Shown here: piece after piece, positions 1 through 38,557 of the stretch
Layout of the letters: every line of letters begins with the position of its first letter
How positions within the stretch are numbered: position 1 is the first letter of the stretch
From: a virus
Lineage: Duplodnaviria; Heunggongvirae; Uroviricota; Caudoviricetes
Virus record (IMG/VR): IMGVR_UViG_2925891887_000008
DNA: 38,557 nucleotides
Reading direction: 5' to 3' (one strand)
Notes under the pieces: model-generated
What the model was told of the DNA's origin: nothing
Database searches by the model: none
What the model saw: the letters and a program-made list of their open reading frames with translations, nothing else
Made by a program: the position numbers and the translations under genes

Positions 1-288
1 TCAATGGTTGGCGTCATTATCTTTTTCTCTTTCTGAACGTGAATATTGCGGTGGACGGTTCATCAGCTGTGGGGCAAGACGTTTTGCCACCTGAAGAATA
101 ACCACCACCGCAGCGGGAAGCATGAGCAAAACACCGAGAAAAATCATCAGAATCTGCACTTCTGGCCGAGAAAATGGCTCAGGCAGCGACAGGGAGTCGC
201 TTACCGACAGCAGCGCCACCGCCAGTAGCATCATTCCGATAAATTCCAGTATCAACACGCCTTTAGGCAATTTACCGATCGCGCGCAT
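1..288 (-). CDS. ybjC: YbjC, small inner-membrane protein
   Basis: Complete 95-aa ORF with its stop at 1-3. The sequence MRAIGKLPKGVLILEF... is recognised as E. coli YbjC. It has two hydrophobic helices and lies divergent from grxA, as in K-12. Confidence 0.85.
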   Translation of the reverse strand: MRAIGKLPKGVLILEFIGMMLLAVALLSVSDSLSLPEPFSRPEVQILMIFLGVLLMLPAAVVVILQVAKRLAPQLMNRPPQYSRSEREKDNDANH

Positions 289-351
289 ACGCTTCCCTCT
301 GCAAAGTGAGCCTTCAGTCTAAAACTTTTCACTGTATTGTGTTTAACAGTT

Positions 352-388
352 ATAGCTTTTAGCAATTAATGCAACAGGTTAAACCTAC
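352..388. promoter_or_regulatory. Candidate OxyR binding site in the grxA promoter
   Basis: ATAGCTTTTAGCAAT-N7-ACAGGTTAAACCTAC matches most positions of the ATAGnTnnnAnCTAT-N7-ATAGnTnnnAnCTAT consensus. grxA is a known OxyR regulon member. The site lies about 60 bp upstream of the ATG. Confidence 0.45.
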
Positions 389-447
389 TTTCAGCGAATA
401 CATTTTAGCGTGATCATTACAGGCATAAATCTATGAGGAGAGAAATA

Positions 448-705
448 ATGCAAACCGTTATTTTTGGTCGTTCGGGTTGCCCTTACTGTGTGCGTGCAAA
501 AGATCTGGCTGAGAAATTGAGCAATGAACGCGATGATTTTCAGTATCAGTATGTAGATATTCGTGCGGAAGGGATCACTAAAGAAGATCTACAACAAAAG
601 GCAGGTAAACCCGTAGAAACCGTGCCGCAGATTTTTGTCGATCAGCAACATATCGGCGGCTATACCGATTTTGCTGCATGGGTGAAAGAAAATCTGGACG
701 CCTGA
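448..705 (+). CDS. grxA: Glutaredoxin 1
   Basis: The ORF track starts at 433. ATG 448, preceded by AGGAG, gives the 85-aa MQTVIFGRSGCPYCVRAK... with the CPYC active site, recognised as E. coli GrxA. Confidence 0.95.
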   Translation: MQTVIFGRSGCPYCVRAKDLAEKLSNERDDFQYQYVDIRAEGITKEDLQQKAGKPVETVPQIFVDQQHIGGYTDFAAWVKENLDA

Positions 706-714
706 TCGTCTGAC

Positions 715-735
715 AAGCCCTCGCGTTGAGGGCTT
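715..735. terminator. Bidirectional stem-loop between the convergent genes grxA and ybjM
   Basis: Stem AAGCCCTC, loop gcgtt, stem GAGGGCTT, followed by a T-rich run (tactgatttttt). Confidence 0.5.
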
Positions 736-1112
736 TACTGATTTTTTCTGTGCTGTGGTTTAAACAAACTACTGATAAATAAGAAACACAGTGCCCCCAG
801 CGCACACCAGAACACCGCGCTTAGTAACCATGCCAGCTCTTGCCAGAATGAGCGCGTCGGTGAAAAAAACAGCCGCATAATGAGCATCGAACAGGGTGCC
901 GCCAGCATTGCGCCAAACAGAGGTTTCAGGACTTCTCTACGCTGTGAAAAGAAGCTGGCGACTGCTCCAGGAAGAATGAAAAATAGCAAGCCGATTTCAG
1001 GATGCCCGGCAGCCCGAAAAGCGCCTTTCATGTGCGTCGCCAGAAAAAGGCACACCACAATGAAGAGGACAAAACAGCAGATTGCCCCCGCCCAACGTTG
1101 TTTATGTTTCAC
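735..1112 (-). CDS. ybjM: YbjM, inner-membrane protein
   Basis: 125-aa ORF that is strongly hydrophobic (about 4 transmembrane helices). Its position between grxA and ybjL matches K-12 synteny. Confidence 0.8.
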   Translation of the reverse strand: MKHKQRWAGAICCFVLFIVVCLFLATHMKGAFRAAGHPEIGLLFFILPGAVASFFSQRREVLKPLFGAMLAAPCSMLIMRLFFSPTRSFWQELAWLLSAVFWCALGALCFLFISSLFKPQHRKNQ

Positions 1113-1381
1113 TCGTTCCTCCTGACACTGCGTCTATCGAACACATTTTTCGCCAGTGTGGCGTTCAGTAAGATAAAGCCGCTTCGCATTCCATGCTAAT
1201 ATAGGCCAACGCAATTCATATAGCCGTTGATACCTAATGTGATTACACTAGTAAAATATATTGTTACTTTACTATCGTTTAGGTGCGCTGAATGAATCTG
1301 CGCCCTGAATTCTGGTAAAAAACATTATCGTAAATTACCATTTCTTTCAACAGCTTACTAGTAAACAAGAAGTTAGCCTCC

Positions 1382-3067
1382 GTGAATATAAACGTCGCCG
1401 AATTGTTAAATGGGAATTACATTTTGTTATTATTTGTGGTCCTCGCGCTTGGGCTATGTCTCGGAAAGTTACGACTTGGTTCGATCCAACTGGGTAATTC
1501 CATTGGCGTTTTAGTCGTATCGCTGTTATTAGGCCAACAACATTTCAGCATTAACACCGATGCGCTTAATCTTGGCTTTATGCTGTTTATTTTCTGCGTC
1601 GGGGTCGAAGCCGGACCGAACTTTTTTTCCATTTTTTTTCGCGATGGGAAAAATTACCTAATGTTAGCACTGGTGATGGTTGGCAGTGCGCTGGTGATCG
1701 CCTTAGGGTTAGGTAAGCTGTTTGGCTGGGATATTGGCCTGACGGCCGGTATGTTAGCAGGCTCTATGACGTCGACACCGGTTCTGGTCGGTGCTGGCGA
1801 TACACTGCGTCATTCCGGCATGGAAAGCAGGCAGCTCTCACTGGCACTGGATAATCTGAGCCTCGGGTATGCCTTAACCTATTTAATCGGTCTGGTGAGT
1901 TTGATTGTTGGTGCGCGTTACTTGCCGAAATTGCAGCATCAGGACTTACAGACCAGCGCCCAGCAAATCGCCCGCGAACGTGGCCTGGACACTGATGCCA
2001 ACCGTAAGGTTTATTTACCGGTGATCCGCGCCTATCGCGTCGGCCCGGAGCTGGTGGCCTGGACCGACGGCAAAAATCTGCGTGAACTGGGTATTTATCG
2101 ACAAACCGGCTGCTACATTGAACGTATTCGACGTAACGGGATTCTGGCAAATCCAGACGGTGATGCCGTGCTACAAATGGGCGATGAAATAGCGTTGGTA
2201 GGCTATCCCGACGCCCATGCCCGACTCGATCCCAGCTTCCGTAACGGTAAAGAAGTTTTCGATCGTGACCTTCTCGACATGCGTATCGTCACTGAAGAAG
2301 TGGTCGTTAAAAACCATAACGCTGTAGGTAAACGTCTCGCACAACTGAAGTTGACCGATCACGGTTGCTTCCTTAACCGCGTCATTCGTAGCCAGATTGA
2401 GATGCCGATAGATGACAACGTCGTGCTTAACAAAGGTGACGTTTTACAAGTCAGCGGTGATGCCCGTCGCGTAAAAACCATCGCCGATCGCATCGGCTTT
2501 ATCTCGATTCACAGCCAGGTCACTGACCTGCTGGCATTTTGCGCCTTCTTTGTTATTGGGCTGATGATCGGGATGATCACCTTCCAGTTCAGCACATTCA
2601 GTTTCGGCATGGGGAACGCTGCCGGGTTGTTATTCGCCGGAATTATGCTGGGCTTTATGCGTGCTAACCACCCGACCTTCGGTTACATTCCGCAAGGTGC
2701 ATTAAGCATGGTGAAAGAGTTCGGCTTGATGGTGTTTATGGCAGGCGTTGGTCTGAGCGCCGGTAGCGGTATTAATAACGGCCTGGGCGCGATTGGCGGT
2801 CAGATGTTGATTGCCGGATTAATTGTCAGTCTTGTGCCCGTGGTTATCTGTTTCTTGTTCGGTGCTTATGTATTGCGAATGAACCGCGCACTGTTGTTCG
2901 GCGCAATGATGGGCGCACGCACCTGCGCGCCGGCAATGGAGATCATCAGTGATACAGCTCGCAGTAACATCCCTGCGCTGGGCTATGCGGGCACCTACGC
3001 AATCGCCAACGTCCTGCTGACGCTGGCAGGGACAATCATCGTCATGGTATGGCCAGGATTAGGATAA
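1382..3067 (+). CDS. ybjL: YbjL, putative AAE-family transporter with two TrkA-C domains
   Basis: 561-aa ORF with a GTG start. [24 protein letters not shown]... is recognised as E. coli YbjL. Hydrophobic N- and C-terminal halves flank a soluble central region. Confidence 0.95.
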
Positions 3068-3110
3068 AACTGAAGTTGCCCTGAAAATGAAATTTTTTTG
3101 CACAACCGCA

Positions 3111-3137
3111 GAACTTTTCCGCAGGGCATCAGTCTTA
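3111..3137 (+). promoter_or_regulatory. Sigma-E-type promoter of rybB
   Basis: GAACTT (3111-3116) and TCTTA (3133-3137) are 16 nt apart, and the -10 ends 6 nt before the RybB 5' end. This matches the GGAACTT-N16-TCNAA sigma-E consensus. rybB is a known sigma-E target. Confidence 0.6.
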
Positions 3138-3143
3138 ATTAAT

Positions 3144-3222
3144 GCCACTGCTTTTCTTTGATGTCCCCATTTTGTGGAGCCCATCAACCCCGCCATTTCG
3201 GTTCAAGGTTGATGGGTTTTTT
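3144..3222 (+). ncRNA. rybB: RybB small regulatory RNA (Hfq-dependent, represses OMP mRNAs)
   Basis: GCCACTGCTTTTCTTTGATGTCCCCATTTTGTGGAGCCCATCAACCCCGCCATTTCGGTTCAAGGTTGATGGGTTTTTT is recognised as the RybB sequence. It ends in a terminator hairpin (CCCATCAACC/GGTTGATGGG) plus a U-tract and lies downstream of ybjL, as in K-12. Confidence 0.85.
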
Positions 3223-3280
3223 GTTGCCTAAAATTTATTCTATTTAAAATCATGAGGTTAGAAGCACTGTTTTTTAACGA

Positions 3281-3302
3281 TGGCGACAAAATGGCGGCAG
3301 CG
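3281..3302. repeat. Prophage attachment-site core, ogr-proximal copy
   Basis: TGGCGACAAAATGGCGGCAGCG is repeated at 38518-38539 with one mismatch (A3291 versus G38528). It abuts the ogr stop codon. Confidence 0.6.
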
Positions 3303-3521
3303 TCAAAGAGAGAGCGCCACCTGTCCTGATTTCATTGGATGCGGCTGAACCGGATTTGACTCTTTTGGCGTTGCAATCGAACGAACAAAAGTTTCATGGG
3401 TAACAAAAGTATGGCTGCAGTTAATATTCTGGCACTGGTTGTAACGCTCTTTGGTCAATGAAGATACCTGAAAACTGCTGCGAGTATGGGCGGCACTTCC
3501 ACACAGTGGGCAAATCATCAT
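3303..3521 (-). CDS. ogr: Late-gene transcriptional activator, Ogr (P2) / B (186) zinc-finger family
   Basis: Cys-X2-Cys-X22-Cys-X4-Cys motif (CPLCGSAAHTRSS...CQNINCSHTF), similar to P2 Ogr. I prefer the internal ATG at 3521 (72 aa, GGGGAGA upstream) over the track start at 3554. Confidence 0.85.
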   Translation of the reverse strand: MMICPLCGSAAHTRSSFQVSSLTKERYNQCQNINCSHTFVTHETFVRSIATPKESNPVQPHPMKSGQVALSL

Positions 3522-3611
3522 TTTTCGAGTTCTCCCCATTTTTGCTAAATTCACAATAATGATACCGCATTATTCCATTTTGCAAACTTAAAAGTTCTCC
3601 ATTGCGAAGAA

Positions 3612-4712
3612 TCATTCCATTTCGAAATCATCAATCCTCACTTCAAGCTCCAGACTGGTCGTAAAACCGTTATCCGGGCTGACGGTATGCGTCAGAGTCG
3701 TAATGGTCCATTCCGCATCATCTATCGGCTGTTTAAAGCCACTGACTTTCACTGGCATTTCCGTGTAGAGATCTGCCCGACCTTCCGCCAGTTGTAGCGA
3801 GAATGACGCAACGCCGCGTTGCAGGCGTTCCCACTGCATTTTCGCCGCTCGTTCGGCGTTGCTCCGGTTGGCATAAGTGCGATTAAGTACCAGCACGTTT
3901 TCATCCGTACCCACCAGGTAATCGCCCTGCTTCGCTTCCGGCTCTTTCTTCTGCTTCTTAGTCCTGCGCTTACGCTTCACCGTGGTGCTTTCTTTCTTCG
4001 AGGGTTCGCGAGTATGCAACCAGCTGGCAATTACGCCCGTGTAAGCTCCGCGATCTGCCAGGGTAAAGCGGTGACTGTCGCCGTCCTTACGTGTGATAGT
4101 GATCACCGGCAGTGGTTTACCGCTGGCACTTTTACCCTGTCCCTGTCGGATGAATAACAGATTGCCATTTTTCACTGACGCGATAGCACCGTACTGGCGC
4201 GCCAGCCGCATCAGAAAACTGCCGTCACTCTCATTAGTCTGGTCTATATGTTCCACGGGCTTATCCGACAGGTCATTACCCAGTGCCATCTTCAGCTTGT
4301 GACGCGCGGCTATTTCCTTGACCACTTCCCCGACAGTGGTCTTGTGCCACGACTTTTCACGGCGGGTATTCAGCGTTTCACGAAAATCAGCACTTCGCGC
4401 CCGGATAGTCAGGCGGTCCGGTGCGCCAGTGTGTTCAATCTCGTCCACCGTGAATGCCCCTTTCGGGAAAAGCGGCTGCCCCTTCCAGCCCAGCGCCAGC
4501 GTAATGACCGCACCACGGCGCGGCAGCGCTATTTTTCCATCGGCGTCGTCCAGCTCCAGATCAAGCTGGTCCGCTTCAAAGCCCCGGTTATCCGTCAGCG
4601 TCAGCCTCATCAGGCGGTTATCCAGCACAGTGGTGATATCCCTGCCCTCAATACTGATGCTGAATGCGGGAGTTTTGTTGCCTTTGTTAAGCAGTTCAGA
4701 GCTGAAATTCAC
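3612..4712 (-). CDS. D: Tail protein D (late control D family, baseplate hub-like)
   Basis: 366-aa ORF in the P2 gpD position between ogr and U. Start and stop codons overlap its neighbours. Confidence 0.8.
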   Translation of the reverse strand: MNFSSELLNKGNKTPAFSISIEGRDITTVLDNRLMRLTLTDNRGFEADQLDLELDDADGKIALPRRGAVITLALGWKGQPLFPKGAFTVDEIEHTGAPDRLTIRARSADFRETLNTRREKSWHKTTVGEVVKEIAARHKLKMALGNDLSDKPVEHIDQTNESDGSFLMRLARQYGAIASVKNGNLLFIRQGQGKSASGKPLPVITITRKDGDSHRFTLADRGAYTGVIASWLHTREPSKKESTTVKRKRRTKKQKKEPEAKQGDYLVGTDENVLVLNRTYANRSNAERAAKMQWERLQRGVASFSLQLAEGRADLYTEMPVKVSGFKQPIDDAEWTITTLTHTVSPDNGFTTSLELEVRIDDFEME

Positions 4713-5194
4713 GACAGCAGCCCTCCCACCGTTTTACTGATATCACTTAAGGCAGATGTTGCCGTGTCCTGCAGATTATTCAGTTGCGTACTGAGATCAC
4801 CGAACATATCGGACAGGGATTCATCCACCCGTTTGAGCGACAGGGTGAACTCAATCCGCCGCGGCATACCGTCGCGGAAAAACTCCGTTTTAGTCAGATT
4901 CAGTCCCTCAATCACATACATGCCGTAAATCGTGCCGCTGCCTTCAATCAGGGGCCATGCTTTTCCCTGTTCTGCCATCTGCTCCAGAGCCAGCAACGAC
5001 AGCCTGCCGCCCGTTATCTCCGGCATAAGAACACCAGAAAGCGTCAGCATGTCGTTGTCCGGTCCCAGAAACTGCGTGGACGGACGACGGTTTACCCGGC
5101 TGTTTGCCGCATGTCGCCAGCTGCGTTGATACTGCAGTTCCTGATACGGAACGGTGCGCAGCATAAACACGTACAATCCCAGCACCATCATCAT
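4709..5194 (-). CDS. U: Tail protein U
   Basis: 161 aa (P2 gpU is about 159 aa). It is syntenic between T and D, with 4-nt overlaps on both sides. Confidence 0.8.
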   Translation of the reverse strand: MMMVLGLYVFMLRTVPYQELQYQRSWRHAANSRVNRRPSTQFLGPDNDMLTLSGVLMPEITGGRLSLLALEQMAEQGKAWPLIEGSGTIYGMYVIEGLNLTKTEFFRDGMPRRIEFTLSLKRVDESLSDMFGDLSTQLNNLQDTATSALSDISKTVGGLLS

Positions 5195-8100
5195 GCGTCG
5201 TATCCCCCCTGATCGCTGTAGTTACTCCTGGCTTTTGCCTTCAGCCTGCGTTCACGTTCATCAAGCTGGCGTGCCACCTCCCGCGCAATATCCTGCGCAC
5301 TTTGTCCTGGCTGCATCTGAATGATGATCTGCGTCGGTGCCTCAATCCTGTAAACGGGCGGCACAGTGGCTGCACGACTCACCATCGCTTCGCCGCCTTT
5401 CGCGGGAAGTGCCAAAGGATGCAACGGTGGAAGCTCTGCAGGCGCGGCAGCAACGCCCATCATTCCGGCAACAACGGCAGCCAGTGCAGCTGTATTTCTC
5501 CGGCTGGTCACATTTGCCGGGCCGTTAACAATTTCCGGCCCGTTTTCACCGACGATGCCAAACTGCCCGCGCGGGATATAGCCGCCGCTGTCATACATCC
5601 CCGCAAAGCCATATCCCCATGACGGAAAACCACCCGATGGCATCATCACTTTACCGTTTGTATTCACCGTCGCAGGTTGCTGACGCGTCACACTTTCCGG
5701 TAGTTTCGCCTTTGCGGCCTCTTTACTGACAACGCCGAGTTTCTCCAGCAACCAGGAAACGCCGGATTTCAGGGAGTCCAGCGGATGCATGACCATATTC
5801 AGCCCTTCCGCCAGTGCCTCCCCGAATCGCCGCCCCATTGCCGCTGCACTCTGCAGTTCGGCAGAGGTTGACTTAACGGGCGTCAGCAGATCAGTAAACC
5901 AGCCCCACAGCGCCTGTACTTTGTCGCCAATCCACTGGAACACGGGCTTAAGCGGTTCGAATGCTGCACTGACGGGACCTGCCGCCGCTTTGAATCCTTC
6001 CACCACGCCACCAAGAAATGCGGTGATGGGTTGCCAGTATTTCCAGACAACCAGCGCCACGCCCGCCAGTGCAGTAACCACAAGACCTATCGGACTGAGC
6101 AGAGCACCTAACAGACCAGATACGGCATACAGGGCAACGCGCAGCATCGCCAGTGGACCAGATGCCAGTACTCGCAGCACCGTGCCTGCGGCGGCCAGTC
6201 CACCACGCAGTACCGCCAGAGGATTCATAAACATCACAGCAACAGCACGTAAACCGGATAATCCAGACCGCAAAAGTGCAACCGGCGCACCTGCTACAGT
6301 TTTCAGGACATTTCCCGTCAGTGATGCCGTGCGGCGCAAAGACGACAACGGCGCAGTAAGTAAACCCGCAGCGTGGCCCGATGAAGCAAGCCCGCGTCGC
6401 AGCAGTGCCAGTGGTGCGCCAGCCAGCCAGGACAACGCGCTGCTGGTTCGAGTTACTGCTGCCGTAACGGAAGGTAACGTTTTGATACCCAGCACAGAGA
6501 ACCCCAGACGGATCACTGCCAGCGGCCCCAGCACTGCAGCTAACACCACCGCTAAGGTGCCGAGGCCCACGGTAACCGCAGCCACAACAGCCGCCGCTTT
6601 CATCAGTGTGCCCGTCAGTTCCGGGTTAGCTTCCACCCAGCGACGCAACGCCCCCGTGACGCTTTTCACCGTGAACAGAATATCCATCAGCGGCTGGCGC
6701 AGCGTTTCGCCCAGGCTGCTGAAGGTGTTCTGCGCTCCGGTTTTGACCAGCAACCACTGAGCAGAAAGTGAGTCTTTGTTGATGTCGGATTCTTTCTGCA
6801 TGGAGCCGAGCGCATCATTGCCCGCTGTCAGTTTTAGCTGGCGCTGCAGTTCCGGCAGGTTGTTTGCCAGTTTCGCCGCGTCATCGCCAAACTCTTTACC
6901 AAACAACATGGTCATGGCAGACAGGCGCTTATCCTGCGGCAGCGCGTTCACCTTCTCCAGCACGCGCTGGATGGTTCCCATCGCATCCTTCGTCATCTGC
7001 TTTTCAATCACTTCAGGATTGAGTTTCAGCAGATTCATCCCTTCAAAGAAACTCTTGCTCTGCATGGTGGCAATGGACAATTCACGCACCATCGCGTTTG
7101 CTGCACTGGCTGCAACCTCTGGCGCAGCGCCCAGTGTCAGGAAGGTGGAACCCAGCGCCGCCGCTTTACGATAATCCAGACGATCAGCCACACCGCCCAG
7201 GCGTTGCATGACATCAATGATGTCTGCCCCTTTCGACATGGCGTTATCATCCAGATAGTTCAGCGCATCACCGAGCTGTTCAATATTGCGGGTAGGGATT
7301 TTGTAGAGCTGGGCGATTTTCCCCAGACTTTCTGACAGTTCATCCGCTGGCAGCTCAAAGGCTGTTGCCGCCTTTGCTGCCGTACTGGCGAAGGCCAGCA
7401 GGTCACGTTTCTGGTCCTCCCAGCTGTCGTCAGGGTTTGCAACGTTCATACGCGCACCACCTTCAACCAGTGCAGCGAAGTCCACCGCACCGTTTTCCAT
7501 CGGCAACTGTTCGCTGGCAGCTTTGATGGCATCCTGCATTTCATAAAAACGTGCAGTGCGGTTGCCATTATCGTCACGCAGACCATTGACCTGCTTTGCC
7601 ACACCTTTCATGGCATCTTCCATGCTGGTATAGCTTTTTACTGCCGCCATCACTGGCGTCCCCATTGCCAGCCCTGCCGCCGTGGTGGTGGCTCCGGTTC
7701 CTGCGATGCGATCGCGCACCTCCAGCGAACGGGCATAACTGGCACGCGCTGCATTCATCCTGCGCTGAGCTTCCCCCAGTCGCTTCAGCCGCGCCTCCTG
7801 TTTCGACAGTTCCTGGTTATAACGTGATGTTTCACGGGCTAAACGGGCAGTTGCTCCCGCATCATCTTTCGCAGAAATTCCCGCCCGGTACAGTTCTGCA
7901 CGCACAAGCGCCGTTTGCTTCTGCAAATATTTTTGTTGTTCTTCCAGGCGTTGGACTGCCAGTGTTTGCCGACCTAAAGCCACAAGGTGCCGTTGTGATG
8001 GTTGTTCCATCGCTTCCAGCTCAGAACTAAGCAAATTTGCCTTCTGTCTGGCATAGTTCAGCCTGTCGCCTAACTTTTTGTTATCGGCCTGCAGCTTGCG

Positions 8101-8268
8101 AAATTTTTCCAGGCTGTTACCCGCCTGATTGAGTTGCTTTAATGCGTCACGGGAGTTTCTGATTGCGCCAGCCAGCTCTTTCGAACTGGCCTGTGCAGCA
8201 CGGAATGGGCGGGTGAGTTTGTCAACCGCATTAAGAATGACCTGCAGGCGCAGGTTATTATCACTCAT
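5191..8268 (-). CDS. T: Tail tape measure protein T
   Basis: 1025-aa ORF following E/E+E'. It has a coiled-coil-like N-terminal half and an Ala/Gly/Leu-rich hydrophobic central region with a recurring xPLAxLRxGL motif. Confidence 0.9.
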   Translation of the reverse strand: MSDNNLRLQVILNAVDKLTRPFRAAQASSKELAGAIRNSRDALKQLNQAGNSLEKFRKLQADNKKLGDRLNYARQKANLLSSELEAMEQPSQRHLVALGRQTLAVQRLEEQQKYLQKQTALVRAELYRAGISAKDDAGATARLARETSRYNQELSKQEARLKRLGEAQRRMNAARASYARSLEVRDRIAGTGATTTAAGLAMGTPVMAAVKSYTSMEDAMKGVAKQVNGLRDDNGNRTARFYEMQDAIKAASEQLPMENGAVDFAALVEGGARMNVANPDDSWEDQKRDLLAFASTAAKAATAFELPADELSESLGKIAQLYKIPTRNIEQLGDALNYLDDNAMSKGADIIDVMQRLGGVADRLDYRKAAALGSTFLTLGAAPEVAASAANAMVRELSIATMQSKSFFEGMNLLKLNPEVIEKQMTKDAMGTIQRVLEKVNALPQDKRLSAMTMLFGKEFGDDAAKLANNLPELQRQLKLTAGNDALGSMQKESDINKDSLSAQWLLVKTGAQNTFSSLGETLRQPLMDILFTVKSVTGALRRWVEANPELTGTLMKAAAVVAAVTVGLGTLAVVLAAVLGPLAVIRLGFSVLGIKTLPSVTAAVTRTSSALSWLAGAPLALLRRGLASSGHAAGLLTAPLSSLRRTASLTGNVLKTVAGAPVALLRSGLSGLRAVAVMFMNPLAVLRGGLAAAGTVLRVLASGPLAMLRVALYAVSGLLGALLSPIGLVVTALAGVALVVWKYWQPITAFLGGVVEGFKAAAGPVSAAFEPLKPVFQWIGDKVQALWGWFTDLLTPVKSTSAELQSAAAMGRRFGEALAEGLNMVMHPLDSLKSGVSWLLEKLGVVSKEAAKAKLPESVTRQQPATVNTNGKVMMPSGGFPSWGYGFAGMYDSGGYIPRGQFGIVGENGPEIVNGPANVTSRRNTAALAAVVAGMMGVAAAPAELPPLHPLALPAKGGEAMVSRAATVPPVYRIEAPTQIIIQMQPGQSAQDIAREVARQLDERERRLKAKARSNYSDQGGYDA

Positions 8269-8697
8269 CGTTAGCCCCGCTTCTCTGAATCGCTTTATAC
8301 CGCCATTCCAGCACTTCGGTCAGCGGCATAACGTCAGTAACGGATGGCGGCCAGTGAAAGATGGTGGCGATATCAGCCACCAGATCGTCAACCGTCAGGC
8401 TGTCGGTAAACCGGCAAGCACCGACTTCTTCAACAAAAAAGTGACAACCTCAACCGACATAGCGGTGAGATCTGCCGGGTCCATCTCTGCAATTTCCTGT
8501 GCAGTCAGTGCCGGGCTGGAGATGCGGGGGATCACGGTCATCATCGCGTTCACATCCATATCCATAATGGCCTGCAGGCGTGTACCGCGCAGTGCACCAG
8601 ACTGCGGTTTACGCAGCACAATTTCGGTGATTTCCGTTTTACCGCGCTTGATAGGGGTATCCAGTTGAATAGTCTTTTCAGTCTGCTTATCGCTCAT
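8261..8697 (-). CDS. Tail assembly chaperone E+E' (-1 programmed frameshift product)
   Basis: I translated the -1 frame by hand from the TTTTTTG slip site. It stays open (VEEVGACRFTDSLTVDDLVADIATIFHWPPSVTDVMPLTEVLEWRYKAIQRSGANDE) and stops at 8261-8263, overlapping the T start. This is the conserved P2 E/E+E' arrangement. Confidence 0.7.
8395..8697 (-). CDS. E: Tail assembly chaperone E
   Basis: 100-aa ORF immediately upstream of T. It contains the slippery T6G sequence on the coding strand (forward CAAAAAA, 8434-8440). Confidence 0.8.
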   Translation of the reverse strand: MSDKQTEKTIQLDTPIKRGKTEITEIVLRKPQSGALRGTRLQAIMDMDVNAMMTVIPRISSPALTAQEIAEMDPADLTAMSVEVVTFLLKKSVLAGLPTA

Positions 8698-8751
8698 TTT
8701 GTTGTCCTGTAAATTGGGTTCTGGCGCGGAATCCCGCGCCGTTCAGATACA

Positions 8752-9267
8752 TCAGAGGCCGAGGGCGTTGCGGTGCGCTTCCATCAGGTCCACACCGTCC
8801 ACAATTTCCACCATGTTGATAAGGTCCACTTCATAGAGCACCTCACCATTGATAGTCAGCTTCGCGTAGCTGTTGGTACTGGTCACTTTGGTGGTGTTGC
8901 TTTCGCCCGTCTTCCACTCACCGGAATCCACTTCTTTGTGACGTCCGCGCACCACAAGCTCCACGGCCTGCACTTCCCCGGTATCGTCACGCTGGATAGA
9001 GCCGGTAAAGCGCAACTGGATACCATCCACCGTGGCTTTGCCCATCTGCTTAAACAGCAGCAGTTCAGTACCACCAATGGAAAATTCCGTATCCAGTGCG
9101 CCGTCATCCAGCCCCAGATCAACATCCACTGCACCCGGCATTCCGCCGCCGCGATACTTCTCATATTTGCGGGTGAATTTCGGCAGCGTCAGCGACTCAA
9201 CGATCCCCTGCCAGTTGTTCCCGTCATTAAACAGGTTCAGGTGTTTTAATTTGCGTGGTAAAGCCAT
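8752..9267 (-). CDS. FII: Tail tube protein FII
   Basis: 171 aa (P2 FII is about 172 aa), syntenic after FI. Confidence 0.85.
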   Translation of the reverse strand: MALPRKLKHLNLFNDGNNWQGIVESLTLPKFTRKYEKYRGGGMPGAVDVDLGLDDGALDTEFSIGGTELLLFKQMGKATVDGIQLRFTGSIQRDDTGEVQAVELVVRGRHKEVDSGEWKTGESNTTKVTSTNSYAKLTINGEVLYEVDLINMVEIVDGVDLMEAHRNALGL

Positions 9268-9276
9268 GTTGTCCCC

Positions 9277-10449
9277 TTACGCGCTGACCTGGCTGGAGAA
9301 ATTCACCAGGTACTGATCGGTGATGCGCTGACGCAGCATCAGGTTTTCAAGTGGCGGCACTGGTGTGTAGTCGTAGTCGATGGTGAGTTTTCCAGCTTTC
9401 AGAGTGTCTTTGTCGTTCACCGACTCATCCAGCCAGCAATCGCCACCAATGAGATAGCCCTGACTGATCAGGCTGCGCATTTTGGCGCGGATACCTTCGA
9501 TAATGTCGCGGGCCAGCGACGGATTCAGCGGTTTGTCGACAGCCCACATTGGCGCTTCTGCCATCGTGTCCATCAGCACCTGCGCCGTGCGGGTGTTGTT
9601 TTCGAAGGCAAAGAGTGGGTCATCACTCAGACAGCGGGAACCCCAGAAGCGAAAGCCGTCTTTGCGGATAAGTGTGGTAACATCGTTCTGGTTAAGCAGT
9701 CCCGCATCAGTTGCCGGGTCCTGCAGATCCCAGAACACATCAGCAGAAATTCCAGTGACACCGTTCACGCCCACGTTGGACAGGCTTTTGTGCCACCCTG
9801 TCTGCTCATCAATTTTGGCACGCAGACCAAGCGCACGGGCGGTGGCATATGCCGTTGCGTCGGCATTCAGCACCGTGTCCCAACCAGTAAAGTCAGGCCA
9901 AATCAGCATCCCTTCACGCTGACTGAAGTTTTCACGGTAAGTGATCGCCTCCTGCACCGTCTTGCAGCCATACGCTGACAGGTAAGCAAACCCACGCAGG
10001 CTTTGCGCCACGCCCAGCAACTCAGTAGCAACGGCTTTATTATCGTGCCCCGGCACGCCGAGGATGCGCGGTTTAACACCGAGCTGTGACTGGGCAGATA
10101 ACAGGGCTTTCATACCAGTTTTTTTACCTTCAGCAGTCACTGCGCCGATGATATTGGTCGTGGTTTCTTCTTCCGTTTCACCCTGCGGCACACGCACAAC
10201 AACGGTCACGGGTTTTGCCTGGTCAGCGATGGCATCCAGCGAGCGGGCCAGCGTACCGGATTCACCCGCCTTACCGCTGGCAGTAAGCACATCAGTGATT
10301 AGCACGGGTTTATTAAGAGGGAACATTTTTGCATCGGCATCATCGCCCGTGCAGACCATGCCCACGATGGCGGTGCTCACCGTGGTAATGGATCGAGTGC
10401 CTTCGTTGACTTCAACAACGCGCACTCCGTGGTGGTAATCCTGAGCCAT
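9277..10449 (-). CDS. FI: Contractile tail sheath protein FI
   Basis: 390 aa (P2 FI is about 396 aa), syntenic and first gene of the F operon. Confidence 0.85.
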
Positions 10450-10525
10450 AGTGGCGAACCTCCTGATTGGATTAGGCTTCGCCCTATGTTGAAGTGATTG
10501 TGTCTGACAAGCAGCTAAGCGCAGT

Positions 10526-10543
10526 TGTACCGTTATTCACACA
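10526..10543. promoter_or_regulatory. Candidate Ogr/B activator site of late promoter PF
   Basis: TGTACCGTTATTCACACA is a TGT-N12-ACA dyad centred about 86 bp upstream of the FI ATG. It is nearly identical in its half-sites to the dyad at 23729-23746. Confidence 0.5.
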
Positions 10544-10555
10544 AAATGACGGTAT

Positions 10556-10969
10556 TTATCTGCTTGCAGGGAAAACAGGCCAAATAATATCAGGTGCGGT
10601 GCTGGTATCTGTTGCCGTCACAGCCTCGATATAATCCAGCACAACGTTAAGTCGGGTAGTTTCCTCTTGCGTCAGTTTGCGCCCGGCCTGCAGCTTTAAC
10701 TGAATCACGCTGATATTGACCATTGCTGCGTCTATCAACGACTGTTTTTTCTGTTCAGCGTCAGCTACCAGTTCATCATGAGAACGTTCCGGAGTGGGTG
10801 GTGCAGTAAATACCCCGTCTGAATACGCCCAGCCGATTCCGGGCTGCTCACTGATATCAGAAATATTAATGAGCTGCAGATTATCCGGCACAGTGAATTC
10901 ATCCTCGCCATCCCAGACAATGACATTCACAACCATCCCATTTTCAATAACTGCATATGACGCATTCAT
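10556..10969 (-). CDS. G: Tail fiber assembly protein (gpG/Tfa family)
   Basis: ATG 10969 overlaps the H stop codon (TAATG) and gives 137 aa. The C-terminus ...LNVVLDYIEAVTATDTSTAPDIIWPVFP is typical of Tfa chaperones. Confidence 0.75.
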   Translation of the reverse strand: MNASYAVIENGMVVNVIVWDGEDEFTVPDNLQLINISDISEQPGIGWAYSDGVFTAPPTPERSHDELVADAEQKKQSLIDAAMVNISVIQLKLQAGRKLTQEETTRLNVVLDYIEAVTATDTSTAPDIIWPVFPASR

Positions 10970-12888
10970 TATGCAAACTCCTCGATAATACAAACCCCAT
11001 CAGCACCTTTCCCGCCCGTCATACTGGTTCCGCTATAACCTGCATCGTATGCACCACCTCCGCCTGAACCAAATGCCCTGCCTCTAACGCCACCGCCAGC
11101 GCCTGCGCGTCCACCGCCACCCCAGTACGATGTTCCGCCTTCACCGCTGACGCCGATATTTCCGGACTGACCGTCGCCTCCATCTCCACCAGTGATGCGG
11201 ATATCGCCAGTACTCGGCACACCTCCGTTACCGCCGTTTGTGTTTGTAACACCCACTTTCCCGCCACCTTCGCCACCAGGAGCAATTAACGATGCGAATA
11301 CGCTATTCCCGCCCCTGGTGCCGTTCGTTGCACTAACACCACCGGCCCCACCTGCGCCGATAGTGACTGGATAACTATTCTGTGTCGGGGTCATTATTGA
11401 AATTATTGTTCCACCGGCCCCACCGCCAGCACCGAAAAACGTTTCATTATTGGATGTAGCCTTGCAGCCGCCCCCTCCGCCACCGCCGCCCGTTATTGTG
11501 ACCCTGATCCGTTTTGTTTCTGGTGATGGGGTATACGTACCTGATGACGCGAAAGCCCGGGTACTCAGCCGGCGTCCCACGTATCCGCTTGTATCTCCCA
11601 AACCAAGATAACGAATAACCTCCTGTTTGCTTGTTTTAGCCAGAATATCCCGTCCAACATTAGTCAGGGTTGTCAGGCTGGCTGTATCATTCCCCGTAAA
11701 ATACGGTAGTTTGTCTGCCGCAGTGGCAAGGCCTGCCAGTGCGGTCAGTGTGGCGTCGGCAGGTTGTTTTCCATTGGCAAGGTCATATACAGCCTTCACA
11801 GCTTTTGGTGTGGCAGCCTGCGTTTCTGACGTGCTGTTAGTGGCGCTGCTGAGTTGCACGGTACCTTTTACCGTCAGTGAAGCTGCAGGCACATCCGTTA
11901 TCTGGCTCCACGGGTGCGTGTGACTGACAGGTGCCTTACCTGCTGCAAGGTCATATGCCGCCTTCACTGCCTTTGGTGTGGCAGCCTGCGTTTCTGACGT
12001 GCTGTTAGTGGCGCTGCTGAGTTGCACGGTGCCTTTTACCGTCAGTGAAGCTGCAGGCACATCCGTTATCTGATTCCACGGGTGTGTGTGACTGACAGGT
12101 GCCTTACCTGCTGCAAGGTCATATACAGCCTTCACTGCCTTTGGAGTGGCAGCCTGCGTTTCTGATGTGCTGTTAGTGGCGCTGCTGAGTTGCACGGTGC
12201 CTTTTACCGTCAGCGAGGCTGCAGGTACACCTGTTATCTGATTCCACGGGTGTGTGTGACTGGCGGATGCTTTACCTGCTGCAAGATCATATGCAGCCTT
12301 CACAGCCTTCGGTGTTGCGGCCAGTATTTCGGATTCACTGTTGGTCGCACTGCTTAACTGAGTAAAACCTTTTGCGGTCAGCGAGGCGTCCGGGTGACGT
12401 CGTGACTGTTCGTGCTCTGATATTTTGTCATCCACATACTTGCGGGTTGCCAGCACTACAGCAGGGTCGATTTTCAGGATGATATTGTCCGTACTGCTGG
12501 TAATCAGCACCATGCGCACGGTCTGGGTACGCCCACTGCCTTCAGCCAGTTGCGGCTTATAGCTTTCCGGGCAGTTACCCACGGCAATCAATGCCCCGGA
12601 CTCATCAAACAAGCCCACTTCACGTATCCACCAACCGCCCTCGTTTTCAGGGATCACCTGTTCAGCAATAATCTGGCTGCTGTTCTGCGGGTCGATATAA
12701 AGCATATTCAGCGCAGCCCGGCGTTTCTCATTTACCAGTGCCGTCTGCTTTGCGTCCGGCGTTGGCAATACTCCGCCGCCATCGCCCACCGCCATATGGG
12801 TAATTTTTAGCGGCACACCGAGCGCGGCGGCGCTGGCAAGTTTCGCCGCGCCAATATCCGTCAGCAGGGTATAAAATTTTGTGCTCAT
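10969..12888 (-). CDS. H: Tail fiber protein H
   Basis: 639 aa. The N-terminal 170 aa resemble P2 gpH (MAVGDGGG..., EHEQSRRHPDASLTAKGFTQLSSATNS). These are followed by 56-aa repeats with an SHTHPW motif and a glycine-rich C-terminal domain. Confidence 0.9.
   Translation of the reverse strand: MSTKFYTLLTDIGAAKLASAAALGVPLKITHMAVGDGGGVLPTPDAKQTALVNEKRRAALNMLYIDPQNSSQIIAEQVIPENEGGWWIREVGLFDESGALIAVGNCPESYKPQLAEGSGRTQTVRMVLITSSTDNIILKIDPAVVLATRKYVDDKISEHEQSRRHPDASLTAKGFTQLSSATNSESEILAATPKAVKAAYDLAAGKASASHTHPWNQITGVPAASLTVKGTVQLSSATNSTSETQAATPKAVKAVYDLAAGKAPVSHTHPWNQITDVPAASLTVKGTVQLSSATNSTSETQAATPKAVKAAYDLAAGKAPVSHTHPWSQITDVPAASLTVKGTVQLSSATNSTSETQAATPKAVKAVYDLANGKQPADATLTALAGLATAADKLPYFTGNDTASLTTLTNVGRDILAKTSKQEVIRYLGLGDTSGYVGRRLSTRAFASSGTYTPSPETKRIRVTITGGGGGGGGCKATSNNETFFGAGGGAGGTIISIMTPTQNSYPVTIGAGGAGGVSATNGTRGGNSVFASLIAPGGEGGGKVGVTNTNGGNGGVPSTGDIRITGGDGGDGQSGNIGVSGEGGTSYWGGGGRAGAGGGVRGRAFGSGGGGAYDAGYSGTSMTGGKGADGVCIIEEFA
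11770..12384 (-). repeat. About 3.6 tandem copies of a 168-bp (56-aa) unit inside H
   Basis: SLTVKGTVQLSSATNSTSETQAATPKAVKA[AV]YDLAAGKAPVSHTHPW[NS]QITDVPAA is repeated almost exactly. Near-identical DNA blocks are visible at 11.8-12.3 kb. Confidence 0.85.
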
Positions 12889-13490
12889 GGATTCACTCTC
12901 ATTGTGTCAATAACATGGACCGCCCCGCCTTCATGCGCGGTGCCACCGGAAATAATCGTTTCGTTGATATACGGATAGATCGTGATTTCTTCGCCAAGAT
13001 AGCTGGCGGCTCCCACCCAATGCGGGCCGCTGGTCTGCAGATTGATGGACATGCCGATCATGTGGCGGCTACATGGTTTGGCATCGCTTATCAGTCGCTC
13101 AAGTTCCAGATAGGTATCTTCAGTGATACCCTGGTCCTGCACGCCGATATCCAGGCGAAACGTGCCCGGTGCCTCTCCGGTCTGCCACCACTCAATAATG
13201 CGGATCAGAAAGCCGAACGGCTCCACCACCCGCCGCACGGCACTGGTGGTCCCTTTATGCTGATGAATATAAAAAGCATCCTTCACCACCTGGCGCTTGA
13301 CGCTTTCTGTCCAGCCCTCGTCCCAGCGATCTACAGAGAACGCCCAGGCGAGATAAGGCAGGAAACTGACCGGACAGGTTGCCGGATTCCACAAGTCACG
13401 AAGCGGCACCTGCAGATCAGAAATCCCGCTGCAGGTTTGCGCCAGTCGGCGCTCCAGTGGTGTTGAACCCGGTGGCAGCAGACTATTCAT
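12885..13490 (-). CDS. I: Baseplate/tail fiber attachment protein I
   Basis: 201 aa, syntenic between J and H, with overlapping stop and start codons. Confidence 0.75.
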   Translation of the reverse strand: MNSLLPPGSTPLERRLAQTCSGISDLQVPLRDLWNPATCPVSFLPYLAWAFSVDRWDEGWTESVKRQVVKDAFYIHQHKGTTSAVRRVVEPFGFLIRIIEWWQTGEAPGTFRLDIGVQDQGITEDTYLELERLISDAKPCSRHMIGMSINLQTSGPHWVGAASYLGEEITIYPYINETIISGGTAHEGGAVHVIDTMRVNP

Positions 13491-14391
13491 CCGTTCCTCC
13501 GTTGGTTACGCTCCACTGCGTACATGATGCCGCCTGTGTTTTGTTCAGGACCACATCCTCCAGAGGAGAAGCCAGCTCCACACGCTGCACACCCTCAACA
13601 TGCAGGGCGGCAAAGATGGCGCTACGGCGAATATCCCGACCAAGACGCGTCTGACTGGCGATGTACTTCTGCAGGCTGGCTTTTGCCGCTGCCATTACCG
13701 GCTCTGCTTCCGGTCCAGGATAGAGAAAAATGGTGGCTTCCACGCGATACGGGATGATTTCTGCGCTGCGAACCGTAAGACGGTCAGCCACCGGGCGGAC
13801 GTTCTCACTGTTCAGAGCTTTTTCCACCACGTCCAGCAGGTCTTTTTCTGCAGTTCCGTCGCCTTCGCGGCTAAGGACAGTCAGCACCACCTCTGCAGGT
13901 GCCGGGCTGGTTGCACTGGCATCCGCCACCCGACCGTCGGCGCTTCGGGCATGAAATTCATAAGCTGCAGTTGGCCCCGCAACTGAAAGCCCTTCAAAGG
14001 CTGCAGGCACACGCAGGCGTAACGCTTCATCGCTTTCCATCACAGCTGCAACGGGCGGCACAGCGTCATTATCAGCAGGCGTCACCGTCAGGCGTTTCAC
14101 GTTGTAGTTGGCAGCGAGCTGGTCAAGATCGCTGCCCATCGCGTAAGCCACCATCACAGCCTGCGCGGCTTCGTTAATGCGCTGGCGCAGAAGCAACTCA
14201 CGGTAAGCGTTCTCCTGCAGCAATTTGGTGACGGGTTCAGATTCCAGTTCCAGCGTGCGGATCACTGCTTCCTGCTCATCTTTCGGATGAAGCGCAACAA
14301 ATCCGGCCTTGCGTTCGGCAAGCAGCGTCTCAAAGTCCGGCACATCCACAATCTGCGGCGCAGGCAACTGCGAAAGGTCAATCACTGCCAT
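13483..14391 (-). CDS. J: Baseplate wedge protein J
   Basis: ATG at 14391 (MAVIDLSQLPAPQ...) gives 302 aa, the size of P2 gpJ. The track start at 14430 is a less likely upstream extension. Confidence 0.8.
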   Translation of the reverse strand: MAVIDLSQLPAPQIVDVPDFETLLAERKAGFVALHPKDEQEAVIRTLELESEPVTKLLQENAYRELLLRQRINEAAQAVMVAYAMGSDLDQLAANYNVKRLTVTPADNDAVPPVAAVMESDEALRLRVPAAFEGLSVAGPTAAYEFHARSADGRVADASATSPAPAEVVLTVLSREGDGTAEKDLLDVVEKALNSENVRPVADRLTVRSAEIIPYRVEATIFLYPGPEAEPVMAAAKASLQKYIASQTRLGRDIRRSAIFAALHVEGVQRVELASPLEDVVLNKTQAASCTQWSVTNGGTDE

Positions 14392-14737
14392 TCTCTGCTC
14401 CTGTTGATACTGAAAGGGACACAGGCACACCGTTATTCCGCCGCCCGGTCAGCTCCACCACCATTGAACCGTCAAAATTGCTGTTAATAGTGATGGAATC
14501 CAGCGTCAGCCGTGGCTCCCAGCGACTCAGTGCCACATACACAGCCGACATAACCTGCAGGCGTAACGCCGGATTTTGTGGCTGATCTATCAGTGCCGAC
14601 AGCAGGGAACCATATTCCCGACGGGCAATGCGGCTACCCTGCGGCGTCAGCAGAATGTCCCGCACCGACTGGCGCAGATGGTCAATATCAGTAATGGCTT
14701 TACCGTTGGTATTGTTCATCCCGCTATAAAGCGTCAT
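14378..14737 (-). CDS. W: Baseplate protein W (gp25-like)
   Basis: 119 aa, syntenic between V and J. Confidence 0.8.
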   Translation of the reverse strand: MTLYSGMNNTNGKAITDIDHLRQSVRDILLTPQGSRIARREYGSLLSALIDQPQNPALRLQVMSAVYVALSRWEPRLTLDSITINSNFDGSMVVELTGRRNNGVPVSLSVSTGAENGSD

Positions 14738-15312
14738 ACCGGGCCTCCGGTTGTGTCGCCGCCTTTCAGGACGCCAGTATGCTGATGCGCATCAACCACG
14801 ATCCCGTTAGAACTCATTGCTCCGCCGCCCTGGGTAACGCCACCATTGATCACCACTTCGCTGTTAATGCGCGTGCGGTCAGCCTCCAGTACAAACTCAC
14901 TGGTTTTCATGGTGATGTTGTCAGCGGCCTCAATGACCATTGATTTGATGCCCCTGACATACCAGCGCCCGGTGGCGGGTTCATATTCAAACCAGCCACC
15001 GTCCGGGTATTCCGTCACGTTGCCGTCCTCAGAGCCTGAAGGTGGCGGAAACTGGTTTGAGTAGACCGCAGGCAGGGCAAACGCGGTTTCCAGATTGCCG
15101 CCAAGGCTGAACAGCACAACCTGCTCACCCACAGACGGTTTCCACCAGGTGCGCGATTTGCCCGCGCGCAGTGTCAGCCAGTTAATCCAGTTGGTTTCGA
15201 GGTCGCCAGTTTTCACCCGACACAGCCAGTTTGCCCTGTCCACTTCGGTGACTACACCTGTGCGGATCAGGTTGGTGATAAGGCGCATGATTTCGGTTAA
15301 TTGTGCGTTCAT
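14734..15312 (-). CDS. V: Baseplate assembly/spike protein V
   Basis: 192 aa. It shares the RTW...WxPSVGEQV core with P2 gpV (SRTWWKPSVGEQVVLFSLGGNLETAFALPAVYS). Confidence 0.85.
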   Translation of the reverse strand: MNAQLTEIMRLITNLIRTGVVTEVDRANWLCRVKTGDLETNWINWLTLRAGKSRTWWKPSVGEQVVLFSLGGNLETAFALPAVYSNQFPPPSGSEDGNVTEYPDGGWFEYEPATGRWYVRGIKSMVIEAADNITMKTSEFVLEADRTRINSEVVINGGVTQGGGAMSSNGIVVDAHQHTGVLKGGDTTGGPV

Positions 15313-16147
15313 AGGGAAAGGTTGCCATCAATAGCAAGCAGTAGACAGCCTTTGTAATTGTATTAGACATAGAACAAATGCCTTTCAATGGTCTGCGTTA
15401 GAGCATTAATACGTTGCAAAAGGTCGAATGACGTTGCGCAAGTTAAGAAGTTCAATGCTCTTAAAAAAGCACTTGAAAGCAACGCCTTTAATTATTAAAA
15501 GCCAATTAATTTAGGCGGTTACTATGTTATCTTTGACACAAAAGATGTTTATTGACAATATATAAGTTCAATCTAACAAGGAGAAAAATTATGCCAAATG
15601 AAAATCTTGATATTGACTCAAGGACTACCGAGCAATTATACGAATGGTATTTGCAAGGAAATTTGATAGTCAATAGACGTTATCAAAGGAAACTTGTATG
15701 GTCTCTAGAAGAAAAGACTTCTTTAATATCTTCTATGCTGCAACAATATCCTATTCCGTTATTATTATTTGTTACCATCAATGAACAAAGAGAAATATTG
15801 GATGGAATGCAAAGATTAGAAGCAATTATGAGCTTCATCGAACAGAGATTTTCATTAGATGGACAATATTTTGATTTGGACTCTATAGCTTTAACAAAAC
15901 AACTTAAAGATAATGGAACTTTAATTCAGAAAGAACCAATCCTTTCCCGTGATTCTTCAGCAATTATTGCACGTTATCGATTTGCAATATCAGAATATAG
16001 CTCCACAAATGAAAATATTGACGAAGTATTCAGACGAATAAACTCAAACGGGAAGATTTTATCCAAACAAGAATTACGTAGTGCAGGAACAGGGTGATGC
16101 TGCCAACTTACTGATTTAGTGTATGATGGTGTTTTTGAGGTGCTCCA

Positions 16148-16423
16148 GTGGCTTCTGTTTCTATCAGCTGTCCCTCCTGTTCAGCTACTGACGGGGTGGT
16201 GCGTAACGGCAAAAGCACCGCCGGACATCAGCGCTATCTCTGCTCTCACTGCCGTAAAACATGGCAACTGCAGTTCACTTACACCGCTTCTCAACCCGGT
16301 ACGCACCAGAAAATCATTGATATGGCCATGAATGGCGTTGGATGCCGGGCAACCGCCCGCATTATGGGCGTTGGCCTCAACACGATTTTCCGCCATTTAA
16401 AAAACTCAGGCCGCAGTCGGTAA
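16148..16423 (+). CDS. insA: IS1 InsA
   Basis: 91 aa, [32 protein letters not shown]..., recognised as InsA. Confidence 0.95.
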
Positions 16424-16845
16424 CCTCGCGCATACAGCCGGGCAGTGACGTCATCGTCTGCGCGGAAATGGACGAACAGTGGGGATACGTCGGGGCTAAA
16501 TCGCGCCAGCGCTGGCTGTTTTACGCGTATGACAGGCTCCGGAAGACGGTTGTTGCGCACGTATTCGGTGAACGCACTATGGCGACACTGGGGCGTCTTA
16601 TGAGCCTGCTGTCACCCTTTGACGTGGTGATATGGATGACGGATGGCTGGCCGCTGTATGAATCCCGCCTGAAGGGAAAGCTGCACGTAATCAGCAAGCG
16701 ATATACGCAGCGAATTGAGCGGCATAACCTGAATCTGAGGCAGCACCTGGCACGGCTGGGACGGAAGTCGCTGTCGTTCTCAAAATCGGTGGAGCTGCAT
16801 GACAAAGTCATCGGGCATTATCTGAACATAAAACACTATCAATAA
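16342..16845 (+). CDS. insB: IS1 InsB frame (the transposase is made as InsAB' by a -1 frameshift)
   Basis: 167-aa InsB ORF. The A6C slippery run at 16399-16405 lies in the insA/insB overlap. Confidence 0.95.
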
Positions 16846-18218
16846 GTTGGAGTCATTACCCAGGAACAGTTAGTAACTTCTCTGAACTGGTCAGATCGAT
16901 ATCAACATCGATCAGAGGTGATACTAGCCATTCTGACATTATGAATCTCCAGCAAATGCACAAAATTTCAATCAGTAACGATAGATTGGAGTACGGGGTA
17001 AATATCGATAACCACTTTTATATAAAACATCATATTTTAACAAGACGAAGTATTCGTGATTCTGATGACGAGGAATTGATAGCCAATATCCTTGCATATA
17101 TCAGTCTAGAAGAAAAACCCACATCTGGGTCAACTTCTCTCGACACATTCTATGGTCAAGGAAACTCCTCTCATGCTCATGGTGTCAGACAGCAATTAGA
17201 GTCTTTCATTCAAACCAATAACGCTGCCACTATTAAGCAGAATTTCATAGCTGTATATGAATTAATTACAAGCCTATATGACGGAAAAAATGATACTTTT
17301 AGAAGCCATATTTTAGGGGAGGATAATTCATCTCAAGAATGCCCTCGTTATTATCAAGCTGTGTTTTTGTCTATTTATGAACTTCTTTTCAACCAAAATA
17401 TGCAATTAATTGATAAAGAAGGTTTATTCTCGCAATTAAAAAACACTGGCAATACCATAATTATGGTTACCGATGGTGGCCGCTGGGCTGCAAGCACTCG
17501 TGAAAAAAGTGTTAATGATCTTGTTGCATTAATAAGTCGTTACTTCCAACCTGCTCCTCAAAAGTATGTGAATCATGCTTGGGTAACTGAAATTCGCAAT
17601 CTATTAACAAATTCTAGAACTGAACAACCAAGTTATGATTTCAAACAAGGGTTCTTTAATTTATCAGGTAAAAATGAATTTGATGATGAATGTTTAAAAG
17701 GAATATTACAAACTTGCGTAGCAATAAATAATATTGGAAAAAGCGCAAAAGGCTATATTTTAGTTGGTATTGCCGAAAATAAATTAACCGCAGATAGAAT
17801 TCAACATTTATATGGAGTAAATTCAATTGAGTTCAATGGGTTCTATATAAACGGAATTGATCATGAAGCAATGTTAGTCTCTGGTAGCATTGATGATTAC
17901 TTTATGTTAATAAAACAAAAAATACAAGGATACAATTTCACTGAAACTCTAAAACAGCAGATACTTAAGAATATTGAGTTTTGCTCTTACAATGGCTTAC
18001 ACATACTCAAGATAACTATTCAGAGCACAGGTCAAATTTGCGACTTTGAGAATATGTTTTATATCAGACAAGGCTCATCGACTGATCCAGTTACGGATAC
18101 ACAAAAAATCTCAGCTCTATTTAACTCTTACATGAACAGCTAATCAATCGCCATCTCCACTGGAGCTGGCTTATGGATAAAAACAAAAGACGAGAGGGCT
18201 ATTTAAACCTCCTCGTCT

Positions 18219-18665
18219 TTATTTTGATAGCTCCTCCTTTATGCTCATAATAATATTTTCTTCTGTTTTATAAGATAAGCCCAATAAAGTACGTTGCGGA
18301 TATTTCGCGATTAAACCTTTTTTATTTACCCGATCACGCAGGCCGTAATGGTGAACACGGGCAATACGCTGTACCATACCTTCAAACTGCACGCTGGCAG
18401 AATCGGCGCTGGCGGCAGTTTTCAGGTATTTTGTGGTGCGAAGCTTTGTAAACATCTGACGTTTGATGCGCCCCTTTTTACTACGTGCTGTTACCCTTCG
18501 CGGTTCATAGCTGCTGCCATCAGGATTACGCTGCATCCTGATGTTCTGCTGCTGTGTCCGGCGCAGTTCCTGCGCCAGCTGGCGCATCATGCGGCTTCTT
18601 GCGGCTGGCTCCAGATTCGCCAGCAAGGCACTCAGCCAGTCGTCCACCTTCTGCAATTCAGCCAC
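18219..18665 (-). CDS. S: Tail completion protein S
   Basis: 148 aa with a GTG start, syntenic after R (P2 gpS is about 150 aa). Confidence 0.8.
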   Translation of the reverse strand: MAELQKVDDWLSALLANLEPAARSRMMRQLAQELRRTQQQNIRMQRNPDGSSYEPRRVTARSKKGRIKRQMFTKLRTTKYLKTAASADSASVQFEGMVQRIARVHHYGLRDRVNKKGLIAKYPQRTLLGLSYKTEENIIMSIKEELSK

Positions 18666-19110
18666 GTTTCACCGTCCACATTTCTTCAGGTTCATCGGGT
18701 TCCGCTACAGCTTCAACACTCGACACACTGCCGTCAGTGCTGACCAGCACACGCTCCGTCAGTTGCAGGTTAAGGCTGATATCACAGACATCGTTGCGCA
18801 AAATATCCACCTCAAAGGTGAATAACTTTTCCCGTAACGCCGGGTTATTGATGGCATCAGGCTGGTTATCCCGCAGCCACAATAAAACCGGGGCCATCAG
18901 CAGATTCTGGTCGCCGCTGAAATCCTCAATCACCGCGTTCAGGGTGTAACGGTACTCCCACGACATGGAGCTGGCCCCCGTGGCAACCAGCGAACCGTTA
19001 TCCACAAACAGATGCAGTTTGTCCGGGTTATTGCGGACATAAGGCACTGCTTTATTGAGGGCGTGGCGCAGGGACTGTGGTTTGTTCACTGTTTCGCTCC
19101 TGACACGCAA
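18658..19110 (-). CDS. R: Tail completion protein R
   Basis: 150 aa, syntenic after the lysis genes (P2 gpR is about 155 aa). Confidence 0.8.
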   Translation of the reverse strand: MRVRSETVNKPQSLRHALNKAVPYVRNNPDKLHLFVDNGSLVATGASSMSWEYRYTLNAVIEDFSGDQNLLMAPVLLWLRDNQPDAINNPALREKLFTFEVDILRNDVCDISLNLQLTERVLVSTDGSVSSVEAVAEPDEPEEMWTVKRG

Positions 19111-19342
19111 TAATCATGTCCACTTTGTCTGCACAGACCGCCCAGGCGGCCTCCGTTTCATCCAGCAATGCGTTCAGATCACCGTTAGTGCGCGGCGCTG
19201 CCTGCTCCAGCCGACACGGCGTCACTCGCGGACAACCACTGACGGTAAGCTGCACCTCCGGTGAGTGCCGGACGTTCCCGCAGCCGGATAATGTCAGCAG
19301 GCAAAGGAGTATCAGCCCAGCGGCGTAAATCCTCGTTCTCAC
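19052..19342 (-). CDS. lysC: Outer-membrane spanin (LysC/Rz1-like lipoprotein)
   Basis: 96 aa with a lipobox signal, MRTRIYAAGLILLCLLTLSGC. It starts inside the i-spanin gene in another frame, the typical overlapped spanin architecture. Confidence 0.7.
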   Translation of the reverse strand: MRTRIYAAGLILLCLLTLSGCGNVRHSPEVQLTVSGCPRVTPCRLEQAAPRTNGDLNALLDETEAAWAVCADKVDMIIACQERNSEQTTVPAPRPQ

Positions 19343-19613
19343 GTTTCAGTTCCTCGATCCGGCGTTGTCGTTGTCTCAGCAGTGCGCTGGTCTGTTCTGC
19401 TTCGGCGTAGAGCCGCGCCTGCTCCCGGTTGTTGGTTTCAGCCAGAATGGACAGACCGATCAGCTGGCTGTTTTTCTTCGTCAGTTCTTGCGCTTTACTT
19501 TTCAGCGCCGCGCGCTGCGTTTCGATGGTGTGGCTGGCGCTGTTAAGCCGCCACGACTGCCAGCCCAGCGCAACGAGTGCCAGCGCCACCACTACTGCCA
19601 GCGCACGCGTCAT
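19185..19613 (-). CDS. lysB: Inner-membrane spanin (LysB/Rz-like)
   Basis: 142 aa with an N-terminal transmembrane helix (ALAVVVALALVALGW) followed by a coiled-coil-like charged region. It lies directly downstream of the endolysin. Confidence 0.7.
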   Translation of the reverse strand: MTRALAVVVALALVALGWQSWRLNSASHTIETQRAALKSKAQELTKKNSQLIGLSILAETNNREQARLYAEAEQTSALLRQRQRRIEELKRENEDLRRWADTPLPADIIRLRERPALTGGAAYRQWLSASDAVSAGAGSAAH

Positions 19614-20125
19614 AGTCCAGCTCCTTTAAGGCACCAGGCCATCTCCCGCGCACGGCGGTTATCCAGCCCCTGATTAAACACACCTTTCACATAAACCCAG
19701 CGCGGCAACTGTCGGCACGCATCCGCCCAGCGCCGCTGATTGAGTAACTTCACCAGCGTGGAACTGCAGGCATTGCCCGTCCCCACGTTGAAGGCAAACG
19801 ACACCACCGCGTCATACACCTTTTGTGGCGGCTGTTGCTTCACACATCTTTCCAGCGCCCGCTCCACACGTAGCACGTTTGAGATCAGCCCTTCTGCTGC
19901 CTGTCGTTCCGTAATGGTTTTGCCGGGAATGACGCCCGATGTATTACCAATGCCGTCGGTCCAGACACCCGCGCTGCACTGATACGGCTGCAGACGACAG
20001 CCTTCGTAATCGGCAATCAGTTTCAGCCCCTCCACGGAGGTGTGAAGCTGCTGAAAACCCGGCAGCGTGGCAGCAATAGCCAGCACGGCTCCGACAAGGC
20101 AGCGTTTAACGATTGATGGATTCAT
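19610..20125 (-). CDS. Endolysin, GH24 T4-lysozyme-like with a probable N-terminal signal-anchor-release (SAR) segment
   Basis: From ATG 20125 (GGAGG upstream) the ORF is 171 aa. A hydrophobic Gly/Ala-rich N-terminus (CLVGAVLAIAATLPGF) is followed by the E..D..T-type motif EGLKLIADYEGCRLQPYQCSAGVWTDGIGNT. Confidence 0.75.
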   Translation of the reverse strand: MNPSIVKRCLVGAVLAIAATLPGFQQLHTSVEGLKLIADYEGCRLQPYQCSAGVWTDGIGNTSGVIPGKTITERQAAEGLISNVLRVERALERCVKQQPPQKVYDAVVSFAFNVGTGNACSSTLVKLLNQRRWADACRQLPRWVYVKGVFNQGLDNRRAREMAWCLKGAGL

Positions 20126-20321
20126 AGTCCTCCCGCGAGATCTGCCCGTCACGCAGAAGCTGGTAGGCTTTGTGTTTGTAGTACCAGTTGATAGCCAGCA
20201 TCAGCACACCAATCATCAGGCCGCCCAGCGTTGAGGCATCCTTGATGGACAAATCGCCCAGCCAGGCCAGCACGACGGCGATGCAATACGTGATAAAGGC
20301 GCTGATTCGCTCAAGCGTCAT
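20106..20321 (-). CDS. Holin (two transmembrane helices, pinholin-like)
   Basis: 71 aa with two hydrophobic helices and a charged C-terminus, immediately upstream of and overlapping the endolysin. Confidence 0.7.
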   Translation of the reverse strand: MTLERISAFITYCIAVVLAWLGDLSIKDASTLGGLMIGVLMLAINWYYKHKAYQLLRDGQISREDYESINR

Positions 20322-20324
20322 AAT

Positions 20325-20528
20325 TCAGTCCCATAGCTGGACGGTCTGCACGGTGGTGGTTGTCGGTATGTCCGGCAGCTCCACCTGCAACCCGTGAGGT
20401 AAAAAGGGGCCGTATTCGGCAAGCCCCGGATTTGCCTTCAGTACCTGCTCCGTGACACCCTGCGTGCGCCCGTAATGACGCCAGCAAAGCGCGTCCACCG
20501 TGTCATACTGATGCGCACGCACTTTCAT
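20325..20528 (-). CDS. X: Tail protein X
   Basis: 67 aa, the same size and position as P2 gpX (between L and the holin). Confidence 0.8.
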   Translation of the reverse strand: MKVRAHQYDTVDALCWRHYGRTQGVTEQVLKANPGLAEYGPFLPHGLQVELPDIPTTTTVQTVQLWD

Positions 20529-20992
20529 CAGATAAGCTCCACTGTGCAGTGCGGCGCATCCTGCACCCGGCTGATGGCCCAGCGGGCGTCACGCCACAAA
20601 TCACCGCTTGCTTCCGCCAGTTCCTCGCCCCGCTTCACACCGGACGCCGTGGCGTCATAGTCCTGATAACGCTCGTTGAGCATGGCGCGTGCCCAGCAGT
20701 AAACCGCGTTGAAATAGTGCTGAATGCGCTCACTTTTGCCGTCCAGCAGTTCCGCCGGAACCTCAGCCAGCGACGCATACCCCAGCATCTGCTGACGTCT
20801 GCGAAACTCATACAACTCTGCGTTGACCTCCGAAATTGCCGACAGGGCAACCTGCTTTAAACGCGGCTGCGTCACCGTGCCGTCAGTGCGCATGACACTG
20901 CGAAACTCCGACAGGTCCACATCAGGCCAGAACGGCGTATTTCTGATGATTTCCGCCTGTTCCGGTGCCTGTTCTGGCGCAACAAACTTCAT
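20528..20992 (-). CDS. L: Head completion/stabilisation protein L
   Basis: ATG 20992 (AGGAGA 6 nt upstream) gives 154 aa. The C-terminal ...WRDARWAISRVQDAPHCTVELI resembles P2 gpL. The track start at 21055 is a less likely extension. Confidence 0.8.
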   Translation of the reverse strand: MKFVAPEQAPEQAEIIRNTPFWPDVDLSEFRSVMRTDGTVTQPRLKQVALSAISEVNAELYEFRRRQQMLGYASLAEVPAELLDGKSERIQHYFNAVYCWARAMLNERYQDYDATASGVKRGEELAEASGDLWRDARWAISRVQDAPHCTVELI

Positions 20993-21087
20993 GCTGCTTT
21001 CTCCTGAAATAGAGGGCGGTGGACGGGGTTTTGATGTGGCAGTGCCTTTCGCCACCCCGTGCCGCCCGTGCGCGGGGGCACGTTCTG

Positions 21088-21738
21088 TCAGCGGCTGTCA
21101 TTGCGCAGTCTGCGCTCCAGCTGCTGTTTGTCTTTTTTCACGCCACAGCGGGGATCGAGCTGTAGCGCATGGTTGAGATGATTAAGGGCGGAAGCCGGAT
21201 TGCTTTCACTCAGTACAGCGCCAATCGCTTTATGCAGACGCGCCCGTGACTGGTCCGGCATATCCAGACCGTCTGTCAGTTCCAGTGTCTGCAGTAACAG
21301 ATCGGCATCAAAGCCGGTGGCGGCAAGCATTGCGCTCTGGGCTGCATCTGCCATTTCCTCTGCCAGCACGGTCTGCACGTTGCGGTTACCCAGCGGCATC
21401 ACCCAGCCATGACGCAGGGCATGACGCCCGATCTCCAGCGCCCCGGCATAATCTCCGGCATCAATGCGCCACAGCATCACGTACATCAGCACGTCATCCT
21501 GTTGAGTGCCTCCGGCAGCCAGGACGCCCTCTGCCCAGGCGGCGTACTTCGGCAGCAGCTCCACCTTTATTTCCGCTTTTTTCACCGTGGACTGAACGCC
21601 CTTGAGACGGCGGCGGTCTTCCGCCAGTTGCAGCAGCATCAGGTCATAGCCCGACGCGTGGCGAACACTGCCGCCCTCACGGGCGGCCTGTTCAGCCTGA
21701 ACGCGCAGGCGATGCTGCCGTGCGGGACTCAGGCTCAT
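21088..21738 (-). CDS. M: Terminase small (endonuclease) subunit M
   Basis: 216 aa, syntenic after N. Confidence 0.8.
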   Translation of the reverse strand: MSLSPARQHRLRVQAEQAAREGGSVRHASGYDLMLLQLAEDRRRLKGVQSTVKKAEIKVELLPKYAAWAEGVLAAGGTQQDDVLMYVMLWRIDAGDYAGALEIGRHALRHGWVMPLGNRNVQTVLAEEMADAAQSAMLAATGFDADLLLQTLELTDGLDMPDQSRARLHKAIGAVLSESNPASALNHLNHALQLDPRCGVKKDKQQLERRLRNDSR

Positions 21739-21741
21739 GGA

Positions 21742-22800
21742 TTACGCTCCGGTTTCTGCTGCGGCGGCGCTGAAGTCGCCAATCTGGATGTTTTCCACCA
21801 GTGCGGCGCAGCGGTAGTCCTCAACCACATAGGCTTCGTTAACGGATTCAAAATTTTCAATCCGGTCACGTTTCGGGTTGTCGATAACTGAACGGCGGCG
21901 GGTGTCTTCCTGCCAGTAGATGGACAGGTTATCCAGACGGGTGATTAGCAGCGCATTCGGCGGGAAGAACGGCGCACGCACGGCCTGCAGGCCACCCATG
22001 CGTTTCTGACTGATGATCATATCGGCAGCCAGTTTTTCACTGTTTTCCTGCTCTTTGTTGACCAGCGGGAAATACTTGTCAGACAGCAGTTCACGCCCGC
22101 AAATAACCACCAGATCGTCATCGTCCTGGTAAACCATGTCGATAAGCTCATTGACGGCATCCATCACTACGGCGTCCAGGTTGGCATATTCGCCACCTTT
22201 CCCGACTTTCACCGCACCCGGTGTGGTTTCACCGCCCGTGGTGGTGCTGCCCATGACGTGATCCGGTGCATCCTCACGGATTTTCTGCAGCCAGCCTTTA
22301 TTCACATCCTGCAGCAGCGGGTTTTCGCTACGGTTGGAGGTTTTCGCACGCTTCACGCCGTTAAAGCCGATCATGATGCGGTCCAGTGCCTGACGTTTCA
22401 CGATGGCGTCACGGATACGCACCTGGAAATCCTGAAACTTCGCCCACAGGTCCAGCTTCGCGTAGGTCAGCACCGTGTCAAAGTTGGTCTGCTCGCATTT
22501 ATATTCCACATTGACCATCAGCGTCGGATCGACAGGTTCACGCTCTTTCGCGGTGGTATCAGTGGTTCCGGCAATGGTGCTGCCAACACCCAGCCCCAGC
22601 AACTGACCGGACTGCTCAGTCACTGGCGTGACGTTAATCAGTGTCAGGAAAGCGGCGGACTGCTGGATCTGGTCTTCCAGCGTCTGCTGCACGGACGGTT
22701 CGACGGTGAACTTGCTGGACAGTTCTTCAACTGCAACACCGTTCAGACGCGCCAGCTGCTGCAGGTAAGCGTTAAAAGCAAAGCGGGTATTCTTCTTCAT
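21742..22800 (-). CDS. N: Major capsid protein N
   Basis: 352 aa (P2 gpN is about 357 aa), syntenic after O. Confidence 0.9.
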   Translation of the reverse strand: MKKNTRFAFNAYLQQLARLNGVAVEELSSKFTVEPSVQQTLEDQIQQSAAFLTLINVTPVTEQSGQLLGLGVGSTIAGTTDTTAKEREPVDPTLMVNVEYKCEQTNFDTVLTYAKLDLWAKFQDFQVRIRDAIVKRQALDRIMIGFNGVKRAKTSNRSENPLLQDVNKGWLQKIREDAPDHVMGSTTTGGETTPGAVKVGKGGEYANLDAVVMDAVNELIDMVYQDDDDLVVICGRELLSDKYFPLVNKEQENSEKLAADMIISQKRMGGLQAVRAPFFPPNALLITRLDNLSIYWQEDTRRRSVIDNPKRDRIENFESVNEAYVVEDYRCAALVENIQIGDFSAAAAETGA

Positions 22801-22816
22801 CGGGTTTTGTGCTCCA

Positions 22817-23650
22817 TCAGCAATTGGTCAGAGTGTCAGCGGGGGCGTTACCGCCTGTTGCACGCTGGCGGTAGTCCTGGCGGCTGTCTTCATGACTCAG
22901 CTTATCCACCAGTTCGTTAAAGGCGGCTTGTTGTGCCTGCAGGGCAGTCTCCAGCTCAGACAGACGTTCTTCCTGCTCAGACAGGGATTTTTCGGTGCGT
23001 GCGCTCAGGTTTTGCTGCTCAGTGGCGACCAGCTCCACGGCCTTATGCACATCAGAGAACCGGGCATCGTCGGACTGCTCTTTTTTGGTAAACAGCGCCG
23101 TGACACGGGCAAACAGGGAGGGTTTGTCATCCTGGATTTCTTCCAGTTCGATCACCGTTTCCTCTGCAGCGGTAAAGAGATTGGCAGGATTCTGCTTGCG
23201 GTTTGCCAGCGGGTTATGGGCTGCACTGGCGCTGAATGTCAGCATTTCAGAGCCCAGACTGGCAGGGTCATCAGTGGCAGCCAGGCCGACCAGGTAGGCT
23301 TTGCCCGTATCAGCAAACTTCGGGCTGACTTCCATAGAGGTGAATAATTTCTGGCCTTTTTTCACCAGCTCCACCAGTGATTCCGTTGGCTCAACGTCGG
23401 CATACAGCGCCATCTTGCCTGCCAGCGGACCTTCCGTGATTTCTTCAGCAAACAGCGCCGTCACCTTGCCGTAGCGGTTAAAGGTGCTGTCCGGCAGATA
23501 AGACTTGATGTGCTCAAGGTTAATCAGCGCGGTATACACCGCCGGGTTATAGCTGGCTGCCATCTGTTCCAGCCATTCACGCTGGATTTCGCGTCCGTCG
23601 GTGGTGGCACCTTCCACCCCGATGCGAAAACGCTTTGCTTTCACTGTCAT
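22817..23650 (-). CDS. O: Capsid scaffolding protein/protease O
   Basis: 277 aa (P2 gpO is about 284 aa), first gene of the O operon and divergent from P. Confidence 0.85.
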   Translation of the reverse strand: MTVKAKRFRIGVEGATTDGREIQREWLEQMAASYNPAVYTALINLEHIKSYLPDSTFNRYGKVTALFAEEITEGPLAGKMALYADVEPTESLVELVKKGQKLFTSMEVSPKFADTGKAYLVGLAATDDPASLGSEMLTFSASAAHNPLANRKQNPANLFTAAEETVIELEEIQDDKPSLFARVTALFTKKEQSDDARFSDVHKAVELVATEQQNLSARTEKSLSEQEERLSELETALQAQQAAFNELVDKLSHEDSRQDYRQRATGGNAPADTLTNC

Positions 23651-23728
23651 GAGCCGTGCTCCGTTAGAAAAAACTTACTGGAGCCTTATGGTTGCGGTGA
23701 TGGGGGCAGTGAAACAATGCGCGGTATT

Positions 23729-23746
23729 TGTACCGACAACCACACA
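23729..23746. promoter_or_regulatory. Candidate Ogr/B activator site in the divergent O-P late promoter region
   Basis: TGTACCGACAACCACACA is a TGT-N12-ACA dyad centred about 88 bp from the O ATG. It shares TTGTACCG...CACACAAA with the PF site at 10526-10543. Confidence 0.5.
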
Positions 23747-23792
23747 AACCGCAGGCGGGGAAAGCCTTCATTCAAGGCTGTAGGTTTGTGCC

Positions 23793-25559
23793 ATGAACAC
23801 CACACTGACACTCGCAGATCTCGATCCCCGTCGGCAGGCCATGCTGCTGTACTTTCAGGGATACCGCGTAGCCCGCATTGCTGAAATGCTGGGCGAGAAA
23901 GTTTCAACCGTTCACAGCTGGAAAAAACGCGACAAGTGGGGTGACTATGGGCCGCTGGATCAGATGCAGCTCACCACCGCCGCACGCTACTGCCAGCTCA
24001 TTATGAAGGAGCACAAAGAAGGGAAAGATTTCAAAGAGATTGACCTGCTGGCGCGCCAGTCGGAACGCCACGCGCGGATCGGCAAGTTTAACAATGGCGG
24101 CAACGAAGCCGACTTAAACCCTAACGTCGCCAACCGCAACAAAGGCCCACGCCGTCAGCCGGAAAAGAACGTTTTCACCGATGAACAGATTGAGAAGCTG
24201 GAAGAAATCTTCCATTCCTCCATGTTCAACTACCAGCGCCACTGGTGGGAAGCTGGAAAAACCAACCGCATCCGCAACCTGCTGAAGTCACGCCAGATCG
24301 GCGCGACCTTTTACTTTGCCCGTGAAGCCCTGATTGACGCCCTGCTTACCGGACGTAACCAGATTTTCCTTTCCGCCAGTAAGGCACAGGCTCACGTCTT
24401 TAAGCAGTACATCATCGACTTCGCTAAAGAAGTGGAGGTGGAGCTGAAAGGCGATCCGATGGTGCTTCCTAACGGGGCCACGCTTTACTTCCTCGGCACC
24501 AATGCCCGCACGGCCCAGAGTTATCACGGCAACCTGTATCTGGATGAATATTTCTGGATACCGAAATTCCAGGAGCTGCGCAAAGTGGCTTCCGGTATGG
24601 CTATTCACAAAAAATGGCGACAAACCTATTTTTCCACGCCATCCAGCCTGACACACAGTGCTTATCCGTTCTGGTCCGGTGCGCTGTTCAACCGTGGGCG
24701 CAACAAAGCCGATAAGGTGGACATCGACCTGTCCCACAGCAATCTGGCCCCCGGCCTGCTGTGCGCAGACGGGCAATACCGCCAGATAGTCACCGTAGAA
24801 GATGCGGTGCGCGGCGGCTGTAACCTGTTCGACCTTGACCAGTTGCGCATGGAATACAGCCCGGACGAATACCAGAACCTGCTGATGTGTGAGTTCGTGG
24901 ACGATCTCGCGTCCGTGTTCCCGCTCAGCGAGCTGCAGGCGTGCATGGTGGACAGTTGGGAAGTCTGGACCGACTTTCATGCACTGGCCCTGCGCCCGTT
25001 TGGCTGGCGCGAAGTGTGGATCGGTTATGACCCGGCAAAAGGTACGCAGAACGGCGACAGCGCCGGATGCGTGGTGGTGGCACCGCCAGCCGTGCCGGGC
25101 GGTAAGTTCCGCATTCTTGAGCGTCACCAGTGGCGCGGAATGGACTTCCGCGCCCAGGCTGACGCCATCAAAAAACTGACCGAACAGTATAACGTGACCT
25201 ATATCGGCATCGACTCGACCGGCGTCGGTCACGGGGTTTACGAGAACGTGAAAGCGTTTTTTCCTGCCGTCAGGGAGTTTGTCTACAACCCCAACGTTAA
25301 AAACGCCCTGGTACTCAAGGCCTACGACATTATCAGCCACCGCCGTCTGGAGTTTGACGCCGGGCACACCGACATTGCGCAGTCATTTATGGCAATCCGT
25401 CGCGCCACCACCGCCAGCGGCAACCGCCCGACCTATGAAGCCAGCCGCAGCGAAGAAGCCAGCCACGCCGATCTGGCCTGGGCAACGATGCACGCATTGT
25501 TTAACGAACCGCTGCAGGGCGAATCCGCCAATACCAGCAATATTGTGGAGATTTTTTGA
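23793..25559 (+). CDS. P: Terminase large (ATPase) subunit P
   Basis: 588 aa (P2 gpP is about 590 aa), divergent from O, with a TGATG overlap with Q. Confidence 0.9.
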   Translation: MNTTLTLADLDPRRQAMLLYFQGYRVARIAEMLGEKVSTVHSWKKRDKWGDYGPLDQMQLTTAARYCQLIMKEHKEGKDFKEIDLLARQSERHARIGKFNNGGNEADLNPNVANRNKGPRRQPEKNVFTDEQIEKLEEIFHSSMFNYQRHWWEAGKTNRIRNLLKSRQIGATFYFAREALIDALLTGRNQIFLSASKAQAHVFKQYIIDFAKEVEVELKGDPMVLPNGATLYFLGTNARTAQSYHGNLYLDEYFWIPKFQELRKVASGMAIHKKWRQTYFSTPSSLTHSAYPFWSGALFNRGRNKADKVDIDLSHSNLAPGLLCADGQYRQIVTVEDAVRGGCNLFDLDQLRMEYSPDEYQNLLMCEFVDDLASVFPLSELQACMVDSWEVWTDFHALALRPFGWREVWIGYDPAKGTQNGDSAGCVVVAPPAVPGGKFRILERHQWRGMDFRAQADAIKKLTEQYNVTYIGIDSTGVGHGVYENVKAFFPAVREFVYNPNVKNALVLKAYDIISHRRLEFDAGHTDIAQSFMAIRRATTASGNRPTYEASRSEEASHADLAWATMHALFNEPLQGESANTSNIVEIF

Positions 25560-26626
25560 TGGGAAAGAGTAAGAAGAACCGCGCTGCGGCGACGAAACAG
25601 ATCCAGCTTAAAAGCCAGACTACAGCCGAAGCATTCAGCTTCGGCGATCCCGTTCCTGTTCTGGACCGCCGAGAACTGCTGGACTATGTGGAATGCGTAC
25701 AGATGGACCGTTGGTATGAGCCGCCCGTCAGCTTTGACGGACTGGCGCGCACCTTCCGCGCTGCCGTGCATCACAGTTCCCCGATTGCAGTAAAGTGCAA
25801 CATTCTGACCAGTACCTATATCTCTCATCCACTGCTCAGCCAACAGGCTTTTTCGCGTTTTGTGCAGGACTATCTGGTATTTGGTAACGCCTACCTGGAG
25901 AAACGCACGAATCGATTCGGTGAAGTTATCGCCCTTGAGCCTGCGCTGGCAAAATACACCCGACGCGGGTTAGACCTGGATACCTACTGGTTTGTGCAAT
26001 ACGGTATGGCCACGCAGCCGTATCAGTTCACGAAAGGCAGCATTTTTCATCTGATGGAACCGGACATCAACCAGGAGATCTACGGCCTGCCCGGTTATCT
26101 TTCAGCCATTCCGTCCGCCCTGCTCAATGAGTCCGCCACGCTGTTCCGTCGAAAGTATTACATTAACGGCAGTCATGCTGGCTTCATCATGTACATGACC
26201 GACGCTGCGCAGAACCAGGAGGATGTGAACAACCTCCGCAACGCGATGAAAAGCGCCAAAGGTCCAGGCAACTTCCGCAATCTGTTTATGTACTCGCCTA
26301 ACGGCAAAAAGGACGGACTTCAGATTATCCCGTTGTCAGAAGTCGCAGCGAAGGATGAGTTTCTGAATATCAAGAACGTGAGCCGCGATGACATGATGGC
26401 TGCGCATCGTGTGCCGCCACAAATGATGGGGATAATTCCCCAGAACATCGGCGGCTTTGGGGATGTAAGCAAAGCAAGTAAGGTATTTGTTCGTAACGAA
26501 CTGACGCCTTTACAAAGGCGAATACAAGAACTTAATGAGTGGCTATGTGACGAGGTTATCAAGTTTGACCCCTACAAACTTGATATTGAAGATAACAATC
26601 ACTCTGCTATCATACCTATCATCTAA
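25559..26626 (+). CDS. Q: Portal protein Q
   Basis: ATG 25559 gives 355 aa (the track start at 25556 is a TTG). It is syntenic after P and transcribed toward cos, as in P2. Confidence 0.9.
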   Translation: MGKSKKNRAAATKQIQLKSQTTAEAFSFGDPVPVLDRRELLDYVECVQMDRWYEPPVSFDGLARTFRAAVHHSSPIAVKCNILTSTYISHPLLSQQAFSRFVQDYLVFGNAYLEKRTNRFGEVIALEPALAKYTRRGLDLDTYWFVQYGMATQPYQFTKGSIFHLMEPDINQEIYGLPGYLSAIPSALLNESATLFRRKYYINGSHAGFIMYMTDAAQNQEDVNNLRNAMKSAKGPGNFRNLFMYSPNGKKDGLQIIPLSEVAAKDEFLNIKNVSRDDMMAAHRVPPQMMGIIPQNIGGFGDVSKASKVFVRNELTPLQRRIQELNEWLCDEVIKFDPYKLDIEDNNHSAIIPII

Positions 26627-26631
26627 ATTTC

Positions 26632-26654
26632 AACCGCCATCAGGCGGTTTTTTG
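26632..26654 (+). terminator. Rho-independent terminator after Q
   Basis: Stem AACCGCC, loop atca, stem GGCGGTT, followed by TTTTTG. Confidence 0.7.
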
Positions 26655-26710
26655 TTTCCAAACCAAACCTACTATGATACACACAGTAGGAAAAAAATTG
26701 GAGCATTTAT

Positions 26711-27337
26711 ATGGATATCGAAAAGCTAAAAGAATTTTACGAAAAACTTTACTTTCAGGAAACGGAAAATAAAGACAAGATTTACAACAGAATTCAAATG
26801 ATATTTGGATTAATAGTAATCGACGCAACTATCGTAACATATCTGCTTAAAAACACATCCTTTGAAAATCATGCATTCTTTGCCTGCATTGTTATAGGAC
26901 TTTCATTATTATCAGTGTTTTTTATTTATAAAGCCTGCATGCTCCTAAAAAAAGCATTTTGGGGTAATGAATTCAAATACATTCCCAAACCTAAGGAAAT
27001 AGACGAATACTACAATGGCCTCATTAAATATGAAGCAGACTATAAAAAATATTGTGATAATAATGGGCTTACCTATAATGGTGAGCACTCATCAAGTAAA
27101 AAGTTCAATGAATACTTAGTAAAACAACTAGTAGAGTGTACTAGTTGGAATACTAAGAAAAATGAAATGAGAACAAGTCAAATATATCGAGCCACTAAAT
27201 TCTTTTTTTTCTCACTAATTCCATTAGTGATAGCGGTTGGCTTTTTTTTAGCGATGGATCTCGATTCAGCCTCGCCAAGGAAGACTAATGAGCCACATTT
27301 CATTATTATACCTGTAGATAATATCAGGAGATTATGA
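26711..27337 (+). CDS. Hypothetical membrane protein with three predicted transmembrane helices (cargo)
   Basis: 208-aa ORF with GGAG 7 nt before the ATG. It is AT-rich, with hydrophobic helices at about aa 28-46, 55-73 and 164-183 and a Lys/Tyr/Asn-rich soluble middle. I recognise no family. Confidence 0.7.
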   Translation: MDIEKLKEFYEKLYFQETENKDKIYNRIQMIFGLIVIDATIVTYLLKNTSFENHAFFACIVIGLSLLSVFFIYKACMLLKKAFWGNEFKYIPKPKEIDEYYNGLIKYEADYKKYCDNNGLTYNGEHSSSKKFNEYLVKQLVECTSWNTKKNEMRTSQIYRATKFFFFSLIPLVIAVGFFLAMDLDSASPRKTNEPHFIIIPVDNIRRL

Positions 27338-27462
27338 TGGGAAAAGCCCCTACACCTAACAAGCCACCAGCGAAGACTCCAACTCCGCCGACACCGCCGA
27401 CACCGCCTAAATCTAGGCTAGTGAGAGACGATGATTCGAAAGCCAAAAGCAAAAGAGGTTAA
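27334..27462 (+). CDS. Polyproline micro-ORF 1 (42 aa; 41 aa if ATG 27337 is used)
   Basis: MMGKAPTPNKPPAKTPTPPTPPTPPKSRLVRDDDSKAKSKRG. AGGAG at 27326-27330 precedes it, and the ATGATG start overlaps the stop of the 208-aa gene. Hand-translated, because it falls below the ORF-track cutoff. Confidence 0.55.
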   Translation: MMGKAPTPNKPPAKTPTPPTPPTPPKSRLVRDDDSKAKSKRG

Positions 27463-27468
27463 AGTATC

Positions 27469-27642
27469 ATGATAAAGCCCAGCAACGAAGGAACTGGAAA
27501 ACCAAATTCTACAAGTAAATCACCTGTACCGCCTCAGCCGCCTCAGCCGCCTCAGCCGCCTCAGCCGCCTCAAACAAGGTTAGTACGAGAAAGCTTTGGA
27601 GAATACATTTCAAAGAGAGATACGAAAAATGACAAAAAATAA
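27469..27642 (+). CDS. Polyproline micro-ORF 2 (57 aa)
   Basis: MIKPSNEGTGKPNSTSKSPVPPQPPQPPQPPQPPQTRLVRESFGEYISKRDTKNDKK. It starts 6 nt after the stop of micro-ORF 1 and shares the PP-x-[ST]-R-L-V-R-[DE] motif with it. Confidence 0.55.
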   Translation: MIKPSNEGTGKPNSTSKSPVPPQPPQPPQPPQPPQTRLVRESFGEYISKRDTKNDKK

Positions 27643-27736
27643 CGAGCAAAAACCACCACCACCACCACCACCACCACCACTACCACCATCGTCCCGCATG
27701 CTATTTGATCACGCGGCCCCCCCTAAGAAGAAATAA
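27629..27736 (+). CDS. Polyproline micro-ORF 3 (35 aa)
   Basis: MTKNNEQKPPPPPPPPPLPPSSRMLFDHAAPPKKK. It overlaps the end of micro-ORF 2 by 14 nt in another frame and has a purine-rich stretch upstream. A terminator follows directly. Confidence 0.5.
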   Translation: MTKNNEQKPPPPPPPPPLPPSSRMLFDHAAPPKKK

Positions 27737-27740
27737 CCTT

Positions 27741-27770
27741 AAGCCTGCGACTTAGCAGGCTTTCTTCATT
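27741..27770 (+). terminator. Rho-independent terminator closing the cargo operon
   Basis: Stem AAGCCTGC, loop gactta, stem GCAGGCTT, followed by TCTTCATT. It begins 5 nt after the stop of micro-ORF 3. Confidence 0.6.
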
Positions 27771-27778
27771 AGCGCGCG

Positions 27779-27797
27779 CTCGTATCCCCGCCACGCC
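27779..27797 (-). other. Probable cos cohesive-end sequence
   Basis: The reverse complement GGCGTGGCGGGGATACGAG shares its first 13 nt with the 186 cohesive end, and 12 of those 13 with the P2 end, as I remember them (GGCGTGGCGGGGAAAGCAT and GGCGAGGCGGGGAAAGCAC). Its orientation relative to Q matches P2. Confidence 0.5.
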
Positions 27798-28139
27798 TGC
27801 CCGCTTTATGTAGTGGTTTTCATGCAGGTGCATGATCTACGCAAAAGCCCGCCAGTTCTGGCGGGCCTTAGCAAAAACGATCCTCAAACGATCATGCAAT
27901 CTCATGCAGCATAGACATGCACAGACGAGTAAAGCGAATCGGACTTTACGCAAGGTGAACTCCTCAGCGGGCATAATCAGTATGTCGGAAGATCTCTAAA
28001 AATGAATAATTCGGTTAACAGGTATGCTTACAAAAGCATATATTTGATTAAAAATCATGTAAGGGGGAGGATCTCAAACTGAATCGCCACGGGTTTTACA
28101 AATTTCGATAGTCTCTCTAACGTTTCGGCTGAGGTCAAA

Positions 28140-28565
28140 ATGAAAAGCTTTTACGTATTAATTTTAATTCTGGTTGCAAGCTTTGTTAGCGTCCCAGTTC
28201 AGGCGGTAACAGCTAAAAACTATGAGAAAGGAACTAAAGCTCAACAGAAATCAATATCTTACCTTTCATGTGCATTCTATGGCAGTAGCACACAATTAGA
28301 TCCTAGCTACACGGAGCAAGTACCTACAGCCGATATCAAGATATTACAGAAAGCAGCTTACCACGCTTACAACGATGCGCTCTCATACTTTGGCTATGAG
28401 GAACCAGATCACGAACAACGCATAATTGATTATGCTGAATTTGTGGCGTCGCAAGAAGCTGTGTTATGGGATAAGCCGGGAATGAATGGAAAGCAGGTAA
28501 CACTAATTGCTCGTTCTCTCTACAATGAGAGTAACTGTAACTTGTTACTGGACTCAATTAAGTAG
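28140..28565 (+). CDS. Hypothetical exported protein (cargo)
   Basis: 141 aa with GAGG upstream. It has a Sec-type signal peptide, MKSFYVLILILVASFVSVPVQA/VT, and is AT-rich. I recognise no family. Confidence 0.65.
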   Translation: MKSFYVLILILVASFVSVPVQAVTAKNYEKGTKAQQKSISYLSCAFYGSSTQLDPSYTEQVPTADIKILQKAAYHAYNDALSYFGYEEPDHEQRIIDYAEFVASQEAVLWDKPGMNGKQVTLIARSLYNESNCNLLLDSIK

Positions 28566-28724
28566 GAAAAAGATGGTATTTTGCCCGTAGTTTCAACCTT
28601 AATCTCCGAACCTGTCGCAGAACGGGCGTTCACTCATCAAATAAACGCCACACCTAACGCCTCACTGTACTCGTTGTTCAACCTTGCTGACGCCAGAACC
28701 AAGTTCAGACGCCAGCAACTTTTC

Positions 28725-28958
28725 TTAATGCAGCCAGCTGTCGTCTTCCCACACCTTCTGCATAATCTTCATCACTTGTTTTCTTTCTTCGTCCAGTTGC
28801 AGTCCGGTCAGTTCCACACCGTTAGAGCTACCTTTGCGGATGCGAATTACCGTTTTGGGATACAGGGGGCGCAGATTGCGGTAAAGCTCGGATTCAAGGG
28901 CGTCCAGGGTAGACTGGCTAATCTTCTGCTCTTTATCGATCATTATTTCAATGCGCAT
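28725..28958 (-). CDS. DinI-family protein
   Basis: From ATG 28958 (GAGGTGA upstream) the ORF is 77 aa: MRIEIMIDKEQKISQSTLDALESELYRNLRPLYPKTVIRIRKGSSNGVELTGLQLDEERKQVMKIMQKVWEDDSWL. It aligns with E. coli DinI (MRIEVTIAKT...ILQETWESADDW). Confidence 0.75.
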   Translation of the reverse strand: MRIEIMIDKEQKISQSTLDALESELYRNLRPLYPKTVIRIRKGSSNGVELTGLQLDEERKQVMKIMQKVWEDDSWLH

Positions 28959-28968
28959 AAAGGTCACC

Positions 28969-29157
28969 TCAGCTGATGACATCCATTGAGCGGTTGTATT
29001 CGTGGGTTCTGATTTTTGCCATGAGTTCATCTGTCAGTTCAGAAACCCACTGCAAAGCCAGCCCCTTCTCTTCATCACTACACTCACTAGCCGCTACAAG
29101 CTTAAGAAAAAAATCAATGCGCTGGAGCTTCAAAGACTCCAAAAAATAGTCCTGCAT
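28969..29157 (-). CDS. Small SOS-controlled protein in the position of the 186 Tum antirepressor
   Basis: ATG 29157 with GGAGGA upstream gives 62 aa (MQDYFLESLKLQRIDFF...). LexA boxes lie immediately upstream and a DinI-like gene 10 nt downstream. The assignment as antirepressor rests on position only. Confidence 0.45.
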   Translation of the reverse strand: MQDYFLESLKLQRIDFFLKLVAASECSDEEKGLALQWVSELTDELMAKIRTHEYNRSMDVIS

Positions 29158-29185
29158 CTTTCCTCCTATGACACCACAAGCAATA

Positions 29186-29216
29186 CTGTATACATAACCA
29201 CTGTTTATATTTACAG
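29186..29216. promoter_or_regulatory. Two abutting LexA (SOS) boxes
   Basis: CTGTTTATATTTACAG (29201-29216) is a perfect CTG-N10-CAG with an AT-rich core. CTGTATACATAACCAC (29186-29201) is a weaker CTG-N10-CAC. Both lie 30-60 bp upstream of the 29157 start. Confidence 0.7.
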
Positions 29217-29310
29217 CACATAATAATCTTACTGATGTAAAACGTTTTTTTACGTTCATTAGCCTGATATGCCTGGTATTATTAAGAGCACGAATTGTTA
29301 ACCCGCGTAA

Positions 29311-31725
29311 TTAATACAGGTTTCGCCACTTATCATCTTCCTGCAAACGCTGGTTCCGATAGAAGATACGCAGGCCTGCTCCTGACGGAATACTGCCGCC
29401 GCGAAGGAGTAAATCGACCTCTTTCTCGCTGCCATTAAATCCTCTGGACTTCAGTTCATAGACGAGCTGCTGTCGCTGATGGTCTGTAATTCGCTGTTTG
29501 TAGTCTTTACGCCGTTTCGGTTTCACCAGGCGTAACCTTGCAGCCAGTTCCCGGCGCTCTTTTTTGCTCATACTGTGCAGGTAATCGTGCAACTCCTTGT
29601 CATCCATGCGGGTAATGTCCGTCCTAGTATCCCCATCAGCTGATTTGTCTTTCCCTTGTTGGTTCAAATTTTCAGCAAGGGGACAGTTATTGCCACGAGT
29701 CCAAGGGGCGCAAGCGCCCTGGTCGGCTGCCGCCTCCTGAACGTCAACGGCCTTACGAACCATTTTCCACTTCACCGCATGAGTGCAGATCTTGCCCTCT
29801 GCAATGGGTGACCAGATGCCATAAATACGAATACCGTGATCGCCATATGCGGTCGGTTCTTCGTTGATTTCATAAGCAGTTCTGATGAGGTGATATTTGC
29901 GGGGAACCAGTACGCCTCCCTGCTTCATGATGTAGGTGGCAAAACAACCAGCATCGGCAGCAGCCAGGATTGCATCAAGGCGCGGGTTATCCAGTACCGG
30001 CGCACCTGCTTTTTTGTCCCCCTGTTGCCTTGCCGCCTGACCAGCCAGCAATCGCAGTTCACGGTAAGCCTGACGCCCCGGAATGCCAAAGAAGCGGAAT
30101 TGCTGAACACGATGCAGAGACGCCCAGGCATTAACGTATTCAGCGTTATCACGCAGGGATTTACCCGTTTCCTTGCTGATCTCGCCAGCCAGACCACGCC
30201 CGTCAATGTTCTTACTGATGTATTTCGCGATGTAGCTTGTTGGCGTACCTTTGCGCGGGTTTATCAGCTCAGACTTAAAGCGTGGTCCCGTGTTATTACC
30301 CAGCTCCTCGCGGTCTTCACGAATGGCAAACTTACGCAACAAAGCAGTAATGGTGCGGCGATCTTTTTTGCGCATAAAACACAACAGGTGCCAGTGAACT
30401 GTACCGTCATGATGCGGCTCAGCCACCCGCACGCCATACCAGCGCAATCCGGCTTTGTGCATCGCCTTACGAAATGCAGCAAACATGCCGACCAGATAAT
30501 CACTGCTTTGTCTTACCGTCGTATTTGTCCAGGTCGGGTTGGGCCTGCCGTTATTTAGCGTGGAATGGAAACGTGACGGACAGGTGATGGTGTAGAAAAC
30601 GGCGCAGTCACCGCGCATTTCCGCGATAAGCTCCAGACCTTTAACACAGGCCATCATCTCATTGCGGCGATGCGCAGGGTTGCTGCTGCTGGCGTTTACC
30701 ACATCCTCCATGTCCAGCGTGTCGCCGTCTTCGTTCACCAGTTCATGAGAACGGAAAAACTCCAGCGACTTACGGCGCTGCTCACGTTTATGCATCATGG
30801 CTTCATAGCTGACATAGGGAGATGCTTTTTTGCTGACCAGGCAAACAGCACGCAACTGCTCTTCCCGCCATTCGCAACGCATCTTCCATAATTTCCGGTA
30901 CCACCAATCGGCGCACAACATACGCGCCAGCGAACCCGGAATGAGTTCATAGGGCACGGGTTTACGGCGGTTTCTTTTCCGGCGGAGTTGCTCAAACGCA
31001 GGCGGTATGACATCCAGTCGCAGGGTTTCTGCTGCCACCTTTTCCCATGTCTTGCGGATTTCTTCTGGCTTAACGTCATCGGTGGCATACAAATCGCCAC
31101 AAGCTGCATCAAGGCACATGCTCATATGCGCAGCAACAAGGGTGGACAGGCGTTTCACCTGATCCTGACTCATTTCAGGCAGAATCAGCAGGCCGTCCAG
31201 CCCTTCATGGCTTGCCATAAAGCGAAAAGAAGTGGATAGCTGACTGTCGCGTACATGCTCCAGCCGTTCCAGACATGGCTTAATCGTCTCACGTAAATAG
31301 CGGGAATAAGCCTTTGGCCTGCCAAGGCTGCTGAAGTATTCAATACGTTGCATCAGCGGCCTGCTGATATGGGAAGGCTGGGCGTTAACGTCTGCCAGAA
31401 TGACCATGTCCGGGTTAAAACGCTGCTGCTCATGCGCCAACTTTGCCCGGCTAATGAACTTATCCTGCTCCATTTCGCGCTGGACAGGATCACGGGATTC
31501 ATTAAAGAAATAACGCTCCCAAACCTGATCACTCAGTGCCTCGCGGCGCAGTTGTTCCTGCTCGTTATCGGCAGCGTACAGAGTGATCAGGTTTGAAAGC
31601 GCAGAAACCGGCGCAACTTCCGCCGGGTCCAGATAAGGGTTAATAGCCTTTTTCGGGCTGTTCCATGAGAATGCTGCGGCGGCCTCGTTAAAGCCGCTGC
31701 AGTTGTTCATATCAGCATGGCTCAT
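29311..31725 (-). CDS. A: Replication initiation protein A (rolling-circle HUH nickase)
   Basis: 804 aa with an HUH-like motif ([13 protein letters not shown]) and paired tyrosines ([11 protein letters not shown]), as in P2 gpA. Confidence 0.85.
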
Positions 31726-32579
31726 GCACGCACTCCGTACACGGCAGAACTATCCACGCCACGCGAAGGATCAAATCCCACCCAGCAGCGCGCCCCAGAA
31801 ACAGCGATGATTTCTGTTGCAGATTTACTCTCGCCAGCCGACACACCGATGCTGCGTTGTGCCTTGATGTAGTGGTGAGTGAAATTTCGATACAGCGAAC
31901 GGATCAGGGATGTGTCACTGTTAGAAACAATGACTGGATGACCTTCTGATGATCGATATTCAAGAACAGATGCCAGGTGATACTGGTCATCTTCAGTGAA
32001 GCCGTTAGTGTGATAGCCGGAAAACGTACCGTCATAAGGCGGATCGCAATACACCACATCCCCCACCTGCAGCATCGCCAGCGTTTCATCAAAGCTGGCG
32101 CAGATAAACGTTGCTTGCTGGGCTTTCTCTGCAAATGCGCGAATTTCTTTTTCAGGGAAATACGGATTTTTATAATTACCGTATGGAATGTTGAAATGCC
32201 CGCTCTTGTTATAACGACATAACCCACGGTAACCATGACGATTGAGATACAGGAAATATACCGCTTTCATGAAATCAGTAATTTCAGTGGAGTAATTAAA
32301 CTCCTGCCTTATGTTGTAATAAGCCAACTCCCTGTTTGCTTCCTCAAATAAAGCTCTGGCACGAGATATAAACGCCTCGCAATCAGCAGCAACCTTTTTA
32401 TAGAGGTTGATTAAATCAGGATTAATATCCGCAACAAGATAGCTGGGGTAATCCGTCTCCATCATCACAGCACAGGAACCCGCGAAAGGTTCAACCAGTC
32501 GCGGGCCAGCAGGAAGGTGTTTTTTCAGTTCGGACATAATGGCGGTTTTATTTCCCGCCCATTTCAGGATGGTGCTCAT
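31722..32579 (-). CDS. dam: DNA adenine methyltransferase (Dam family)
   Basis: ATG 32579 (GGAGG 6 nt upstream, ATGA overlap with the upstream gene) gives 285 aa. Motifs: [14 protein letters not shown] and DPPY. Confidence 0.85.
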
Positions 32580-32803
32580 ACAGCACCTCCGTTGTAATGT
32601 TTGCCTTTCAGCTCTGCAATTTCCTGGCAGGTAATGCAAAGCTGCACACCCGGAATGGCACGGCGGCGTGCTGGCGGAATTGGCGCTTCACACTCAATGC
32701 AAAGCACGCGAGACACGCCCGGTGTTTTGGCACGGGCAGCACGGATATGGCGCTGGCGTTCTTCTTCAACGCGCTGCTGTACGAGATCCATTGCATCAGC
32801 CAT
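32576..32803 (-). CDS. TraR/DksA-family C4 zinc-finger protein
   Basis: 75 aa with the motif CIECEAPIP...RRRAIPGVQLCITCQ. Confidence 0.75.
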   Translation of the reverse strand: MADAMDLVQQRVEEERQRHIRAARAKTPGVSRVLCIECEAPIPPARRRAIPGVQLCITCQEIAELKGKHYNGGAV

Positions 32804-33042
32804 TAGTGGATCTCCTGCGCTTCGTTCTGGATTGCTTCAGCAGTCACACGCAGCAGTTCTGCCGCTTCCACGTGGTTTAGCTGACGGGATGAGATATGAC
32901 ACGCCAGGCTATCAAGGCGAGCTGCCATTGCTTCAGCCCTTGCCCGGCGTTCTTCCAGACGAGCCACTGTCAGTAAAATATTAAGCCCTGCATCATCCGA
33001 TCCGGTTTTAGTCGTGAGGATCTCAATATTACGCATAATCAA
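32803..33042 (-). CDS. Hypothetical early-operon protein
   Basis: 79-aa ORF tightly packed in the early operon. I recognise no family. Confidence 0.5.
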   Translation of the reverse strand: MIMRNIEILTTKTGSDDAGLNILLTVARLEERRARAEAMAARLDSLACHISSRQLNHVEAAELLRVTAEAIQNEAQEIH

Positions 33043-33103
33043 TTCTCCTGAATTTAGATAAAGGGATGCTCGGCGGGTTTACGCCATTAATTTCATTAGT
33101 TGG

Positions 33104-33445
33104 TTAATTCGGCATGGTTAGCCGTCTGGGAAATAAGCTCACCACTGCACGAAAATGATTCATTGCTTTAATCAACTCCCGCTTTTCGTCAGTGGTCAGC
33201 TCATTGATGCTGATGCTATGACGTTCAGCCGGAATTTTTGCCATAAAGAATATGGCTGCCAGTGCTCGTTTATTTTGTTCGTTATTGATATCCCGTGGAT
33301 CACGCATATCTTTAATAAACCGCTCAAGCTCTGACTCAATATTCAGGCCAAAAACTTTTGCCCTTAATTCCGCTATGTGATTAAGTCCATTCAGGCGTTC
33401 ACCGGGGCTTAATGGAACAGTCGCCGCAGCGCCTTCAATAGCCAT
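33104..33445 (-). CDS. Hypothetical early-operon protein
   Basis: 113-aa ORF with GGGGGA upstream of the ATG. I recognise no family. Confidence 0.55.
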   Translation of the reverse strand: MAIEGAAATVPLSPGERLNGLNHIAELRAKVFGLNIESELERFIKDMRDPRDINNEQNKRALAAIFFMAKIPAERHSISINELTTDEKRELIKAMNHFRAVVSLFPRRLTMPN

Positions 33446-33609
33446 TTGTTCCCCCGTTTTTTCGTAGATAGTTCTGCCAGCAATTCATCTTGTGAACGGC
33501 ACGGATGCCAGCGTTTACCATCCTCACCCATGATCCAGCCGTGACCGTAGTGCATTGCCGGGCTTTGTTTTACCAGCAGCGATGCAAATGATGGTTCTTT
33601 CGTCAGCAT
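33409..33609 (-). CDS. Hypothetical small early protein (position of 186 fil)
   Basis: The internal ATG at 33609 (MLTKEPSFASLLVKQ...) gives 66 aa just after cII. It overlaps the next ORF by 37 nt. Function unknown. Confidence 0.4.
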   Translation of the reverse strand: MLTKEPSFASLLVKQSPAMHYGHGWIMGEDGKRWHPCRSQDELLAELSTKKRGNKWLLKALRRLFH

Positions 33610-33616
33610 AAGCACC

Positions 33617-34126
33617 TCACAGCAAACCGAATGAAGCACCGAGGCCAGTCACGGTATCAACTGCACTCGCCATTGCAGGATTAGCCTGTAAACGGGCCTG
33701 CAATGAAACAGCAGCCAGCGCCATCAGTCGTGTTACAGAGTTAATGCTGCTGATAGCATCACGACGACCGGCACTAGTTTTTACATCACCAGATACCGCA
33801 CCTGCTGCAACACGTCCGATCTCTGCAGTTGCGCTCATGACGTAATGCGGCAGTTTCTCTTTTGCAACCTCATTAATCGGTACACATGGCAGGCAGTGAA
33901 TCTGTGCCAGAAAACCATCTACCAGCGTTGAATCTTCAGTCAGATCGGTAAGCAGCCAGATTTCTGGTGCGGTTAATAAATGAGGCTGAGCTGGGTTCAG
34001 CTTGTTCCGCAGAATCTGCACATTCATGCCTGCACGTTCTGCCAGTTGCACCAGATTGTGGCGCAGTGCAAATGCACGACAGGCTTCATCAAAATGTGGA
34101 TGTTTGGAAACTTGGTAATCAAACAT
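33617..34126 (-). CDS. cII: CII-like lysogeny establishment activator (186 type)
   Basis: From ATG 34126 the ORF is 169 aa. [24 protein letters not shown]...[27 protein letters not shown]... closely matches 186 CII as I remember it. Confidence 0.85.
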
Positions 34127-34158
34127 GGTCAATGCCTCTGATGTATTTCAGAATCGAA

Positions 34159-34380
34159 CTAATTAAGGTTTAGATTGCATTCTGAAAGCGCATCAACGGT
34201 CATGGCTGCTATGTTGATCATCACTTTTTCGCGTTTTTTATCTTTGCGCAAACGGTGACGGATAAGGCGTCCATCAGCCAACATGTCATTGATGGTATCG
34301 ATGGACAGTCCTGTCAGCTCGCTATAGCGTTCAATAGTCACATGAGGCGTGGTAAGAGTGATTGAAATGTTAGGTCTCAT
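34159..34380 (-). CDS. apl: Apl/Cox-like excisionase and lytic-switch HTH protein
   Basis: 73 aa. It is the first gene of the early lytic operon, divergent from cI, with a helix-turn-helix-like segment ([24 protein letters not shown]). Confidence 0.65.
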
Positions 34381-34452
34381 GATGCAACATTCCTCGTTTA
34401 ATGATGATTAATCAGGACGAATACGGATCGTTTGTATTTTGTGAACACCATA

Positions 34453-34481
34453 AACATACGATCGCACTATGAAATCGTCAA
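34453..34481 (-). promoter_or_regulatory. Candidate early lytic promoter (pR-like)
   Basis: On the minus strand, TTGACG is followed by 17 nt and then TATGTT. It is positioned to transcribe apl and cII. Confidence 0.5.
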
Positions 34482-34505
34482 GATAAAAGTTCACTTGGAG
34501 TGACC

Positions 34506-35075
34506 ATGAATTTGGAGAAAGGCGGACGAGGCGCTATAGAGCGCATGGTAGAAGCTTATGGATTCAAAACTCGACAGGCGTTGTGCGATCATTTAGGAAT
34601 CTCTAAAAGTACACTCGCTACACGCTACATGCGTGACTCATTCCCAGCAGAATGGGTAATCCAGTGCGCCCTTGAAACGGGCACCTCGCTTAATTGGCTC
34701 ACAACTGGACATGGTTCAAAGCAAACTTCAGGTAATACAAATACGATGGAAGTTGCTAAATATGTATTATCTGATGGTGCCTTGCGTGAAGACGGTTTTT
34801 ATATTTTTGATAAGGGATTTCTACCCTCTACGTTTAAAAAACCTTTTGTCATCACAGATAACAATTCTGAATTTATTTGTGATAAAGAATTTGATGATAT
34901 ACGTGATGGTAAATGGGTAATAAGTATTGATGGCGAAATAACAATCCGCGACATTACTCGTTTACCCGGTGGAAGAATCTTCGTTGAAGGTGGAAACAGA
35001 ACCTTCGAGTGCAAGATAGAAGATGTTGAAATAATTGGAAAAATTATAAGTTTGACAATTAAGTACGTTAGGTAA
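34506..35075 (+). CDS. cI: CI immunity repressor (186 type)
   Basis: ATG 34506 (GGAG 5 nt upstream) gives 189 aa. The N-terminal HTH region ...MVEAYGFKTRQALCDHLGISKSTLATRYMRD...CALETGTSLNWLTTGHG resembles 186 CI. Confidence 0.8.
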   Translation: MNLEKGGRGAIERMVEAYGFKTRQALCDHLGISKSTLATRYMRDSFPAEWVIQCALETGTSLNWLTTGHGSKQTSGNTNTMEVAKYVLSDGALREDGFYIFDKGFLPSTFKKPFVITDNNSEFICDKEFDDIRDGKWVISIDGEITIRDITRLPGGRIFVEGGNRTFECKIEDVEIIGKIISLTIKYVR

Positions 35076-35090
35076 TACCGGGAGGAAACT

Positions 35091-35282
35091 ATGCTTGGTA
35101 AGGTATTTTTTGTGGTTTTATCATGCTCTTTGTTATTAAACCCACTAACTACCTATGCTAAAAATTATCCTTGTTCTGGGAAAAAGGGAGGTGTCTCTCA
35201 CTGTACCTCCGATGGAAAGTTCGTTTGCAATGATGGAACTATTAGTAAATCAAAAAAAATCTGTACTAAAAACTCGCGATAA
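35091..35282 (+). CDS. Small Cys-rich exported protein (lysogeny-operon cargo)
   Basis: 63 aa. GGAGG precedes the ATG. It has a signal peptide ([23 protein letters not shown]) and a mature part with 4 Cys ([32 protein letters not shown]). Confidence 0.55.
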
Positions 35283-35433
35283 TTTTTGCTTTTATATCTG
35301 CGCCTAATATAACAATGAGCCGCAGGCTAACCGCAAAAGTCACATACTCACATAGCAAAAAATAGCCAACTTCATTATGGCTTCAGTGAGATGTATGGTC
35401 GCAAGATTTCATACATTGACACTGGTTATACAT

Positions 35434-36749
35434 GGGTCTTCCCTTGTTGTGGTGGCTGAAGGCATGATAATGGTGTATTTAATCGCCAGAGGTCACCGCC
35501 ATGGACGAAAAGTCCCTCTACGCTCATATTCTCAACCTGTCCGATCCGTGGCAGGTAAAGTCCCTTTCTCTCGATGAAAATGCCGGTTCTGTTACTGTCA
35601 CTATTGAGATCGCTGAAAACACCCGGCTAGCCTGTCCGACCTGCGGTAAATCCTGTTCTGTTCACGATCACCGTCATCGTAAATGGCGCCATCTTGATAC
35701 CTGCCAGTTCACCACTATTGTTGAAGCCGATGTTCCACGAATTATGTGTCCGGAGCATGGCTGCCTGACGTTGCCTGTTCCGTGGGCTGGCCCCGGAAGC
35801 CGGTATACGTTGCTATTCGAATCGTTCGTTCTCTCATGGCTGAAAATCAGCACCGTTGATGCTGTCAGGAAGCAACTTAAGCTCAGTTGGAATGCGGTTG
35901 ACGGCATTATGACCCGGGCAGTTAAGCGAGGTCTTGCCCGGATAAAAAAGCCATTATCCGCCCGTCATATGAATGTGGATGAGGTCGCCTTTAAAAAAGG
36001 ACATCGTTACATAACGGTGATCTCCGATCGCGATGGTCGGGCGCTGGCCTTAACGGATGATCGCGGCACAGAGAGTCTTGCCGGCTATCTTCGCACGCTC
36101 ACTGATGGGCAGTTGCTGGCTATCAAAACGCTCTCAATGGACATGAACGCGGGCTATATAAGAGCAGCGCGTATCCACTTACCCAGTGCGGTTGAGAAAA
36201 TCGCCTTTGACCGCTTCCATGTGGCGAAGCAACTGGGCGAGGTAGTTGATAAAACCCGTCAGAATGAACATCCGCACCTCCCTGTTGAAAGCCGACACCA
36301 GGCAAAAGGAACCCGCTTCCTGTGGCAGTACAGCGATAAGTGGATGACCGAATCCCGGCAGGAAAAGCTGATGTGGCTGCGTGCACAGATGAAGCTGACG
36401 AGCCAGTGCTGGGCGCTGAAAGAGCTGGCAAAGGATATCTGGAACAGGCCATGGAGCGAGGAAAGACGGAGTGACTGGCAGAGATGGTTGGCGCTGGCGG
36501 CTAACAGTGACGTTCCCATGATGAAAAATGCCGCGAAAACGATAGGAAAAAGGCTGTACGGGATCCTGAATGCGATGCGACACAGTGTCTCAAACGGAAA
36601 TGCGGAGGCACTTAACAGCAAGATCAGGCTGCTGAGGATAAAAGCCAGGGGATACCGAAACCGGGAGCGCTTTAAACTGGGGGTGATGTTCCACTACGGA
36701 AAGCTGAATATGGCGTTCTGAGCCTTCCCACCATGATCGGGGAAGACCC
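35434..36749 (+). mobile_element. ISL3-family insertion sequence (1316 bp)
   Basis: Imperfect terminal inverted repeats: GGGTCTTCCC...TGGTGG at 35434, and its reverse complement ending at 36749. The element is flanked by the 8-bp direct duplication TTATACAT (35426-35433 and 36750-36757). Confidence 0.85.
35501..36721 (+). CDS. ISL3-family transposase
   Basis: 406 aa with an N-terminal zinc-finger region (CPTCGK...H..H) and a DDE-type core. Overall it resembles ISL3-family transposases. Confidence 0.8.
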   Translation: MDEKSLYAHILNLSDPWQVKSLSLDENAGSVTVTIEIAENTRLACPTCGKSCSVHDHRHRKWRHLDTCQFTTIVEADVPRIMCPEHGCLTLPVPWAGPGSRYTLLFESFVLSWLKISTVDAVRKQLKLSWNAVDGIMTRAVKRGLARIKKPLSARHMNVDEVAFKKGHRYITVISDRDGRALALTDDRGTESLAGYLRTLTDGQLLAIKTLSMDMNAGYIRAARIHLPSAVEKIAFDRFHVAKQLGEVVDKTRQNEHPHLPVESRHQAKGTRFLWQYSDKWMTESRQEKLMWLRAQMKLTSQCWALKELAKDIWNRPWSEERRSDWQRWLALAANSDVPMMKNAAKTIGKRLYGILNAMRHSVSNGNAEALNSKIRLLRIKARGYRNRERFKLGVMFHYGKLNMAF

Positions 36750-36792
36750 TTATACATACAGTAAAAATGCTCTCTATTGGAGGGCATTTTTT

Positions 36793-37824
36793 ATGGCAGT
36801 ACGAAAACTCACCACAGGAAAATGGCTTTGCGAATGTTACCCCGCCGGACGTAGTGGGCGTCGTGTGCGTAAACAATTCGCCACCAAAGGCGAAGCACTG
36901 GCTTTTGAGCGTCACACGATGGAAGAAACCGAAGCAAAGCCCTGGCTGGGCGAATCAGTAGATCGTCGAACCCTGAAAGACGTGGTTGAGCTATGGTTCA
37001 AACTACATGGTAAATCTCTGACTGCTGGGCAGCATGTCTATGACAAATTGCTGCTGATGGTTGACGCTCTGGGCAATCCCCTTGCAACCGATCTCACATC
37101 TAAAATGTTTGCCCATTATCGAGATAAACGACTGACAGGTGAGATCTACTTCAGCGAGAAATGGAAGAAAGGGGCCAGCCCGGTCACCATTAACCTGGAG
37201 CAAAGCTATCTAAGTAGTGTTTTTAGCGAACTATCCCGCCTGGGCGAATGGTCGTATCCAAACCCACTGGAGAACATGCGAAAATTCACCATCGCAGAAA
37301 AAGAGATGGCATGGCTTACCCATGAGCAGATTGTTGAACTGCTGGATGATTGCAAACGTCAGGACCCAATTCTGGCACTGGTAGTCAAGATATGCTTAAG
37401 CACAGGCGCACGCTGGCGAGAAGCAATAAACCTAACCCGATCACAGGTGACCAAATACCGAATTACCTTTGTAAGAACGAAGGGGAAGAAAAACAGAAGC
37501 ATCCCTATCAGTAAAGAGCTTTATGAAGAGATCATGGCGCTTGATGGGTTCAATTTCTTCACAGACTGCTATTTTCAATTTTTATCCGTGATGGAAAAAA
37601 CGTCTATCGTGCTCCCTCGCGGTCAACTTACACACGTTCTGCGTCATACGTTTGCGGCGCATTTCATGATGTCGGGTGGAAACATCCTTGCTTTGCAAAA
37701 AATCCTCGGACATCACGACATAAAAATGACTATGCGTTATGCTCATCTATCACCTGATCACTTAGAGACAGCTCTTCGTTTCAATCCACTAGCAACTTTG
37801 GATGTTACTAAATCAGATTCTTAA
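36793..37824 (+). CDS. int: Tyrosine integrase (P2/186 type)
   Basis: ATG 36793 (MAVRKLTTGKWLCECYP...) gives 343 aa. Catalytic signature: ARWREAINL, HVLRHTFA and MRYAHL. The track start at 36733 lies inside the IS end. Confidence 0.9.
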   Translation: MAVRKLTTGKWLCECYPAGRSGRRVRKQFATKGEALAFERHTMEETEAKPWLGESVDRRTLKDVVELWFKLHGKSLTAGQHVYDKLLLMVDALGNPLATDLTSKMFAHYRDKRLTGEIYFSEKWKKGASPVTINLEQSYLSSVFSELSRLGEWSYPNPLENMRKFTIAEKEMAWLTHEQIVELLDDCKRQDPILALVVKICLSTGARWREAINLTRSQVTKYRITFVRTKGKKNRSIPISKELYEEIMALDGFNFFTDCYFQFLSVMEKTSIVLPRGQLTHVLRHTFAAHFMMSGGNILALQKILGHHDIKMTMRYAHLSPDHLETALRFNPLATLDVTKSDS

Positions 37825-37834
37825 AGGTTCAAGC

Positions 37835-38557
37835 ATGGTTAAGTTTTTGTTTCAATTCCCAATATTCGACTTCTCCTTAACATTTGATATTATCGAGACG
37901 TTAATCACTCATAGCGAATCATCAATCGCTAAGGGTATAGCAGAATATAAAGACAAAGGACCTGAAGAATATATAATTGAAATATCTCCGGAAGATGGTG
38001 TATATCAGTCAATTGATCATTACATGGGACTCACCAGCTCATCGCTAGATCTCGATGAAATGTTTTTAGAATACTACCCAAGTATTATCCGCAGGTCAGT
38101 ATTCTTAACTATATTCGGAATTTTTGAGCACGAAATAGAAAAATTCTGTAACAACTTTGCTAATAGACATCATTCTCCTATAAATGTTTCAGATCTCAAA
38201 GGAAGTGGATTTGAGAGGAGCCATCTATTTATCAAAAAAATGATAGGGATGAAGTCAACATCCCACTATTCGAATATCAAAAAAATAACAAAATTAAGAA
38301 ACAGTTGTGCGCATAATGATGCAAAATACTTAGAAAACGATGGGCAAAATATTAAAAGCATTATTGAACTTATAGAAAAATATCCTGATTTTTTTAAAAA
38401 AGATGGAAAACAGGTCCTATTTATGGAGGGCTCGTTAAGCATGATCTTGAACTCATTCAAAGAGTATCTTTCTGATGTTGAAAGAGCCTTAGATGAATTC
38501 GAAAAACAAAGCACTAGTGGCGACAAAGTGGCGGCAGCGGTTGGCATTACCCCGTAA
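37835..38557 (+). CDS. Hypothetical protein with an Rx4H (HEPN-like) motif; cargo between int and att
   Basis: About 240 aa from ATG 37835 (the track start at 37802 overlaps int). It is AT-rich and helical-looking. LRNSCAHN (38297-38314 encodes R-N-S-C-A-H) fits the HEPN Rx4-6H ribonuclease motif. The last 13 codons span the att repeat and the DNA beyond it. Confidence 0.6.
   Translation: MVKFLFQFPIFDFSLTFDIIETLITHSESSIAKGIAEYKDKGPEEYIIEISPEDGVYQSIDHYMGLTSSSLDLDEMFLEYYPSIIRRSVFLTIFGIFEHEIEKFCNNFANRHHSPINVSDLKGSGFERSHLFIKKMIGMKSTSHYSNIKKITKLRNSCAHNDAKYLENDGQNIKSIIELIEKYPDFFKKDGKQVLFMEGSLSMILNSFKEYLSDVERALDEFEKQSTSGDKVAAAVGITP
38518..38539. repeat. Prophage attachment-site core, int-proximal copy
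   Basis: TGGCGACAAAGTGGCGGCAGCG matches 3281-3302 at 21 of 22 positions. Confidence 0.6.

Follow-up and report, generated by a model that had tools for sequence, protein, structure and literature searches.

The V-S slot and its interrupted cargo gene

The window analysed here is the whole 38,557-nucleotide stretch of IMG/VR record IMGVR_UViG_2925891887_000008, a virus of the Caudoviricetes. Between the P2 tail genes V and S, it carries a single gene on the plus strand, referred to below as the cargo gene, which is interrupted by an insertion sequence. A sequence-only reading had described an AT-rich gene running opposite to the late operons, and our analysis agreed: the G+C content of the cargo gene is 33%, versus 56-57% in the flanking tail genes, and both V and S lie on the other strand. 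The features of the slot are listed below.

14734-15312, minus strand: tail gene V, on the strand opposite to the cargo gene
15313-15390, minus strand: V-proximal intergenic DNA, kept in every state of the slot (defined from the sequence)
15391-15590, plus strand: AT-rich region upstream of the cargo gene (likewise defined)
15591-16092, plus strand: 5' part of the cargo gene, codons 1-167 and the first base of codon 168
16084-16092: left copy of the 9-bp target-site duplication CAGGAACAG, a perfect direct repeat
16093-16860, plus strand: IS1 (IS1B-like), exactly 768 bp, oriented like the gene that it interrupts
16861-16869: right copy of the 9-bp target-site duplication CAGGAACAG, a perfect direct repeat
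16870-18143, plus strand: 3' part of the cargo gene, the remainder of codon 168 through codon 591 and the stop codon
18186-18225: intrinsic terminator acting in both directions, its hairpin accompanied by a U-tract on each strand
18219-18665, minus strand: tail gene S, on the strand opposite to the cargo gene, where the converging late operon ends

The V-proximal intergenic DNA contains a TGT-N12-ACA dyad at 15359-15376, and the same dyad is found 46-64 nt before the V ATG in both an empty slot (L012) and a PARIS-carrying slot (L010). TGT-N12-ACA is the mark of P2 late promoters, and the dyad here probably serves the V operon as its Ogr-dependent late promoter element. Ahead of the cargo gene are two TTGACA hexamers (15533-15538 and 15552-15557) and a Shine-Dalgarno sequence, GGAG, at 15580-15583, 7 nt from the ATG. 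A consensus promoter scan of 15391-15590 returned no site matching at 9/12 or more positions, and no convincing cargo-gene promoter was located there. The cargo gene and S have the terminator in common, and its hairpin lies within a fold of -27.3 kcal/mol (z = -4.5).

The knock-out of the cargo gene is as clean as had been claimed, with the perfect duplication on both sides of a 768-bp IS1. The element begins with GGTGATGCTGCC... and ends with ...GGAGTCATTACC, its terminal inverted repeats are imperfect, and its plus-strand reading frames are insA (16148-16423) and insB' (16342-16845), so that length, termini, reading frames and 9-bp target duplication are all those of IS1. RefSeq annotates the identical locus as 'IS1-like element IS1B family transposase, programmed frameshift'. 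As found, the 5' reading frame stops at 16097, within IS1 (...SAGTG, then stop), and the longest reading frame left in the 3' part covers 16941-18143 (400 aa). We rejected the idea that IS1 is an assembly artefact peculiar to this DNA, because RefSeq record NZ_CP195467.1 shows the same structure.

An intact allele matches the reconstructed gene

Joining 15591-16092 to 16870-18143 gave 1776 nt in frame, comprising 591 codons and a stop codon. This reconstruction, proposed earlier as exact, proved identical in both DNA and protein to an uninterrupted coding sequence of E. coli CRE10 (L001, 20291-22066; WP_001132405.1), in which the target CAGGAACAG occurs once. On checking related strains for IS1-free alleles, we found the locus in 27 of 5426 complete E. 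coli genomes, uninterrupted in 26 of them; the only carrier with an interrupted copy, 22AR0322 (NZ_CP195467.1), has the same IS1. The intact-allele and IS1-null prophages are 99.9% identical over 35 kb, and the view that the insertion is recent was likewise supported.

Beyond these genomes, tblastn against the deposited phage collection revealed no full-length homologue, only matches to the DUF262 domain at a coverage of 39% or less, and PHROG 26759 matches the 591-aa protein end to end. Homologues from different phyla keep a rigid architecture over the full length, a sign that purifying selection acts on the protein as a whole.

The V-S slot is a variable defence hotspot

The P2-like prophage that carries the gene occupies a site between ybjL and rcdA in E. 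coli. In P2, Orf30 lies between V and S, and the orf30 region has been known since 2007, its variability having been recognised by 2007-2010; the cargo gene sits in this very position, as the sequence-only reading had placed it. For the slot we listed 60 of roughly 1,080 E. coli P2-like prophages, and the counts refer to the 52 sampled prophages that were covered at 97-100% of the query. The slot was empty (68 bp) in 28 of the 52 and held varied cargo in the other 24. Recognised cargo in these sister prophages includes PARIS, SIR2, TIR or AIPR genes, and uncharacterised cargo includes DUF6216, DUF5677, PcfJ, FRG and several hypothetical proteins.

The gene is thus missing at the same position in relatives whose flanking core genes are conserved, which is the pattern of an accessory (moron) slot. 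A core role in tail assembly was rejected because about half of the sampled relatives have nothing in the slot. The V-S slot is a real variable defence hotspot and, like the P2 hotspots old/tin and Z/fun, holds horizontally acquired, AT-rich, non-essential cargo at an operon boundary. The literature that we found on P2-like defence hotspots centres on old/tin, Z/fun and the tail-CI hotspot, and mentions the V-S slot only generically ('within the tail genes').

The cargo protein fuses a DUF262 domain to a Schlafen domain

Profile searches confirmed the N-terminal DUF262 domain that had been recognised by its motifs: DUF262/GmrSD_N (PF03235) matches aa 26-165 (15666-16085, E = 1.7e-17), with the motifs NRRYQRK and DGMQR, the latter coded at 15801-15815. 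The best structural matches of residues ~1-180 are BrxU and SspE. A helical middle region (aa ~181-418) follows, and the Schlafen/AlbA_2 domain (PF04326) occupies aa 419-575 (17622-18092), covering profile positions 1-117 of 118 with a score of 27.5 bits, just over the cut-off of 25.3. The proposed AlbA_2/Schlafen C-terminus was thereby supported. The fusion of both domains in one reading frame was verified in the intact allele, and PF03235 was matched in 38/38 homologues and PF04326 in 35/38. The absence of DUF1524, also proposed earlier, was borne out by a search for PF07510 or another nuclease, which gave no match at E up to 1.

Within the C-terminal domain, 38 homologues with 37-89% identity all keep E419-QPSY-D424-F-K426 unchanged (E419 is coded at 17622-17624, D424 at 17637-17639 and K426 at 17643-17645). 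This motif fits Ex4(E/D)xK, by which the Schlafen catalytic motif has been defined (PMC13056530). By fold, the domain matched SAMD9, SLFN5/11/12/13/14 and 3lmm, and the closest matches were the SAMD9 and SLFN tRNase domains; the SAMD9 domain in question is deposited as a tRNase domain (9o0d). Profile searches against PDB chains yielded only a weak BrxU match at the N-terminus for the whole family and, for the C-terminal domain alone, no Schlafen, with spurious matches to the YtvA STAS domain, GRASP and SUMO. Since PDB sequence profiles find no Schlafen, the Schlafen link rests on Pfam, the motif and the fold comparison. An NCBIfam scan of the 591-aa protein assigned no family. Across homologues, mean pairwise identity was 57% in DUF262, the most conserved part, versus 41% in the Schlafen domain.

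The gene belongs to a published class with a protective member

The earlier view that this domain pairing was not a characterised defence protein did not hold. It is the published class pSlfn7, or DUF262-Slfn, which makes up 1.8% of 5,930 prokaryotic Schlafens (Perez Taboada et al., Nat Microbiol 2026, PMC13056530), and the cargo gene has its defining parts, a PF04326 domain of >100 aa, the Ex4(E/D)xK motif and a fused PF03235 domain. One member, EcoSlfn7 from E. coli UC4224, cut T7 plating about 540-fold and protected against a broad range of phages, most strongly against T7/T3 (PMC13056530). Up to two DUF262-Slfn genes were tested in that study, in which 1/8 constructs failed synthesis, and only one was named as protective; infection-triggered tRNA cleavage was demonstrated there for pSlfn5, not for the DUF262 class (PMC13056530). 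UC4224 was absent from the 27 carriers of our allele and from the 60 best matches to the plasmid allele, and the tested EcoSlfn7 is therefore a different, possibly distant, member.

Proposed function and alternatives

We consider it likely that the cargo gene is an accessory pSlfn7-type defence gene of the P2-like V-S slot, inactivated by IS1, whose product worked as a tRNase under an NTPase switch. The DUF262 NTPase, of ParB/Srx fold, and the helical middle would detect infection, working as a switch or sensor that depends on nucleotide, and would then license the Schlafen/AlbA_2 nuclease, through E419, D424, K426 and probably E500, to cut tRNA. Translation would stop and the burst of a superinfecting phage would fall, to the benefit of lysogen and prophage. 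Here, a recent transposition of IS1 has inactivated the gene, cutting the DUF262 domain off from the remainder of the product. Phage protection is expected by analogy with the homologue EcoSlfn7, for which it is known from the literature; tRNA is a presumed target by comparison with RorSlfn5, SLFN11/13 and SAMD9, and GmrSD, BrxU and SspE suggest that DUF262 is a sensor and depends on NTP; BrxU dissociates when it binds nucleotide. No other part of the protein is as conserved as DUF262, the opposite of the fast-evolving pSlfn5 sensor, so that 'sensor' may be the wrong word and the domain may instead be an enzymatic NTPase core.

The sequence-only reading had pointed towards a modification-dependent (type IV) enzyme like GmrSD, SspE or BrxU, with AlbA_2 replacing DUF1524 as the DNA-binding or DNA-cutting module and with glucosyl-hmC or otherwise modified phage DNA as the target. 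We regard this claim as weak and the explanation as unlikely. The lack of any DUF1524/His-Me nuclease match, the deposition of the matching SAMD9 domain as a tRNase and the closeness to SLFN tRNase folds all speak against it, as does the activity of EcoSlfn7, which is broad in phage range and best on T7/T3, phages without hypermodified bases (PMC13056530). Because the invariant E419-x4-D424-x-K426 matches the Schlafen tRNase site, the effector more probably cuts tRNA than restricts modified DNA in the manner of GmrSD.

More improbable still is a prophage cargo with a non-defence role, such as control of the lysis-lysogeny decision or of host translation under stress, the loss of which to IS1 would be neutral. 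It would accord with the finding that some 30% of prokaryotic Schlafen genes lie away from known defence genes (PMC13056530), and with the paralogue of the cargo gene on IncF plasmids, which is disrupted in most carriers without apparent consequence. However, the PARIS, SIR2 and TIR systems in the slot of sister prophages, the protection of E. coli by a member of the same architecture (PMC13056530) and the purifying selection on the whole protein all argue for defence.

Finally, it is purely speculative, and very improbable, that the 400-aa C-terminal frame, in which the whole Schlafen domain is intact and RefSeq calls a protein, is read from IS1 as a constitutive or differently regulated nuclease freed of DUF262: IS1 has the same orientation, so that read-through is possible, but there is no evident Shine-Dalgarno sequence ahead of ATG 16941 or 16956, and a tRNase without regulation should be toxic. 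The one 9/12 promoter match inside IS1 (16100-16127, plus strand) is not evidence of expression, because its position is at the upstream end of IS1 and matches in the region are no more numerous than in shuffled sequence.

As for the proposed NTPase-switched tRNase, the DUF262 NTPase is known only as the sensor or motor of DNA-cutting type IV enzymes (GmrSD, BrxU, SspE). We tentatively suggest that DUF262 has here been rewired to a tRNA-cutting Schlafen effector and, separately, that the V-S slot is a largely unmined defence hotspot. If so, the cue of infection would be DNA-level or nucleotide-level and the response of the protein translational shut-off, and the DUF6216, DUF5677, PcfJ, FRG and hypothetical cargo would include new systems. 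The intact and IS1-null forms are a natural, sequence-verified allele pair of a pSlfn7-type gene in near-identical P2-like prophages, a convenient start for studying DUF262-Schlafen function at native expression and what DUF262 senses, and the sampled slot is now documented with recognised defence systems and several unknown genes. Neither the allele pair nor the slot content overturns current understanding; earlier work has described the gene class as well as the variable slot, and this is an ordinary, well-explained case.

Comparison with known systems

The best PADLOC matches were Menshen NsnA (aa 9-348, 3e-23) and PD-T4-2_A (aa 10-181, 1e-17), and the similarity comprises DUF262 and part of the helical region, leaving the Schlafen domain uncovered. 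Menshen (NsnABC) and PD-T4-2 (A+B) are multi-gene systems, whereas the cargo gene stands alone beside phage genes V and S. Membership in either was rejected because no partner genes lie beside the cargo gene or are conserved in other genomes; among the neighbours of homologues in Vibrio, Pseudomonas and Nostoc, no conserved partner gene was found.

Like GmrSD, BrxU and SspE, the cargo protein has an N-terminal DUF262 NTPase domain with QR...W and DGxQR motifs, here of the DGQQR type found in the GmrSD family. Unlike GmrSD-family enzymes, it has a Schlafen effector in place of the C-terminal DUF1524 His-Me (HNH-like) DNA nuclease. With the tRNases pSlfn5 (RorSlfn5), human SLFN11/13 and SAMD9, it has in common the nuclease fold and the acidic catalytic motif, and the outcome would be expected to be the same, namely cleavage of the tRNA anticodon arm and translational arrest. 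The regulatory modules differ: pSlfn5 has an Ig-like protein sensor, SLFN11 a helicase and SAMD9 a multi-domain STAND-like protein, whereas that of the cargo protein is a ParB/Srx-fold NTPase more conserved than its nuclease. The nearest likeness, drawn by architecture, is to EcoSlfn7, which has an N-terminal DUF262 domain and a C-terminal PF04326 domain with Ex4(E/D)xK, and is likewise a single gene on mobile DNA of E. coli or other Enterobacterales. The gene described here differs from EcoSlfn7 in being another allele, in lying in the V-S slot of a P2-like prophage and in being broken by IS1.

Interruption of the cargo gene by IS1

The P2-like prophage in the window has its integration site between ybjL and rcdA. 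Its cargo gene, which encodes a DUF262-Schlafen protein, occupies the position of Orf30 in P2, between the tail genes V and S and on the strand opposite to both, with a G+C content of 33% as compared to 56-57% for its neighbors. The P2-like phage literature names the orf30, TO and Z regions as sites of horizontally acquired genes. The features of the locus are as follows.

14734-15312, minus strand: V, baseplate gene, left neighbor of the cargo gene
15359-15376: TGT-N12-ACA dyad, 47-64 nt upstream of the V start
15580-15583, plus strand: GGAG upstream of the cargo gene start
15591, plus strand: ATG start of the cargo gene
16084-16092 and 16861-16869: perfect 9-bp direct repeats, CAGGAACAG, flanking IS1
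16093-16860: IS1, 768 bp, insA and insB' frames on the plus strand, ends GGTGATGCTGCCAACTTACTGAT... and ...GTTGGAGTCATTACC
18186-18225: hairpin with U-tracts on both strands (z = -4.5)
18219-18665, minus strand: S, tail-completion gene, right neighbor of the cargo gene

As present in the window, the cargo gene frame ends at 16097, within IS1. Joining 15591-16092 to 16870-18143 gave 1776 nt, or 591 codons and a stop, and this DNA was identical at every base to the uninterrupted coding sequence of the CRE10 prophage (WP_001132405.1), in which CAGGAACAG is found once, at the insertion point. The sequence-only reading had described an AT-rich gene in the orf30 position, opposite in strand to V and S, knocked out by an IS1 with a perfect 9-bp duplication and recoverable as a 591-aa ORF; these results bear out that description. 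The insertion site lies in codons 165-168, precisely where the Pfam match to DUF262 ends. The split leaves a DUF262 fragment of 168 aa and, without a promoter, an ORF of 400 aa that holds the middle region and the nuclease. Sequence inspection revealed no evident ribosome-binding site before the internal ATGs of the 400-aa ORF, and a consensus promoter scan returned a single 9/12 match within IS1, a chance-level result, at the upstream end of the element (16100-16127). The simplest reading is that the split gene is a null allele.

The cargo locus was present in 27 of 5426 complete E. coli genomes, at 98.7-100% identity. It was uninterrupted in 26 of these, and strain 22AR0322 alone carried the same IS1. 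The CRE10 prophage was 99.9% identical to the window across ~35 kb, the two IS elements excluded. This genome comparison shows that IS1-free alleles exist in related strains and indicates that the insertion is recent, as had been proposed, and limited to one lineage. The tail tube, tail sheath and tail fiber genes of CRE10 (L001, 13447-17588) are annotated as frameshifted or partial, reflecting either a decaying prophage or assembly errors; the cargo gene of CRE10 is intact.

Domain architecture and family

Pfam searches of the 591-aa protein detected GmrSD_N (DUF262) at residues 26-165 (1.7e-17) and SLFN_AlbA_2 at residues 419-575 (27.5 bits; cut-off, 25.3), and did not find DUF1524. In 38 full-length homologues of 37-89% identity, the DUF262 match was present in all 38 and the Schlafen model match in 35. 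Residues N28, R29, Y31, Q32, R33 and K34 (NRRYQRK; R30 is nearly invariant) and D71, G72, Q74 and R75 (DGxQR) were invariant in the DUF262 part, as were E419, D424, K426, E500 and R567 in the Schlafen part. Prokaryotic Schlafen nucleases are defined by the catalytic motif E-x4-D-x-K (Perez Taboada et al., PMC13056530). An AlphaFold2 model built from the family alignment was confident (pLDDT 85.8), and its Foldseek matches included the rat SAMD9 tRNase domain and SLFN13/14. The cargo protein thus has the Schlafen fold and catalytic residues, and the earlier assignment of a DUF262 N-terminus and an AlbA_2/Schlafen C-terminus in place of DUF1524 was correct. The top PADLOC matches, NsnA (residues 9-348) and PD-T4-2_A (residues 10-181), align only with the DUF262 part and the helices after it, and PHROG 26759 (function not assigned) aligns with the protein end to end.

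The family is well delimited: of 1.84 billion representatives, ~250 clusters (50% identity) scored E <= 1e-30, and almost all of them are 580-620 aa long and align end to end. Its members occur in Enterobacterales, Vibrio, Aeromonas, Pseudomonas, Comamonas, Sulfitobacter and many cyanobacteria. In Enterobacter, a homologue of 89% identity likewise occupies the slot between V and S of a P2-like prophage, a Vibrio homologue adjoins an integrase and a resolvase, and the Pseudomonas and Nostoc homologues lie in small islets close to toxin-antitoxin genes. No conserved neighbor gene was found in the Vibrio, Pseudomonas and Nostoc contexts; the neighborhoods of uninterrupted homologues are those of a gene that stands alone.

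The V-S slot as a defense hotspot

We searched E. coli genomes with the slot flanks only (I-J-W-V joined to S-R-lysis-X-L), which matched 1084 records, and sampled 60 of these evenly down the ranking; 52 of the 60 covered 97-100% of the query. The slot was empty in 28 of the 52 prophages, with a V-to-S gap of 68 bp (checked in the empty-slot prophage L012, 2529-2596). The remaining 24 carried cargo of about 0.55-2.2 kb, annotated as AAA ATPase with DUF4435, SIR2, TIR, AIPR, AAA ATPase with HNH, PcfJ, DUF6216 (also in BL21(DE3)), DUF5677, FRG and several hypothetical proteins. PADLOC identified the AAA/DUF4435 pair as AriA/AriB (PARIS) and placed the SIR2 protein with the PDC-S25 and ThsA-like models. 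In the two slots inspected, the PARIS-carrying L010 (2629-4732) and L011 (2627-4147), the cargo was on the plus strand, opposite to the late genes. Because the slot is often empty and otherwise varied in content, the cargo gene is dispensable for the virion; a role as a core P2-like tail-assembly gene is ruled out. The varied cargo, PARIS and SIR2 included, makes the V-S slot a genuine defense hotspot, and several of its genes to which no function is assigned are candidate defense genes. The P2-like phage literature stresses the old/tin, Z/fun and tail-CI hotspots, and mentions the V-S region only in general terms ('within the tail genes', 'downstream of GpL').

The TGT-N12-ACA dyad is also found 46-63 nt upstream of V in relatives with an empty slot or other cargo (L012, about 2574-2591; L010, 2574-2591). 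A TGT-N12-ACA dyad is typical of P2 late promoters, and we take this one to be the likely Ogr-dependent element of the V late promoter; it delimits the exchangeable DNA on the left. At the opposite border, the 3'-terminal part of S differs from one slot state to another, so exchange boundaries fall within flanking homology and not at a fixed site. The strong hairpin at 18186-18225 is predicted to be able to terminate the cargo gene as well as the late operon ending in S. With the dyad on the V side and this two-way hairpin on the S side, the slot is an operon boundary, which explains its tolerance of cargo.

A paralogue on IncFII plasmids

A paralogue 68% identical to the cargo gene lies beside pemIK on IncFII plasmids (L003, 8001-9773). 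It was detected in 802 of 5426 E. coli genomes and was full-length in one place in just 105. Its commonest remnants span nt 1-1283 and nt 1275 onwards (plasmid loci L013, 3001-4311, and L014, 2996-3499), and both adjoin IS1 fragments and IS26/TEM-1/CTX-M resistance DNA (CTX-M-55). The 9-bp overlap of the remnants (nt 1275-1283) is the signature of an IS1 target duplication and, together with the adjoining DNA, indicates an IS1-bounded resistance region inside the paralogue. Other copies are interrupted by ISKpn26, ISVsa5 or IS1. IS1 has therefore struck both paralogues independently. IS1 prefers AT-rich targets, and this preference accounts for the double strike as readily as does selection against the gene.

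Other features of the prophage

The window holds a second insertion sequence, an ISL3-family element of 1316 bp (35434-36749; inverted ends GGGTCTTCCC/GGGAAGACCC), flanked by an 8-bp duplication, TTATACAT (35426-35433 and 36750-36757), and containing a transposase ORF (35501-36721; Pfam DDE_Tnp_ISL3, 1e-55). The CRE10 prophage, 99.9% identical in other respects, does not have it. The element separates int from the CI-repressor operon, 36 bp upstream of the ATG of the integrase gene (36793), a location in which it may impair excision; it may also uncouple int from the repressor operon. The window prophage lacks a 378-bp lysA-like gene (DNZ54_00345 family), which in most of the relatives sampled lies between the lysozyme gene and lysB (window, 19610-20152 and 19185-19613, compared with L010, 6149-6526, L011, 5548-5925, and L012, 3988-4365). 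ORFs with no assigned function are found at 26711-27337 and 28140-28565, in the classical old/tin hotspot between Q, the portal gene, and the replication genes, and at 37802-38557, beyond int (the int-att region). These gave no Pfam match, and a 208-aa ORF among them weakly matched the PADLOC 2TM 'Effector' model (2e-4). They are possibly further defense cargo.

Relation to known Schlafen defense proteins

The pairing of DUF262 with AlbA_2 had been considered uncharacterized in defense, a view that is out of date. In a survey of 5,930 prokaryotic Schlafen proteins with 55 architectures (Perez Taboada et al., bioRxiv 2025; Nat Microbiol 2026, PMC13056530), DUF262 fusions made up 1.8% and were among four architectures picked for tests in E. 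coli. EcoSlfn7, the DUF262-Schlafen protein of E. coli UC4224, lowered the plating of many different phages, most strongly that of T7, which fell about 540-fold (PMC13056530); in the preprint, its effect was strongest on T3 as well (bioRxiv 2025). None of the 27 genomes with the cargo allele is that of UC4224, so EcoSlfn7 is a different member of the class. By analogy with this homologue, the intact cargo protein would be expected to protect against phages.

An alternative, suggested by the modified-DNA analogy of the sequence-only reading, is that the cargo protein restricts modified DNA in the manner of GmrSD. Three points weigh against this: the protein lacks DUF1524, it carries an RNase motif, and the homologue examined in phage assays favors T7/T3. 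In the best-supported model, the DUF262 NTPase and the helical region would form a nucleotide-dependent switch, which would license the Schlafen nuclease to cut tRNA, halting translation and reducing the burst of the phage that enters. GmrSD, BrxU and SspE suggest the NTP-dependent regulatory role, and tRNA is the probable target by likeness to pSlfn5, SLFN11/13 and SAMD9. The mechanism has been resolved for pSlfn5, the Ig-like class, only, in which a phage tail-assembly chaperone triggers cleavage of the tRNA anticodon arm (PMC13056530).

In pSlfn5 the sensor varies, whereas in the DUF262-Schlafen family the reverse holds: mean pairwise identity was 57% for DUF262 (residues 1-180), 43% for the middle region (181-418) and 41% for the Schlafen part (419-591). 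This conservation would fit an enzymatic core responding to a generic cue, such as a nucleic acid or nucleotide state, and not to a phage protein that evolves fast, and such a cue would also fit the broad phage range of EcoSlfn7. Overall, the anatomy and domains first proposed for the cargo gene stand, and the claims of novelty and of a modified-DNA target do not. Its value is practical rather than a conceptual advance, lying in a natural pair of intact and null alleles and a documented hotspot. The cargo gene is a new member of a class already described, is inactivated in this prophage, and lies in a region of P2-like phages known to be variable.

What the first reader, a model, noticed from the sequence alone, without database searches (positions are those of the whole stretch)
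26632..27770. Self-contained AT-rich cargo operon between portal gene Q and cos: a three-helix membrane protein plus three polyproline micro-ORFs
Q ends at 26626 and the cos-like 19-mer lies at 27779-27797. As I remember P2 and 186, Q ends only about 0.1 kb from cos, so roughly 1.1 kb here is extra. The insert is bracketed by two stem-loop/T-tract terminators (26632-26654 and 27741-27770) and is visibly AT-rich next to GC-rich late genes. It encodes four co-directional, tightly packed ORFs. The first is a 208-aa protein with three hydrophobic helices. Its stop overlaps the next start (ATGATG at 27334-27339), and peptides of 42, 57 and 35 aa follow. A possible promoter (TTGTTT-N15-TATGAT, 26652-26678) and a small hairpin (CCTACT...AGTAGG, 26668-26690) precede the first gene. 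Nothing here resembles a P2/186 structural, lysis, packaging or replication function. The location is continuous with the tum/old/tin-to-cos variable region, which in P2-like phages is known to carry anti-phage cargo. I could not place the 208-aa protein in a named family. Its topology resembles the small membrane effectors of abortive-infection systems. This is my best candidate for an undescribed lysogen-expressed defence or exclusion module.
Basis: partly seen in the sequence, partly recalled or inferred. Interest (0 to 1): 0.85.

Follow-up and report, generated by a model that had tools for sequence, protein, structure and literature searches.

The report
Membrane protein plus three proline-rich microproteins
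A P2/186-type prophage carries, right next to its DNA-packaging site, a small self-contained operon for a membrane protein and three tiny proline-rich proteins. It looks like an uncharacterised, peptide-controlled membrane effector in a known anti-phage hotspot, but its function is untested.

Summary
About 1.1 kb of AT-rich cargo lies between portal gene Q and cos, bracketed by two terminators. It encodes a 208-aa three-helix membrane protein and three co-directional microproteins of 42, 57 and 35 aa.

The microproteins are real genes. All three recur, each with its own C-terminal motif, behind every complete relative of the membrane protein down to 47% identity. Their dN/dS is 0.11-0.22, against 0.14 for the membrane protein.

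The membrane protein belongs to a large unnamed family (1160 clusters). It has no Pfam or NCBIfam match and only weak PADLOC matches to CBASS '2TM', PycTM and RT-SLATT effectors. Many relatives are 250-310 aa and carry one copy of the same proline-rich element as a C-terminal tail, often preceded by an internal ribosome-binding site and ATG. The microproteins are therefore a detached, triplicated tail.

The Q-cos-A interval is the published P2 defence hotspot. One allele of this protein is listed there only as an untested single '2 TM' protein.

Best reading: a SLATT-like membrane effector controlled by its tail peptides, acting in abortive infection or exclusion. Function, trigger and topology are not established.

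The parts
26632..26654 (+). Rho-independent terminator after portal gene Q, equivalent to tQ of P2
   Evidence: 7-bp stem with 5 GC pairs plus a T run. P2 has tQ in the same place.
26652..26678 (+). Putative own promoter: -35 TTGTTT at 26652-26657, 15-nt spacer, -10 TATGAT at 26673-26678
   Evidence: Read from the sequence. TATGAT is kept at the same distance from the start codon in L012 and L017, whose flanks otherwise differ. No transcription data.
26668..26690 (.). Inverted repeat CCTACT...AGTAGG overlapping the -10 element
   Evidence: 9-pair stem. Not conserved in relatives, so its role is unknown.
26711..27337 (+). ORF1: 208-aa membrane protein with three hydrophobic helices and a helical bundle. 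Member of a large unnamed family weakly similar to 2TM/PycTM/SLATT effectors
   Evidence: dN/dS 0.14. RefSeq WP_048237166, 'hypothetical protein'.
27334..27462 (+). Microprotein A (42 aa, or 41 from the second ATG): proline-rich tract followed by SRLVRDDDSKA
   Evidence: AGGAG ribosome-binding site and a start overlapping the ORF1 stop. Orthologues in all relatives. dN/dS 0.11. Tail-HMM E 3.7e-3.
27385..27407 (+). 9-bp tandem repeat CCGCCGACA x2.6 (TPP units) inside microprotein A
   Evidence: One more copy in strain 20KM2222.
27469..27642 (+). Microprotein B (57 aa): proline-rich tract followed by TRLVRESFGEY
   Evidence: dN/dS 0.12. Tail-HMM E 4.8e-5.
27529..27572 (+). 9-bp tandem repeat CCGCCTCAG x4.9 (PPQ units) inside microprotein B
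   Evidence: Copy number is 2.9 to 5.9 among otherwise near-identical prophages.
27629..27736 (+). Microprotein C (35 aa): nine consecutive prolines, then LPP, followed by SRMLFDHAAPPKKK. Its start overlaps the end of B by 14 nt
   Evidence: dN/dS 0.22. Tail-HMM E 3e-6. Closely resembles the C-terminus of Vibrio homologue P0161.
27652..27688 (+). (CCA)12 trinucleotide repeat encoding the polyproline run of microprotein C
   Evidence: One unit longer in strain PC-NDM34.
27741..27770 (.). Bidirectional terminator closing the operon
   Evidence: 8-bp stem with 5 GC pairs, found on both strands.
27779..27797 (.). cos-like cohesive-end sequence. It marks the boundary of the cargo and is not part of the module
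   Evidence: 97-100% match to the annotated cos of phage Cartapus and to P2-like Klebsiella phages. Conserved next to the module in 22 fetched loci.

Best explanation
This is a four-gene cargo operon ('moron') with its own promoter and terminators. It sits in the cos-proximal defence hotspot of a P2/186-type prophage.

ORF1 is a three-helix inner-membrane protein. Its core is distantly related to the SLATT-type '2TM' effectors of CBASS, Pycsar and RT-based systems. Those effectors are thought to permeabilise the membrane.

The three microproteins are detached, triplicated copies of the proline-rich C-terminal tail that longer family members carry on the same polypeptide. Each has a short N-terminal stretch, a proline-rich spacer and a short conserved motif (RLVRDDD, RLVRESY or SRMxFDH).

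I infer that the tail motif binds the membrane protein. It would do so in cis when tethered and in trans when free, and it would keep the protein inactive. Tight translational coupling would supply the peptides in fixed ratio. Loss, sequestration or degradation of the peptides during infection would release the effector. The cell would then be depolarised or killed before the invading phage completes its cycle.

Shown here: operon anatomy, coding status of all four genes, homology of the microproteins to the fused tails, and the hotspot location.

Inferred: membrane permeabilisation, inhibition by the tails, the trigger, and any anti-phage effect.
For: - **Anatomy.** Terminators, overlapping or adjacent start and stop codons, and ribosome-binding sites before each ORF.
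- **Real genes.** The 1+3 arrangement is present in every complete relative. These are L003, L005-L008, L012, L014, L016 and 12 of the 14 IMG/VR loci (L023 and L036 are too short to show all three). ORF1 identity in this set goes down to 47%. The three orthologous motif classes are preserved. dN/dS between the window and L012 is 0.14 (ORF1), 0.11, 0.12 and 0.22.
- **Family size.** 1160 cluster representatives at E<=1e-3.
- **Fused tails.** 39 of the fetched relatives carry a linker plus a proline-rich tract and a motif such as VRVVLEDF or ARTFKEDAPPKTNK after the same core. An HMM built only from those fused tails ranks microproteins C, B and A as the top 3 of 855 six-frame segments of the window, with E 3e-6, 4.8e-5 and 3.7e-3; the next segment scores 0.43.
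- **Free tail in fused genes.** 30 of 39 fused tails have a Met within 25 residues before the tract. In the three loci with DNA, that ATG is preceded by GAGG, GGAAG or AGGAGG. This suggests the free tail is also made from the fused genes.
- **Intermediate forms.** L019 and L040 have a fused tail plus an extra free micro-ORF.
- **Effector similarity.** Hits to PycTM (E 2.8e-6), CBASS 2TM and RT-SLATT models span nearly the full 160-176-residue profiles.
- **Defence neighbourhood.** The P2 hotspot. Tn7-like cargo where the homologue's stop overlaps the start of a type I hsdR. A neighbouring SMODS system in Vibrio. A reverse-transcriptase (RVT_1) gene about 3 kb away in the Serratia loci.
Against: - No functional or expression data exist for any family member.
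- No Pfam SLATT model is matched by any of 38 members. The PADLOC hits are weak and come from only some members.
- AlphaFold2 leaves the tail of a fused homologue disordered and undocked, with pLDDT about 40. There is no structural support for tail-core binding.
- Topology conflicts with the model. With three membrane helices and a cytoplasmic helical bundle, as expected from the effector similarity, the C-terminus and any fused tail would face the periplasm. The free microproteins have no signal peptide.
- Flanking charges do not settle the orientation.
- The gene order (putative toxin first) is unusual for toxin-antitoxin pairs.
Confidence: 0.4

Rival explanations
1. Membrane anchor or scaffold. 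The membrane protein is not a toxin. It is a docking platform that recruits proteins carrying the tail motif to the inner membrane. In the P2 version the three microproteins would be adaptors or decoys. They would bind a host or phage factor at the membrane, for example at the DNA-entry site, and so exclude superinfecting phages.
For: In L044-L046, Tn7-like cargo, the short homologue is start/stop-coupled to a type I HsdR. That HsdR has a 55-73-aa N-terminal extension that starts M-S/T-K/N, has a proline-rich stretch and ends PRT[IV]LE. This is the same layout and the same gene position as microprotein A. Three distinct, separately conserved tail classes suggest three different partners.
Confidence: 0.2
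2. Addiction or stabilisation module. A membrane toxin with labile peptide antitoxins that mainly stabilises the prophage or other mobile element, with no dedicated anti-phage role.
For: Tight coupling of a membrane protein with small, unstructured, probably unstable peptides. Relatives sit among ParDE and RelE/Phd cassettes on a Vibrio plasmid and next to ParDE in an Edwardsiella prophage.
Against: The cargo is rare and patchy in P2-like prophages: 19 of 5426 genomes. The fused single-polypeptide forms cannot work as a classical two-component addiction pair. Toxin-antitoxin and abortive-infection roles are not mutually exclusive.
Confidence: 0.15
3. Periplasm-facing exclusion protein. The C-terminus and its proline-rich rod project into the periplasm, as in TonB, and block DNA injection or tail-tip function of incoming phages.
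For: The three-helix model with the bundle inside places the C-terminus outside. Proline-rich spacers are typical of periplasm-spanning proteins (own knowledge of TonB).
Against: The microproteins have no signal peptide, membrane segment or cysteine for a lipobox. Internal ribosome-binding sites would make a cytoplasmic free tail. The tail-like extension sits on the cytoplasmic enzyme HsdR.
Confidence: 0.07
4. Other lysogenic-conversion function. One example is cationic proline-rich peptides acting like proline-rich antimicrobial peptides on ribosomes or on competitors, with ORF1 as exporter or immunity protein. Another is a stress or envelope function.
For: The peptides are cationic (net about +4 to +7) and 25-45% proline. 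This composition recalls ribosome-targeting proline-rich antimicrobial peptides (own knowledge; Onc112 as described in 10.1101/511675).
Against: There are no PRP repeats, no leader peptide and no dedicated exporter. The tethered forms in most of the family argue against a secreted product.
Confidence: 0.08
5. The micro-ORFs are chance reading frames in simple-sequence DNA, and only ORF1 is a gene.
For: RefSeq annotates none of them in this allele. In one strain it calls an antisense ORF instead.
Against: Amino-acid motifs are conserved across saturated synonymous divergence, with dN/dS 0.11-0.22. All copy-number changes are in frame. Each ORF has a ribosome-binding site. The micro-ORFs are homologous to the fused tails.
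Confidence: 0.02

Closest known systems
SLATT-type '2TM' membrane effectors (CBASS 2TM effectors, Pycsar PycTM, RT-associated SLATT of DRT3/DRT10)
   Same: N-terminal helix, a hairpin of two membrane helices and a helical domain of similar overall size. Weak but near full-length HMM matches. Carried on mobile elements and in defence neighbourhoods.
   Different: No Pfam SLATT hit. No cyclase, SLOG or reverse transcriptase in the operon. A third hydrophobic helix followed by an invariant D-x-D-x-S-S-P-R-K motif. A proline-rich tail or free microproteins, which I did not find described for those effectors.
Cargo of the P2-like gpA-gpQ (cos-proximal) hotspot (Rousset et al. 2022, PMC9122126), e.g. 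old, tin, '2TM-1TM-TIR', '3 HP'
   Same: Same interval, same moron-like organisation, rare and swappable among related prophages. An allele is listed there as system #96, '2 TM'.
   Different: It lies on the Q side of cos, within 17 nt of the cohesive end. Old and tin lie on the A side. It was not tested. Its microproteins were not recognised. It matches none of the PADLOC models, and that library does hold an HEC-05 model from the hotspot-candidate series. hhalign found no relation to the P4 'Hydrolase + 3TM' membrane protein.
Membrane toxin / small-protein antitoxin pairs and holin-antiholin pairs
   Same: A small membrane protein whose activity could be set by a co-expressed small partner. 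Overlapping genes.
   Different: There are three distinct partners, all soluble, proline-rich and basic. The partner is a detachable piece of the effector's own C-terminus. No sequence relation to a known pair was found.
Proline-rich antimicrobial peptides (oncocin, apidaecin, Bac7)
   Same: Short, cationic and proline-rich.
   Different: Those peptides are made by animals and are secreted. They have PRP motifs. Here the conserved part is a non-proline motif after the tract, and the element is usually tethered to a membrane protein.

Membership tests
Cargo of the P2-like cos-proximal (gpA-gpQ) defence hotspot | Located between replication gene A and portal gene Q, next to cos | tested here: met
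   Q at 25556-26626, cos at about 27779-27797, gpA at 29311-31725. The same Q-module-cos order is seen in L005-L008 and in the 12 IMG/VR loci long enough to show it.
Cargo of the P2-like cos-proximal (gpA-gpQ) defence hotspot | Variable presence among closely related prophages | tested here: met
   Present in 19 of 5426 complete E. coli genomes. P2 itself has only 167 bp here.
Cargo of the P2-like cos-proximal (gpA-gpQ) defence hotspot | Demonstrated protection against phages | not testable with these tools
   Listed but not tested in PMC9122126: absent from Tables S2A and S2B.
SLATT / 2TM effector superfamily | Significant match to a curated SLATT model (Pfam SLATT_1-6) | tested here: not met
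   No SLATT hit for ORF1 or for any of 38 family members at E<=0.01.
SLATT / 2TM effector superfamily | Match to defence-effector HMMs (PADLOC CBASS 2TM, PycTM, RTasSLATT) | tested here: inconclusive
   ORF1 against PDLC00669: E 2.1e-4. P0031 against PycTM: 2.8e-6 over profile positions 35-157 of 160. P0027 against 2TM (2.4e-3) and RTasSLATT (7.7e-3). Most members give no hit.
SLATT / 2TM effector superfamily | N-terminal helix plus two-helix membrane hairpin plus helical domain | tested here: met
   AlphaFold2 helices 3-48, 55-84, 94-117 and 128-187, with pLDDT 78-79. Hydrophobicity profile. This family has an extra third hydrophobic helix.
SLATT / 2TM effector superfamily | Operon partner that makes a signal (SMODS/CD-NTase, SLOG, cyclase or reverse transcriptase) | tested here: not met
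   None in the window operon. In L018 a SMODS gene is adjacent, but it is coupled to its own multi-TM protein.
SLATT / 2TM effector superfamily | Membrane permeabilisation on activation | not testable with these tools
   Needs toxicity and depolarisation assays.
Named defence systems in PADLOC-DB v2.0.0 (Vassallo PD-*, PDC candidates, and at least HEC-05 of the hotspot-candidate series) | HMM match of the components to a system model | tested here: not met
   Only the generic effector hit above. The microproteins give no hit. The library does contain HEC-05 and PD-T4-2 models.
Toxin-antitoxin module (membrane toxin with protein antitoxin) | Toxicity of one component, neutralised by the other | not testable with these tools
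   Only coupling and overlap of the genes is shown.
Spanin / Rz1-like proline-rich lipoprotein | Signal peptide with lipobox cysteine | tested here: not met
   None of the three microproteins has a cysteine or a hydrophobic N-terminus.
Proline-rich antimicrobial peptides | Repeated PRP/PxP-Arg motifs and secretion | tested here: not met
   The tracts are TPP, PPQ and poly-P, without PRP repeats. There is no leader. Ribosome binding cannot be tested here.

The most novel reading that the evidence does not exclude
A large, unnamed family of SLATT-like membrane effectors (more than 1000 sequence clusters) is gated by a portable proline-rich 'ball-and-chain' peptide. The peptide can be tethered to the effector's own C-terminus. 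It can also be made free from an internal start, split off and triplicated as in P2-like phages, or possibly grafted onto another immune protein (type I HsdR). The effector would fire when the peptide or its carrier is removed or captured by a phage factor. The slippage-prone proline tracts would tune spacer length between near-identical prophages. This would be a self-contained, microprotein-controlled abortive-infection or guard mechanism with no enzymatic sensor.
Probability: 0.25. Interest if true: 0.85.

Novelty: new variant of a known kind. Interest (0 to 1): 0.62.

Why it matters
If the module defends against phages, it would add a very compact system to the P2 hotspot. The system is about 1 kb and has four genes, three of which encode microproteins that annotation pipelines miss. 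It would also give a function to a family of more than a thousand protein clusters that has no name.

The fused, split and internally initiated forms give a ready-made set of natural variants. They could be used to test how a membrane effector is held in check by a short peptide.

The case also shows that gene-arrangement censuses of hotspots under-count systems whose partners are shorter than about 60 aa. The published census lists this module as a single '2 TM' protein.

Tried and rejected
- **Family libraries.** Pfam and NCBIfam gave nothing above threshold for ORF1 or the microproteins. PHROGs gave only an unknown-function family, phrog_36961.
- **Comparison with a tested system.** hhalign against the '3TM' protein of the tested P4 'Hydrolase + 3TM' system showed no relation.
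- **Phage records.** The 50,697 phage records hold neither the cargo DNA nor a relative of ORF1 or of P0163.
- **Genome scans.** The first genome-contig scan found no relative. The broad alignment was too divergent for a viral scan.
- **Tail docking.** AlphaFold2 of a natural fused homologue was meant to show whether the tail docks on the core. The tail stayed disordered.
- **EF-P idea.** I considered that the polyproline runs serve as an EF-P-dependent translation sensor. I set this aside as a general explanation, because many family tails have only PxP or PP spacing and no run of three or more prolines. It may still matter for the P2 subfamily.
- **ClpX-binding idea.** I noticed that the motif resembles the ClpX-binding LRVVK peptide of SspB (recalled from memory). 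I did not pursue it: the motif is too short to test by sequence.
- **Literature.** Searches for proline-rich or polyproline defence components and for the RefSeq accessions found nothing relevant.
Full report
**Setting.** The window is a P2/186-type prophage read with the late genes on the + strand.
- The large terminase gene P is at 23793-25559.
- The portal gene Q is at 25556-26626 (Pfam Phage_portal, E 1.8e-17).
- A cos-like sequence lies near 27779-27797.
- A DinI-like gene is at 28725-29030 (- strand).
- The replication gene A is at 29311-31725 (- strand).
- A Dam methylase, CII, CI and the integrase lie further on.
- Window 27767-27800 matches the annotated 'putative cos site' of phage Cartapus at 97%.

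**Check of the observation.**
- GC falls to 0.30-0.34 across ORF1, against 0.53-0.63 in P and Q.
- A hairpin with a T run follows Q at 26632-26649. A bidirectional hairpin closes the segment at 27741-27762. The scan found 7 terminator-like sites against 1.7 expected.
- ORF1 (26711-27337, 208 aa) ends in TGA inside ATGATG. ORFs of 42, 57 and 35 aa follow. The last overlaps the third by 14 nt.
- Each ORF is preceded by a purine-rich ribosome-binding site. For the 42-aa ORF, the AGGAG is better spaced for the second ATG.
- In the P2 reference, cosL is 1-19, terminator tQ is 160-181 and Q begins at 187. About 1.0 kb is therefore extra here. It is inserted between the Q terminator and a point 17 nt from the cohesive end.
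- The three proline tracts are exact tandem repeats: CCGCCGACA x2.6, CCGCCTCAG x4.9 and (CCA)12.

**Distribution.**
- Thirteen of 5426 complete E. coli genomes carry this allele at 97.7-99.3% identity. Six more carry an allele whose ORF1 is 51% identical.
- No record in the phage collection holds the cargo DNA or a relative of ORF1.
- Among near-identical copies there is one point difference in ORF1. Nearly all other differences are in-frame gains or losses of repeat units: one extra TPP unit, 2.9 to 5.9 PPQ units, and one extra CCA.
- The exception is a 1-nt deletion in an A6 run in strain PC-NDM34. It fuses the third and fourth ORFs in frame.
- The tracts therefore change much faster than the rest of the sequence and, being multiples of three, stay in frame.
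- RefSeq annotates only ORF1 (WP_048237166 and WP_021518687, 'hypothetical protein'). In one strain it calls an antisense ORF across the second microprotein.

**The micro-ORFs are genes.**
- I fetched relatives of ORF1 at 75%, 58%, 51%, 50% and 49% identity from metagenomes, Serratia, E. coli and other sources, plus 14 IMG/VR viral contigs.
- Every locus with enough downstream sequence has proline-rich micro-ORFs in the same order. They fall into three orthologous classes:
  - A: ...[KR]R[LIW]V[RIV][DE]DDS[KR]A...
  - B: ...R[LM][VI][RQ]ES[FY]G...
  - C: MTKN..K-Pn-SRM[LVA][FY]DH..KKK
- This pattern holds. The degraded Serratia copy keeps B and C, and the Edwardsiella copy keeps A and C.
- Between the window and L012, synonymous sites are near saturation (pS 0.36-0.59). 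dN/dS is 0.14 for ORF1 and 0.11, 0.12 and 0.22 for A, B and C.
- In nearly all enterobacterial loci the order is Q, module, cos. Q identity ranges from 76% to 100%. One relative sits after ogr in another P2-like element. One sits in a lambdoid Edwardsiella prophage.

**The family of ORF1.**
- A profile search of 1.84 billion cluster representatives found 1160 relatives at E<=1e-3 and 341 at E<=1e-10.
- Conserved features are an N-terminal helix (YEKLYF.E..NKDK), two hydrophobic helices, WGN.FKY, a helical region ending C...N...NE.R, a third hydrophobic helix, and a nearly invariant D-L-D-x-S-S-P-R-K.
- AlphaFold2 gives an all-helical model with helices 3-48, 55-84, 94-117 and 128-187. Mean pLDDT is 78.7 for ORF1. 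The core of homologue P0163 scores above 90.
- Fold and sequence searches of solved and viral structures return only generic helical bundles.
- There is no Pfam or NCBIfam family. PHROGs has an unknown-function family.
- PADLOC gives weak hits that nevertheless span almost the whole effector profile. ORF1 hits a CBASS '2TM' effector at E 2.1e-4. P0031 hits PycTM at 2.8e-6. P0027 hits a 2TM effector and an RT-associated SLATT. P0102 hits PycTM and 2TM.
- I read this as a distant relationship to the SLATT-type membrane effectors. These are predicted pore-forming toxins (as summarised in 10.64898/2026.04.29.721553). The curated SLATT membership test is not met.

**The microproteins are a detached tail.**
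- Many relatives are 250-310 aa. After the SSPRK motif they have a poorly conserved, helix-forming linker. This is followed by a proline-rich tract and a short motif, for example PPVRVVLEDY, PKMRIILEDF, PEPRDIIESE or QVSLEDYKGP.
- In the Vibrio protein P0161 the tail reads NMSEQKPPTPPPPPQAPAQPVARTFKEDAPPKTNK. This is very close to microprotein C: MTKNNEQKPPPPPPPPPLPPSSRMLFDHAAPPKKK.
- An HMM built only from 39 fused tails ranks C, B and A as the three best of 855 six-frame segments of the window. The E-values are 3e-6, 4.8e-5 and 3.7e-3, and the next segment scores 0.43.
- Thirty of the 39 fused tails have a Met, usually M-[STC]-[DEN], within 25 residues before the tract. Methionine makes up 1.8% of the tail regions overall.
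- In the three fused genes for which I hold DNA, that ATG is preceded by GAGG (6 nt), GGAAG or AGGAGG (8 nt). The tail may therefore also be made as a free peptide from the fused genes.
- Mixed forms exist. L019 and L040 have a fused tail plus an additional free micro-ORF, with tail-HMM E 4.7e-4 and 8.3e-10.
- The P2 subfamily is thus the fully split version with three diverged copies.

**Neighbourhoods.**
- The Q-cos-A interval is the P2 hotspot of Rousset et al. 2022. They catalogued 18,150 loci and 169 systems and tested eight additional systems beyond old and tin.
- Their Table S5A lists WP_048237166 and WP_021518687 as 'hypothetical'. Table S5B lists the 51% allele as system #96, with no Pfam, 33 occurrences, one protein and '2 TM'.
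- The module is absent from the tables of tested systems. A later survey of P2 and P4 hotspots does not mention it in its main text.
- Outside P2-like phages, relatives occur in several settings:
  - next to a SMODS gene that is coupled to its own multi-TM protein in Vibrio splendidus;
  - in an island beside smpB;
  - among toxin-antitoxin cassettes on a Vibrio plasmid;
  - about 3 kb from a reverse-transcriptase (RVT_1) gene in Serratia;
  - as the first cargo gene of a Tn7-like element (TnsD, TnsE) in V. brasiliensis, Dasania and a Cellvibrionaceae genome.
- In the Tn7-like case the homologue's stop overlaps the start of a type I HsdR, and HsdM follows.
- That HsdR has an N-terminal extension ahead of the HSDR_N domain, which starts at residue 74. 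It reads MSKENSNQELTVPLVSSMSGRPKPPKPRTVLEMM... and has the layout and the gene position of microprotein A. Its score against the tail HMM is weak, at E 0.05-2.7. I treat it as a lead, not a finding.

**Mechanism.** What is shown:
- a conserved, translationally coupled operon;
- a membrane protein with remote similarity to killing effectors;
- three microproteins that are homologues of that protein family's own C-terminal tail.

From the fused, mixed and split forms I infer that the tail motif acts on the membrane protein itself. The most economical model is that it holds the effector closed, in cis or in trans, and that loss of the peptide during infection releases it. This is inference. AlphaFold2 leaves the tail undocked, and I could not run a multimer prediction.

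One point remains unexplained. The model and the effector similarity put the helical bundle in the cytoplasm and the C-terminus outside. Yet the free microproteins lack signal peptides, the internal starts would give cytoplasmic peptides, and HsdR is cytoplasmic. Flanking-charge counts over 38 members do not decide the orientation, because K+R density is equal on both faces. Either the third hydrophobic helix does not span the membrane in the resting state, or the orientation is the reverse of what the effector analogy suggests.

**Rivals.** Four rivals remain open, and each has a direct experimental test: a membrane docking platform, a stabilisation toxin-antitoxin module, a periplasm-facing exclusion protein, and another conversion function. 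The reading that the micro-ORFs are spurious is excluded.

**Verdict.** The defence interpretation is plausible by location, neighbourhood and remote similarity, but it is untested. The hotspot and the effector class are known. The new elements are the peptide-tail architecture, its split and triplicated form with slippage-prone proline tracts, and the size of the unnamed family. I found none of these in the databases and literature searched.

Noticed in passing
window 15552-18143: A second cargo slot lies inside the tail genes, at the Z/fun position. It holds a GmrSD_N/DUF262 fragment (PADLOC NsnA 1e-21, PD-T4-2_A 5e-18) cut by an IS1 transposase gene (16342-16845). A 400-aa Schlafen AlbA_2 protein follows. 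This looks like a defence gene disrupted by IS1.
   Followed up: partly
window 35501-36721: An ISL3-family transposase gene is inserted between the CI repressor gene (34500-35075) and the integrase gene (36733-37824) of the prophage.
   Followed up: no
window 28140-28565: On the other side of cos there is a 141-aa protein with a signal-peptide-like N-terminus (phrog_7437, E 4e-99; WP_000834899). Its function is unknown. It recurs in many arrangements in Table S5A of PMC9122126.
   Followed up: partly
L002 (E. coli PC-NDM34) 3910-4083; window 27634: This strain has a 1-nt deletion in the A6 run, which fuses microproteins B and C in frame. RefSeq annotates an antisense 57-aa ORF (WP_222701163) across microprotein B.
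   Followed up: partly
L044, L045, L046: about 3001-6220: In Tn7-like cargo, a short ORF1 homologue overlaps the start of a type I hsdR. That HsdR has an N-terminal extension of 55-73 aa with a proline-rich stretch and PRT[IV]LE, resembling the microproteins. hsdM follows.
   Followed up: partly
L018 7118-8796: In Vibrio splendidus, a SMODS nucleotidyltransferase gene overlaps a 268-aa multi-TM protein gene with no Pfam match. The pair lies 218 bp downstream of the ORF1 homologue and looks like a separate two-gene signalling system.
   Followed up: partly
P0129 (family member), C-terminus: The tail reads ...KHHRHHHRCQ, which is what a frameshifted CCA/CCG proline tract would encode. It is a probable slippage or sequencing variant.
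   Followed up: no
L005 and L007 5302-6870: On the A side of cos in prophages carrying the 51% allele there are three co-directional genes of 138, 87 and 297 aa with no Pfam domain. This could be the three-gene domain-less system that PMC9122126 reports as active against P1. I did not check this.
   Followed up: no

What the first reader, a model, noticed from the sequence alone, without database searches (positions are those of the whole stretch)
27334..27736. Three tandem, paralogous micro-proteins sharing a basic N-terminus, a polyproline core, an R-[LM]-[VL]-[RF]-[DE] motif and a charged tail
Hand translation gives three peptides. ORF1: MMGKAPTPNKPPAKTPTPPTPPTPPKSRLVRDDDSKAKSKRG. ORF2: MIKPSNEGTGKPNSTSKSPVPPQPPQPPQPPQPPQTRLVRESFGEYISKRDTKNDKK. 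ORF3: MTKNNEQKPPPPPPPPPLPPSSRMLFDHAAPPKKK. All three share one architecture, but the proline core is built from different repeat units (TPP, PPQ, PPP). The motif right after the core is conserved (PPKSRLVRD, PPQTRLVRE, PPSSRMLFD). The packing is dense: a stop/start overlap, then a 6-nt gap, then a 14-nt out-of-frame overlap, with purine-rich Shine-Dalgarno-like sequences. Together these argue for real, diverging paralogous genes rather than chance ORFs. All are under 60 aa and absent from the ORF track. I know of no described phage or defence component like this. Speculative roles include rigid PPII-helix partners of the upstream membrane protein, or intracellular analogues of proline-rich antimicrobial peptides, which target the ribosome exit tunnel.
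Basis: seen in the sequence. Interest (0 to 1): 0.8.

Follow-up and report, generated by a model that had tools for sequence, protein, structure and literature searches.

The report
Polyproline micro-proteins partnering a membrane effector
Three unannotated proline-rich genes of 35 to 57 codons in a P2-like prophage are real and under purifying selection, and they are detached copies of the tail of the neighbouring membrane protein, together forming a widespread uncharacterised module found in phage-defence hotspots.

Summary
Window 27334-27736 holds three tandem micro-ORFs (42, 57 and 35 aa) that are translationally coupled to the 208-aa membrane protein gene at 26711-27337. Terminator-like hairpins bracket the unit, and it lies in the P2 gpQ-cos-gpA hotspot. 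Twenty-five further loci carry relatives of the membrane protein, 29-100% identical where measured. Twenty-four of them have one to three such micro-ORFs directly downstream. Among orthologues dN/dS is mostly 0.04-0.36. Differences at the third codon position outnumber those at the first or second about 2.5 to 1, and 62% of aligned Pro-Pro codon pairs use different codons. The membrane protein belongs to a family of at least 1082 clusters with no Pfam or NCBIfam model. In 50 of the best 150 representatives the same module is fused to the C-terminus. The module is a Pro core, an invariant Arg, two hydrophobic residues, one variable residue, then Asp or Glu. AlphaFold2 on one natural fusion places the Pro core (pLDDT 91) and the Arg strand against the conserved WGN loop after TM2. 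My best reading is that the peptides bind directly to a pore-former-like effector and regulate it, most likely as latches. The effector is weakly similar to PycTM, CBASS-2TM and SLATT proteins. The function is inferred, not shown. The proline-rich antimicrobial peptide idea is not supported. Nothing similar was found in the literature. Interest is moderately high.

The parts
26632..26649 (+). Terminator-like hairpin ending the terminase/portal transcript; upstream boundary of the moron
   Evidence: 7-bp stem, 5 GC pairs, T-run. GC falls from 51-59% to 30% just after it.
26711..27337 (+). 208-aa three-helix membrane protein. It is the founding gene of the module and the predicted docking partner of the micro-proteins (conserved W84-G85-N86-x-F88-x-Y90 loop after TM2).
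   Evidence: ORF. RefSeq WP_048237166 is 'hypothetical protein', and one UniRef record names it a SLATT 2TM effector. AF2 gives pLDDT 79, all-helical. The family has at least 1082 clusters. PADLOC similarity to 2TM/PycTM/SLATT effectors is weak. No Pfam or NCBIfam model matches.
27334..27462 (+). Micro-protein A (42 aa): MMGKAPTPNKPPAKTPTPPTPPTPPKSRLVRDDDSKAKSKRG. Its start overlaps the membrane gene's stop (ATGA).
   Evidence: Orthologues. dN/dS is 0.09-0.27. The exact sequence is present in public gene calls, and a 41-aa member of the same cluster is named only 'hypothetical protein' in a Caudoviricetes MAG.
27385..27407 (+). 9-nt tandem repeat CCGCCGACA (PPT units) inside A; copy number varies in frame between strains
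27469..27642 (+). Micro-protein B (57 aa): MIKPSNEGTGKPNSTSKSPVPPQPPQPPQPPQPPQTRLVRESFGEYISKRDTKNDKK
   Evidence: Orthologues. dN/dS is 0.12-0.36, with one pair at 0.80. Only 7 related clusters were found among 5.8 billion proteins, all unnamed or 'hypothetical'.
27529..27572 (+). 9-nt tandem repeat CCGCCTCAG (PPQ units) inside B; 3 to 6 copies among E. coli strains, always in frame
27629..27736 (+). Micro-protein C (35 aa from the conserved ATG): MTKNNEQKPPPPPPPPPLPPSSRMLFDHAAPPKKK. It overlaps the end of B by 14 nt in another frame.
   Evidence: The conserved ATG and the 8- or 14-nt overlap appear in 11 of the 12 loci compared; L013 lacks an intact B. dN/dS is 0.00-0.27.
27652..27688 (+). 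3-nt tandem array (TRF consensus ACC, CCA codons in frame, 12.3 copies) encoding the Pro run of C
   Evidence: one strain has one extra CCA.
27741..27762 (+). Bidirectional terminator-like hairpin closing the four-gene unit, just before the cos-proximal region

Best explanation
The three ORFs are genuine, translated micro-protein genes. With the upstream 208-aa three-helix membrane protein they form one self-contained, AT-rich, terminator-bracketed moron in the P2 gpQ-cos-gpA cargo hotspot.

Each peptide is a free-standing copy of a 'tail module'. The module has a short polar N-cap, a polyproline rod of variable length, an invariant Arg, a two-residue hydrophobic strand, an acidic residue and a charged end. 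In about a third of the wider family this module is instead fused to the C-terminus of the membrane protein.

The peptides most likely bind directly to the membrane protein. The Pro rod and the Arg-hydrophobic strand would lie against the conserved aromatic juxtamembrane loop (WGN-x-F/Y-x-Y) that follows TM2.

The membrane protein resembles, weakly, the pore-forming 2TM effectors of abortive-infection systems (PycTM, CBASS 2TM, SLATT). No nucleotide cyclase or reverse transcriptase accompanies it. I therefore infer that the peptides take the regulatory role. They would act as latches, antitoxin-like, holding the effector closed. Their loss would release the effector to permeabilise the membrane and abort or exclude the infection. 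Loss could come from turnover when translation is disturbed, helped by the slow, EF-P-dependent synthesis of long Pro runs, or from capture by a phage protein.

Shown here: the genes are coding and under constraint, they are tied by synteny to the membrane gene, fused and split forms both exist, and the locus sits in hotspots. Predicted: the docking site. Inferred: toxicity of the membrane protein, the inhibitory direction of the regulation, and an anti-phage role.
For: Coding and constraint:
- ORFs, spacing and Shine-Dalgarno sequences are as described.
- One to three Pro-rich micro-ORFs follow 24 of 25 further loci.
- dN/dS is mostly 0.04-0.36.
- Third-position differences are in excess, and Pro codons change synonymously in 89 of 143 aligned pairs.
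- Repeat copy number changes only in multiples of 9 or 3 nt.

Link to the membrane protein:
- The start of A overlaps the membrane gene's stop.
- Of the best 150 representatives, 50 carry the module fused at the C-terminus.
- The strict motif occurs in 30 of 98 long tails, against 0.5 expected from shuffles.
- Fused forms in Photobacterium and Vibrio are shown.
- AF2 of the natural fusion P0055 gives core pLDDT about 97 and a disordered linker. The Pro core at 251-260 has pLDDT 91. Tail strand 263-265 is the only other multi-residue strand besides core strand 93-95, which lies in the FWGNTYETLP loop, so I infer they pair.

Effector-like nature and context:
- PADLOC hits across the family are weak: PycTM (13 member-model matches over three models, best E 2.8e-6), CBASS 2TM and RT-associated SLATT.
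- One UniRef record carries the SLATT name.
- The locus is the P2 gpQ-gpA hotspot defined by Rousset et al. 2022 (PMC9122126).
- Relatives sit in a second P2 moron site between gpV and gpS, and next to a type ISP restriction enzyme and a BrxC/D-like ATPase.
- The unit is 30% GC and bracketed by terminators.
- No cyclase or RT gene was seen in any locus.
Against: - No experiment shows toxicity, binding or phage protection. The system was only listed as 'hypothetical' in Rousset's Table S5A and was not among the cloned systems.
- Similarity to known 2TM effectors is weak. No Pfam SLATT model matches, and fold searches returned only generic helical bundles.
- There is a sidedness problem. With three TM helices, the fused tail should emerge on the opposite side of the membrane from the loop it is predicted to bind. 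The proposed way out is an internal start codon with a Shine-Dalgarno sequence, seen in 6 of 6 fused genes. That is an inference.
- The direction of regulation, inhibitor or activator, is not addressed by any result.
- Serratia lacks peptide A beside an intact membrane gene. No single peptide is therefore indispensable.
- The docking rests on one AF2 model, and I saw only pLDDT and DSSP output, not coordinates.
Confidence: 0.5

Rival explanations
1. The peptides are positive assembly factors rather than inhibitors. Their PPII rods would nucleate or staple the oligomer of the membrane protein. The model is the proline-rich attachment domain of ColQ/PRiMA, which organises four acetylcholinesterase tail helices. 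Without the peptides the protein would be inactive.
For: The same binding evidence applies as for the main model. The membrane protein has conserved aromatic residues on its N-terminal helix (Y14 in 90 of 95 sequences; Y/F at positions 10 and 15) and in the WGN loop. That is the usual chemistry of PPII recognition (established knowledge). Several distinct peptides per locus would suit a hetero-oligomeric scaffold. Coupled translation gives matched amounts.
Against: The number of peptides varies from 1 to 3 between loci with similar membrane proteins. That fits poorly with a fixed structural stoichiometry. AF2 docks the tail onto a monomer with high confidence. No oligomer model could be computed here.
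Confidence: 0.2
2. The module works in the periplasm. The Pro rod would be a rigid TonB-like spacer that presents the Arg-hydrophobic-acidic strand to a periplasmic or incoming-phage target. The unit would then be a superinfection-exclusion device rather than a suicide effector.
For: The three-TM topology puts the C-terminus, and so the fused tail, outside. Loop 1 has 0.28 K+R on average and the flanks of the central domain have 1.9-3.4. The AF2 DSSP marks single bridge residues at 54 (loop 1) and 192 (just after TM3), which I read as lying on the same side. Fused forms have a 40-100-residue helical linker before the Pro core. The Photobacterium tail gives a weak TonB match, E 0.1. Pro-rod length is polymorphic, as expected of a spacer.
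Against: None of the 31 free peptides has a signal peptide, a lipobox or any hydrophobic segment. AF2 places the tail on the loop after TM2, which lies on the cytoplasmic side. The TonB match is far below its cut-off.
Confidence: 0.1
3. What matters is the act of translating the ORFs, not the peptides. Long Pro runs would stall ribosomes unless EF-P is active. The three ORFs would then form a translation-status sensor that tunes mRNA stability or expression of the operon.
For: Runs of 7-11 consecutive Pro codons are extreme for enterobacteria and need EF-P (established knowledge). The ORFs are short, tightly packed and overlapping.
Against: Selection acts on residues outside the Pro run. These include the invariant Arg, the hydrophobic pair, the acidic residue and the paralogue-specific ends. 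The module also exists as a fused protein tail and is predicted to dock on the protein. The ORFs lie downstream of the gene they would regulate. Pro cores interrupted by T, Q, K or E (peptides A and B) are weaker stallers.
Confidence: 0.08
4. The peptides are proline-rich antimicrobial-peptide analogues or bacteriocin-like toxins that target the ribosome or DnaK. The membrane protein would serve as exporter or immunity factor.
For: They are small, cationic and Pro-rich. A basic residue followed by hydrophobic residues loosely resembles DnaK-binding peptides (my own recollection, not tested).
Against: There are no PRP/RPP repeats and only one conserved Arg. An acidic residue is conserved right after the hydrophobic pair. 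There is no leader peptide or export signal and no ABC transporter in any locus. Fusion of the same module to the membrane protein is hard to reconcile with a diffusible toxin.
Confidence: 0.04
5. The ORFs are not genes. They would be chance frames over a simple-sequence, slippage-prone DNA repeat region or over a non-coding RNA.
For: Perfect tandem DNA repeats with copy-number polymorphism are present. PGAP does not annotate the ORFs.
Against: The frames stay open and syntenic in loci with saturated synonymous divergence (pS up to 0.9). dN/dS is well below 1. Codon-position differences run 116/107/281. Homologues encode the Pro cores with different codons and without DNA repeats. Rfam gives no match. 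Indels among the near-identical copies are multiples of 3, except two single-base changes in homopolymer runs, in one genome each.
Confidence: 0.02

Closest known systems
2TM membrane effectors of abortive-infection systems: PycTM (Pycsar), CBASS 2TM effectors and SLATT-domain proteins (for example the SLATT partner of DRT10/UG17 reverse transcriptases; bioRxiv 10.64898/2026.04.29.721553; Burroughs et al. 2015 as cited there)
   Same: It is a small helical membrane protein with an N-terminal TM hairpin and a cytoplasmic helical region. It is carried on prophages and in defence hotspots. Sequence matches to the PADLOC models of these effectors are weak but recurrent. One public record names it a SLATT effector.
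   Different: No Pfam SLATT model matches. It has a third TM helix. No cyclase, SLOG/SMODS enzyme or reverse transcriptase is linked in any locus. Its constant partner is instead a Pro-rich peptide module, free or fused. I found no report of that for any of these effectors.
Fused or split toxin-antitoxin defence proteins, such as CapRel SJ46 (PMC9712102)
   Same: The same regulatory element occurs either as a C-terminal extension of the effector or as a separate small gene next to it. The module is carried on a prophage. In the proposed logic the C-terminal element restrains the effector until infection.
   Different: CapRel's toxin is a soluble tRNA pyrophosphokinase and its antitoxin is a folded domain. 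Here the effector is a membrane protein, and the element is a 30-57-residue PPII peptide present in up to three paralogous copies. Neither toxicity nor neutralisation has been shown.
PRAD-WAT complex: the proline-rich attachment domain of ColQ/PRiMA binding the tail helices of acetylcholinesterase (my own knowledge; Pfam PRIMA1 gave only a weak low-complexity hit)
   Same: A short polyproline-II rod is recognised by aromatic residues of alpha-helices and governs the assembly state of a protein at a membrane.
   Different: It is eukaryotic and extracellular, and there is no sequence relationship. The resemblance is structural analogy only and was not tested here.
Proline-rich antimicrobial peptides (oncocin, Bac7, apidaecin, pyrrhocoricin)
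   Same: They are short, cationic and Pro-rich.
   Different: The PRP/RPP repeats and high Arg content are absent. The conserved acidic residue and Lys-rich ends are unlike those peptides. The module is made inside the cell without a leader and is also found fused to a membrane protein.
TonB proline-rich spacer
   Same: A TM helix is followed by a linker and a Pro-rich rod of polymorphic length. A short strand-forming motif could pair by beta-augmentation.
   Different: There is no TonB C-terminal domain. The match is E 0.1 against a cut-off of 315 bits. The free peptides lack export signals.

Membership tests
SLATT / 2TM abortive-infection effector | Significant match to a curated SLATT (Pfam SLATT_1-6), S-2TMbeta or equivalent model | tested here: not met
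   Pfam and NCBIfam scans of the window protein and 17 relatives gave no SLATT hit at E <= 0.1-1. PADLOC hits are weak: Effector 2TM at E 2e-4 for the window protein; PycTM best 2.8e-6 with 13 member-model matches over three models among 95 members; RTasSLATT in 3 members.
SLATT / 2TM abortive-infection effector | Two TM helices plus a cytoplasmic helical region | tested here: inconclusive
   The AF2 models are all-helical, with an N-terminal TM hairpin and a cytoplasmic bundle. A third hydrophobic helix (residues 163-182) is also present. Fold searches found only generic helical bundles.
SLATT / 2TM abortive-infection effector | Genomic linkage to a signal-producing enzyme (SMODS/CD-NTase, SLOG, pyrimidine cyclase or reverse transcriptase) | tested here: not met
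   No such gene is present in the window or in any related locus whose called or annotated genes were inspected.
Toxin-antitoxin module (type II-like, protein-protein) | Adjacent, co-transcribed and translationally coupled genes for an effector and a small partner; fused and split versions in the family | tested here: met
   ATGA stop/start overlap, 6-nt gap and 14-nt overlap. Terminators bracket the unit. 50 of 150 representatives are fused.
Toxin-antitoxin module (type II-like, protein-protein) | The effector is toxic and the partner neutralises it by binding | not testable with these tools
   There is only an AF2 prediction of docking in a natural fusion. No toxicity data exist.
Anti-phage defence system | Enrichment next to known defence genes or in known defence hotspots | tested here: met
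   The locus lies in the P2 gpQ-gpA hotspot. Relatives lie in the second P2 moron site between gpV and gpS, and next to a type ISP restriction enzyme and a BrxC/D-like ATPase. The sample is small, and no statistical enrichment was computed.
Anti-phage defence system | Measured protection against phage | not testable with these tools
   The system is not among those cloned by Rousset et al. 2022: no polyproline (PPPPPP) stretch occurs anywhere in the held supplementary files, which list the cloned proteins, and the membrane protein appears only as 'hypothetical' in the hotspot table.
Proline-rich antimicrobial peptides | Repeated PRP/RPP motifs with high Arg content; made as a secreted or processed precursor | tested here: not met
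   There is a single invariant Arg, Lys-rich ends, a conserved acidic residue, and no leader or signal sequence in 31 peptides.
Phage moron | Self-contained unit with atypical base composition, bracketed by terminators and inserted between conserved phage genes | tested here: met
   30% GC against 51-59% in the flanking phage genes. Terminator-like hairpins at 26632-26649 and 27741-27762. The position is between the portal gene and cos/gpA. The consensus scan found no promoter-like site between the 26632-26649 hairpin and the membrane gene's start.

The most novel reading that the evidence does not exclude
This would be a previously unrecognised class of membrane toxin/peptide-antitoxin immunity module. 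Polyproline rods of roughly bilayer length (10-14 residues, 31-43 Å) would latch or plug a three-helix pore-former. Because the rods need EF-P and continuous translation, the module would be a built-in sensor of phage-induced translation failure. The paralogous peptides, each with its own conserved end, would act as separate baits for different phage proteins.
Probability: 0.15. Interest if true: 0.85.

Novelty: new variant of a known kind. Interest (0 to 1): 0.68.

Why it matters
First, it adds three real genes per locus that standard annotation misses. RefSeq annotates none of them in the five E. coli genome regions I inspected, out of 13 that carry the locus, and in one of them it calls an antisense ORF instead.

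Second, it defines a large protein family (at least 1082 clusters at 50% identity) with no curated model. The hallmark of this family is a polyproline peptide module, fused or free.

Third, the module sits in the best-studied prophage defence hotspot, yet has no assigned function. It is a ready candidate for a new anti-phage or exclusion mechanism in which micro-proteins control a membrane effector.

Fourth, it offers a natural system for asking what very long polyproline runs are for in bacteria, and whether dependence on EF-P is exploited for regulation.

Tried and rejected
- DNA and tblastn searches of the INPHARED phage collection found nothing.
- The genome-contig scan with the family alignment found no confirmed relative.
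- Pfam, NCBIfam, PHROGs and PADLOC gave no family for the peptides. For the membrane protein they gave only an unnamed PHROG (phrog_36961) and weak PADLOC hits.
- A PDB sequence-profile search found nothing.
- Rfam gave only sub-threshold noise.
- The type C peptide alignment was too short for the protein search. The type B profile found only 7 unnamed clusters.
- Literature searches for SLATT/PycTM with proline-rich or polyproline partners, and for polyproline small proteins in prophages, found nothing relevant. Rousset 2022 lists the membrane protein only as 'hypothetical'.
- I rejected a conserved disulfide in the central domain: C115 is Asn in most relatives.
- I rejected a programmed frameshift joining the membrane gene to ORF A. 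By my reading, the codon context AGA-TTA-TGA offers no slippery site, whereas a strong Shine-Dalgarno sequence and an ATGA overlap fit re-initiation.
- I rejected strict SH3 class II (PxxPxR) ligand logic, because by my inspection of the sequences many orthologues do not fit the spacing.
Full report
**Setting.** The window is a P2-like prophage. On the + strand lie the large terminase (23793-25559) and the portal gene (25556-26626). A terminator-like hairpin follows at 26632-26649. Next come a 208-aa ORF (26711-27337) and the three micro-ORFs. A second hairpin lies at 27741-27762, then the cos-proximal region, a 141-aa ORF, DinI-like genes and the gpA replication gene on the minus strand. This interval between gpQ and gpA is the cargo hotspot of P2-like phages described by Rousset et al. 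2022 (PMC9122126). The 208-aa gene is 30% GC, against 51-59% for the neighbouring phage genes. The unit therefore looks like a moron.

- The packing is as stated. The membrane gene and ORF A share an ATGA stop/start overlap. A 6-nt gap separates A from B. B and C overlap by 14 nt in different frames.
- Each start is preceded by AGGAG, GAGG or GAGAG at a proper distance.
- The Pro cores are encoded by three different perfect tandem repeats.

**Are they genes?**
- Megablast finds the region in 13 of 5426 complete E. coli genomes at 97.6-99.2% identity. In the five regions I inspected, RefSeq annotates none of the three ORFs. One genome carries an antisense call instead.
- These copies differ mainly in repeat number, always in multiples of 9 or 3 nt. 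The exceptions are two single-base changes in homopolymer runs.
- The decisive evidence comes from diverged loci. Homologues of the 208-aa protein at 75%, 58%, about 50% and 47% identity are each followed immediately by Pro-rich micro-ORFs. They come from a metagenome, Serratia, other E. coli P2-like prophages and IMG/VR contigs. The micro-ORFs fall into the same three orthologous types:
  - A ends ...R-L/I-V-x-D/E-D-D-S-K-A-K/R.
  - B ends ...R-L-V-R-E-S-Y-G...K-R.
  - C ends ...R-x-x-F-D-H-x-D...K-K-K.
- Pairwise NG86 estimates give pN 0.00-0.37 against pS 0.12-0.9, so dN/dS is mostly 0.04-0.36 in all three frames. One B pair (L010-L021) reached 0.80.
- Differences by codon position are 116/107/281. 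Also, 89 of 143 aligned Pro-Pro codon pairs use different codons. Selection therefore preserves the prolines, not a DNA repeat.
- Rfam finds nothing.
- The chance-ORF and non-coding readings are rejected.

**What are they attached to?** The 208-aa protein has no Pfam or NCBIfam family.
- AF2 predicts long helices at 3-48, 55-84, 94-117 and 128-187. Hydrophobic stretches at about 29-47, 56-76 and 163-182 are my reading of the sequence.
- A full HMMER search of 1.84 billion representative proteins with a 7-sequence profile found 1082 clusters at E <= 1e-3 and 322 at E <= 1e-10.
- Across 95 aligned members, N151 is invariant. N147, R154, Y14, R27, Q29, Y44, F179, D185 and K191 are nearly invariant. 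A W-G-N-x-F/Y loop after TM2 is well conserved.
- Individual members weakly match PADLOC models of PycTM, CBASS 2TM effectors and RT-associated SLATT proteins. One UniRef record names the E. coli protein a SLATT effector.
- No Pfam SLATT model matches. Fold searches return only generic helical bundles.
- I therefore call it 2TM-effector-like, not a SLATT member.

**The key finding: fused and free tail modules.**
- Distant relatives in Photobacterium and Vibrio pectenicida are 260-270 aa. They end in ...PPPPPPPQEPDARPLVEDNY... and ...PPPPPPPPIEPTWQVATESY....
- Of the best 150 representatives, 98 are at least 225 aa long, and 50 carry a Pro-rich window after the core. Most are followed by R/Q-hydrophobic-hydrophobic-x-E/D.
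- The strict motif occurs in 30 of 98 tails, against 0.5 expected from composition-preserving shuffles.
- All 31 free peptides I collected share an invariant Arg 0-2 residues after the last Pro, then two mostly hydrophobic residues, a variable residue and Asp or Glu.
- The micro-proteins are thus detached, duplicated copies of a C-terminal module of the membrane protein. This is a Rosetta-stone argument for a shared function and probably for contact.
- The number of free copies varies. There are three in the window's subfamily, two in L034 and L035, and one in L036/L037. Five of the six fused genes inspected in sequence have one further free copy after them; none was seen after the Vibrio pectenicida fusion L029.

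**Where does the module bind?** I ran AF2 on a natural fusion (P0055, 284 aa) with a 58-sequence alignment of fused members.
- The core has pLDDT about 97.
- The linker at 218-248 is disordered (pLDDT below 50).
- The Pro core at 251-260 (PPPPPAPEPP) has mean pLDDT 91.
- The only two multi-residue strands in the model are 263-265 (RPL of EIRPLVEDD) and 93-95 (YET of FWGNTYETLP), and I infer that they pair. The second is the conserved WGN loop, equivalent to W84...F88-K89-Y90 of the window protein.
- I could not see coordinates, so this remains a prediction. It is specific and testable.

**An unresolved problem.**
- Charge counts give K+R of 0.28 in loop 1, against 1.9-3.4 next to the central domain. 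The AF2 DSSP also marks single bridge residues at 54 (loop 1) and 192 (just after TM3), which I read as lying on the same side.
- Both observations indicate a cytoplasmic N-terminus and central domain, and an external C-terminus.
- A fused tail would then be on the wrong side of the membrane to reach the WGN loop. The free peptides, which have no signal sequence, would be on the right side.
- A possible resolution: 35 of 50 fused tails have a Met within 16 residues upstream of the Pro core, against 25% expected (binomial P = 3e-11).
- In all six fused genes whose DNA I inspected, that in-frame ATG is preceded by GGAG, AAGGA, GAGG, GGAGG or AAGGGA at 7-10 nt.
- Fused genes may therefore also produce the tail as a free cytoplasmic peptide.
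- Alternatives are regulated insertion of TM3, or threading of the rod through an oligomeric pore. None of these was tested.

**Likely mechanism.**
- Shown here: the genes are real and constrained, they are tied to the membrane gene by synteny and coupled starts, and fused and split forms both exist.
- Also shown: the module sits in the P2 gpQ-gpA hotspot, in the gpV-gpS moron site, and next to a type ISP restriction enzyme and a BrxC/D-like ATPase. No signal-producing enzyme is linked in any locus.
- Predicted: the Pro rod and Arg strand dock on the WGN loop.
- Inferred: the membrane protein is a pore-former-like effector, and the peptides replace the nucleotide signal as its regulators. They most likely act as antitoxin-like latches. 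Their depletion, or capture by a phage protein, would release the effector. Depletion could follow disturbed translation, since long Pro runs depend on EF-P.
- The fused/split duality parallels CapRel SJ46 (PMC9712102).
- I put about 0.95 on 'real genes', about 0.8 on 'partners of the membrane protein', about 0.5 on 'anti-phage or exclusion function' and about 0.3 on the inhibitory direction specifically.
- The rivals are set out separately with their tests: assembly scaffold, periplasmic spacer or exclusion device, translation-only sensor, and antimicrobial peptide.

**Comparison with what is known, and novelty.**
- I found no described system that pairs a 2TM-type effector with polyproline micro-proteins.
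- The peptides are known to databases only as a handful of unnamed or 'hypothetical' gene calls.
- In Rousset's hotspot table the membrane protein is listed as 'hypothetical'. No cloned system there contains a polyproline peptide.
- I rate this a new variant of a known kind: a prophage-borne membrane effector module with a new type of regulatory partner. If the rods turn out to act as translation-gated plugs, it would deserve to be called new in kind.
- Interest is 0.68. The finding is solid at the gene level, opens a family of at least a thousand clusters, and is cheap to test. Its function is still inferred.

Noticed in passing
L002 2370-2543 (minus strand), equivalent to window ~27469-27642: In E. 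coli PC-NDM34, RefSeq annotates an antisense 57-aa ORF (WP_222701163.1) opposite micro-ORF B. This is probably a mis-call caused by the stop-free reverse complement of the Pro codons. A minus-strand 'hypothetical protein, internal stop' pseudogene is also annotated over the end of C and the cos-proximal region in several genomes.
   Followed up: partly
window 27385-27407, 27529-27572, 27652-27688; L001-L005: Repeat copy number is polymorphic in frame among ~99%-identical E. coli copies: PPT x3 or 4 in A, PPQ x3 to 6 in B, and one extra Pro in C. Two single-base homopolymer changes would frameshift C (A7 to A6 in L002, C7 to C6 in L004). They may be sequencing errors.
   Followed up: partly
L035 2461-3322; L036/L037 3001-3758: Relatives of the membrane protein occupy a second P2 moron site, between the spike gene gpV and the tail-completion gene gpS. 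There they have two or one Pro-rich micro-ORFs.
   Followed up: partly
L029, L030, L033, L038, L039, L040 (inside the fused genes): All six fused genes examined have a Shine-Dalgarno-like sequence 7-10 nt before an in-frame ATG just upstream of the Pro core. This suggests that the tail is also made as a separate peptide from an internal start.
   Followed up: partly
window 28140-28565 (+): This 141-aa ORF has a signal-peptide-like N-terminus (MKSFYVLILILVASFVSVPVQA) and matches phrog_7437 full-length (E 4e-99). As RefSeq WP_000834899 it recurs 32 times in the stored (truncated) copy of Rousset's P2 hotspot table, with varied neighbours. It is therefore a separate cargo gene of unknown function.
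   Followed up: no
L013 3001-3982; L008 3627-3980: Decay variants. In Edwardsiella tarda the membrane gene is frameshifted (171 + 36 aa) and micro-ORF B is broken, while A and C are intact. In Serratia marcescens peptide A is missing, leaving a 128-nt gap, beside an intact membrane gene.
   Followed up: no
window 26711-27337; cluster members: Several E. coli records carry truncated forms of the membrane protein (168, 150, 148, 134, 124 aa and others). Many are partial contigs, but two 168-aa forms recur on 10 and 5 contigs. This could reflect inactivation of a costly gene or an alternative start.
   Followed up: no
L028 2058-2885 and 4029-4799: The Photobacterium fused homologue is flanked by a 275-aa protein and a 256-aa Cys-rich protein, both without annotation in the PLSDB table. 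I did not check whether they belong to the same system.
   Followed up: no

What the first reader, a model, noticed from the sequence alone, without database searches (positions are those of the whole stretch)
35416..36768. ISL3-family insertion splits a near-consensus promoter upstream of int and separates int from the cI operon
The 1316-bp element has an intact 8-bp duplication (TTATACAT). Removing it restores the sequence TTGACActggTTATACATacagTAAAAAT: a perfect -35 (35416-35421), a 16-17 nt spacer, and an A/T-rich -10 (36762-36768) about 25 bp upstream of the int ATG. The insertion now puts 1.3 kb between the two promoter halves. It also lies between cI plus the small ORF and int, which in 186 are co-transcribed from pL. 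Integrase supply, and so excision after SOS induction, may be impaired, leaving the prophage anchored. Alternatively an outward-reading promoter in the IS now drives int and the downstream HEPN-like gene.
Basis: partly seen in the sequence, partly recalled or inferred. Interest (0 to 1): 0.5.

Follow-up and report, generated by a model that had tools for sequence, protein, structure and literature searches.

The report
SOS-box-seeking IS splits integrase promoter
A mobile element (ISKox3) that inserts almost only into binding sites of the DNA-damage repressor LexA has landed in such a site inside the integrase promoter of a 186-like prophage, which probably cuts the integrase off from the damage signal that wakes the phage.

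Summary
Bases 35434-36749 are a 1316-bp ISKox3 (ISL3 family), 100% identical to copies common in E. coli, flanked by an intact TTATACAT duplication. The joined flanks occur uninterrupted in 592 E. coli genomes, at 100% identity in at least 14.

The "spacer" between TTGACA and TAAAAAT is a LexA (SOS) box, CACTGGTTATACATACAGTA. It scores 24.2 bits and is the best LexA-matrix hit in the IS-less window. CTG-N10-CAG is invariant in all 32 int-upstream variants examined, while the interior varies.

The landing site is not chance. Of 102 distinct ISKox3 insertion sites, 92 have CTG at -12..-10 (83 the full CTGT), and 47 of 57 right flanks have the mirror CAG. Copies sit in the tisB/istR-2, dinD and umuD-like boxes. 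ISKox3 and ISEc53 each hit the same int box in another prophage lineage.

Most likely int has its own LexA-repressed promoter. The IS has split that promoter and its operator. int now lies behind a hairpin that hides its ribosome-binding site, so excision is probably impaired. This last step is inferred, not shown.

No outward IS promoter was found. The 186-style cI-int operon model does not fit this phage.

The parts
34500..35075 (+). cI repressor gene (186 type), upstream of the insertion and untouched by it
   Evidence: Phage_CI_repr and Phage_CI_C domains; annotated 'phage repressor protein CI' in IS-free relatives
35091..35282 (+). Small ORF (63 aa, signal-peptide-like N-terminus) between cI and int. 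186 has no gene at this position.
   Evidence: ORF list; annotated 'YdcA family protein' or hypothetical in relatives; phrog_6000, unknown function
35391..35416 (.). Conserved inverted repeat ATGTATG-N12-CATACAT at the 5' edge of the int cassette; function unknown
   Evidence: Present in nearly all int-upstream variants despite unrelated sequence further upstream. Matching ATGTTTG/CAAACAT arms occur in L073 and phage ESSI2_ev129. The RNA fold is weak (-8.9 kcal/mol, z -1.75).
35416..35421 (+). -35 hexamer TTGACA of the predicted int promoter, now 1.3 kb from its -10
   Evidence: Sequence; 10/12 promoter match in the IS-free relative L004; TTGAC(A/C), TTGATT or TTGAAT kept in all variants
35420..35433 (.). 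Left part of the split LexA box: CA-CTGG plus the central 8 bp TTATACAT (left copy of the duplication, 35426-35433)
   Evidence: The reconstructed 20-mer CACTGGTTATACATACAGTA scores 24.2 bits on a LexA matrix built from 18 published E. coli boxes. It is the best hit in the IS-less window; the maximum in 200 shuffles was 19.1.
35434..36749 (+). ISKox3 (ISL3 family), 1316 bp, with the transposase reading in the same direction as int
   Evidence: 100% identity to annotated ISKox3 copies; 1,643 of 5,426 E. coli genomes have a match; inverted repeats
35501..36721 (+). ISKox3 transposase gene (406 aa, intact)
   Evidence: DDE_Tnp_ISL3 9.9e-56, HTH_Tnp_ISL3, Zn_ribbon_ISL3
36750..36763 (.). Right part of the split LexA box: right copy of the duplication TTATACAT (36750-36757) plus ACAG-TA
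   Evidence: The same cut geometry (CTGN | 8 bp | ACAG) is seen at the other ISKox3 sites.
36762..36768 (+). Predicted -10 region TAAAAAT. AAAAAT sits at a 17-nt spacing and TAAAAA at 16 nt in the empty site.
   Evidence: Variants have TAAATT, TATAAAT or AATCAT at 17-18 nt.
36763..36791 (+). Hairpin AAAAATGCTCTC/GAGGGCATTTTT with the Shine-Dalgarno GGAGGG (36779-36784) in its 3' arm, followed by a T-run and the int ATG. The 5' arm overlaps the -10, so a transcript started at the int promoter would lack it.
   Evidence: Inverted repeat I6. RNA fold -17.5 kcal/mol, z -5.55; a leader starting at about 36776 is unstructured. The stem is kept with a double compensatory change in L073 (GTCCTC/GAGGAC) and by a different stem in ESSI2_ev129.
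36793..37824 (+). int, a P2/186-type tyrosine integrase (343 aa, intact)
   Evidence: Int_N and Phage_integrase domains; 100% identical proteins in IMG/VR prophages
29184..29218 (-). Internal control: two adjacent LexA boxes (22.9 and 16.5 bits) upstream of a 62-aa ORF (29157-28969) and a DinI-like ORF (28958-28725). This is the counterpart of the LexA-controlled tum of 186.
   Evidence: Matrix scan; sequence; DinI family 6.6e-23

Best explanation
Shown. A recent copy of ISKox3 inserted into the exact centre of a 20-bp LexA-box-like palindrome 39 bp upstream of the int start codon of a 186-like prophage. The prophage lies between ybjL and rcdA. ISKox3 is strongly target-specific for CTGT-(8 AT-rich bp)-ACAG and duplicates the central 8 bp. 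Its natural sites are largely real SOS operators. The same int box has been hit independently in another prophage lineage.

Inferred. In the intact phage the box fills the spacer of int's own sigma-70 promoter, TTGACA-[CTGGTTATACATACAG]-TAAAAAT. LexA therefore keeps int low in the lysogen and releases it during the SOS response, together with the LexA-controlled tum-like antirepressor operon. Transcripts starting at this promoter begin inside the 5' arm of the downstream hairpin and so have a free ribosome-binding site. Transcripts arriving from upstream form the full hairpin, which hides the ribosome-binding site and looks like a terminator.

Predicted consequence. The IS moves the -35 1.3 kb away from the -10, halves the operator and creates no substitute promoter. 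Any read-through from the transposase gene or from pL must pass the hairpin. int should therefore be poorly expressed and no longer SOS-inducible. The prophage keeps immunity and SOS-triggered derepression, but should excise and yield phage poorly.
For: IS identity, duplication and empty site.

LexA box.
- A matrix built from 18 UV-induced E. coli genes (PMC3009722) gives 24.2 bits. Known boxes score 13.1-28.5. It is the top hit in the 37-kb IS-less window, and 200 shuffles gave a mean maximum of 11.9 and an overall maximum of 19.1.
- The next-best hits are the tandem boxes in front of the tum/DinI-like operon, a built-in positive control.
- All 29 distinct int-upstream variants from 80 IMG/VR loci keep CTG-N10-CAG (14.5-26.1 bits) at a fixed position between the -35 and -10. 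So do L001, Klebsiella phage 4LV2017 and Escherichia phage ESSI2_ev129. There are 14 different interiors.

Promoter. It is the best sigma-70 match (10/12) in the IS-free relative. The cassette travels with int, with homology starting at about 35411 in phages that have unrelated immunity regions.

Hairpin.

ISKox3 specificity.
- 92 of 102 distinct left flanks have CTG at -12..-10, and 47 of 57 right flanks have CAG at +10..+12.
- 25 reconstructed targets with a confirmed duplication score a median of 25.9 bits. The background frequency of scores at or above 13 bits is 1e-5.
- E. coli copies sit in the tisB/istR-2 box, the published dinD box and the umuD-like box of IncX3 pNDM5.
- Outward-facing ORFs next to the sites are rich in Peptidase_S24 (17), DinI (7) and SulA (2), plus single IMS, SSB, UvrA, YdjM and TisB hits.

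Recurrence. ISKox3 is found in the homologous box of a different prophage in 7 genomes, with duplication TGTTATAT. ISEc53 (84.7% identical) is at the same position in an eighth genome, and a ninth holds an IS1-truncated remnant.

No outward or hybrid promoter.

Precedent. LexA control of integrases is known for integrons (PMC3108266) and for a gut phage integrase (PMC3998124).
Against: - No LexA binding, transcription start or expression data exist for this site. The promoter hexamers alone are not above chance in number.
- The -10 is only 4/6. The left half-site reads CTGG rather than CTGT, as in the ruvA and cho boxes.
- Box conservation could partly reflect the short evolutionary distance among most variants. 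The informative distant cases are few (ESSI2_ev129, L073, L080, L044 class).
- Using the ISKox3 insertion as evidence that the site is a LexA box is partly circular. It shows the site resembles the IS target, not that LexA binds it.
- Terminator activity of the hairpin is not shown. ESSI2_ev129 has the hairpin without a T-run. The tool's terminator scan did not list the hairpin.
- A LexA-repressed int raises the question of how Int is supplied during lysogenisation. Read-through from pL/pE may matter more than I assume, and then the IS would act mainly by polarity.
Confidence: 0.7

Rival explanations
1. The split sequence is an ordinary unregulated promoter, and/or int is normally co-transcribed with cI from pL as in 186. 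The IS then lowers Int mainly by polarity on the lysogenic operon.
For: cI, the small ORF and int are all on the + strand with no strong terminator between cI and the IS. In 186 the lysogenic operon does include int. The hexamers match 10/12.
Against: In 186, cI and int overlap by 1 nt. Here an extra ORF, a spacer and a -17.5 kcal/mol hairpin with a U-run precede int. The int-proximal 80 bp is a portable cassette found behind unrelated immunity genes. The spacer is a 24.2-bit LexA box with invariant CTG/CAG, which an unregulated promoter does not need.
Confidence: 0.15
2. The insertion has little effect. Read-through from the transposase gene and from pL, or a promoter inside the IS, supplies enough Int, so excision is near normal.
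For: The transposase gene and int are co-directional with only 71 nt between them and no terminator inside the IS right end. int is intact. The same kind of insertion persists in at least 8 sequenced E. coli genomes.
Against: No promoter better than 8/12 lies near the right end, and there is no hybrid promoter. All read-through RNA contains the complete hairpin that pairs the Shine-Dalgarno sequence. Persistence in genomes is equally expected for a locked-in prophage.
Confidence: 0.2
3. The palindrome is not a LexA operator. It would be a binding site for a phage protein (Int, Cox/Apl-like or CI), or simply a sequence that happens to fit the ISKox3 target preference.
For: No binding data exist. 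A second conserved inverted repeat (ATGTATG..CATACAT) lies next to it and suggests further protein binding. In some variants the box is part of a longer palindrome, TTGACCA-C-TGGTCAA.
Against: The conserved positions are exactly the LexA-contact triplets CTG and CAG at N10 spacing, while the interior drifts but stays AT-rich. The score lies within the range of proven boxes and above every other site in the phage, including its tum boxes. ISKox3 sites elsewhere lie in front of canonical SOS genes.
Confidence: 0.1

Closest known systems
ISKox3 (ISL3 family), as carried on IncX3 blaNDM plasmids
   Same: 100% identical over 1316 bp. Same transposase domains, inverted repeats and 8-bp duplication. 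Reported to be active with 8-bp AT-rich direct repeats (PMC12057282).
   Different: Nothing differs in the element itself. What I did not find in the searchable literature is its near-exclusive use of LexA-box palindromes as targets. Insertions recovered under selection for capsule loss have AT-rich repeats, and the paper does not discuss flanking consensus.
LexA-repressed integrase promoters: integron PintI (Guerin et al. 2009; PMC3108266) and a LexA site upstream of a gut phage integrase (PMC3998124)
   Same: A LexA box overlaps the core promoter of a tyrosine-recombinase gene, coupling recombination to DNA damage.
   Different: Here the gene is the int of P2/186-like (Peduoviridae) prophages of Enterobacterales. 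The box fills the whole -35/-10 spacer and is combined with a hairpin that sequesters the ribosome-binding site. There is no experimental support yet. The published phage case was tested with B. subtilis LexA.
Coliphage 186 SOS control through the LexA-repressed p95 promoter and tum, with int in the pL (cI-int) operon
   Same: The gene order cII, apl/cox-like, cI, int is the same. There is also a LexA-boxed tum/DinI-like operon downstream of the replication gene.
   Different: 186 has no cI-int intergenic region and no LexA box at int. This phage has an added ORF, an int cassette with its own promoter-like sequence and LexA box, and a further gene after int.
Insertion sequences with palindromic or structured hot-spot targets: IS10 (NGCTNAGCN), IS30 (24-bp palindromic hot spots), IS1397/ISKpn1 (REP/BIME). 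Cited from my own knowledge.
   Same: A symmetric consensus surrounds the staggered cut, and the element is strongly site-selective.
   Different: The consensus coincides with the operator of a global regulator. The IS therefore lands in SOS-gene promoters (umuD-like, dinI, sulA, tisB, dinD, uvrA/ssb) and in prophage SOS switches. Whether LexA protein takes part is unknown.

Membership tests
ISL3 family / ISKox3 | DDE transposase of ISL3 type with an N-terminal zinc ribbon and HTH | tested here: met
   PF01610 9.9e-56, PF13542 3e-13, PF14690 1.9e-11
ISL3 family / ISKox3 | Terminal inverted repeats and an 8-bp target duplication | tested here: met
   GGGTCTTCCC... ends match 10/10 at the tips and 17/22 overall. 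TTATACAT lies on both sides.
ISL3 family / ISKox3 | Nucleotide identity to the named element | tested here: met
   100% over 1316 bp to copies annotated 'ISL3-like element ISKox3 family transposase'
Gammaproteobacterial LexA (SOS) box | CTG-N10-CAG palindrome with an AT-rich centre (consensus TACTGTATATATATACAGTA) | tested here: met
   CACTGGTTATACATACAGTA matches the consensus at 16/20. It reads CTGG as in the ruvA and cho boxes.
Gammaproteobacterial LexA (SOS) box | Matrix score within the range of experimentally supported boxes and above background | tested here: met
   24.2 bits against 13.1-28.5 for 18 known boxes. The shuffle maximum was 19.1. It is the best hit in the window.
Gammaproteobacterial LexA (SOS) box | Conservation of the contact triplets in orthologous regions | tested here: met
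   CTG and CAG are invariant in 32 of 32 variants with 14 different interiors
Gammaproteobacterial LexA (SOS) box | Binding by LexA and derepression on DNA damage | not testable with these tools
   Needs a gel shift or footprint and reporter assays
Sigma-70 promoter | -35 and -10 hexamers at a 16-18 nt spacing | tested here: met
   TTGACA-17-AAAAAT, 10/12, is the top hit in the IS-free locus L004. The total number of hits in that region equals chance.
Sigma-70 promoter | A mapped transcription start | not testable with these tools
   No transcript data; the start is predicted at about 36775 +/- 2
186-type lysogenic operon (cI and int transcribed as one overlapping unit from pL) | cI and int are contiguous or overlapping, with no intergenic signals | tested here: not met
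   In 186 the genes overlap by 1 nt. Here cI ends at 35075 and int starts at 36793, which is 393 nt apart without the IS and one repeat copy. An ORF, a promoter-like box and a hairpin lie between them.
Intrinsic terminator / translational hairpin before int | Stable stem-loop followed by a U-run, with the Shine-Dalgarno sequence in the stem | tested here: met
   -17.5 kcal/mol, z -5.55, then U6 and AUG. GGAGGG is paired. A compensatory variant exists in L073. Activity was not tested, and the T-run is absent in ESSI2_ev129.

The most novel reading that the evidence does not exclude
ISKox3 and its relative ISEc53 are operator-seeking insertion sequences. They home, through the transposase itself or through DNA-bound LexA, to LexA boxes, and so preferentially rewire SOS-controlled promoters (umuD-like, dinI, sulA, tisB/istR-2, dinD, uvrA/ssb). 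A large group of P2/186-like prophages carries a previously unrecognised LexA-repressed int cassette, which these elements repeatedly hit and thereby lock the prophage into the chromosome. ISKox3 travels on IncX3 NDM plasmids, so acquiring the plasmid would bring an agent that edits the host's SOS regulon and its prophages.
Probability: 0.45. Interest if true: 0.8.

Novelty: new variant of a known kind. Interest (0 to 1): 0.66.

Why it matters
Three points matter if this holds.

1. It would add a third way for P2/186-type phages to time excision. The integrase would be wired directly to LexA, alongside the LexA-controlled antirepressor. This can be tested directly with a 60-bp fragment.

2. 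An IS whose targets are the operators of a global stress regulator is unusual. It predicts non-random, repeatable changes in SOS genes: translesion polymerases, the TisB persistence toxin, SulA and prophage switches. These would occur in clinical Enterobacterales that receive ISKox3 with NDM plasmids.

3. For genome annotation, an ISKox3 or ISEc53 junction becomes a practical pointer to LexA boxes. In the other direction, LexA boxes predict where these elements will land.

For this particular prophage, the practical prediction is a lysogen that still responds to DNA damage but releases little phage.

Tried and rejected
- Outward or hybrid promoter at the IS right end. A relaxed scan of 36400-36792 found nothing better than 8/12 near the junction, and no -35 in the IS end is placed for the retained -10. 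At the left junction, TTGACA has no -10 partner in the IS end. Rejected.
- The window's exact junction in public data. It is not in 5,426 complete E. coli genomes, nor among the exact-match scans of GTDB representatives, IMG/VR and JGI metagenomes. The source genome stays unidentified.
- CATACAT/ATGTATG as a repeated protein-binding motif elsewhere, for example Int arm sites. There were 4 matches in the window against 4.5 expected. No support.
- Formal pair counting on the hairpin. The MAFFT alignment (A1) shifts the 3' arm by one column between the two sequence classes, so I did not run the count of structure pairs. I relied on individual folds and on the visible double change in L073.
- Relatives of window proteins next to ISKox3 copies in the scanned loci (tblastn). 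Only L181 carries a related prophage, and its IS is not at int. My first tum/DinI coordinates were out of frame in that run and were corrected.
- Literature. Searches combining ISKox3 or ISL3 with LexA, SOS or SOS box, and P2-like integrase with SOS box, found nothing relevant. The library lacks most subscription journals and ISfinder, so this is weak evidence of novelty.
- 'HEPN-like' gene after int. No Pfam or PADLOC hit; only phrog_21382, of unknown function.
Full report
1. THE OBSERVATION

The sequence is as described.
- Bases 35434-36749 are a 1316-bp element ending in GGGTCTTCCC.../...GGGAAGACCC. The inverted repeats match 10/10 at the tips and 17/22 overall.
- It is flanked by TTATACAT at 35426-35433 and 36750-36757.
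- Its single ORF (35501-36721, +) has the three ISL3 transposase domains.
- The DNA is 100% identical to copies RefSeq calls ISKox3. 1,643 of 5,426 complete E. coli genomes have a match, often on 46-kb IncX3 NDM-5 plasmids.

I joined the flanks with one repeat copy into an 800-nt query. It matched 592 E. coli genomes in one uninterrupted piece, at 100% identity in at least 14, annotated 'CI | hypothetical/YdcA family | phage integrase'.

The int ATG is at 36793, and int is intact. This particular junction was not found in any collection I could scan. With the perfect duplication and 100% identity of the IS, that points to a recent, private event.

2. CONTEXT

The window is a P2/186-like prophage next to a ybjL-like host gene (1382-3067). 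IS-free relatives lie between that region and rcdA/ybjJ.

The gene order is replication endonuclease, dam..., fil, cII and a cox/apl-like gene on the minus strand. On the plus strand come cI, a 63-aa ORF, int and one more ORF.

In 186 itself, cI and int overlap by one base and form the pL operon. Here they are 393 nt apart once the IS and one repeat copy are removed. This phage is therefore not built like 186 at this point.

3. WHAT THE TARGET SITE IS

I collected int relatives from IMG/VR: 80 loci giving 29 distinct upstream sequences. Sequence further upstream is often unrelated, because the immunity regions differ. In all of them the last 80 bp or so before int form a conserved cassette with these parts in order:
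- an inverted repeat ATGTATG..CATACAT;
- TTGAC(A/C), TTGATT or TTGAAT;
- CTG-N10-CAG;
- T(A/T)AAAT;
- a hairpin;
- a T-run and the ATG.

Homology between this window and isolated phages (Klebsiella 4LV2017, KP12, Escherichia 813R9, ESSI2_ev129) begins at about 35411, the start of this cassette.

CTG-N10-CAG with an AT-rich centre is the LexA box of enterobacteria. I built a matrix from the 18 boxes listed for UV-induced E. coli genes in PMC3009722.
- The reconstructed site CACTGGTTATACATACAGTA scores 24.2 bits. The 18 known boxes score 13.1-28.5.
- It is the best hit in the whole IS-less window. In 200 shuffles the maximum averaged 11.9 and never exceeded 19.1.
- The next hits (22.9 and 16.5 bits) are two adjacent boxes at 29184-29218. 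They lie upstream of a 62-aa ORF and a DinI-family ORF, in the position where 186 has its LexA-controlled tum. This is a convenient internal control.
- In the actual window the int box is gone, because the IS splits it.
- Across the 29 variants plus L001, 4LV2017 and ESSI2_ev129, the CTG and CAG triplets never change, while the interior takes 14 forms. Scores range from 14.5 to 26.1 bits.

The box occupies exactly the 16 bp between TTGACA and TAAAAAT. In the IS-free relative L004 that pair is the best sigma-70 match of the region, at 10/12. The number of promoter-like matches there is not above chance, so the hexamers alone prove little.

The hairpin at 36763-36791 folds at -17.5 kcal/mol (z -5.55). 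It pairs the Shine-Dalgarno GGAGGG and is followed by U6 and AUG. Its 5' arm overlaps the -10, so a transcript started at this promoter would lack that arm; a leader from about 36776 is unstructured. The stem survives a double change in L073 (GTCCTC/GAGGAC) and is replaced by a different stem in ESSI2_ev129.

4. WHY THE IS IS THERE

Exact-match scans for the ISKox3 left end in GTDB representative genomes, IMG/VR and JGI metagenomes gave 128 copies with 102 distinct left flanks.
- 92 flanks have CTG at -12..-10, and 83 have CTGT.
- Nine of the ten exceptions come from one IS-riddled Symbiopectobacterium assembly, and one from a Pantoea genome.
- 47 of 57 right flanks have CAG at +10..+12.
- The position-by-position composition reads T-A-C-T-G-T-(A-T)4, which is the LexA consensus.
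- The 25 targets I could reconstruct with a confirmed duplication score a median of 25.9 bits. Only 1 in 100,000 random 20-mers from the same loci reaches 13 bits.

Many of these are real operators.
- In E. coli chromosomes, ISKox3 sits in the tisB/istR-2 box and in the published dinD box.
- On pNDM5-IncX3 it sits beside an S24 (UmuD-like) peptidase gene.
- I took 102 outward-reading ORFs next to the sites and scanned them against Pfam. The commonest families are Peptidase_S24 (17), DinI (7) and SulA (2), with single IMS, SSB, UvrA, YdjM and TisB hits.

The int box has been hit more than once.
- Seven E. coli genomes carry ISKox3 at the homologous position of a different prophage. Its cI region is unrelated, its int arm is 91.7% identical, and the duplication is TGTTATAT.
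- An eighth genome carries ISEc53 at the same position. ISEc53 is 84.7% identical to ISKox3 and is 1885 bp long with a ClbS-like passenger gene.
- A ninth genome retains an ISKox3 stump cut by IS1.
- Another ISEc53 copy also has a tACTGT-N8 flank.

5. MECHANISM

Shown:
- the identity of the IS;
- its target rule;
- the LexA-box character and conservation of the site;
- the split of the -35 from the -10 and of the two half-sites;
- the absence of a substitute promoter;
- the persistence of the hairpin between the IS and int.

Inferred:
- int has its own LexA-repressed promoter;
- the hairpin insulates int from upstream transcription;
- the IS therefore deprives the prophage of SOS-inducible Int, while the tum boxes, cI and the cox-like gene stay intact.

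The expected phenotype is damage-induced derepression with poor excision and low phage yield. I give about 0.95 to the structural statements, about 0.7 to LexA control of int and about 0.5 to a strong excision defect.

6. COMPARISON WITH WHAT IS KNOWN

- The element is plain ISKox3.
- LexA control of recombinase genes is established for integron integrases (PMC3108266). LexA binding upstream of a gut phage integrase has been shown in vitro (PMC3998124).
- LexA control of 186 induction acts through tum, not int (and established knowledge).
- I found no paper describing a LexA box at the int of P2/186-like phages, and none describing LexA-box targeting by ISKox3 or ISL3 elements. The searchable library is incomplete.

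I therefore rate the whole as a new variant of known kinds: a site-selective IS and an SOS-controlled integrase.

7. VERDICT

Interest is 0.66.

Noticed in passing
window 29184-29218 (- strand), ORFs 29157-28969 and 28958-28725: Two adjacent LexA boxes (22.9 and 16.5 bits) precede a 62-aa ORF (phrog_698) and a DinI-family ORF. This looks like a split version of the 186 tum antirepressor operon, so the prophage should be SOS-inducible.
   Followed up: partly
window 16093 to about 16860; neighbours 15552-16097 and 16941-18143: A second insertion sequence, IS1 (left end at 16093, InsB ORF 16342-16845), abuts a 181-aa GmrSD_N/NsnA-like fragment that ends at the IS1 boundary. It is followed by a 400-aa Schlafen/AlbA_2 ORF. 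A defence-type accessory gene in the late region appears to have been truncated by IS1.
   Followed up: partly
window 35391-35397 and 35410-35416: The inverted repeat ATGTATG-N12-CATACAT just upstream of the -35 is kept in almost all int cassettes, even where flanking DNA is unrelated. Co-varying arms (ATGTTTG/CAAACAT) occur in L073 and phage ESSI2_ev129. The motif is not enriched elsewhere in the window, and its function is unknown.
   Followed up: partly
L214/L216 (E. coli M217, 51008369SK1), L215 (strain 4/2-1), L217 (pNDM5_020031): ISKox3 copies sit in the centre of the tisB/istR-2 LexA box, the dinD LexA box and a box next to a plasmid S24 (UmuD-like) peptidase gene. These insertions may change SOS control of a persistence toxin and of translesion synthesis genes in clinical strains.
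   Followed up: partly
L002 2266-4150 (E. coli ZY22049): ISEc53 is 1885 bp and carries a ClbS/DfsB-family passenger gene (2365-2883) ahead of its transposase. It occupies exactly the same int LexA box, with the same duplication, as ISKox3 in L001.
   Followed up: partly
L003 (E. coli 1344_LBHALD) 3905-5223: Only the last roughly 125 bp of ISKox3, the int gene and rcdA remain, joined through an IS1 fragment to the inaA/nrdB region. The rest of the prophage has been lost or moved by an IS-mediated rearrangement.
   Followed up: no
window 37835-38557 (runs off the window); full gene in L004 7478-8200: The 240-aa ORF directly after int, with no terminator between, has no Pfam or PADLOC match and only a PHROG of unknown function. 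The 'HEPN-like' label is unsupported. It may be co-transcribed with int, and so may also be affected by the IS.
   Followed up: partly
L203 4245-4982 and L176: Another ISKox3 copy (flank ...CACTGTTTATGGAT|IS) lies next to a different, 246-aa tyrosine recombinase ORF. This may be a second kind of integrase gene with a LexA-like box.
   Followed up: no
L086-L125 (Candidatus Symbiopectobacterium endolongispinus): This symbiont assembly holds at least 24 copies of a 1315-bp ISKox3 variant. Nine of them lack the CTG flank or a matching duplication, as expected if IS-IS recombination has scrambled the flanks.
   Followed up: no
window 35091-35282: A small secreted-looking ORF ('YdcA family', phrog_6000) is inserted between cI and int. 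186 has no gene at this position. It is likely a lysogeny-expressed accessory gene riding on the pL transcript.
   Followed up: no

What the first reader, a model, noticed from the sequence alone, without database searches (positions are those of the whole stretch)
37825..38557. ORF with an Rx4H (HEPN-like) motif between int and att, whose C-terminus is rewritten by integration
Downstream of int, and probably co-transcribed with it, lies an AT-rich ORF of about 240 aa. It contains KLRNSCAHN, a good match to the HEPN Rx4-6H RNase motif (commonly phi-R-N-x-x-x-H). HEPN proteins are common toxins and abortive-infection effectors. No adjacent antitoxin-like gene is visible, which is unusual if the RNase is active. 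The ORF also runs through the 22-bp att repeat. In the prophage it ends ...GDKVAAA-VGITP, using DNA beyond the repeat. Joining the phage arms as in an excised circle predicts ...GDK(V/M)AAA-SKRERHLS, a convergent overlap with the end of ogr. The integrated and excised states would therefore encode different C-termini.
Basis: partly seen in the sequence, partly recalled or inferred. Interest (0 to 1): 0.6.

Follow-up and report, generated by a model that had tools for sequence, protein, structure and literature searches.

The report
Prophage HEPN gene overlapping an integrase arm site
A P2/186-like prophage inserted in the rybB small-RNA gene carries an untested, HEPN-type (probable RNase) gene just after its integrase, but the 22-bp repeat it runs through is an integrase arm-binding site rather than the crossover site, so integration does not change the protein's end.

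Summary

The att claim is wrong. Empty E. coli sites, a non-integrated phage genome (Klebsiella phage KP12) and the att annotated in phage 4LV2017 all place the core at TGGGTTTTTTGTT, the terminator of the sRNA gene rybB (window 3213-3238). attR lies about 75 bp beyond the window end.

The 22-bp repeat matches the published 186-type Int arm-site consensus (tgccGCCActt). One copy sits on each arm of attP. The ORF's last 13 codons (SGDKVAAAVGITP) are the old integrase tail, kept because that DNA is the arm site. They are the same in prophage and excised phage.

The int-to-arm slot varies between prophages: empty, 89-aa ORF, 110-aa ORF or this gene. It is a reported minor defence hotspot. Homologues sit alone in the same slot and in P4-satellite hotspots.

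Best reading: a standalone HEPN abortive-infection candidate, function untested. This is a new member of a known kind.

The parts
37835..38557 (+). Cargo ORF of 240 aa, a HEPN-like protein (WP_000238243.1). It starts 10 nt after the int stop, preceded by AAAGG. Residues 1-227 form the conserved family body. Residues 228-240 are the inherited integrase tail.
   Evidence: AF2 model pLDDT 86.7, with the tail 230-240 below 50. pN 0.11-0.12 against saturated pS about 0.75 versus the Enterobacter and Cronobacter orthologues.
38297..38314 (+). Codons for R155-N156-S-C-A-H160, the predicted HEPN Rx4H catalytic motif.
   Evidence: R155 invariant; N156 and H160 at least 90% conserved in 91 sequences of 19-59% identity. 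The motif sits at the end of helix 145-161 in the model, where PMC3710099 places it, at the end of helix 3.
38518..38539 (+). P-arm integrase arm-type binding site: two tandem TGGCGRCA units 11 bp apart. It lies inside the last 13 codons of the ORF.
   Evidence: The reverse complement CGCTGCCGCCACTTTGTCGCCA contains the 186-type arm consensus tgccGCCActt exactly (PMC3448106). Constant in all four slot states. The final 42 nt are 95% identical between genera, against 76% for the ORF body.
3281..3302 (+). P'-arm integrase arm-type binding site, the second copy of the 22-mer with one mismatch. It abuts the ogr stop codon.
   Evidence: Present in the same position in the contiguous attP of phage KP12.
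3213..3238 (+). True attL core, TGGGTTTTTTGTT-GC-CTAAAATTTAT. The crossover falls within 3213-3225. attR (TGGGTTTTTTGTTATCTAAAATTTAT) lies about 74-99 bp beyond the window end.
   Evidence: Empty site L003. attR in L002 4933-4958. The att annotated in phage 4LV2017 is ATGGGTTTTTTGTTGCCTG.
3147..3225 (+). rybB sRNA gene. Its terminator T-run is the integration target.
   Evidence: Rfam RF00110, 105 bits, full length. P2-like prophages integrated in rybB are reported in PMC3032704, PMC10121019 and PMC4048246.
36793..37824 (+). 186-type tyrosine integrase. Its C-terminal tail after ...NPLATL was replaced by DVTKSDS* when the cargo was inserted.
   Evidence: The cargo-less relative ends ...NPLATLPSGDKVAAAVGITP*. 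Other states end ...ATLPTSIASF* and ...ATLEV*.
3303..3554 (-). ogr, the late-gene activator, at the other end of the prophage next to the P' arm.
   Evidence: Annotated OGR in KP12.

Best explanation
The window holds a 186-type member of the P2-like phages (Peduoviridae), integrated into the 3' terminator of the sRNA gene rybB. Its attP is laid out as: P-arm site (22-mer), about 91 bp, core TGGGTTTTTTGTT..., 43 bp, P'-arm site (22-mer). In cargo-free relatives the integrase gene reads through the P-arm site and ends ...PSGDKVAAAVGITP*. In this lineage an AT-rich gene of about 0.73 kb was inserted between the integrase codons ...ATL and the arm site. The integrase gained a new short tail. The inserted ORF has no stop codon of its own, so it runs in frame through the arm site and uses the old integrase stop. 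Its last 13 residues are therefore a passenger of a DNA-level constraint (Int binding). They are the same in the integrated and excised states. The protein body is a HEPN-superfamily domain (R155-N156-x3-H160 plus E98). It most likely acts as a metal-independent RNase, probably as a dimer or higher oligomer. It is probably co-transcribed with the lysogenic cI-int operon and works as a standalone abortive-infection or anti-phage effector. On this reading it stays inactive until an infecting phage triggers it, as in HepS, AbiD/F and PrrC-type systems. Shown: the ORF, motif conservation, purifying selection, att and arm anatomy, slot variability, and gene context. Inferred: RNase activity, oligomeric state, expression in the lysogen, and the defence role.
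For: att and arm anatomy: the empty site lacks the 22-mer, and 0 of 5,426 genomes match a 22-mer-based attB. The predicted attP is contiguous in Klebsiella phage KP12 at 100% coverage and 96.9% identity. Phage 4LV2017 has att annotated at the same core. RybB ends exactly at the core, and rybB is a known P2-like integration site. The 22-mer equals the 186-type arm consensus, with direct repeats on both sides of the core. Tail origin: the cargo-less int ends with the same 13 residues. Remote homologues in the same slot stop just before the arm site. The tail is missing from homologues of 60% identity or less, has pLDDT below 50, and its DNA is 95% conserved against 76% for the body. HEPN. Defence context: the slot has four states in E. 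coli, namely empty, an 89-aa ORF (209 genomes), a 110-aa ORF (71) and this gene (24). The int-att region is reported as a minor P2 defence hotspot. Homologues lie alone after int in Serratia, Enterobacter and metagenome P2-like prophages, and after the primase in P4-like satellites. No neighbour is conserved.
Confidence: 0.75

Rival explanations
1. One reading: the 22-bp repeat is the att core, so the ORF crosses the crossover point and has different C-termini in the prophage (...VGITP) and the excised phage (...SKRERHLS).
For: The 22-mer is a real, non-chance direct repeat near both prophage ends, and the ORF reads through it.
Against: The empty site has neither the 22-mer nor about 60 and 115 bp of flanking sequence. 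No genome contains such an attB. The non-integrated phage KP12 has ...GCGGTTGGCATTACCCCGTAA directly after the 22-mer. The att core is annotated elsewhere in 4LV2017. The 22-mer matches the arm-site consensus.
Confidence: 0.02
2. The HEPN protein is the toxin of an addiction or toxin-antitoxin module that stabilises the prophage. Its antitoxin would be unrecognised: a small RNA, an overlapping small ORF, or the integrase operon itself.
For: The closest structural matches are HEPN toxins of HEPN-MNT pairs (HepT). A 93-aa antisense ORF overlaps 38266-38547.
Against: No MNT or other neighbour is conserved across eight independent contexts. Rfam finds no RNA in the region. The gene sits alone in P4 and P2 cargo slots.
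Confidence: 0.1
3. The protein serves the phage's own cycle or counter-defence, for example degrading host or competitor RNA during lytic growth or establishment, rather than protecting the lysogen.
For: One homologue lies near psiB and ssb on a conjugative plasmid, a region often linked to early-expressed establishment genes. The gene is on the cI-int strand, but its transcription was not measured.
Against: The slot is optional: roughly 780 of 1,084 prophages at this site carry none of the three cargo types found here. The gene also occurs in P4-satellite defence hotspots. The int-att slot is reported as a defence hotspot.
Confidence: 0.1
4. The domain is a non-catalytic, HEPN-like helical bundle with a binding or regulatory role.
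For: The fold evidence alone is weak, and some HEPN families are non-catalytic (PMC3710099).
Against: R, N and H of the motif, plus an acidic residue in helix 2, are conserved across more than 2,000 clusters. This pattern marks the active HEPN RNases.
Confidence: 0.05

Closest known systems
HepS, the single-protein HEPN abortive-infection system of the Salmonella Gifsy-1 prophage (PMC13043305)
   Different: No detectable sequence similarity. It sits in a different phage type and genome position. Trigger, substrate and oligomeric state are unknown here.
RiboL-PSP-HEPN (PF18735) and Cthe_2314-like HEPN (PF18730), with the related AbiD/AbiF Abi_2 (PF07751)
   Same: An R-N-x3-H motif at the equivalent profile position. 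These are the best Pfam hits for the protein and its relatives: RiboL-PSP in 19 of 91, best E 4.2e-8. UniRef names this exact sequence Cthe-2314-like HEPN.
   Different: This protein scores 17.1 bits against a 28.4-bit cutoff for PF18735, and it is not listed for PF18730 in my scan. The roughly 230-aa architecture with a beta-hairpin between helices 1 and 2 looks like a separate subfamily.
HEPN-MNT (HepT-MntA) type VII toxin-antitoxin toxins
   Different: No adjacent nucleotidyltransferase antitoxin in any context. The protein is about 100 residues longer.
Phage 186 / P2 attP architecture, with arm-type Int sites flanking a core (PMC3448106)
   Same: Two direct repeats matching tgccGCCActt on each side of the core, with int adjacent to attP and ogr on the other side.
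   Different: The target is the rybB terminator rather than a tRNA gene. The P-arm site lies inside a coding sequence: int in cargo-free phages, the HEPN ORF here.
[quoted passage not shown]
   Same: A variable cargo slot at a fixed position between conserved landmarks. The preprint lists int-att as holding 3% of P2 defence systems. Homologues occur in P4 hotspots.
   Different: The gene is not recognised by PADLOC 2023 models. None of the three cargo types in this slot has a known function.

Membership tests
HEPN superfamily (Anantharaman et al. 2013, PMC3710099) | Conserved Rx4-6H motif with a polar residue (N/D/H) right after the R | tested here: met
   R155-N156-S-C-A-H160. R is invariant, and N and H are at least 90% conserved in 91 relatives of 19-59% identity.
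HEPN superfamily (Anantharaman et al. 2013, PMC3710099) | Motif located at the end of helix 3, with an insert between helices 2 and 3 | tested here: met
   In the AF2 model (pLDDT 86.7) the motif closes helix 145-161, and residues 112-144 form the insert after the long helix 73-111 (criterion). This rests on a model, not a solved structure.
HEPN superfamily (Anantharaman et al. 2013, PMC3710099) | Conserved acidic residue in helix 2 (typically Ex3[KR]) | tested here: met
   E98 is at least 90% conserved and lies in helix 73-111. The exact Ex3[KR] spacing is absent: the sequence is E98-H-E-I-E-K103.
HEPN superfamily (Anantharaman et al. 2013, PMC3710099) | Four-helix up-down bundle similar to solved HEPN domains | tested here: inconclusive
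HEPN superfamily (Anantharaman et al. 2013, PMC3710099) | Metal-independent RNase activity | not testable with these tools
   Needs purified protein and R155A/H160A controls.
Pfam PF18735 RiboL-PSP-HEPN / PF18730 Cthe_2314-like HEPN | Score at or above the family's gathering threshold | tested here: not met
   PF18735 gives 17.1 bits against a 28.4 cutoff, and PF18730 is not reported for this protein. Some remote relatives reach E 4.2e-8 on PF18735. UniRef nevertheless names the exact sequence Cthe-2314-like HEPN.
HEPN-MNT toxin-antitoxin | Adjacent minimal nucleotidyltransferase antitoxin gene | tested here: not met
   No such neighbour here or in eight other contexts.
186-type integrase arm-binding site | [quoted passage not shown] | tested here: met
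   The P-arm copy contains TGCCGCCACTT exactly, followed by TGTCGCCA. The P' copy has one mismatch. The two-unit 22-mer occurs at only those two places in 38.6 kb, with 0 expected by chance.
186-type integrase arm-binding site | Bound by the N-terminal domain of Int | not testable with these tools
   Needs EMSA or footprinting.
   It is absent from the empty site, and 0 of 5,426 genomes match a 22-mer-based attB. The flanks of both copies are contiguous phage DNA in KP12.
att core at the rybB terminator (TGGGTTTTTTGTT...) | Present once in empty sites, duplicated at both prophage ends, and single in non-integrated phage DNA | tested here: met
   Empty site; attL 3213-3238; attR in L002, L004 and L005; single copy in KP12; overlaps the RybB 3' end.
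Anti-phage defence / abortive-infection gene | Protects against phage infection when expressed | not testable with these tools
   Only contextual support: location in P2 and P4 cargo hotspots.

The most novel reading that the evidence does not exclude
This roughly 230-aa protein represents a large, wholly uncharacterised, standalone HEPN family (more than 2,000 clusters at 50% identity). It would be a new single-gene abortive-infection system carried in the int-attP slot of rybB-integrating P2-like phages and in P4 satellites, with its own phage trigger and RNA target. A further twist is that the E. coli clade has lost its stop codon and is translated through the integrase arm-binding site, so Int occupancy of that site could in principle affect expression of the gene.
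Probability: 0.45. Interest if true: 0.45.

Novelty: new member of a known kind. Interest (0 to 1): 0.3.

Why it matters
It corrects the map of this prophage. The crossover is in the rybB terminator, and the eye-catching 22-bp repeat is a pair of Int arm sites, so no integration-dependent protein isoform exists. It also gives a clear example of a coding sequence constrained by an overlapping recombinase-binding site: an inserted gene inherited the integrase's last 13 codons. Finally, it nominates a widespread, unnamed HEPN family that recurs in P2 and P4 cargo slots as a testable single-gene anti-phage candidate. None of this is surprising to a specialist, because the rybB integration site, the int-att hotspot and the HEPN label already exist in the literature or databases.

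Tried and rejected
These led nowhere or were rejected.
- A reconstructed attB using the 22-mer as core was tested and rejected: 0 of 5,426 genomes reach 80% coverage or more.
- NCBIfam gave no hit.
- PADLOC gave only weak HEPN-type hits, E 0.004-0.013.
- PHROGs matched one family of unknown function, phrog_21382 at 2.7e-9, and gave a weak Abi hit.
- Foldseek against PDB had nothing significant.
- Foldseek against BFVD gave one uncharacterised Myoviridae protein at E 2e-4.
- The afdb50 library was unavailable.
- Profile searches of PDB sequences with A1 and A2 found nothing.
- A literature search for WP_000238243 returned no papers.
- Rfam and tRNA scans found no RNA gene in or next to the ORF, so there is no support for an RNA antitoxin or a tRNA target site.
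- The alternative start at 37802 (251 aa, overlapping int) was rejected, because homologues and RefSeq start at MVKF.
- My first four family scans used a wrong frame and failed.

Full report
**What is there**

The window starts in E. coli chromosome (grxA, ybjM, ybjL, 1-3067). It then runs through a P2/186-like prophage: ogr 3303-3554(-), tail and head genes, cI 34500-35075, int 36793-37824. Ten bases after the int stop, an AT-rich ORF begins at ATG 37835 and ends at the last base of the window, 38557 (240 aa). RefSeq annotates exactly this ORF as hypothetical protein WP_000238243.1. It occurs in 24 of 5,426 complete E. coli genomes. KLRNSCAHN is residues 153-161. The 22-bp repeat TGGCGACAAA(A/G)TGGCGGCAGCG lies at 3281-3302 and 38518-38539. 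A two-unit pattern of it is found only there, with none expected by chance. The raw observations are therefore correct.

**The att claim fails**

None holds it; the best matches skip about 180 bp in the middle.

- An unoccupied site reads ...CCCATCAACCCCGCCATTTCGGTTCAAGGTTGATGGGTTTTTTGTTATCTAAAATTTATCTACTACCC....
- The same TGGGTTTTTTGTT..CTAAAATTTAT occurs at window 3213-3238 (attL).
- It occurs again about 75-100 bp past the window end in the identical prophage of strain AR_0019 (attR).

The 22-mers and the sequence between them and the core are therefore phage DNA. I reconstructed attP from this core and searched the phage collection. Klebsiella phage KP12, which has int and ogr contiguous, contains it in one piece at 100% coverage and 96.9% identity: int...AGTGGCGACAAAGTGGCGGCAGCGGTTGGCATTACCCCGTAA, 70 bp, AAATGGGTTTTTTGTTGTCTGAAATTTATG, 40 bp, GATGGCGACAAATTGGCGGCAGAGTCAAAG...ogr. 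The depositors of phage 4LV2017 annotate att as ATGGGTTTTTTGTTGCCTG.

Rfam places the sRNA gene rybB at 3147-3225, ending exactly on the crossover segment. P2-like (Felsduovirus) prophages integrated in rybB are on record for E. coli W, B and Crooks, for an E. coli pan-genome hotspot, and for Klebsiella (PMC3032704, PMC10121019, PMC4048246).

**What the 22-mer is**

[quoted passage not shown] The reverse complement of the attR-side 22-mer is CGC-TGCCGCCACTT-TGTCGCCA. That is an exact match followed by a second unit 11 bp away. The other copy has one mismatch. The repeat is therefore the pair of P and P' arm sites, about 91 bp and 43 bp from the core.

**Where the ORF's tail comes from**

In a cargo-free relative at the same site, int itself reads through the arm site and ends ...NPLATLPSGDKVAAAVGITP*. 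Here int ends ...NPLATLDVTKSDS* and the new ORF ends ...EKQSTSGDKVAAAVGITP*. So about 0.73 kb was inserted between the ATL codons and the arm site, and the inserted ORF borrows the old int frame and stop. Several results support this.

- The tail is present only in homologues of 73% identity or more that sit in equivalent prophages of Raoultella, Cronobacter, Phytobacter, Citrobacter and Enterobacter. More distant homologues end near residue 227.
- In Serratia, Enterobacter and a metagenome prophage, homologues of 45-60% identity occupy the same slot but stop 0-13 nt before the arm site.
- The tail is disordered in the model (pLDDT below 50).
- Its DNA is 95% identical between genera, whereas the ORF body is 76% identical with saturated synonymous sites (pS about 0.75, pN about 0.12).

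This is the signature of a DNA-level constraint. The C-terminus is the same in the integrated and excised states.

**The slot is variable**

About 1,084 of 5,426 E. coli genomes carry this int and arm at rybB. The sequence between ...ATL and the arm site takes four forms:

- nothing;
- an 89-aa ORF (strain D7 type, 209 genomes);
- a 110-aa ORF (BL21 and E. coli C type, 71 genomes);
- this gene (24 genomes).

The other two cargo ORFs match no Pfam or PADLOC model. A 2026 preprint lists int-att as a minor defence hotspot of P2-like phages, holding 3% of their systems.

**The protein**

It has 40 close-to-moderate homologues, all unnamed except for a UniRef label 'Cthe-2314-like HEPN'. The exact sequence carries that label too and is seen on 551 contigs. 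A profile search of 1.84 billion representatives finds 2,108 clusters (554 at E of 1e-10 or better), nearly all 210-250 aa and matched end to end.

In 91 sequences of 19-59% identity, R155 is invariant. N156, H160, E28, P82, R86, E98 and C105 are at least 90% conserved. Pfam hits are sub-threshold for this protein (RiboL-PSP-HEPN E 0.0055, Abi_2 0.038). Across relatives, most of the recurring hits are HEPN families, and RiboL-PSP (19 of 91, best 4.2e-8) is by far the commonest; the non-HEPN hits are isolated. PADLOC gives weak HEPN-type hits only.

**Context and likely function**

No neighbour is conserved.

- Homologues sit directly after int in P2-like prophages.
- Others sit directly after the primase in P4-like satellites, once beside a DUF4238 protein. 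DUF4238 is itself a validated single-gene defence.
- One sits on a conjugative plasmid.

A standalone HEPN gene in a prophage is not odd: HepS of Gifsy-1 is precisely that. The best-supported mechanism is a trigger-activated RNase acting as an abortive-infection effector for the lysogen. This part is inference; nothing here tests activity.

**Verdict**

The HEPN interpretation is supported. The integration-dependent C-terminus is refuted. What remains is an uncharacterised HEPN candidate defence gene in a known type of slot, with the modest curiosity that it is translated through an Int arm site. Novelty: new member of a known kind. Interest: 0.3.

Noticed in passing
window 3147-3225: A full-length rybB sRNA gene (Rfam, 105 bits). 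The prophage is integrated in its terminator T-run, and attL rebuilds the hairpin and T-run. The phage's own attP carries a similar hairpin (AACCCGTTTACATAAATGGGTTTTTT) that probably terminates the int-cargo transcript.
   Followed up: yes
window 35434-36749: An ISL3-family insertion sequence (406-aa transposase, 35501-36721) with an 8-bp target duplication TTATACAT. It is absent from the otherwise identical prophage of strain AR_0019. It sits 44 bp upstream of the int ATG, inside a promoter-like TTGACA-17-AAAAAT. It may uncouple int and the HEPN gene from the cI operon and could make this prophage defective for excision.
   Followed up: partly
window 15552-18143: A low-GC cargo island within the tail genes. 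A 181-aa ORF with a GmrSD_N/DUF262 domain (PADLOC NsnA 1e-21, PD-T4-2_A 5e-18) appears truncated by an IS1 element (its IS1 transposase ORF is 16342-16845). A 400-aa Schlafen/AlbA_2-domain protein follows (16941-18143). This is probably a defence system disrupted by IS1.
   Followed up: partly
window 26500-29000: A second low-GC cargo region after the capsid-packaging genes, at the old/tin-type hotspot position. ORFs 26711-27337 (weak PADLOC '2TM effector' hit), 28140-28565 and 28581-28976 have no family match. A 9-bp tandem repeat, CCGCCTCAG about 5 times, lies at 27529-27573.
   Followed up: partly
L002 4880-4912 (about 38579-38611 in extended window coordinates, just beyond the window end): Two tandem copies of CTAACTTATTGTTTT, 18 bp apart, lie in the P arm between the Int arm site and the core. 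They are conserved in the E. coli prophages (L001, L004, L005) and in phage KP12. They are candidate binding sites for an accessory factor such as IHF or the Apl/Cox-type excisionase.
   Followed up: no
window 35091-35282, and relatives L001, L006, L009, L012, L022, L024: The interval between cI and int is another variable slot. Here it holds only a 63-aa ORF (plus the IS). Relatives carry a 558-aa 'chromosome segregation ATPase', KAP-family NTPases of 483-488 aa, or unknown proteins of 289, 526, or 341 and 226 aa. This matches the int-primase/cI-int hotspot described for P2-related phages.
   Followed up: no
window 37803-37824, and L001, L004, L005: The integrase tolerates four different C-terminal tails after ...RFNPLATL: PSGDKVAAAVGITP, DVTKSDS, PTSIASF and EV. 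The last roughly 14 residues are therefore dispensable for Int. In cargo-free phages they are conserved only because the DNA is the arm site.
   Followed up: partly
window 11760-12354: Three tandem copies of a 168-bp unit (84-92% identical) lie inside the 639-aa ORF 10969-12888(-), next to the tail genes.
   Followed up: no
L007 4869-6687 and L008 263-2081: In a Raoultella P4-like satellite, the 41%-identical HEPN homologue lies directly downstream of a DUF4238 protein in two independent contigs. DUF4238 alone is a validated anti-T7 defence. Whether the pair works together is unknown.
   Followed up: no
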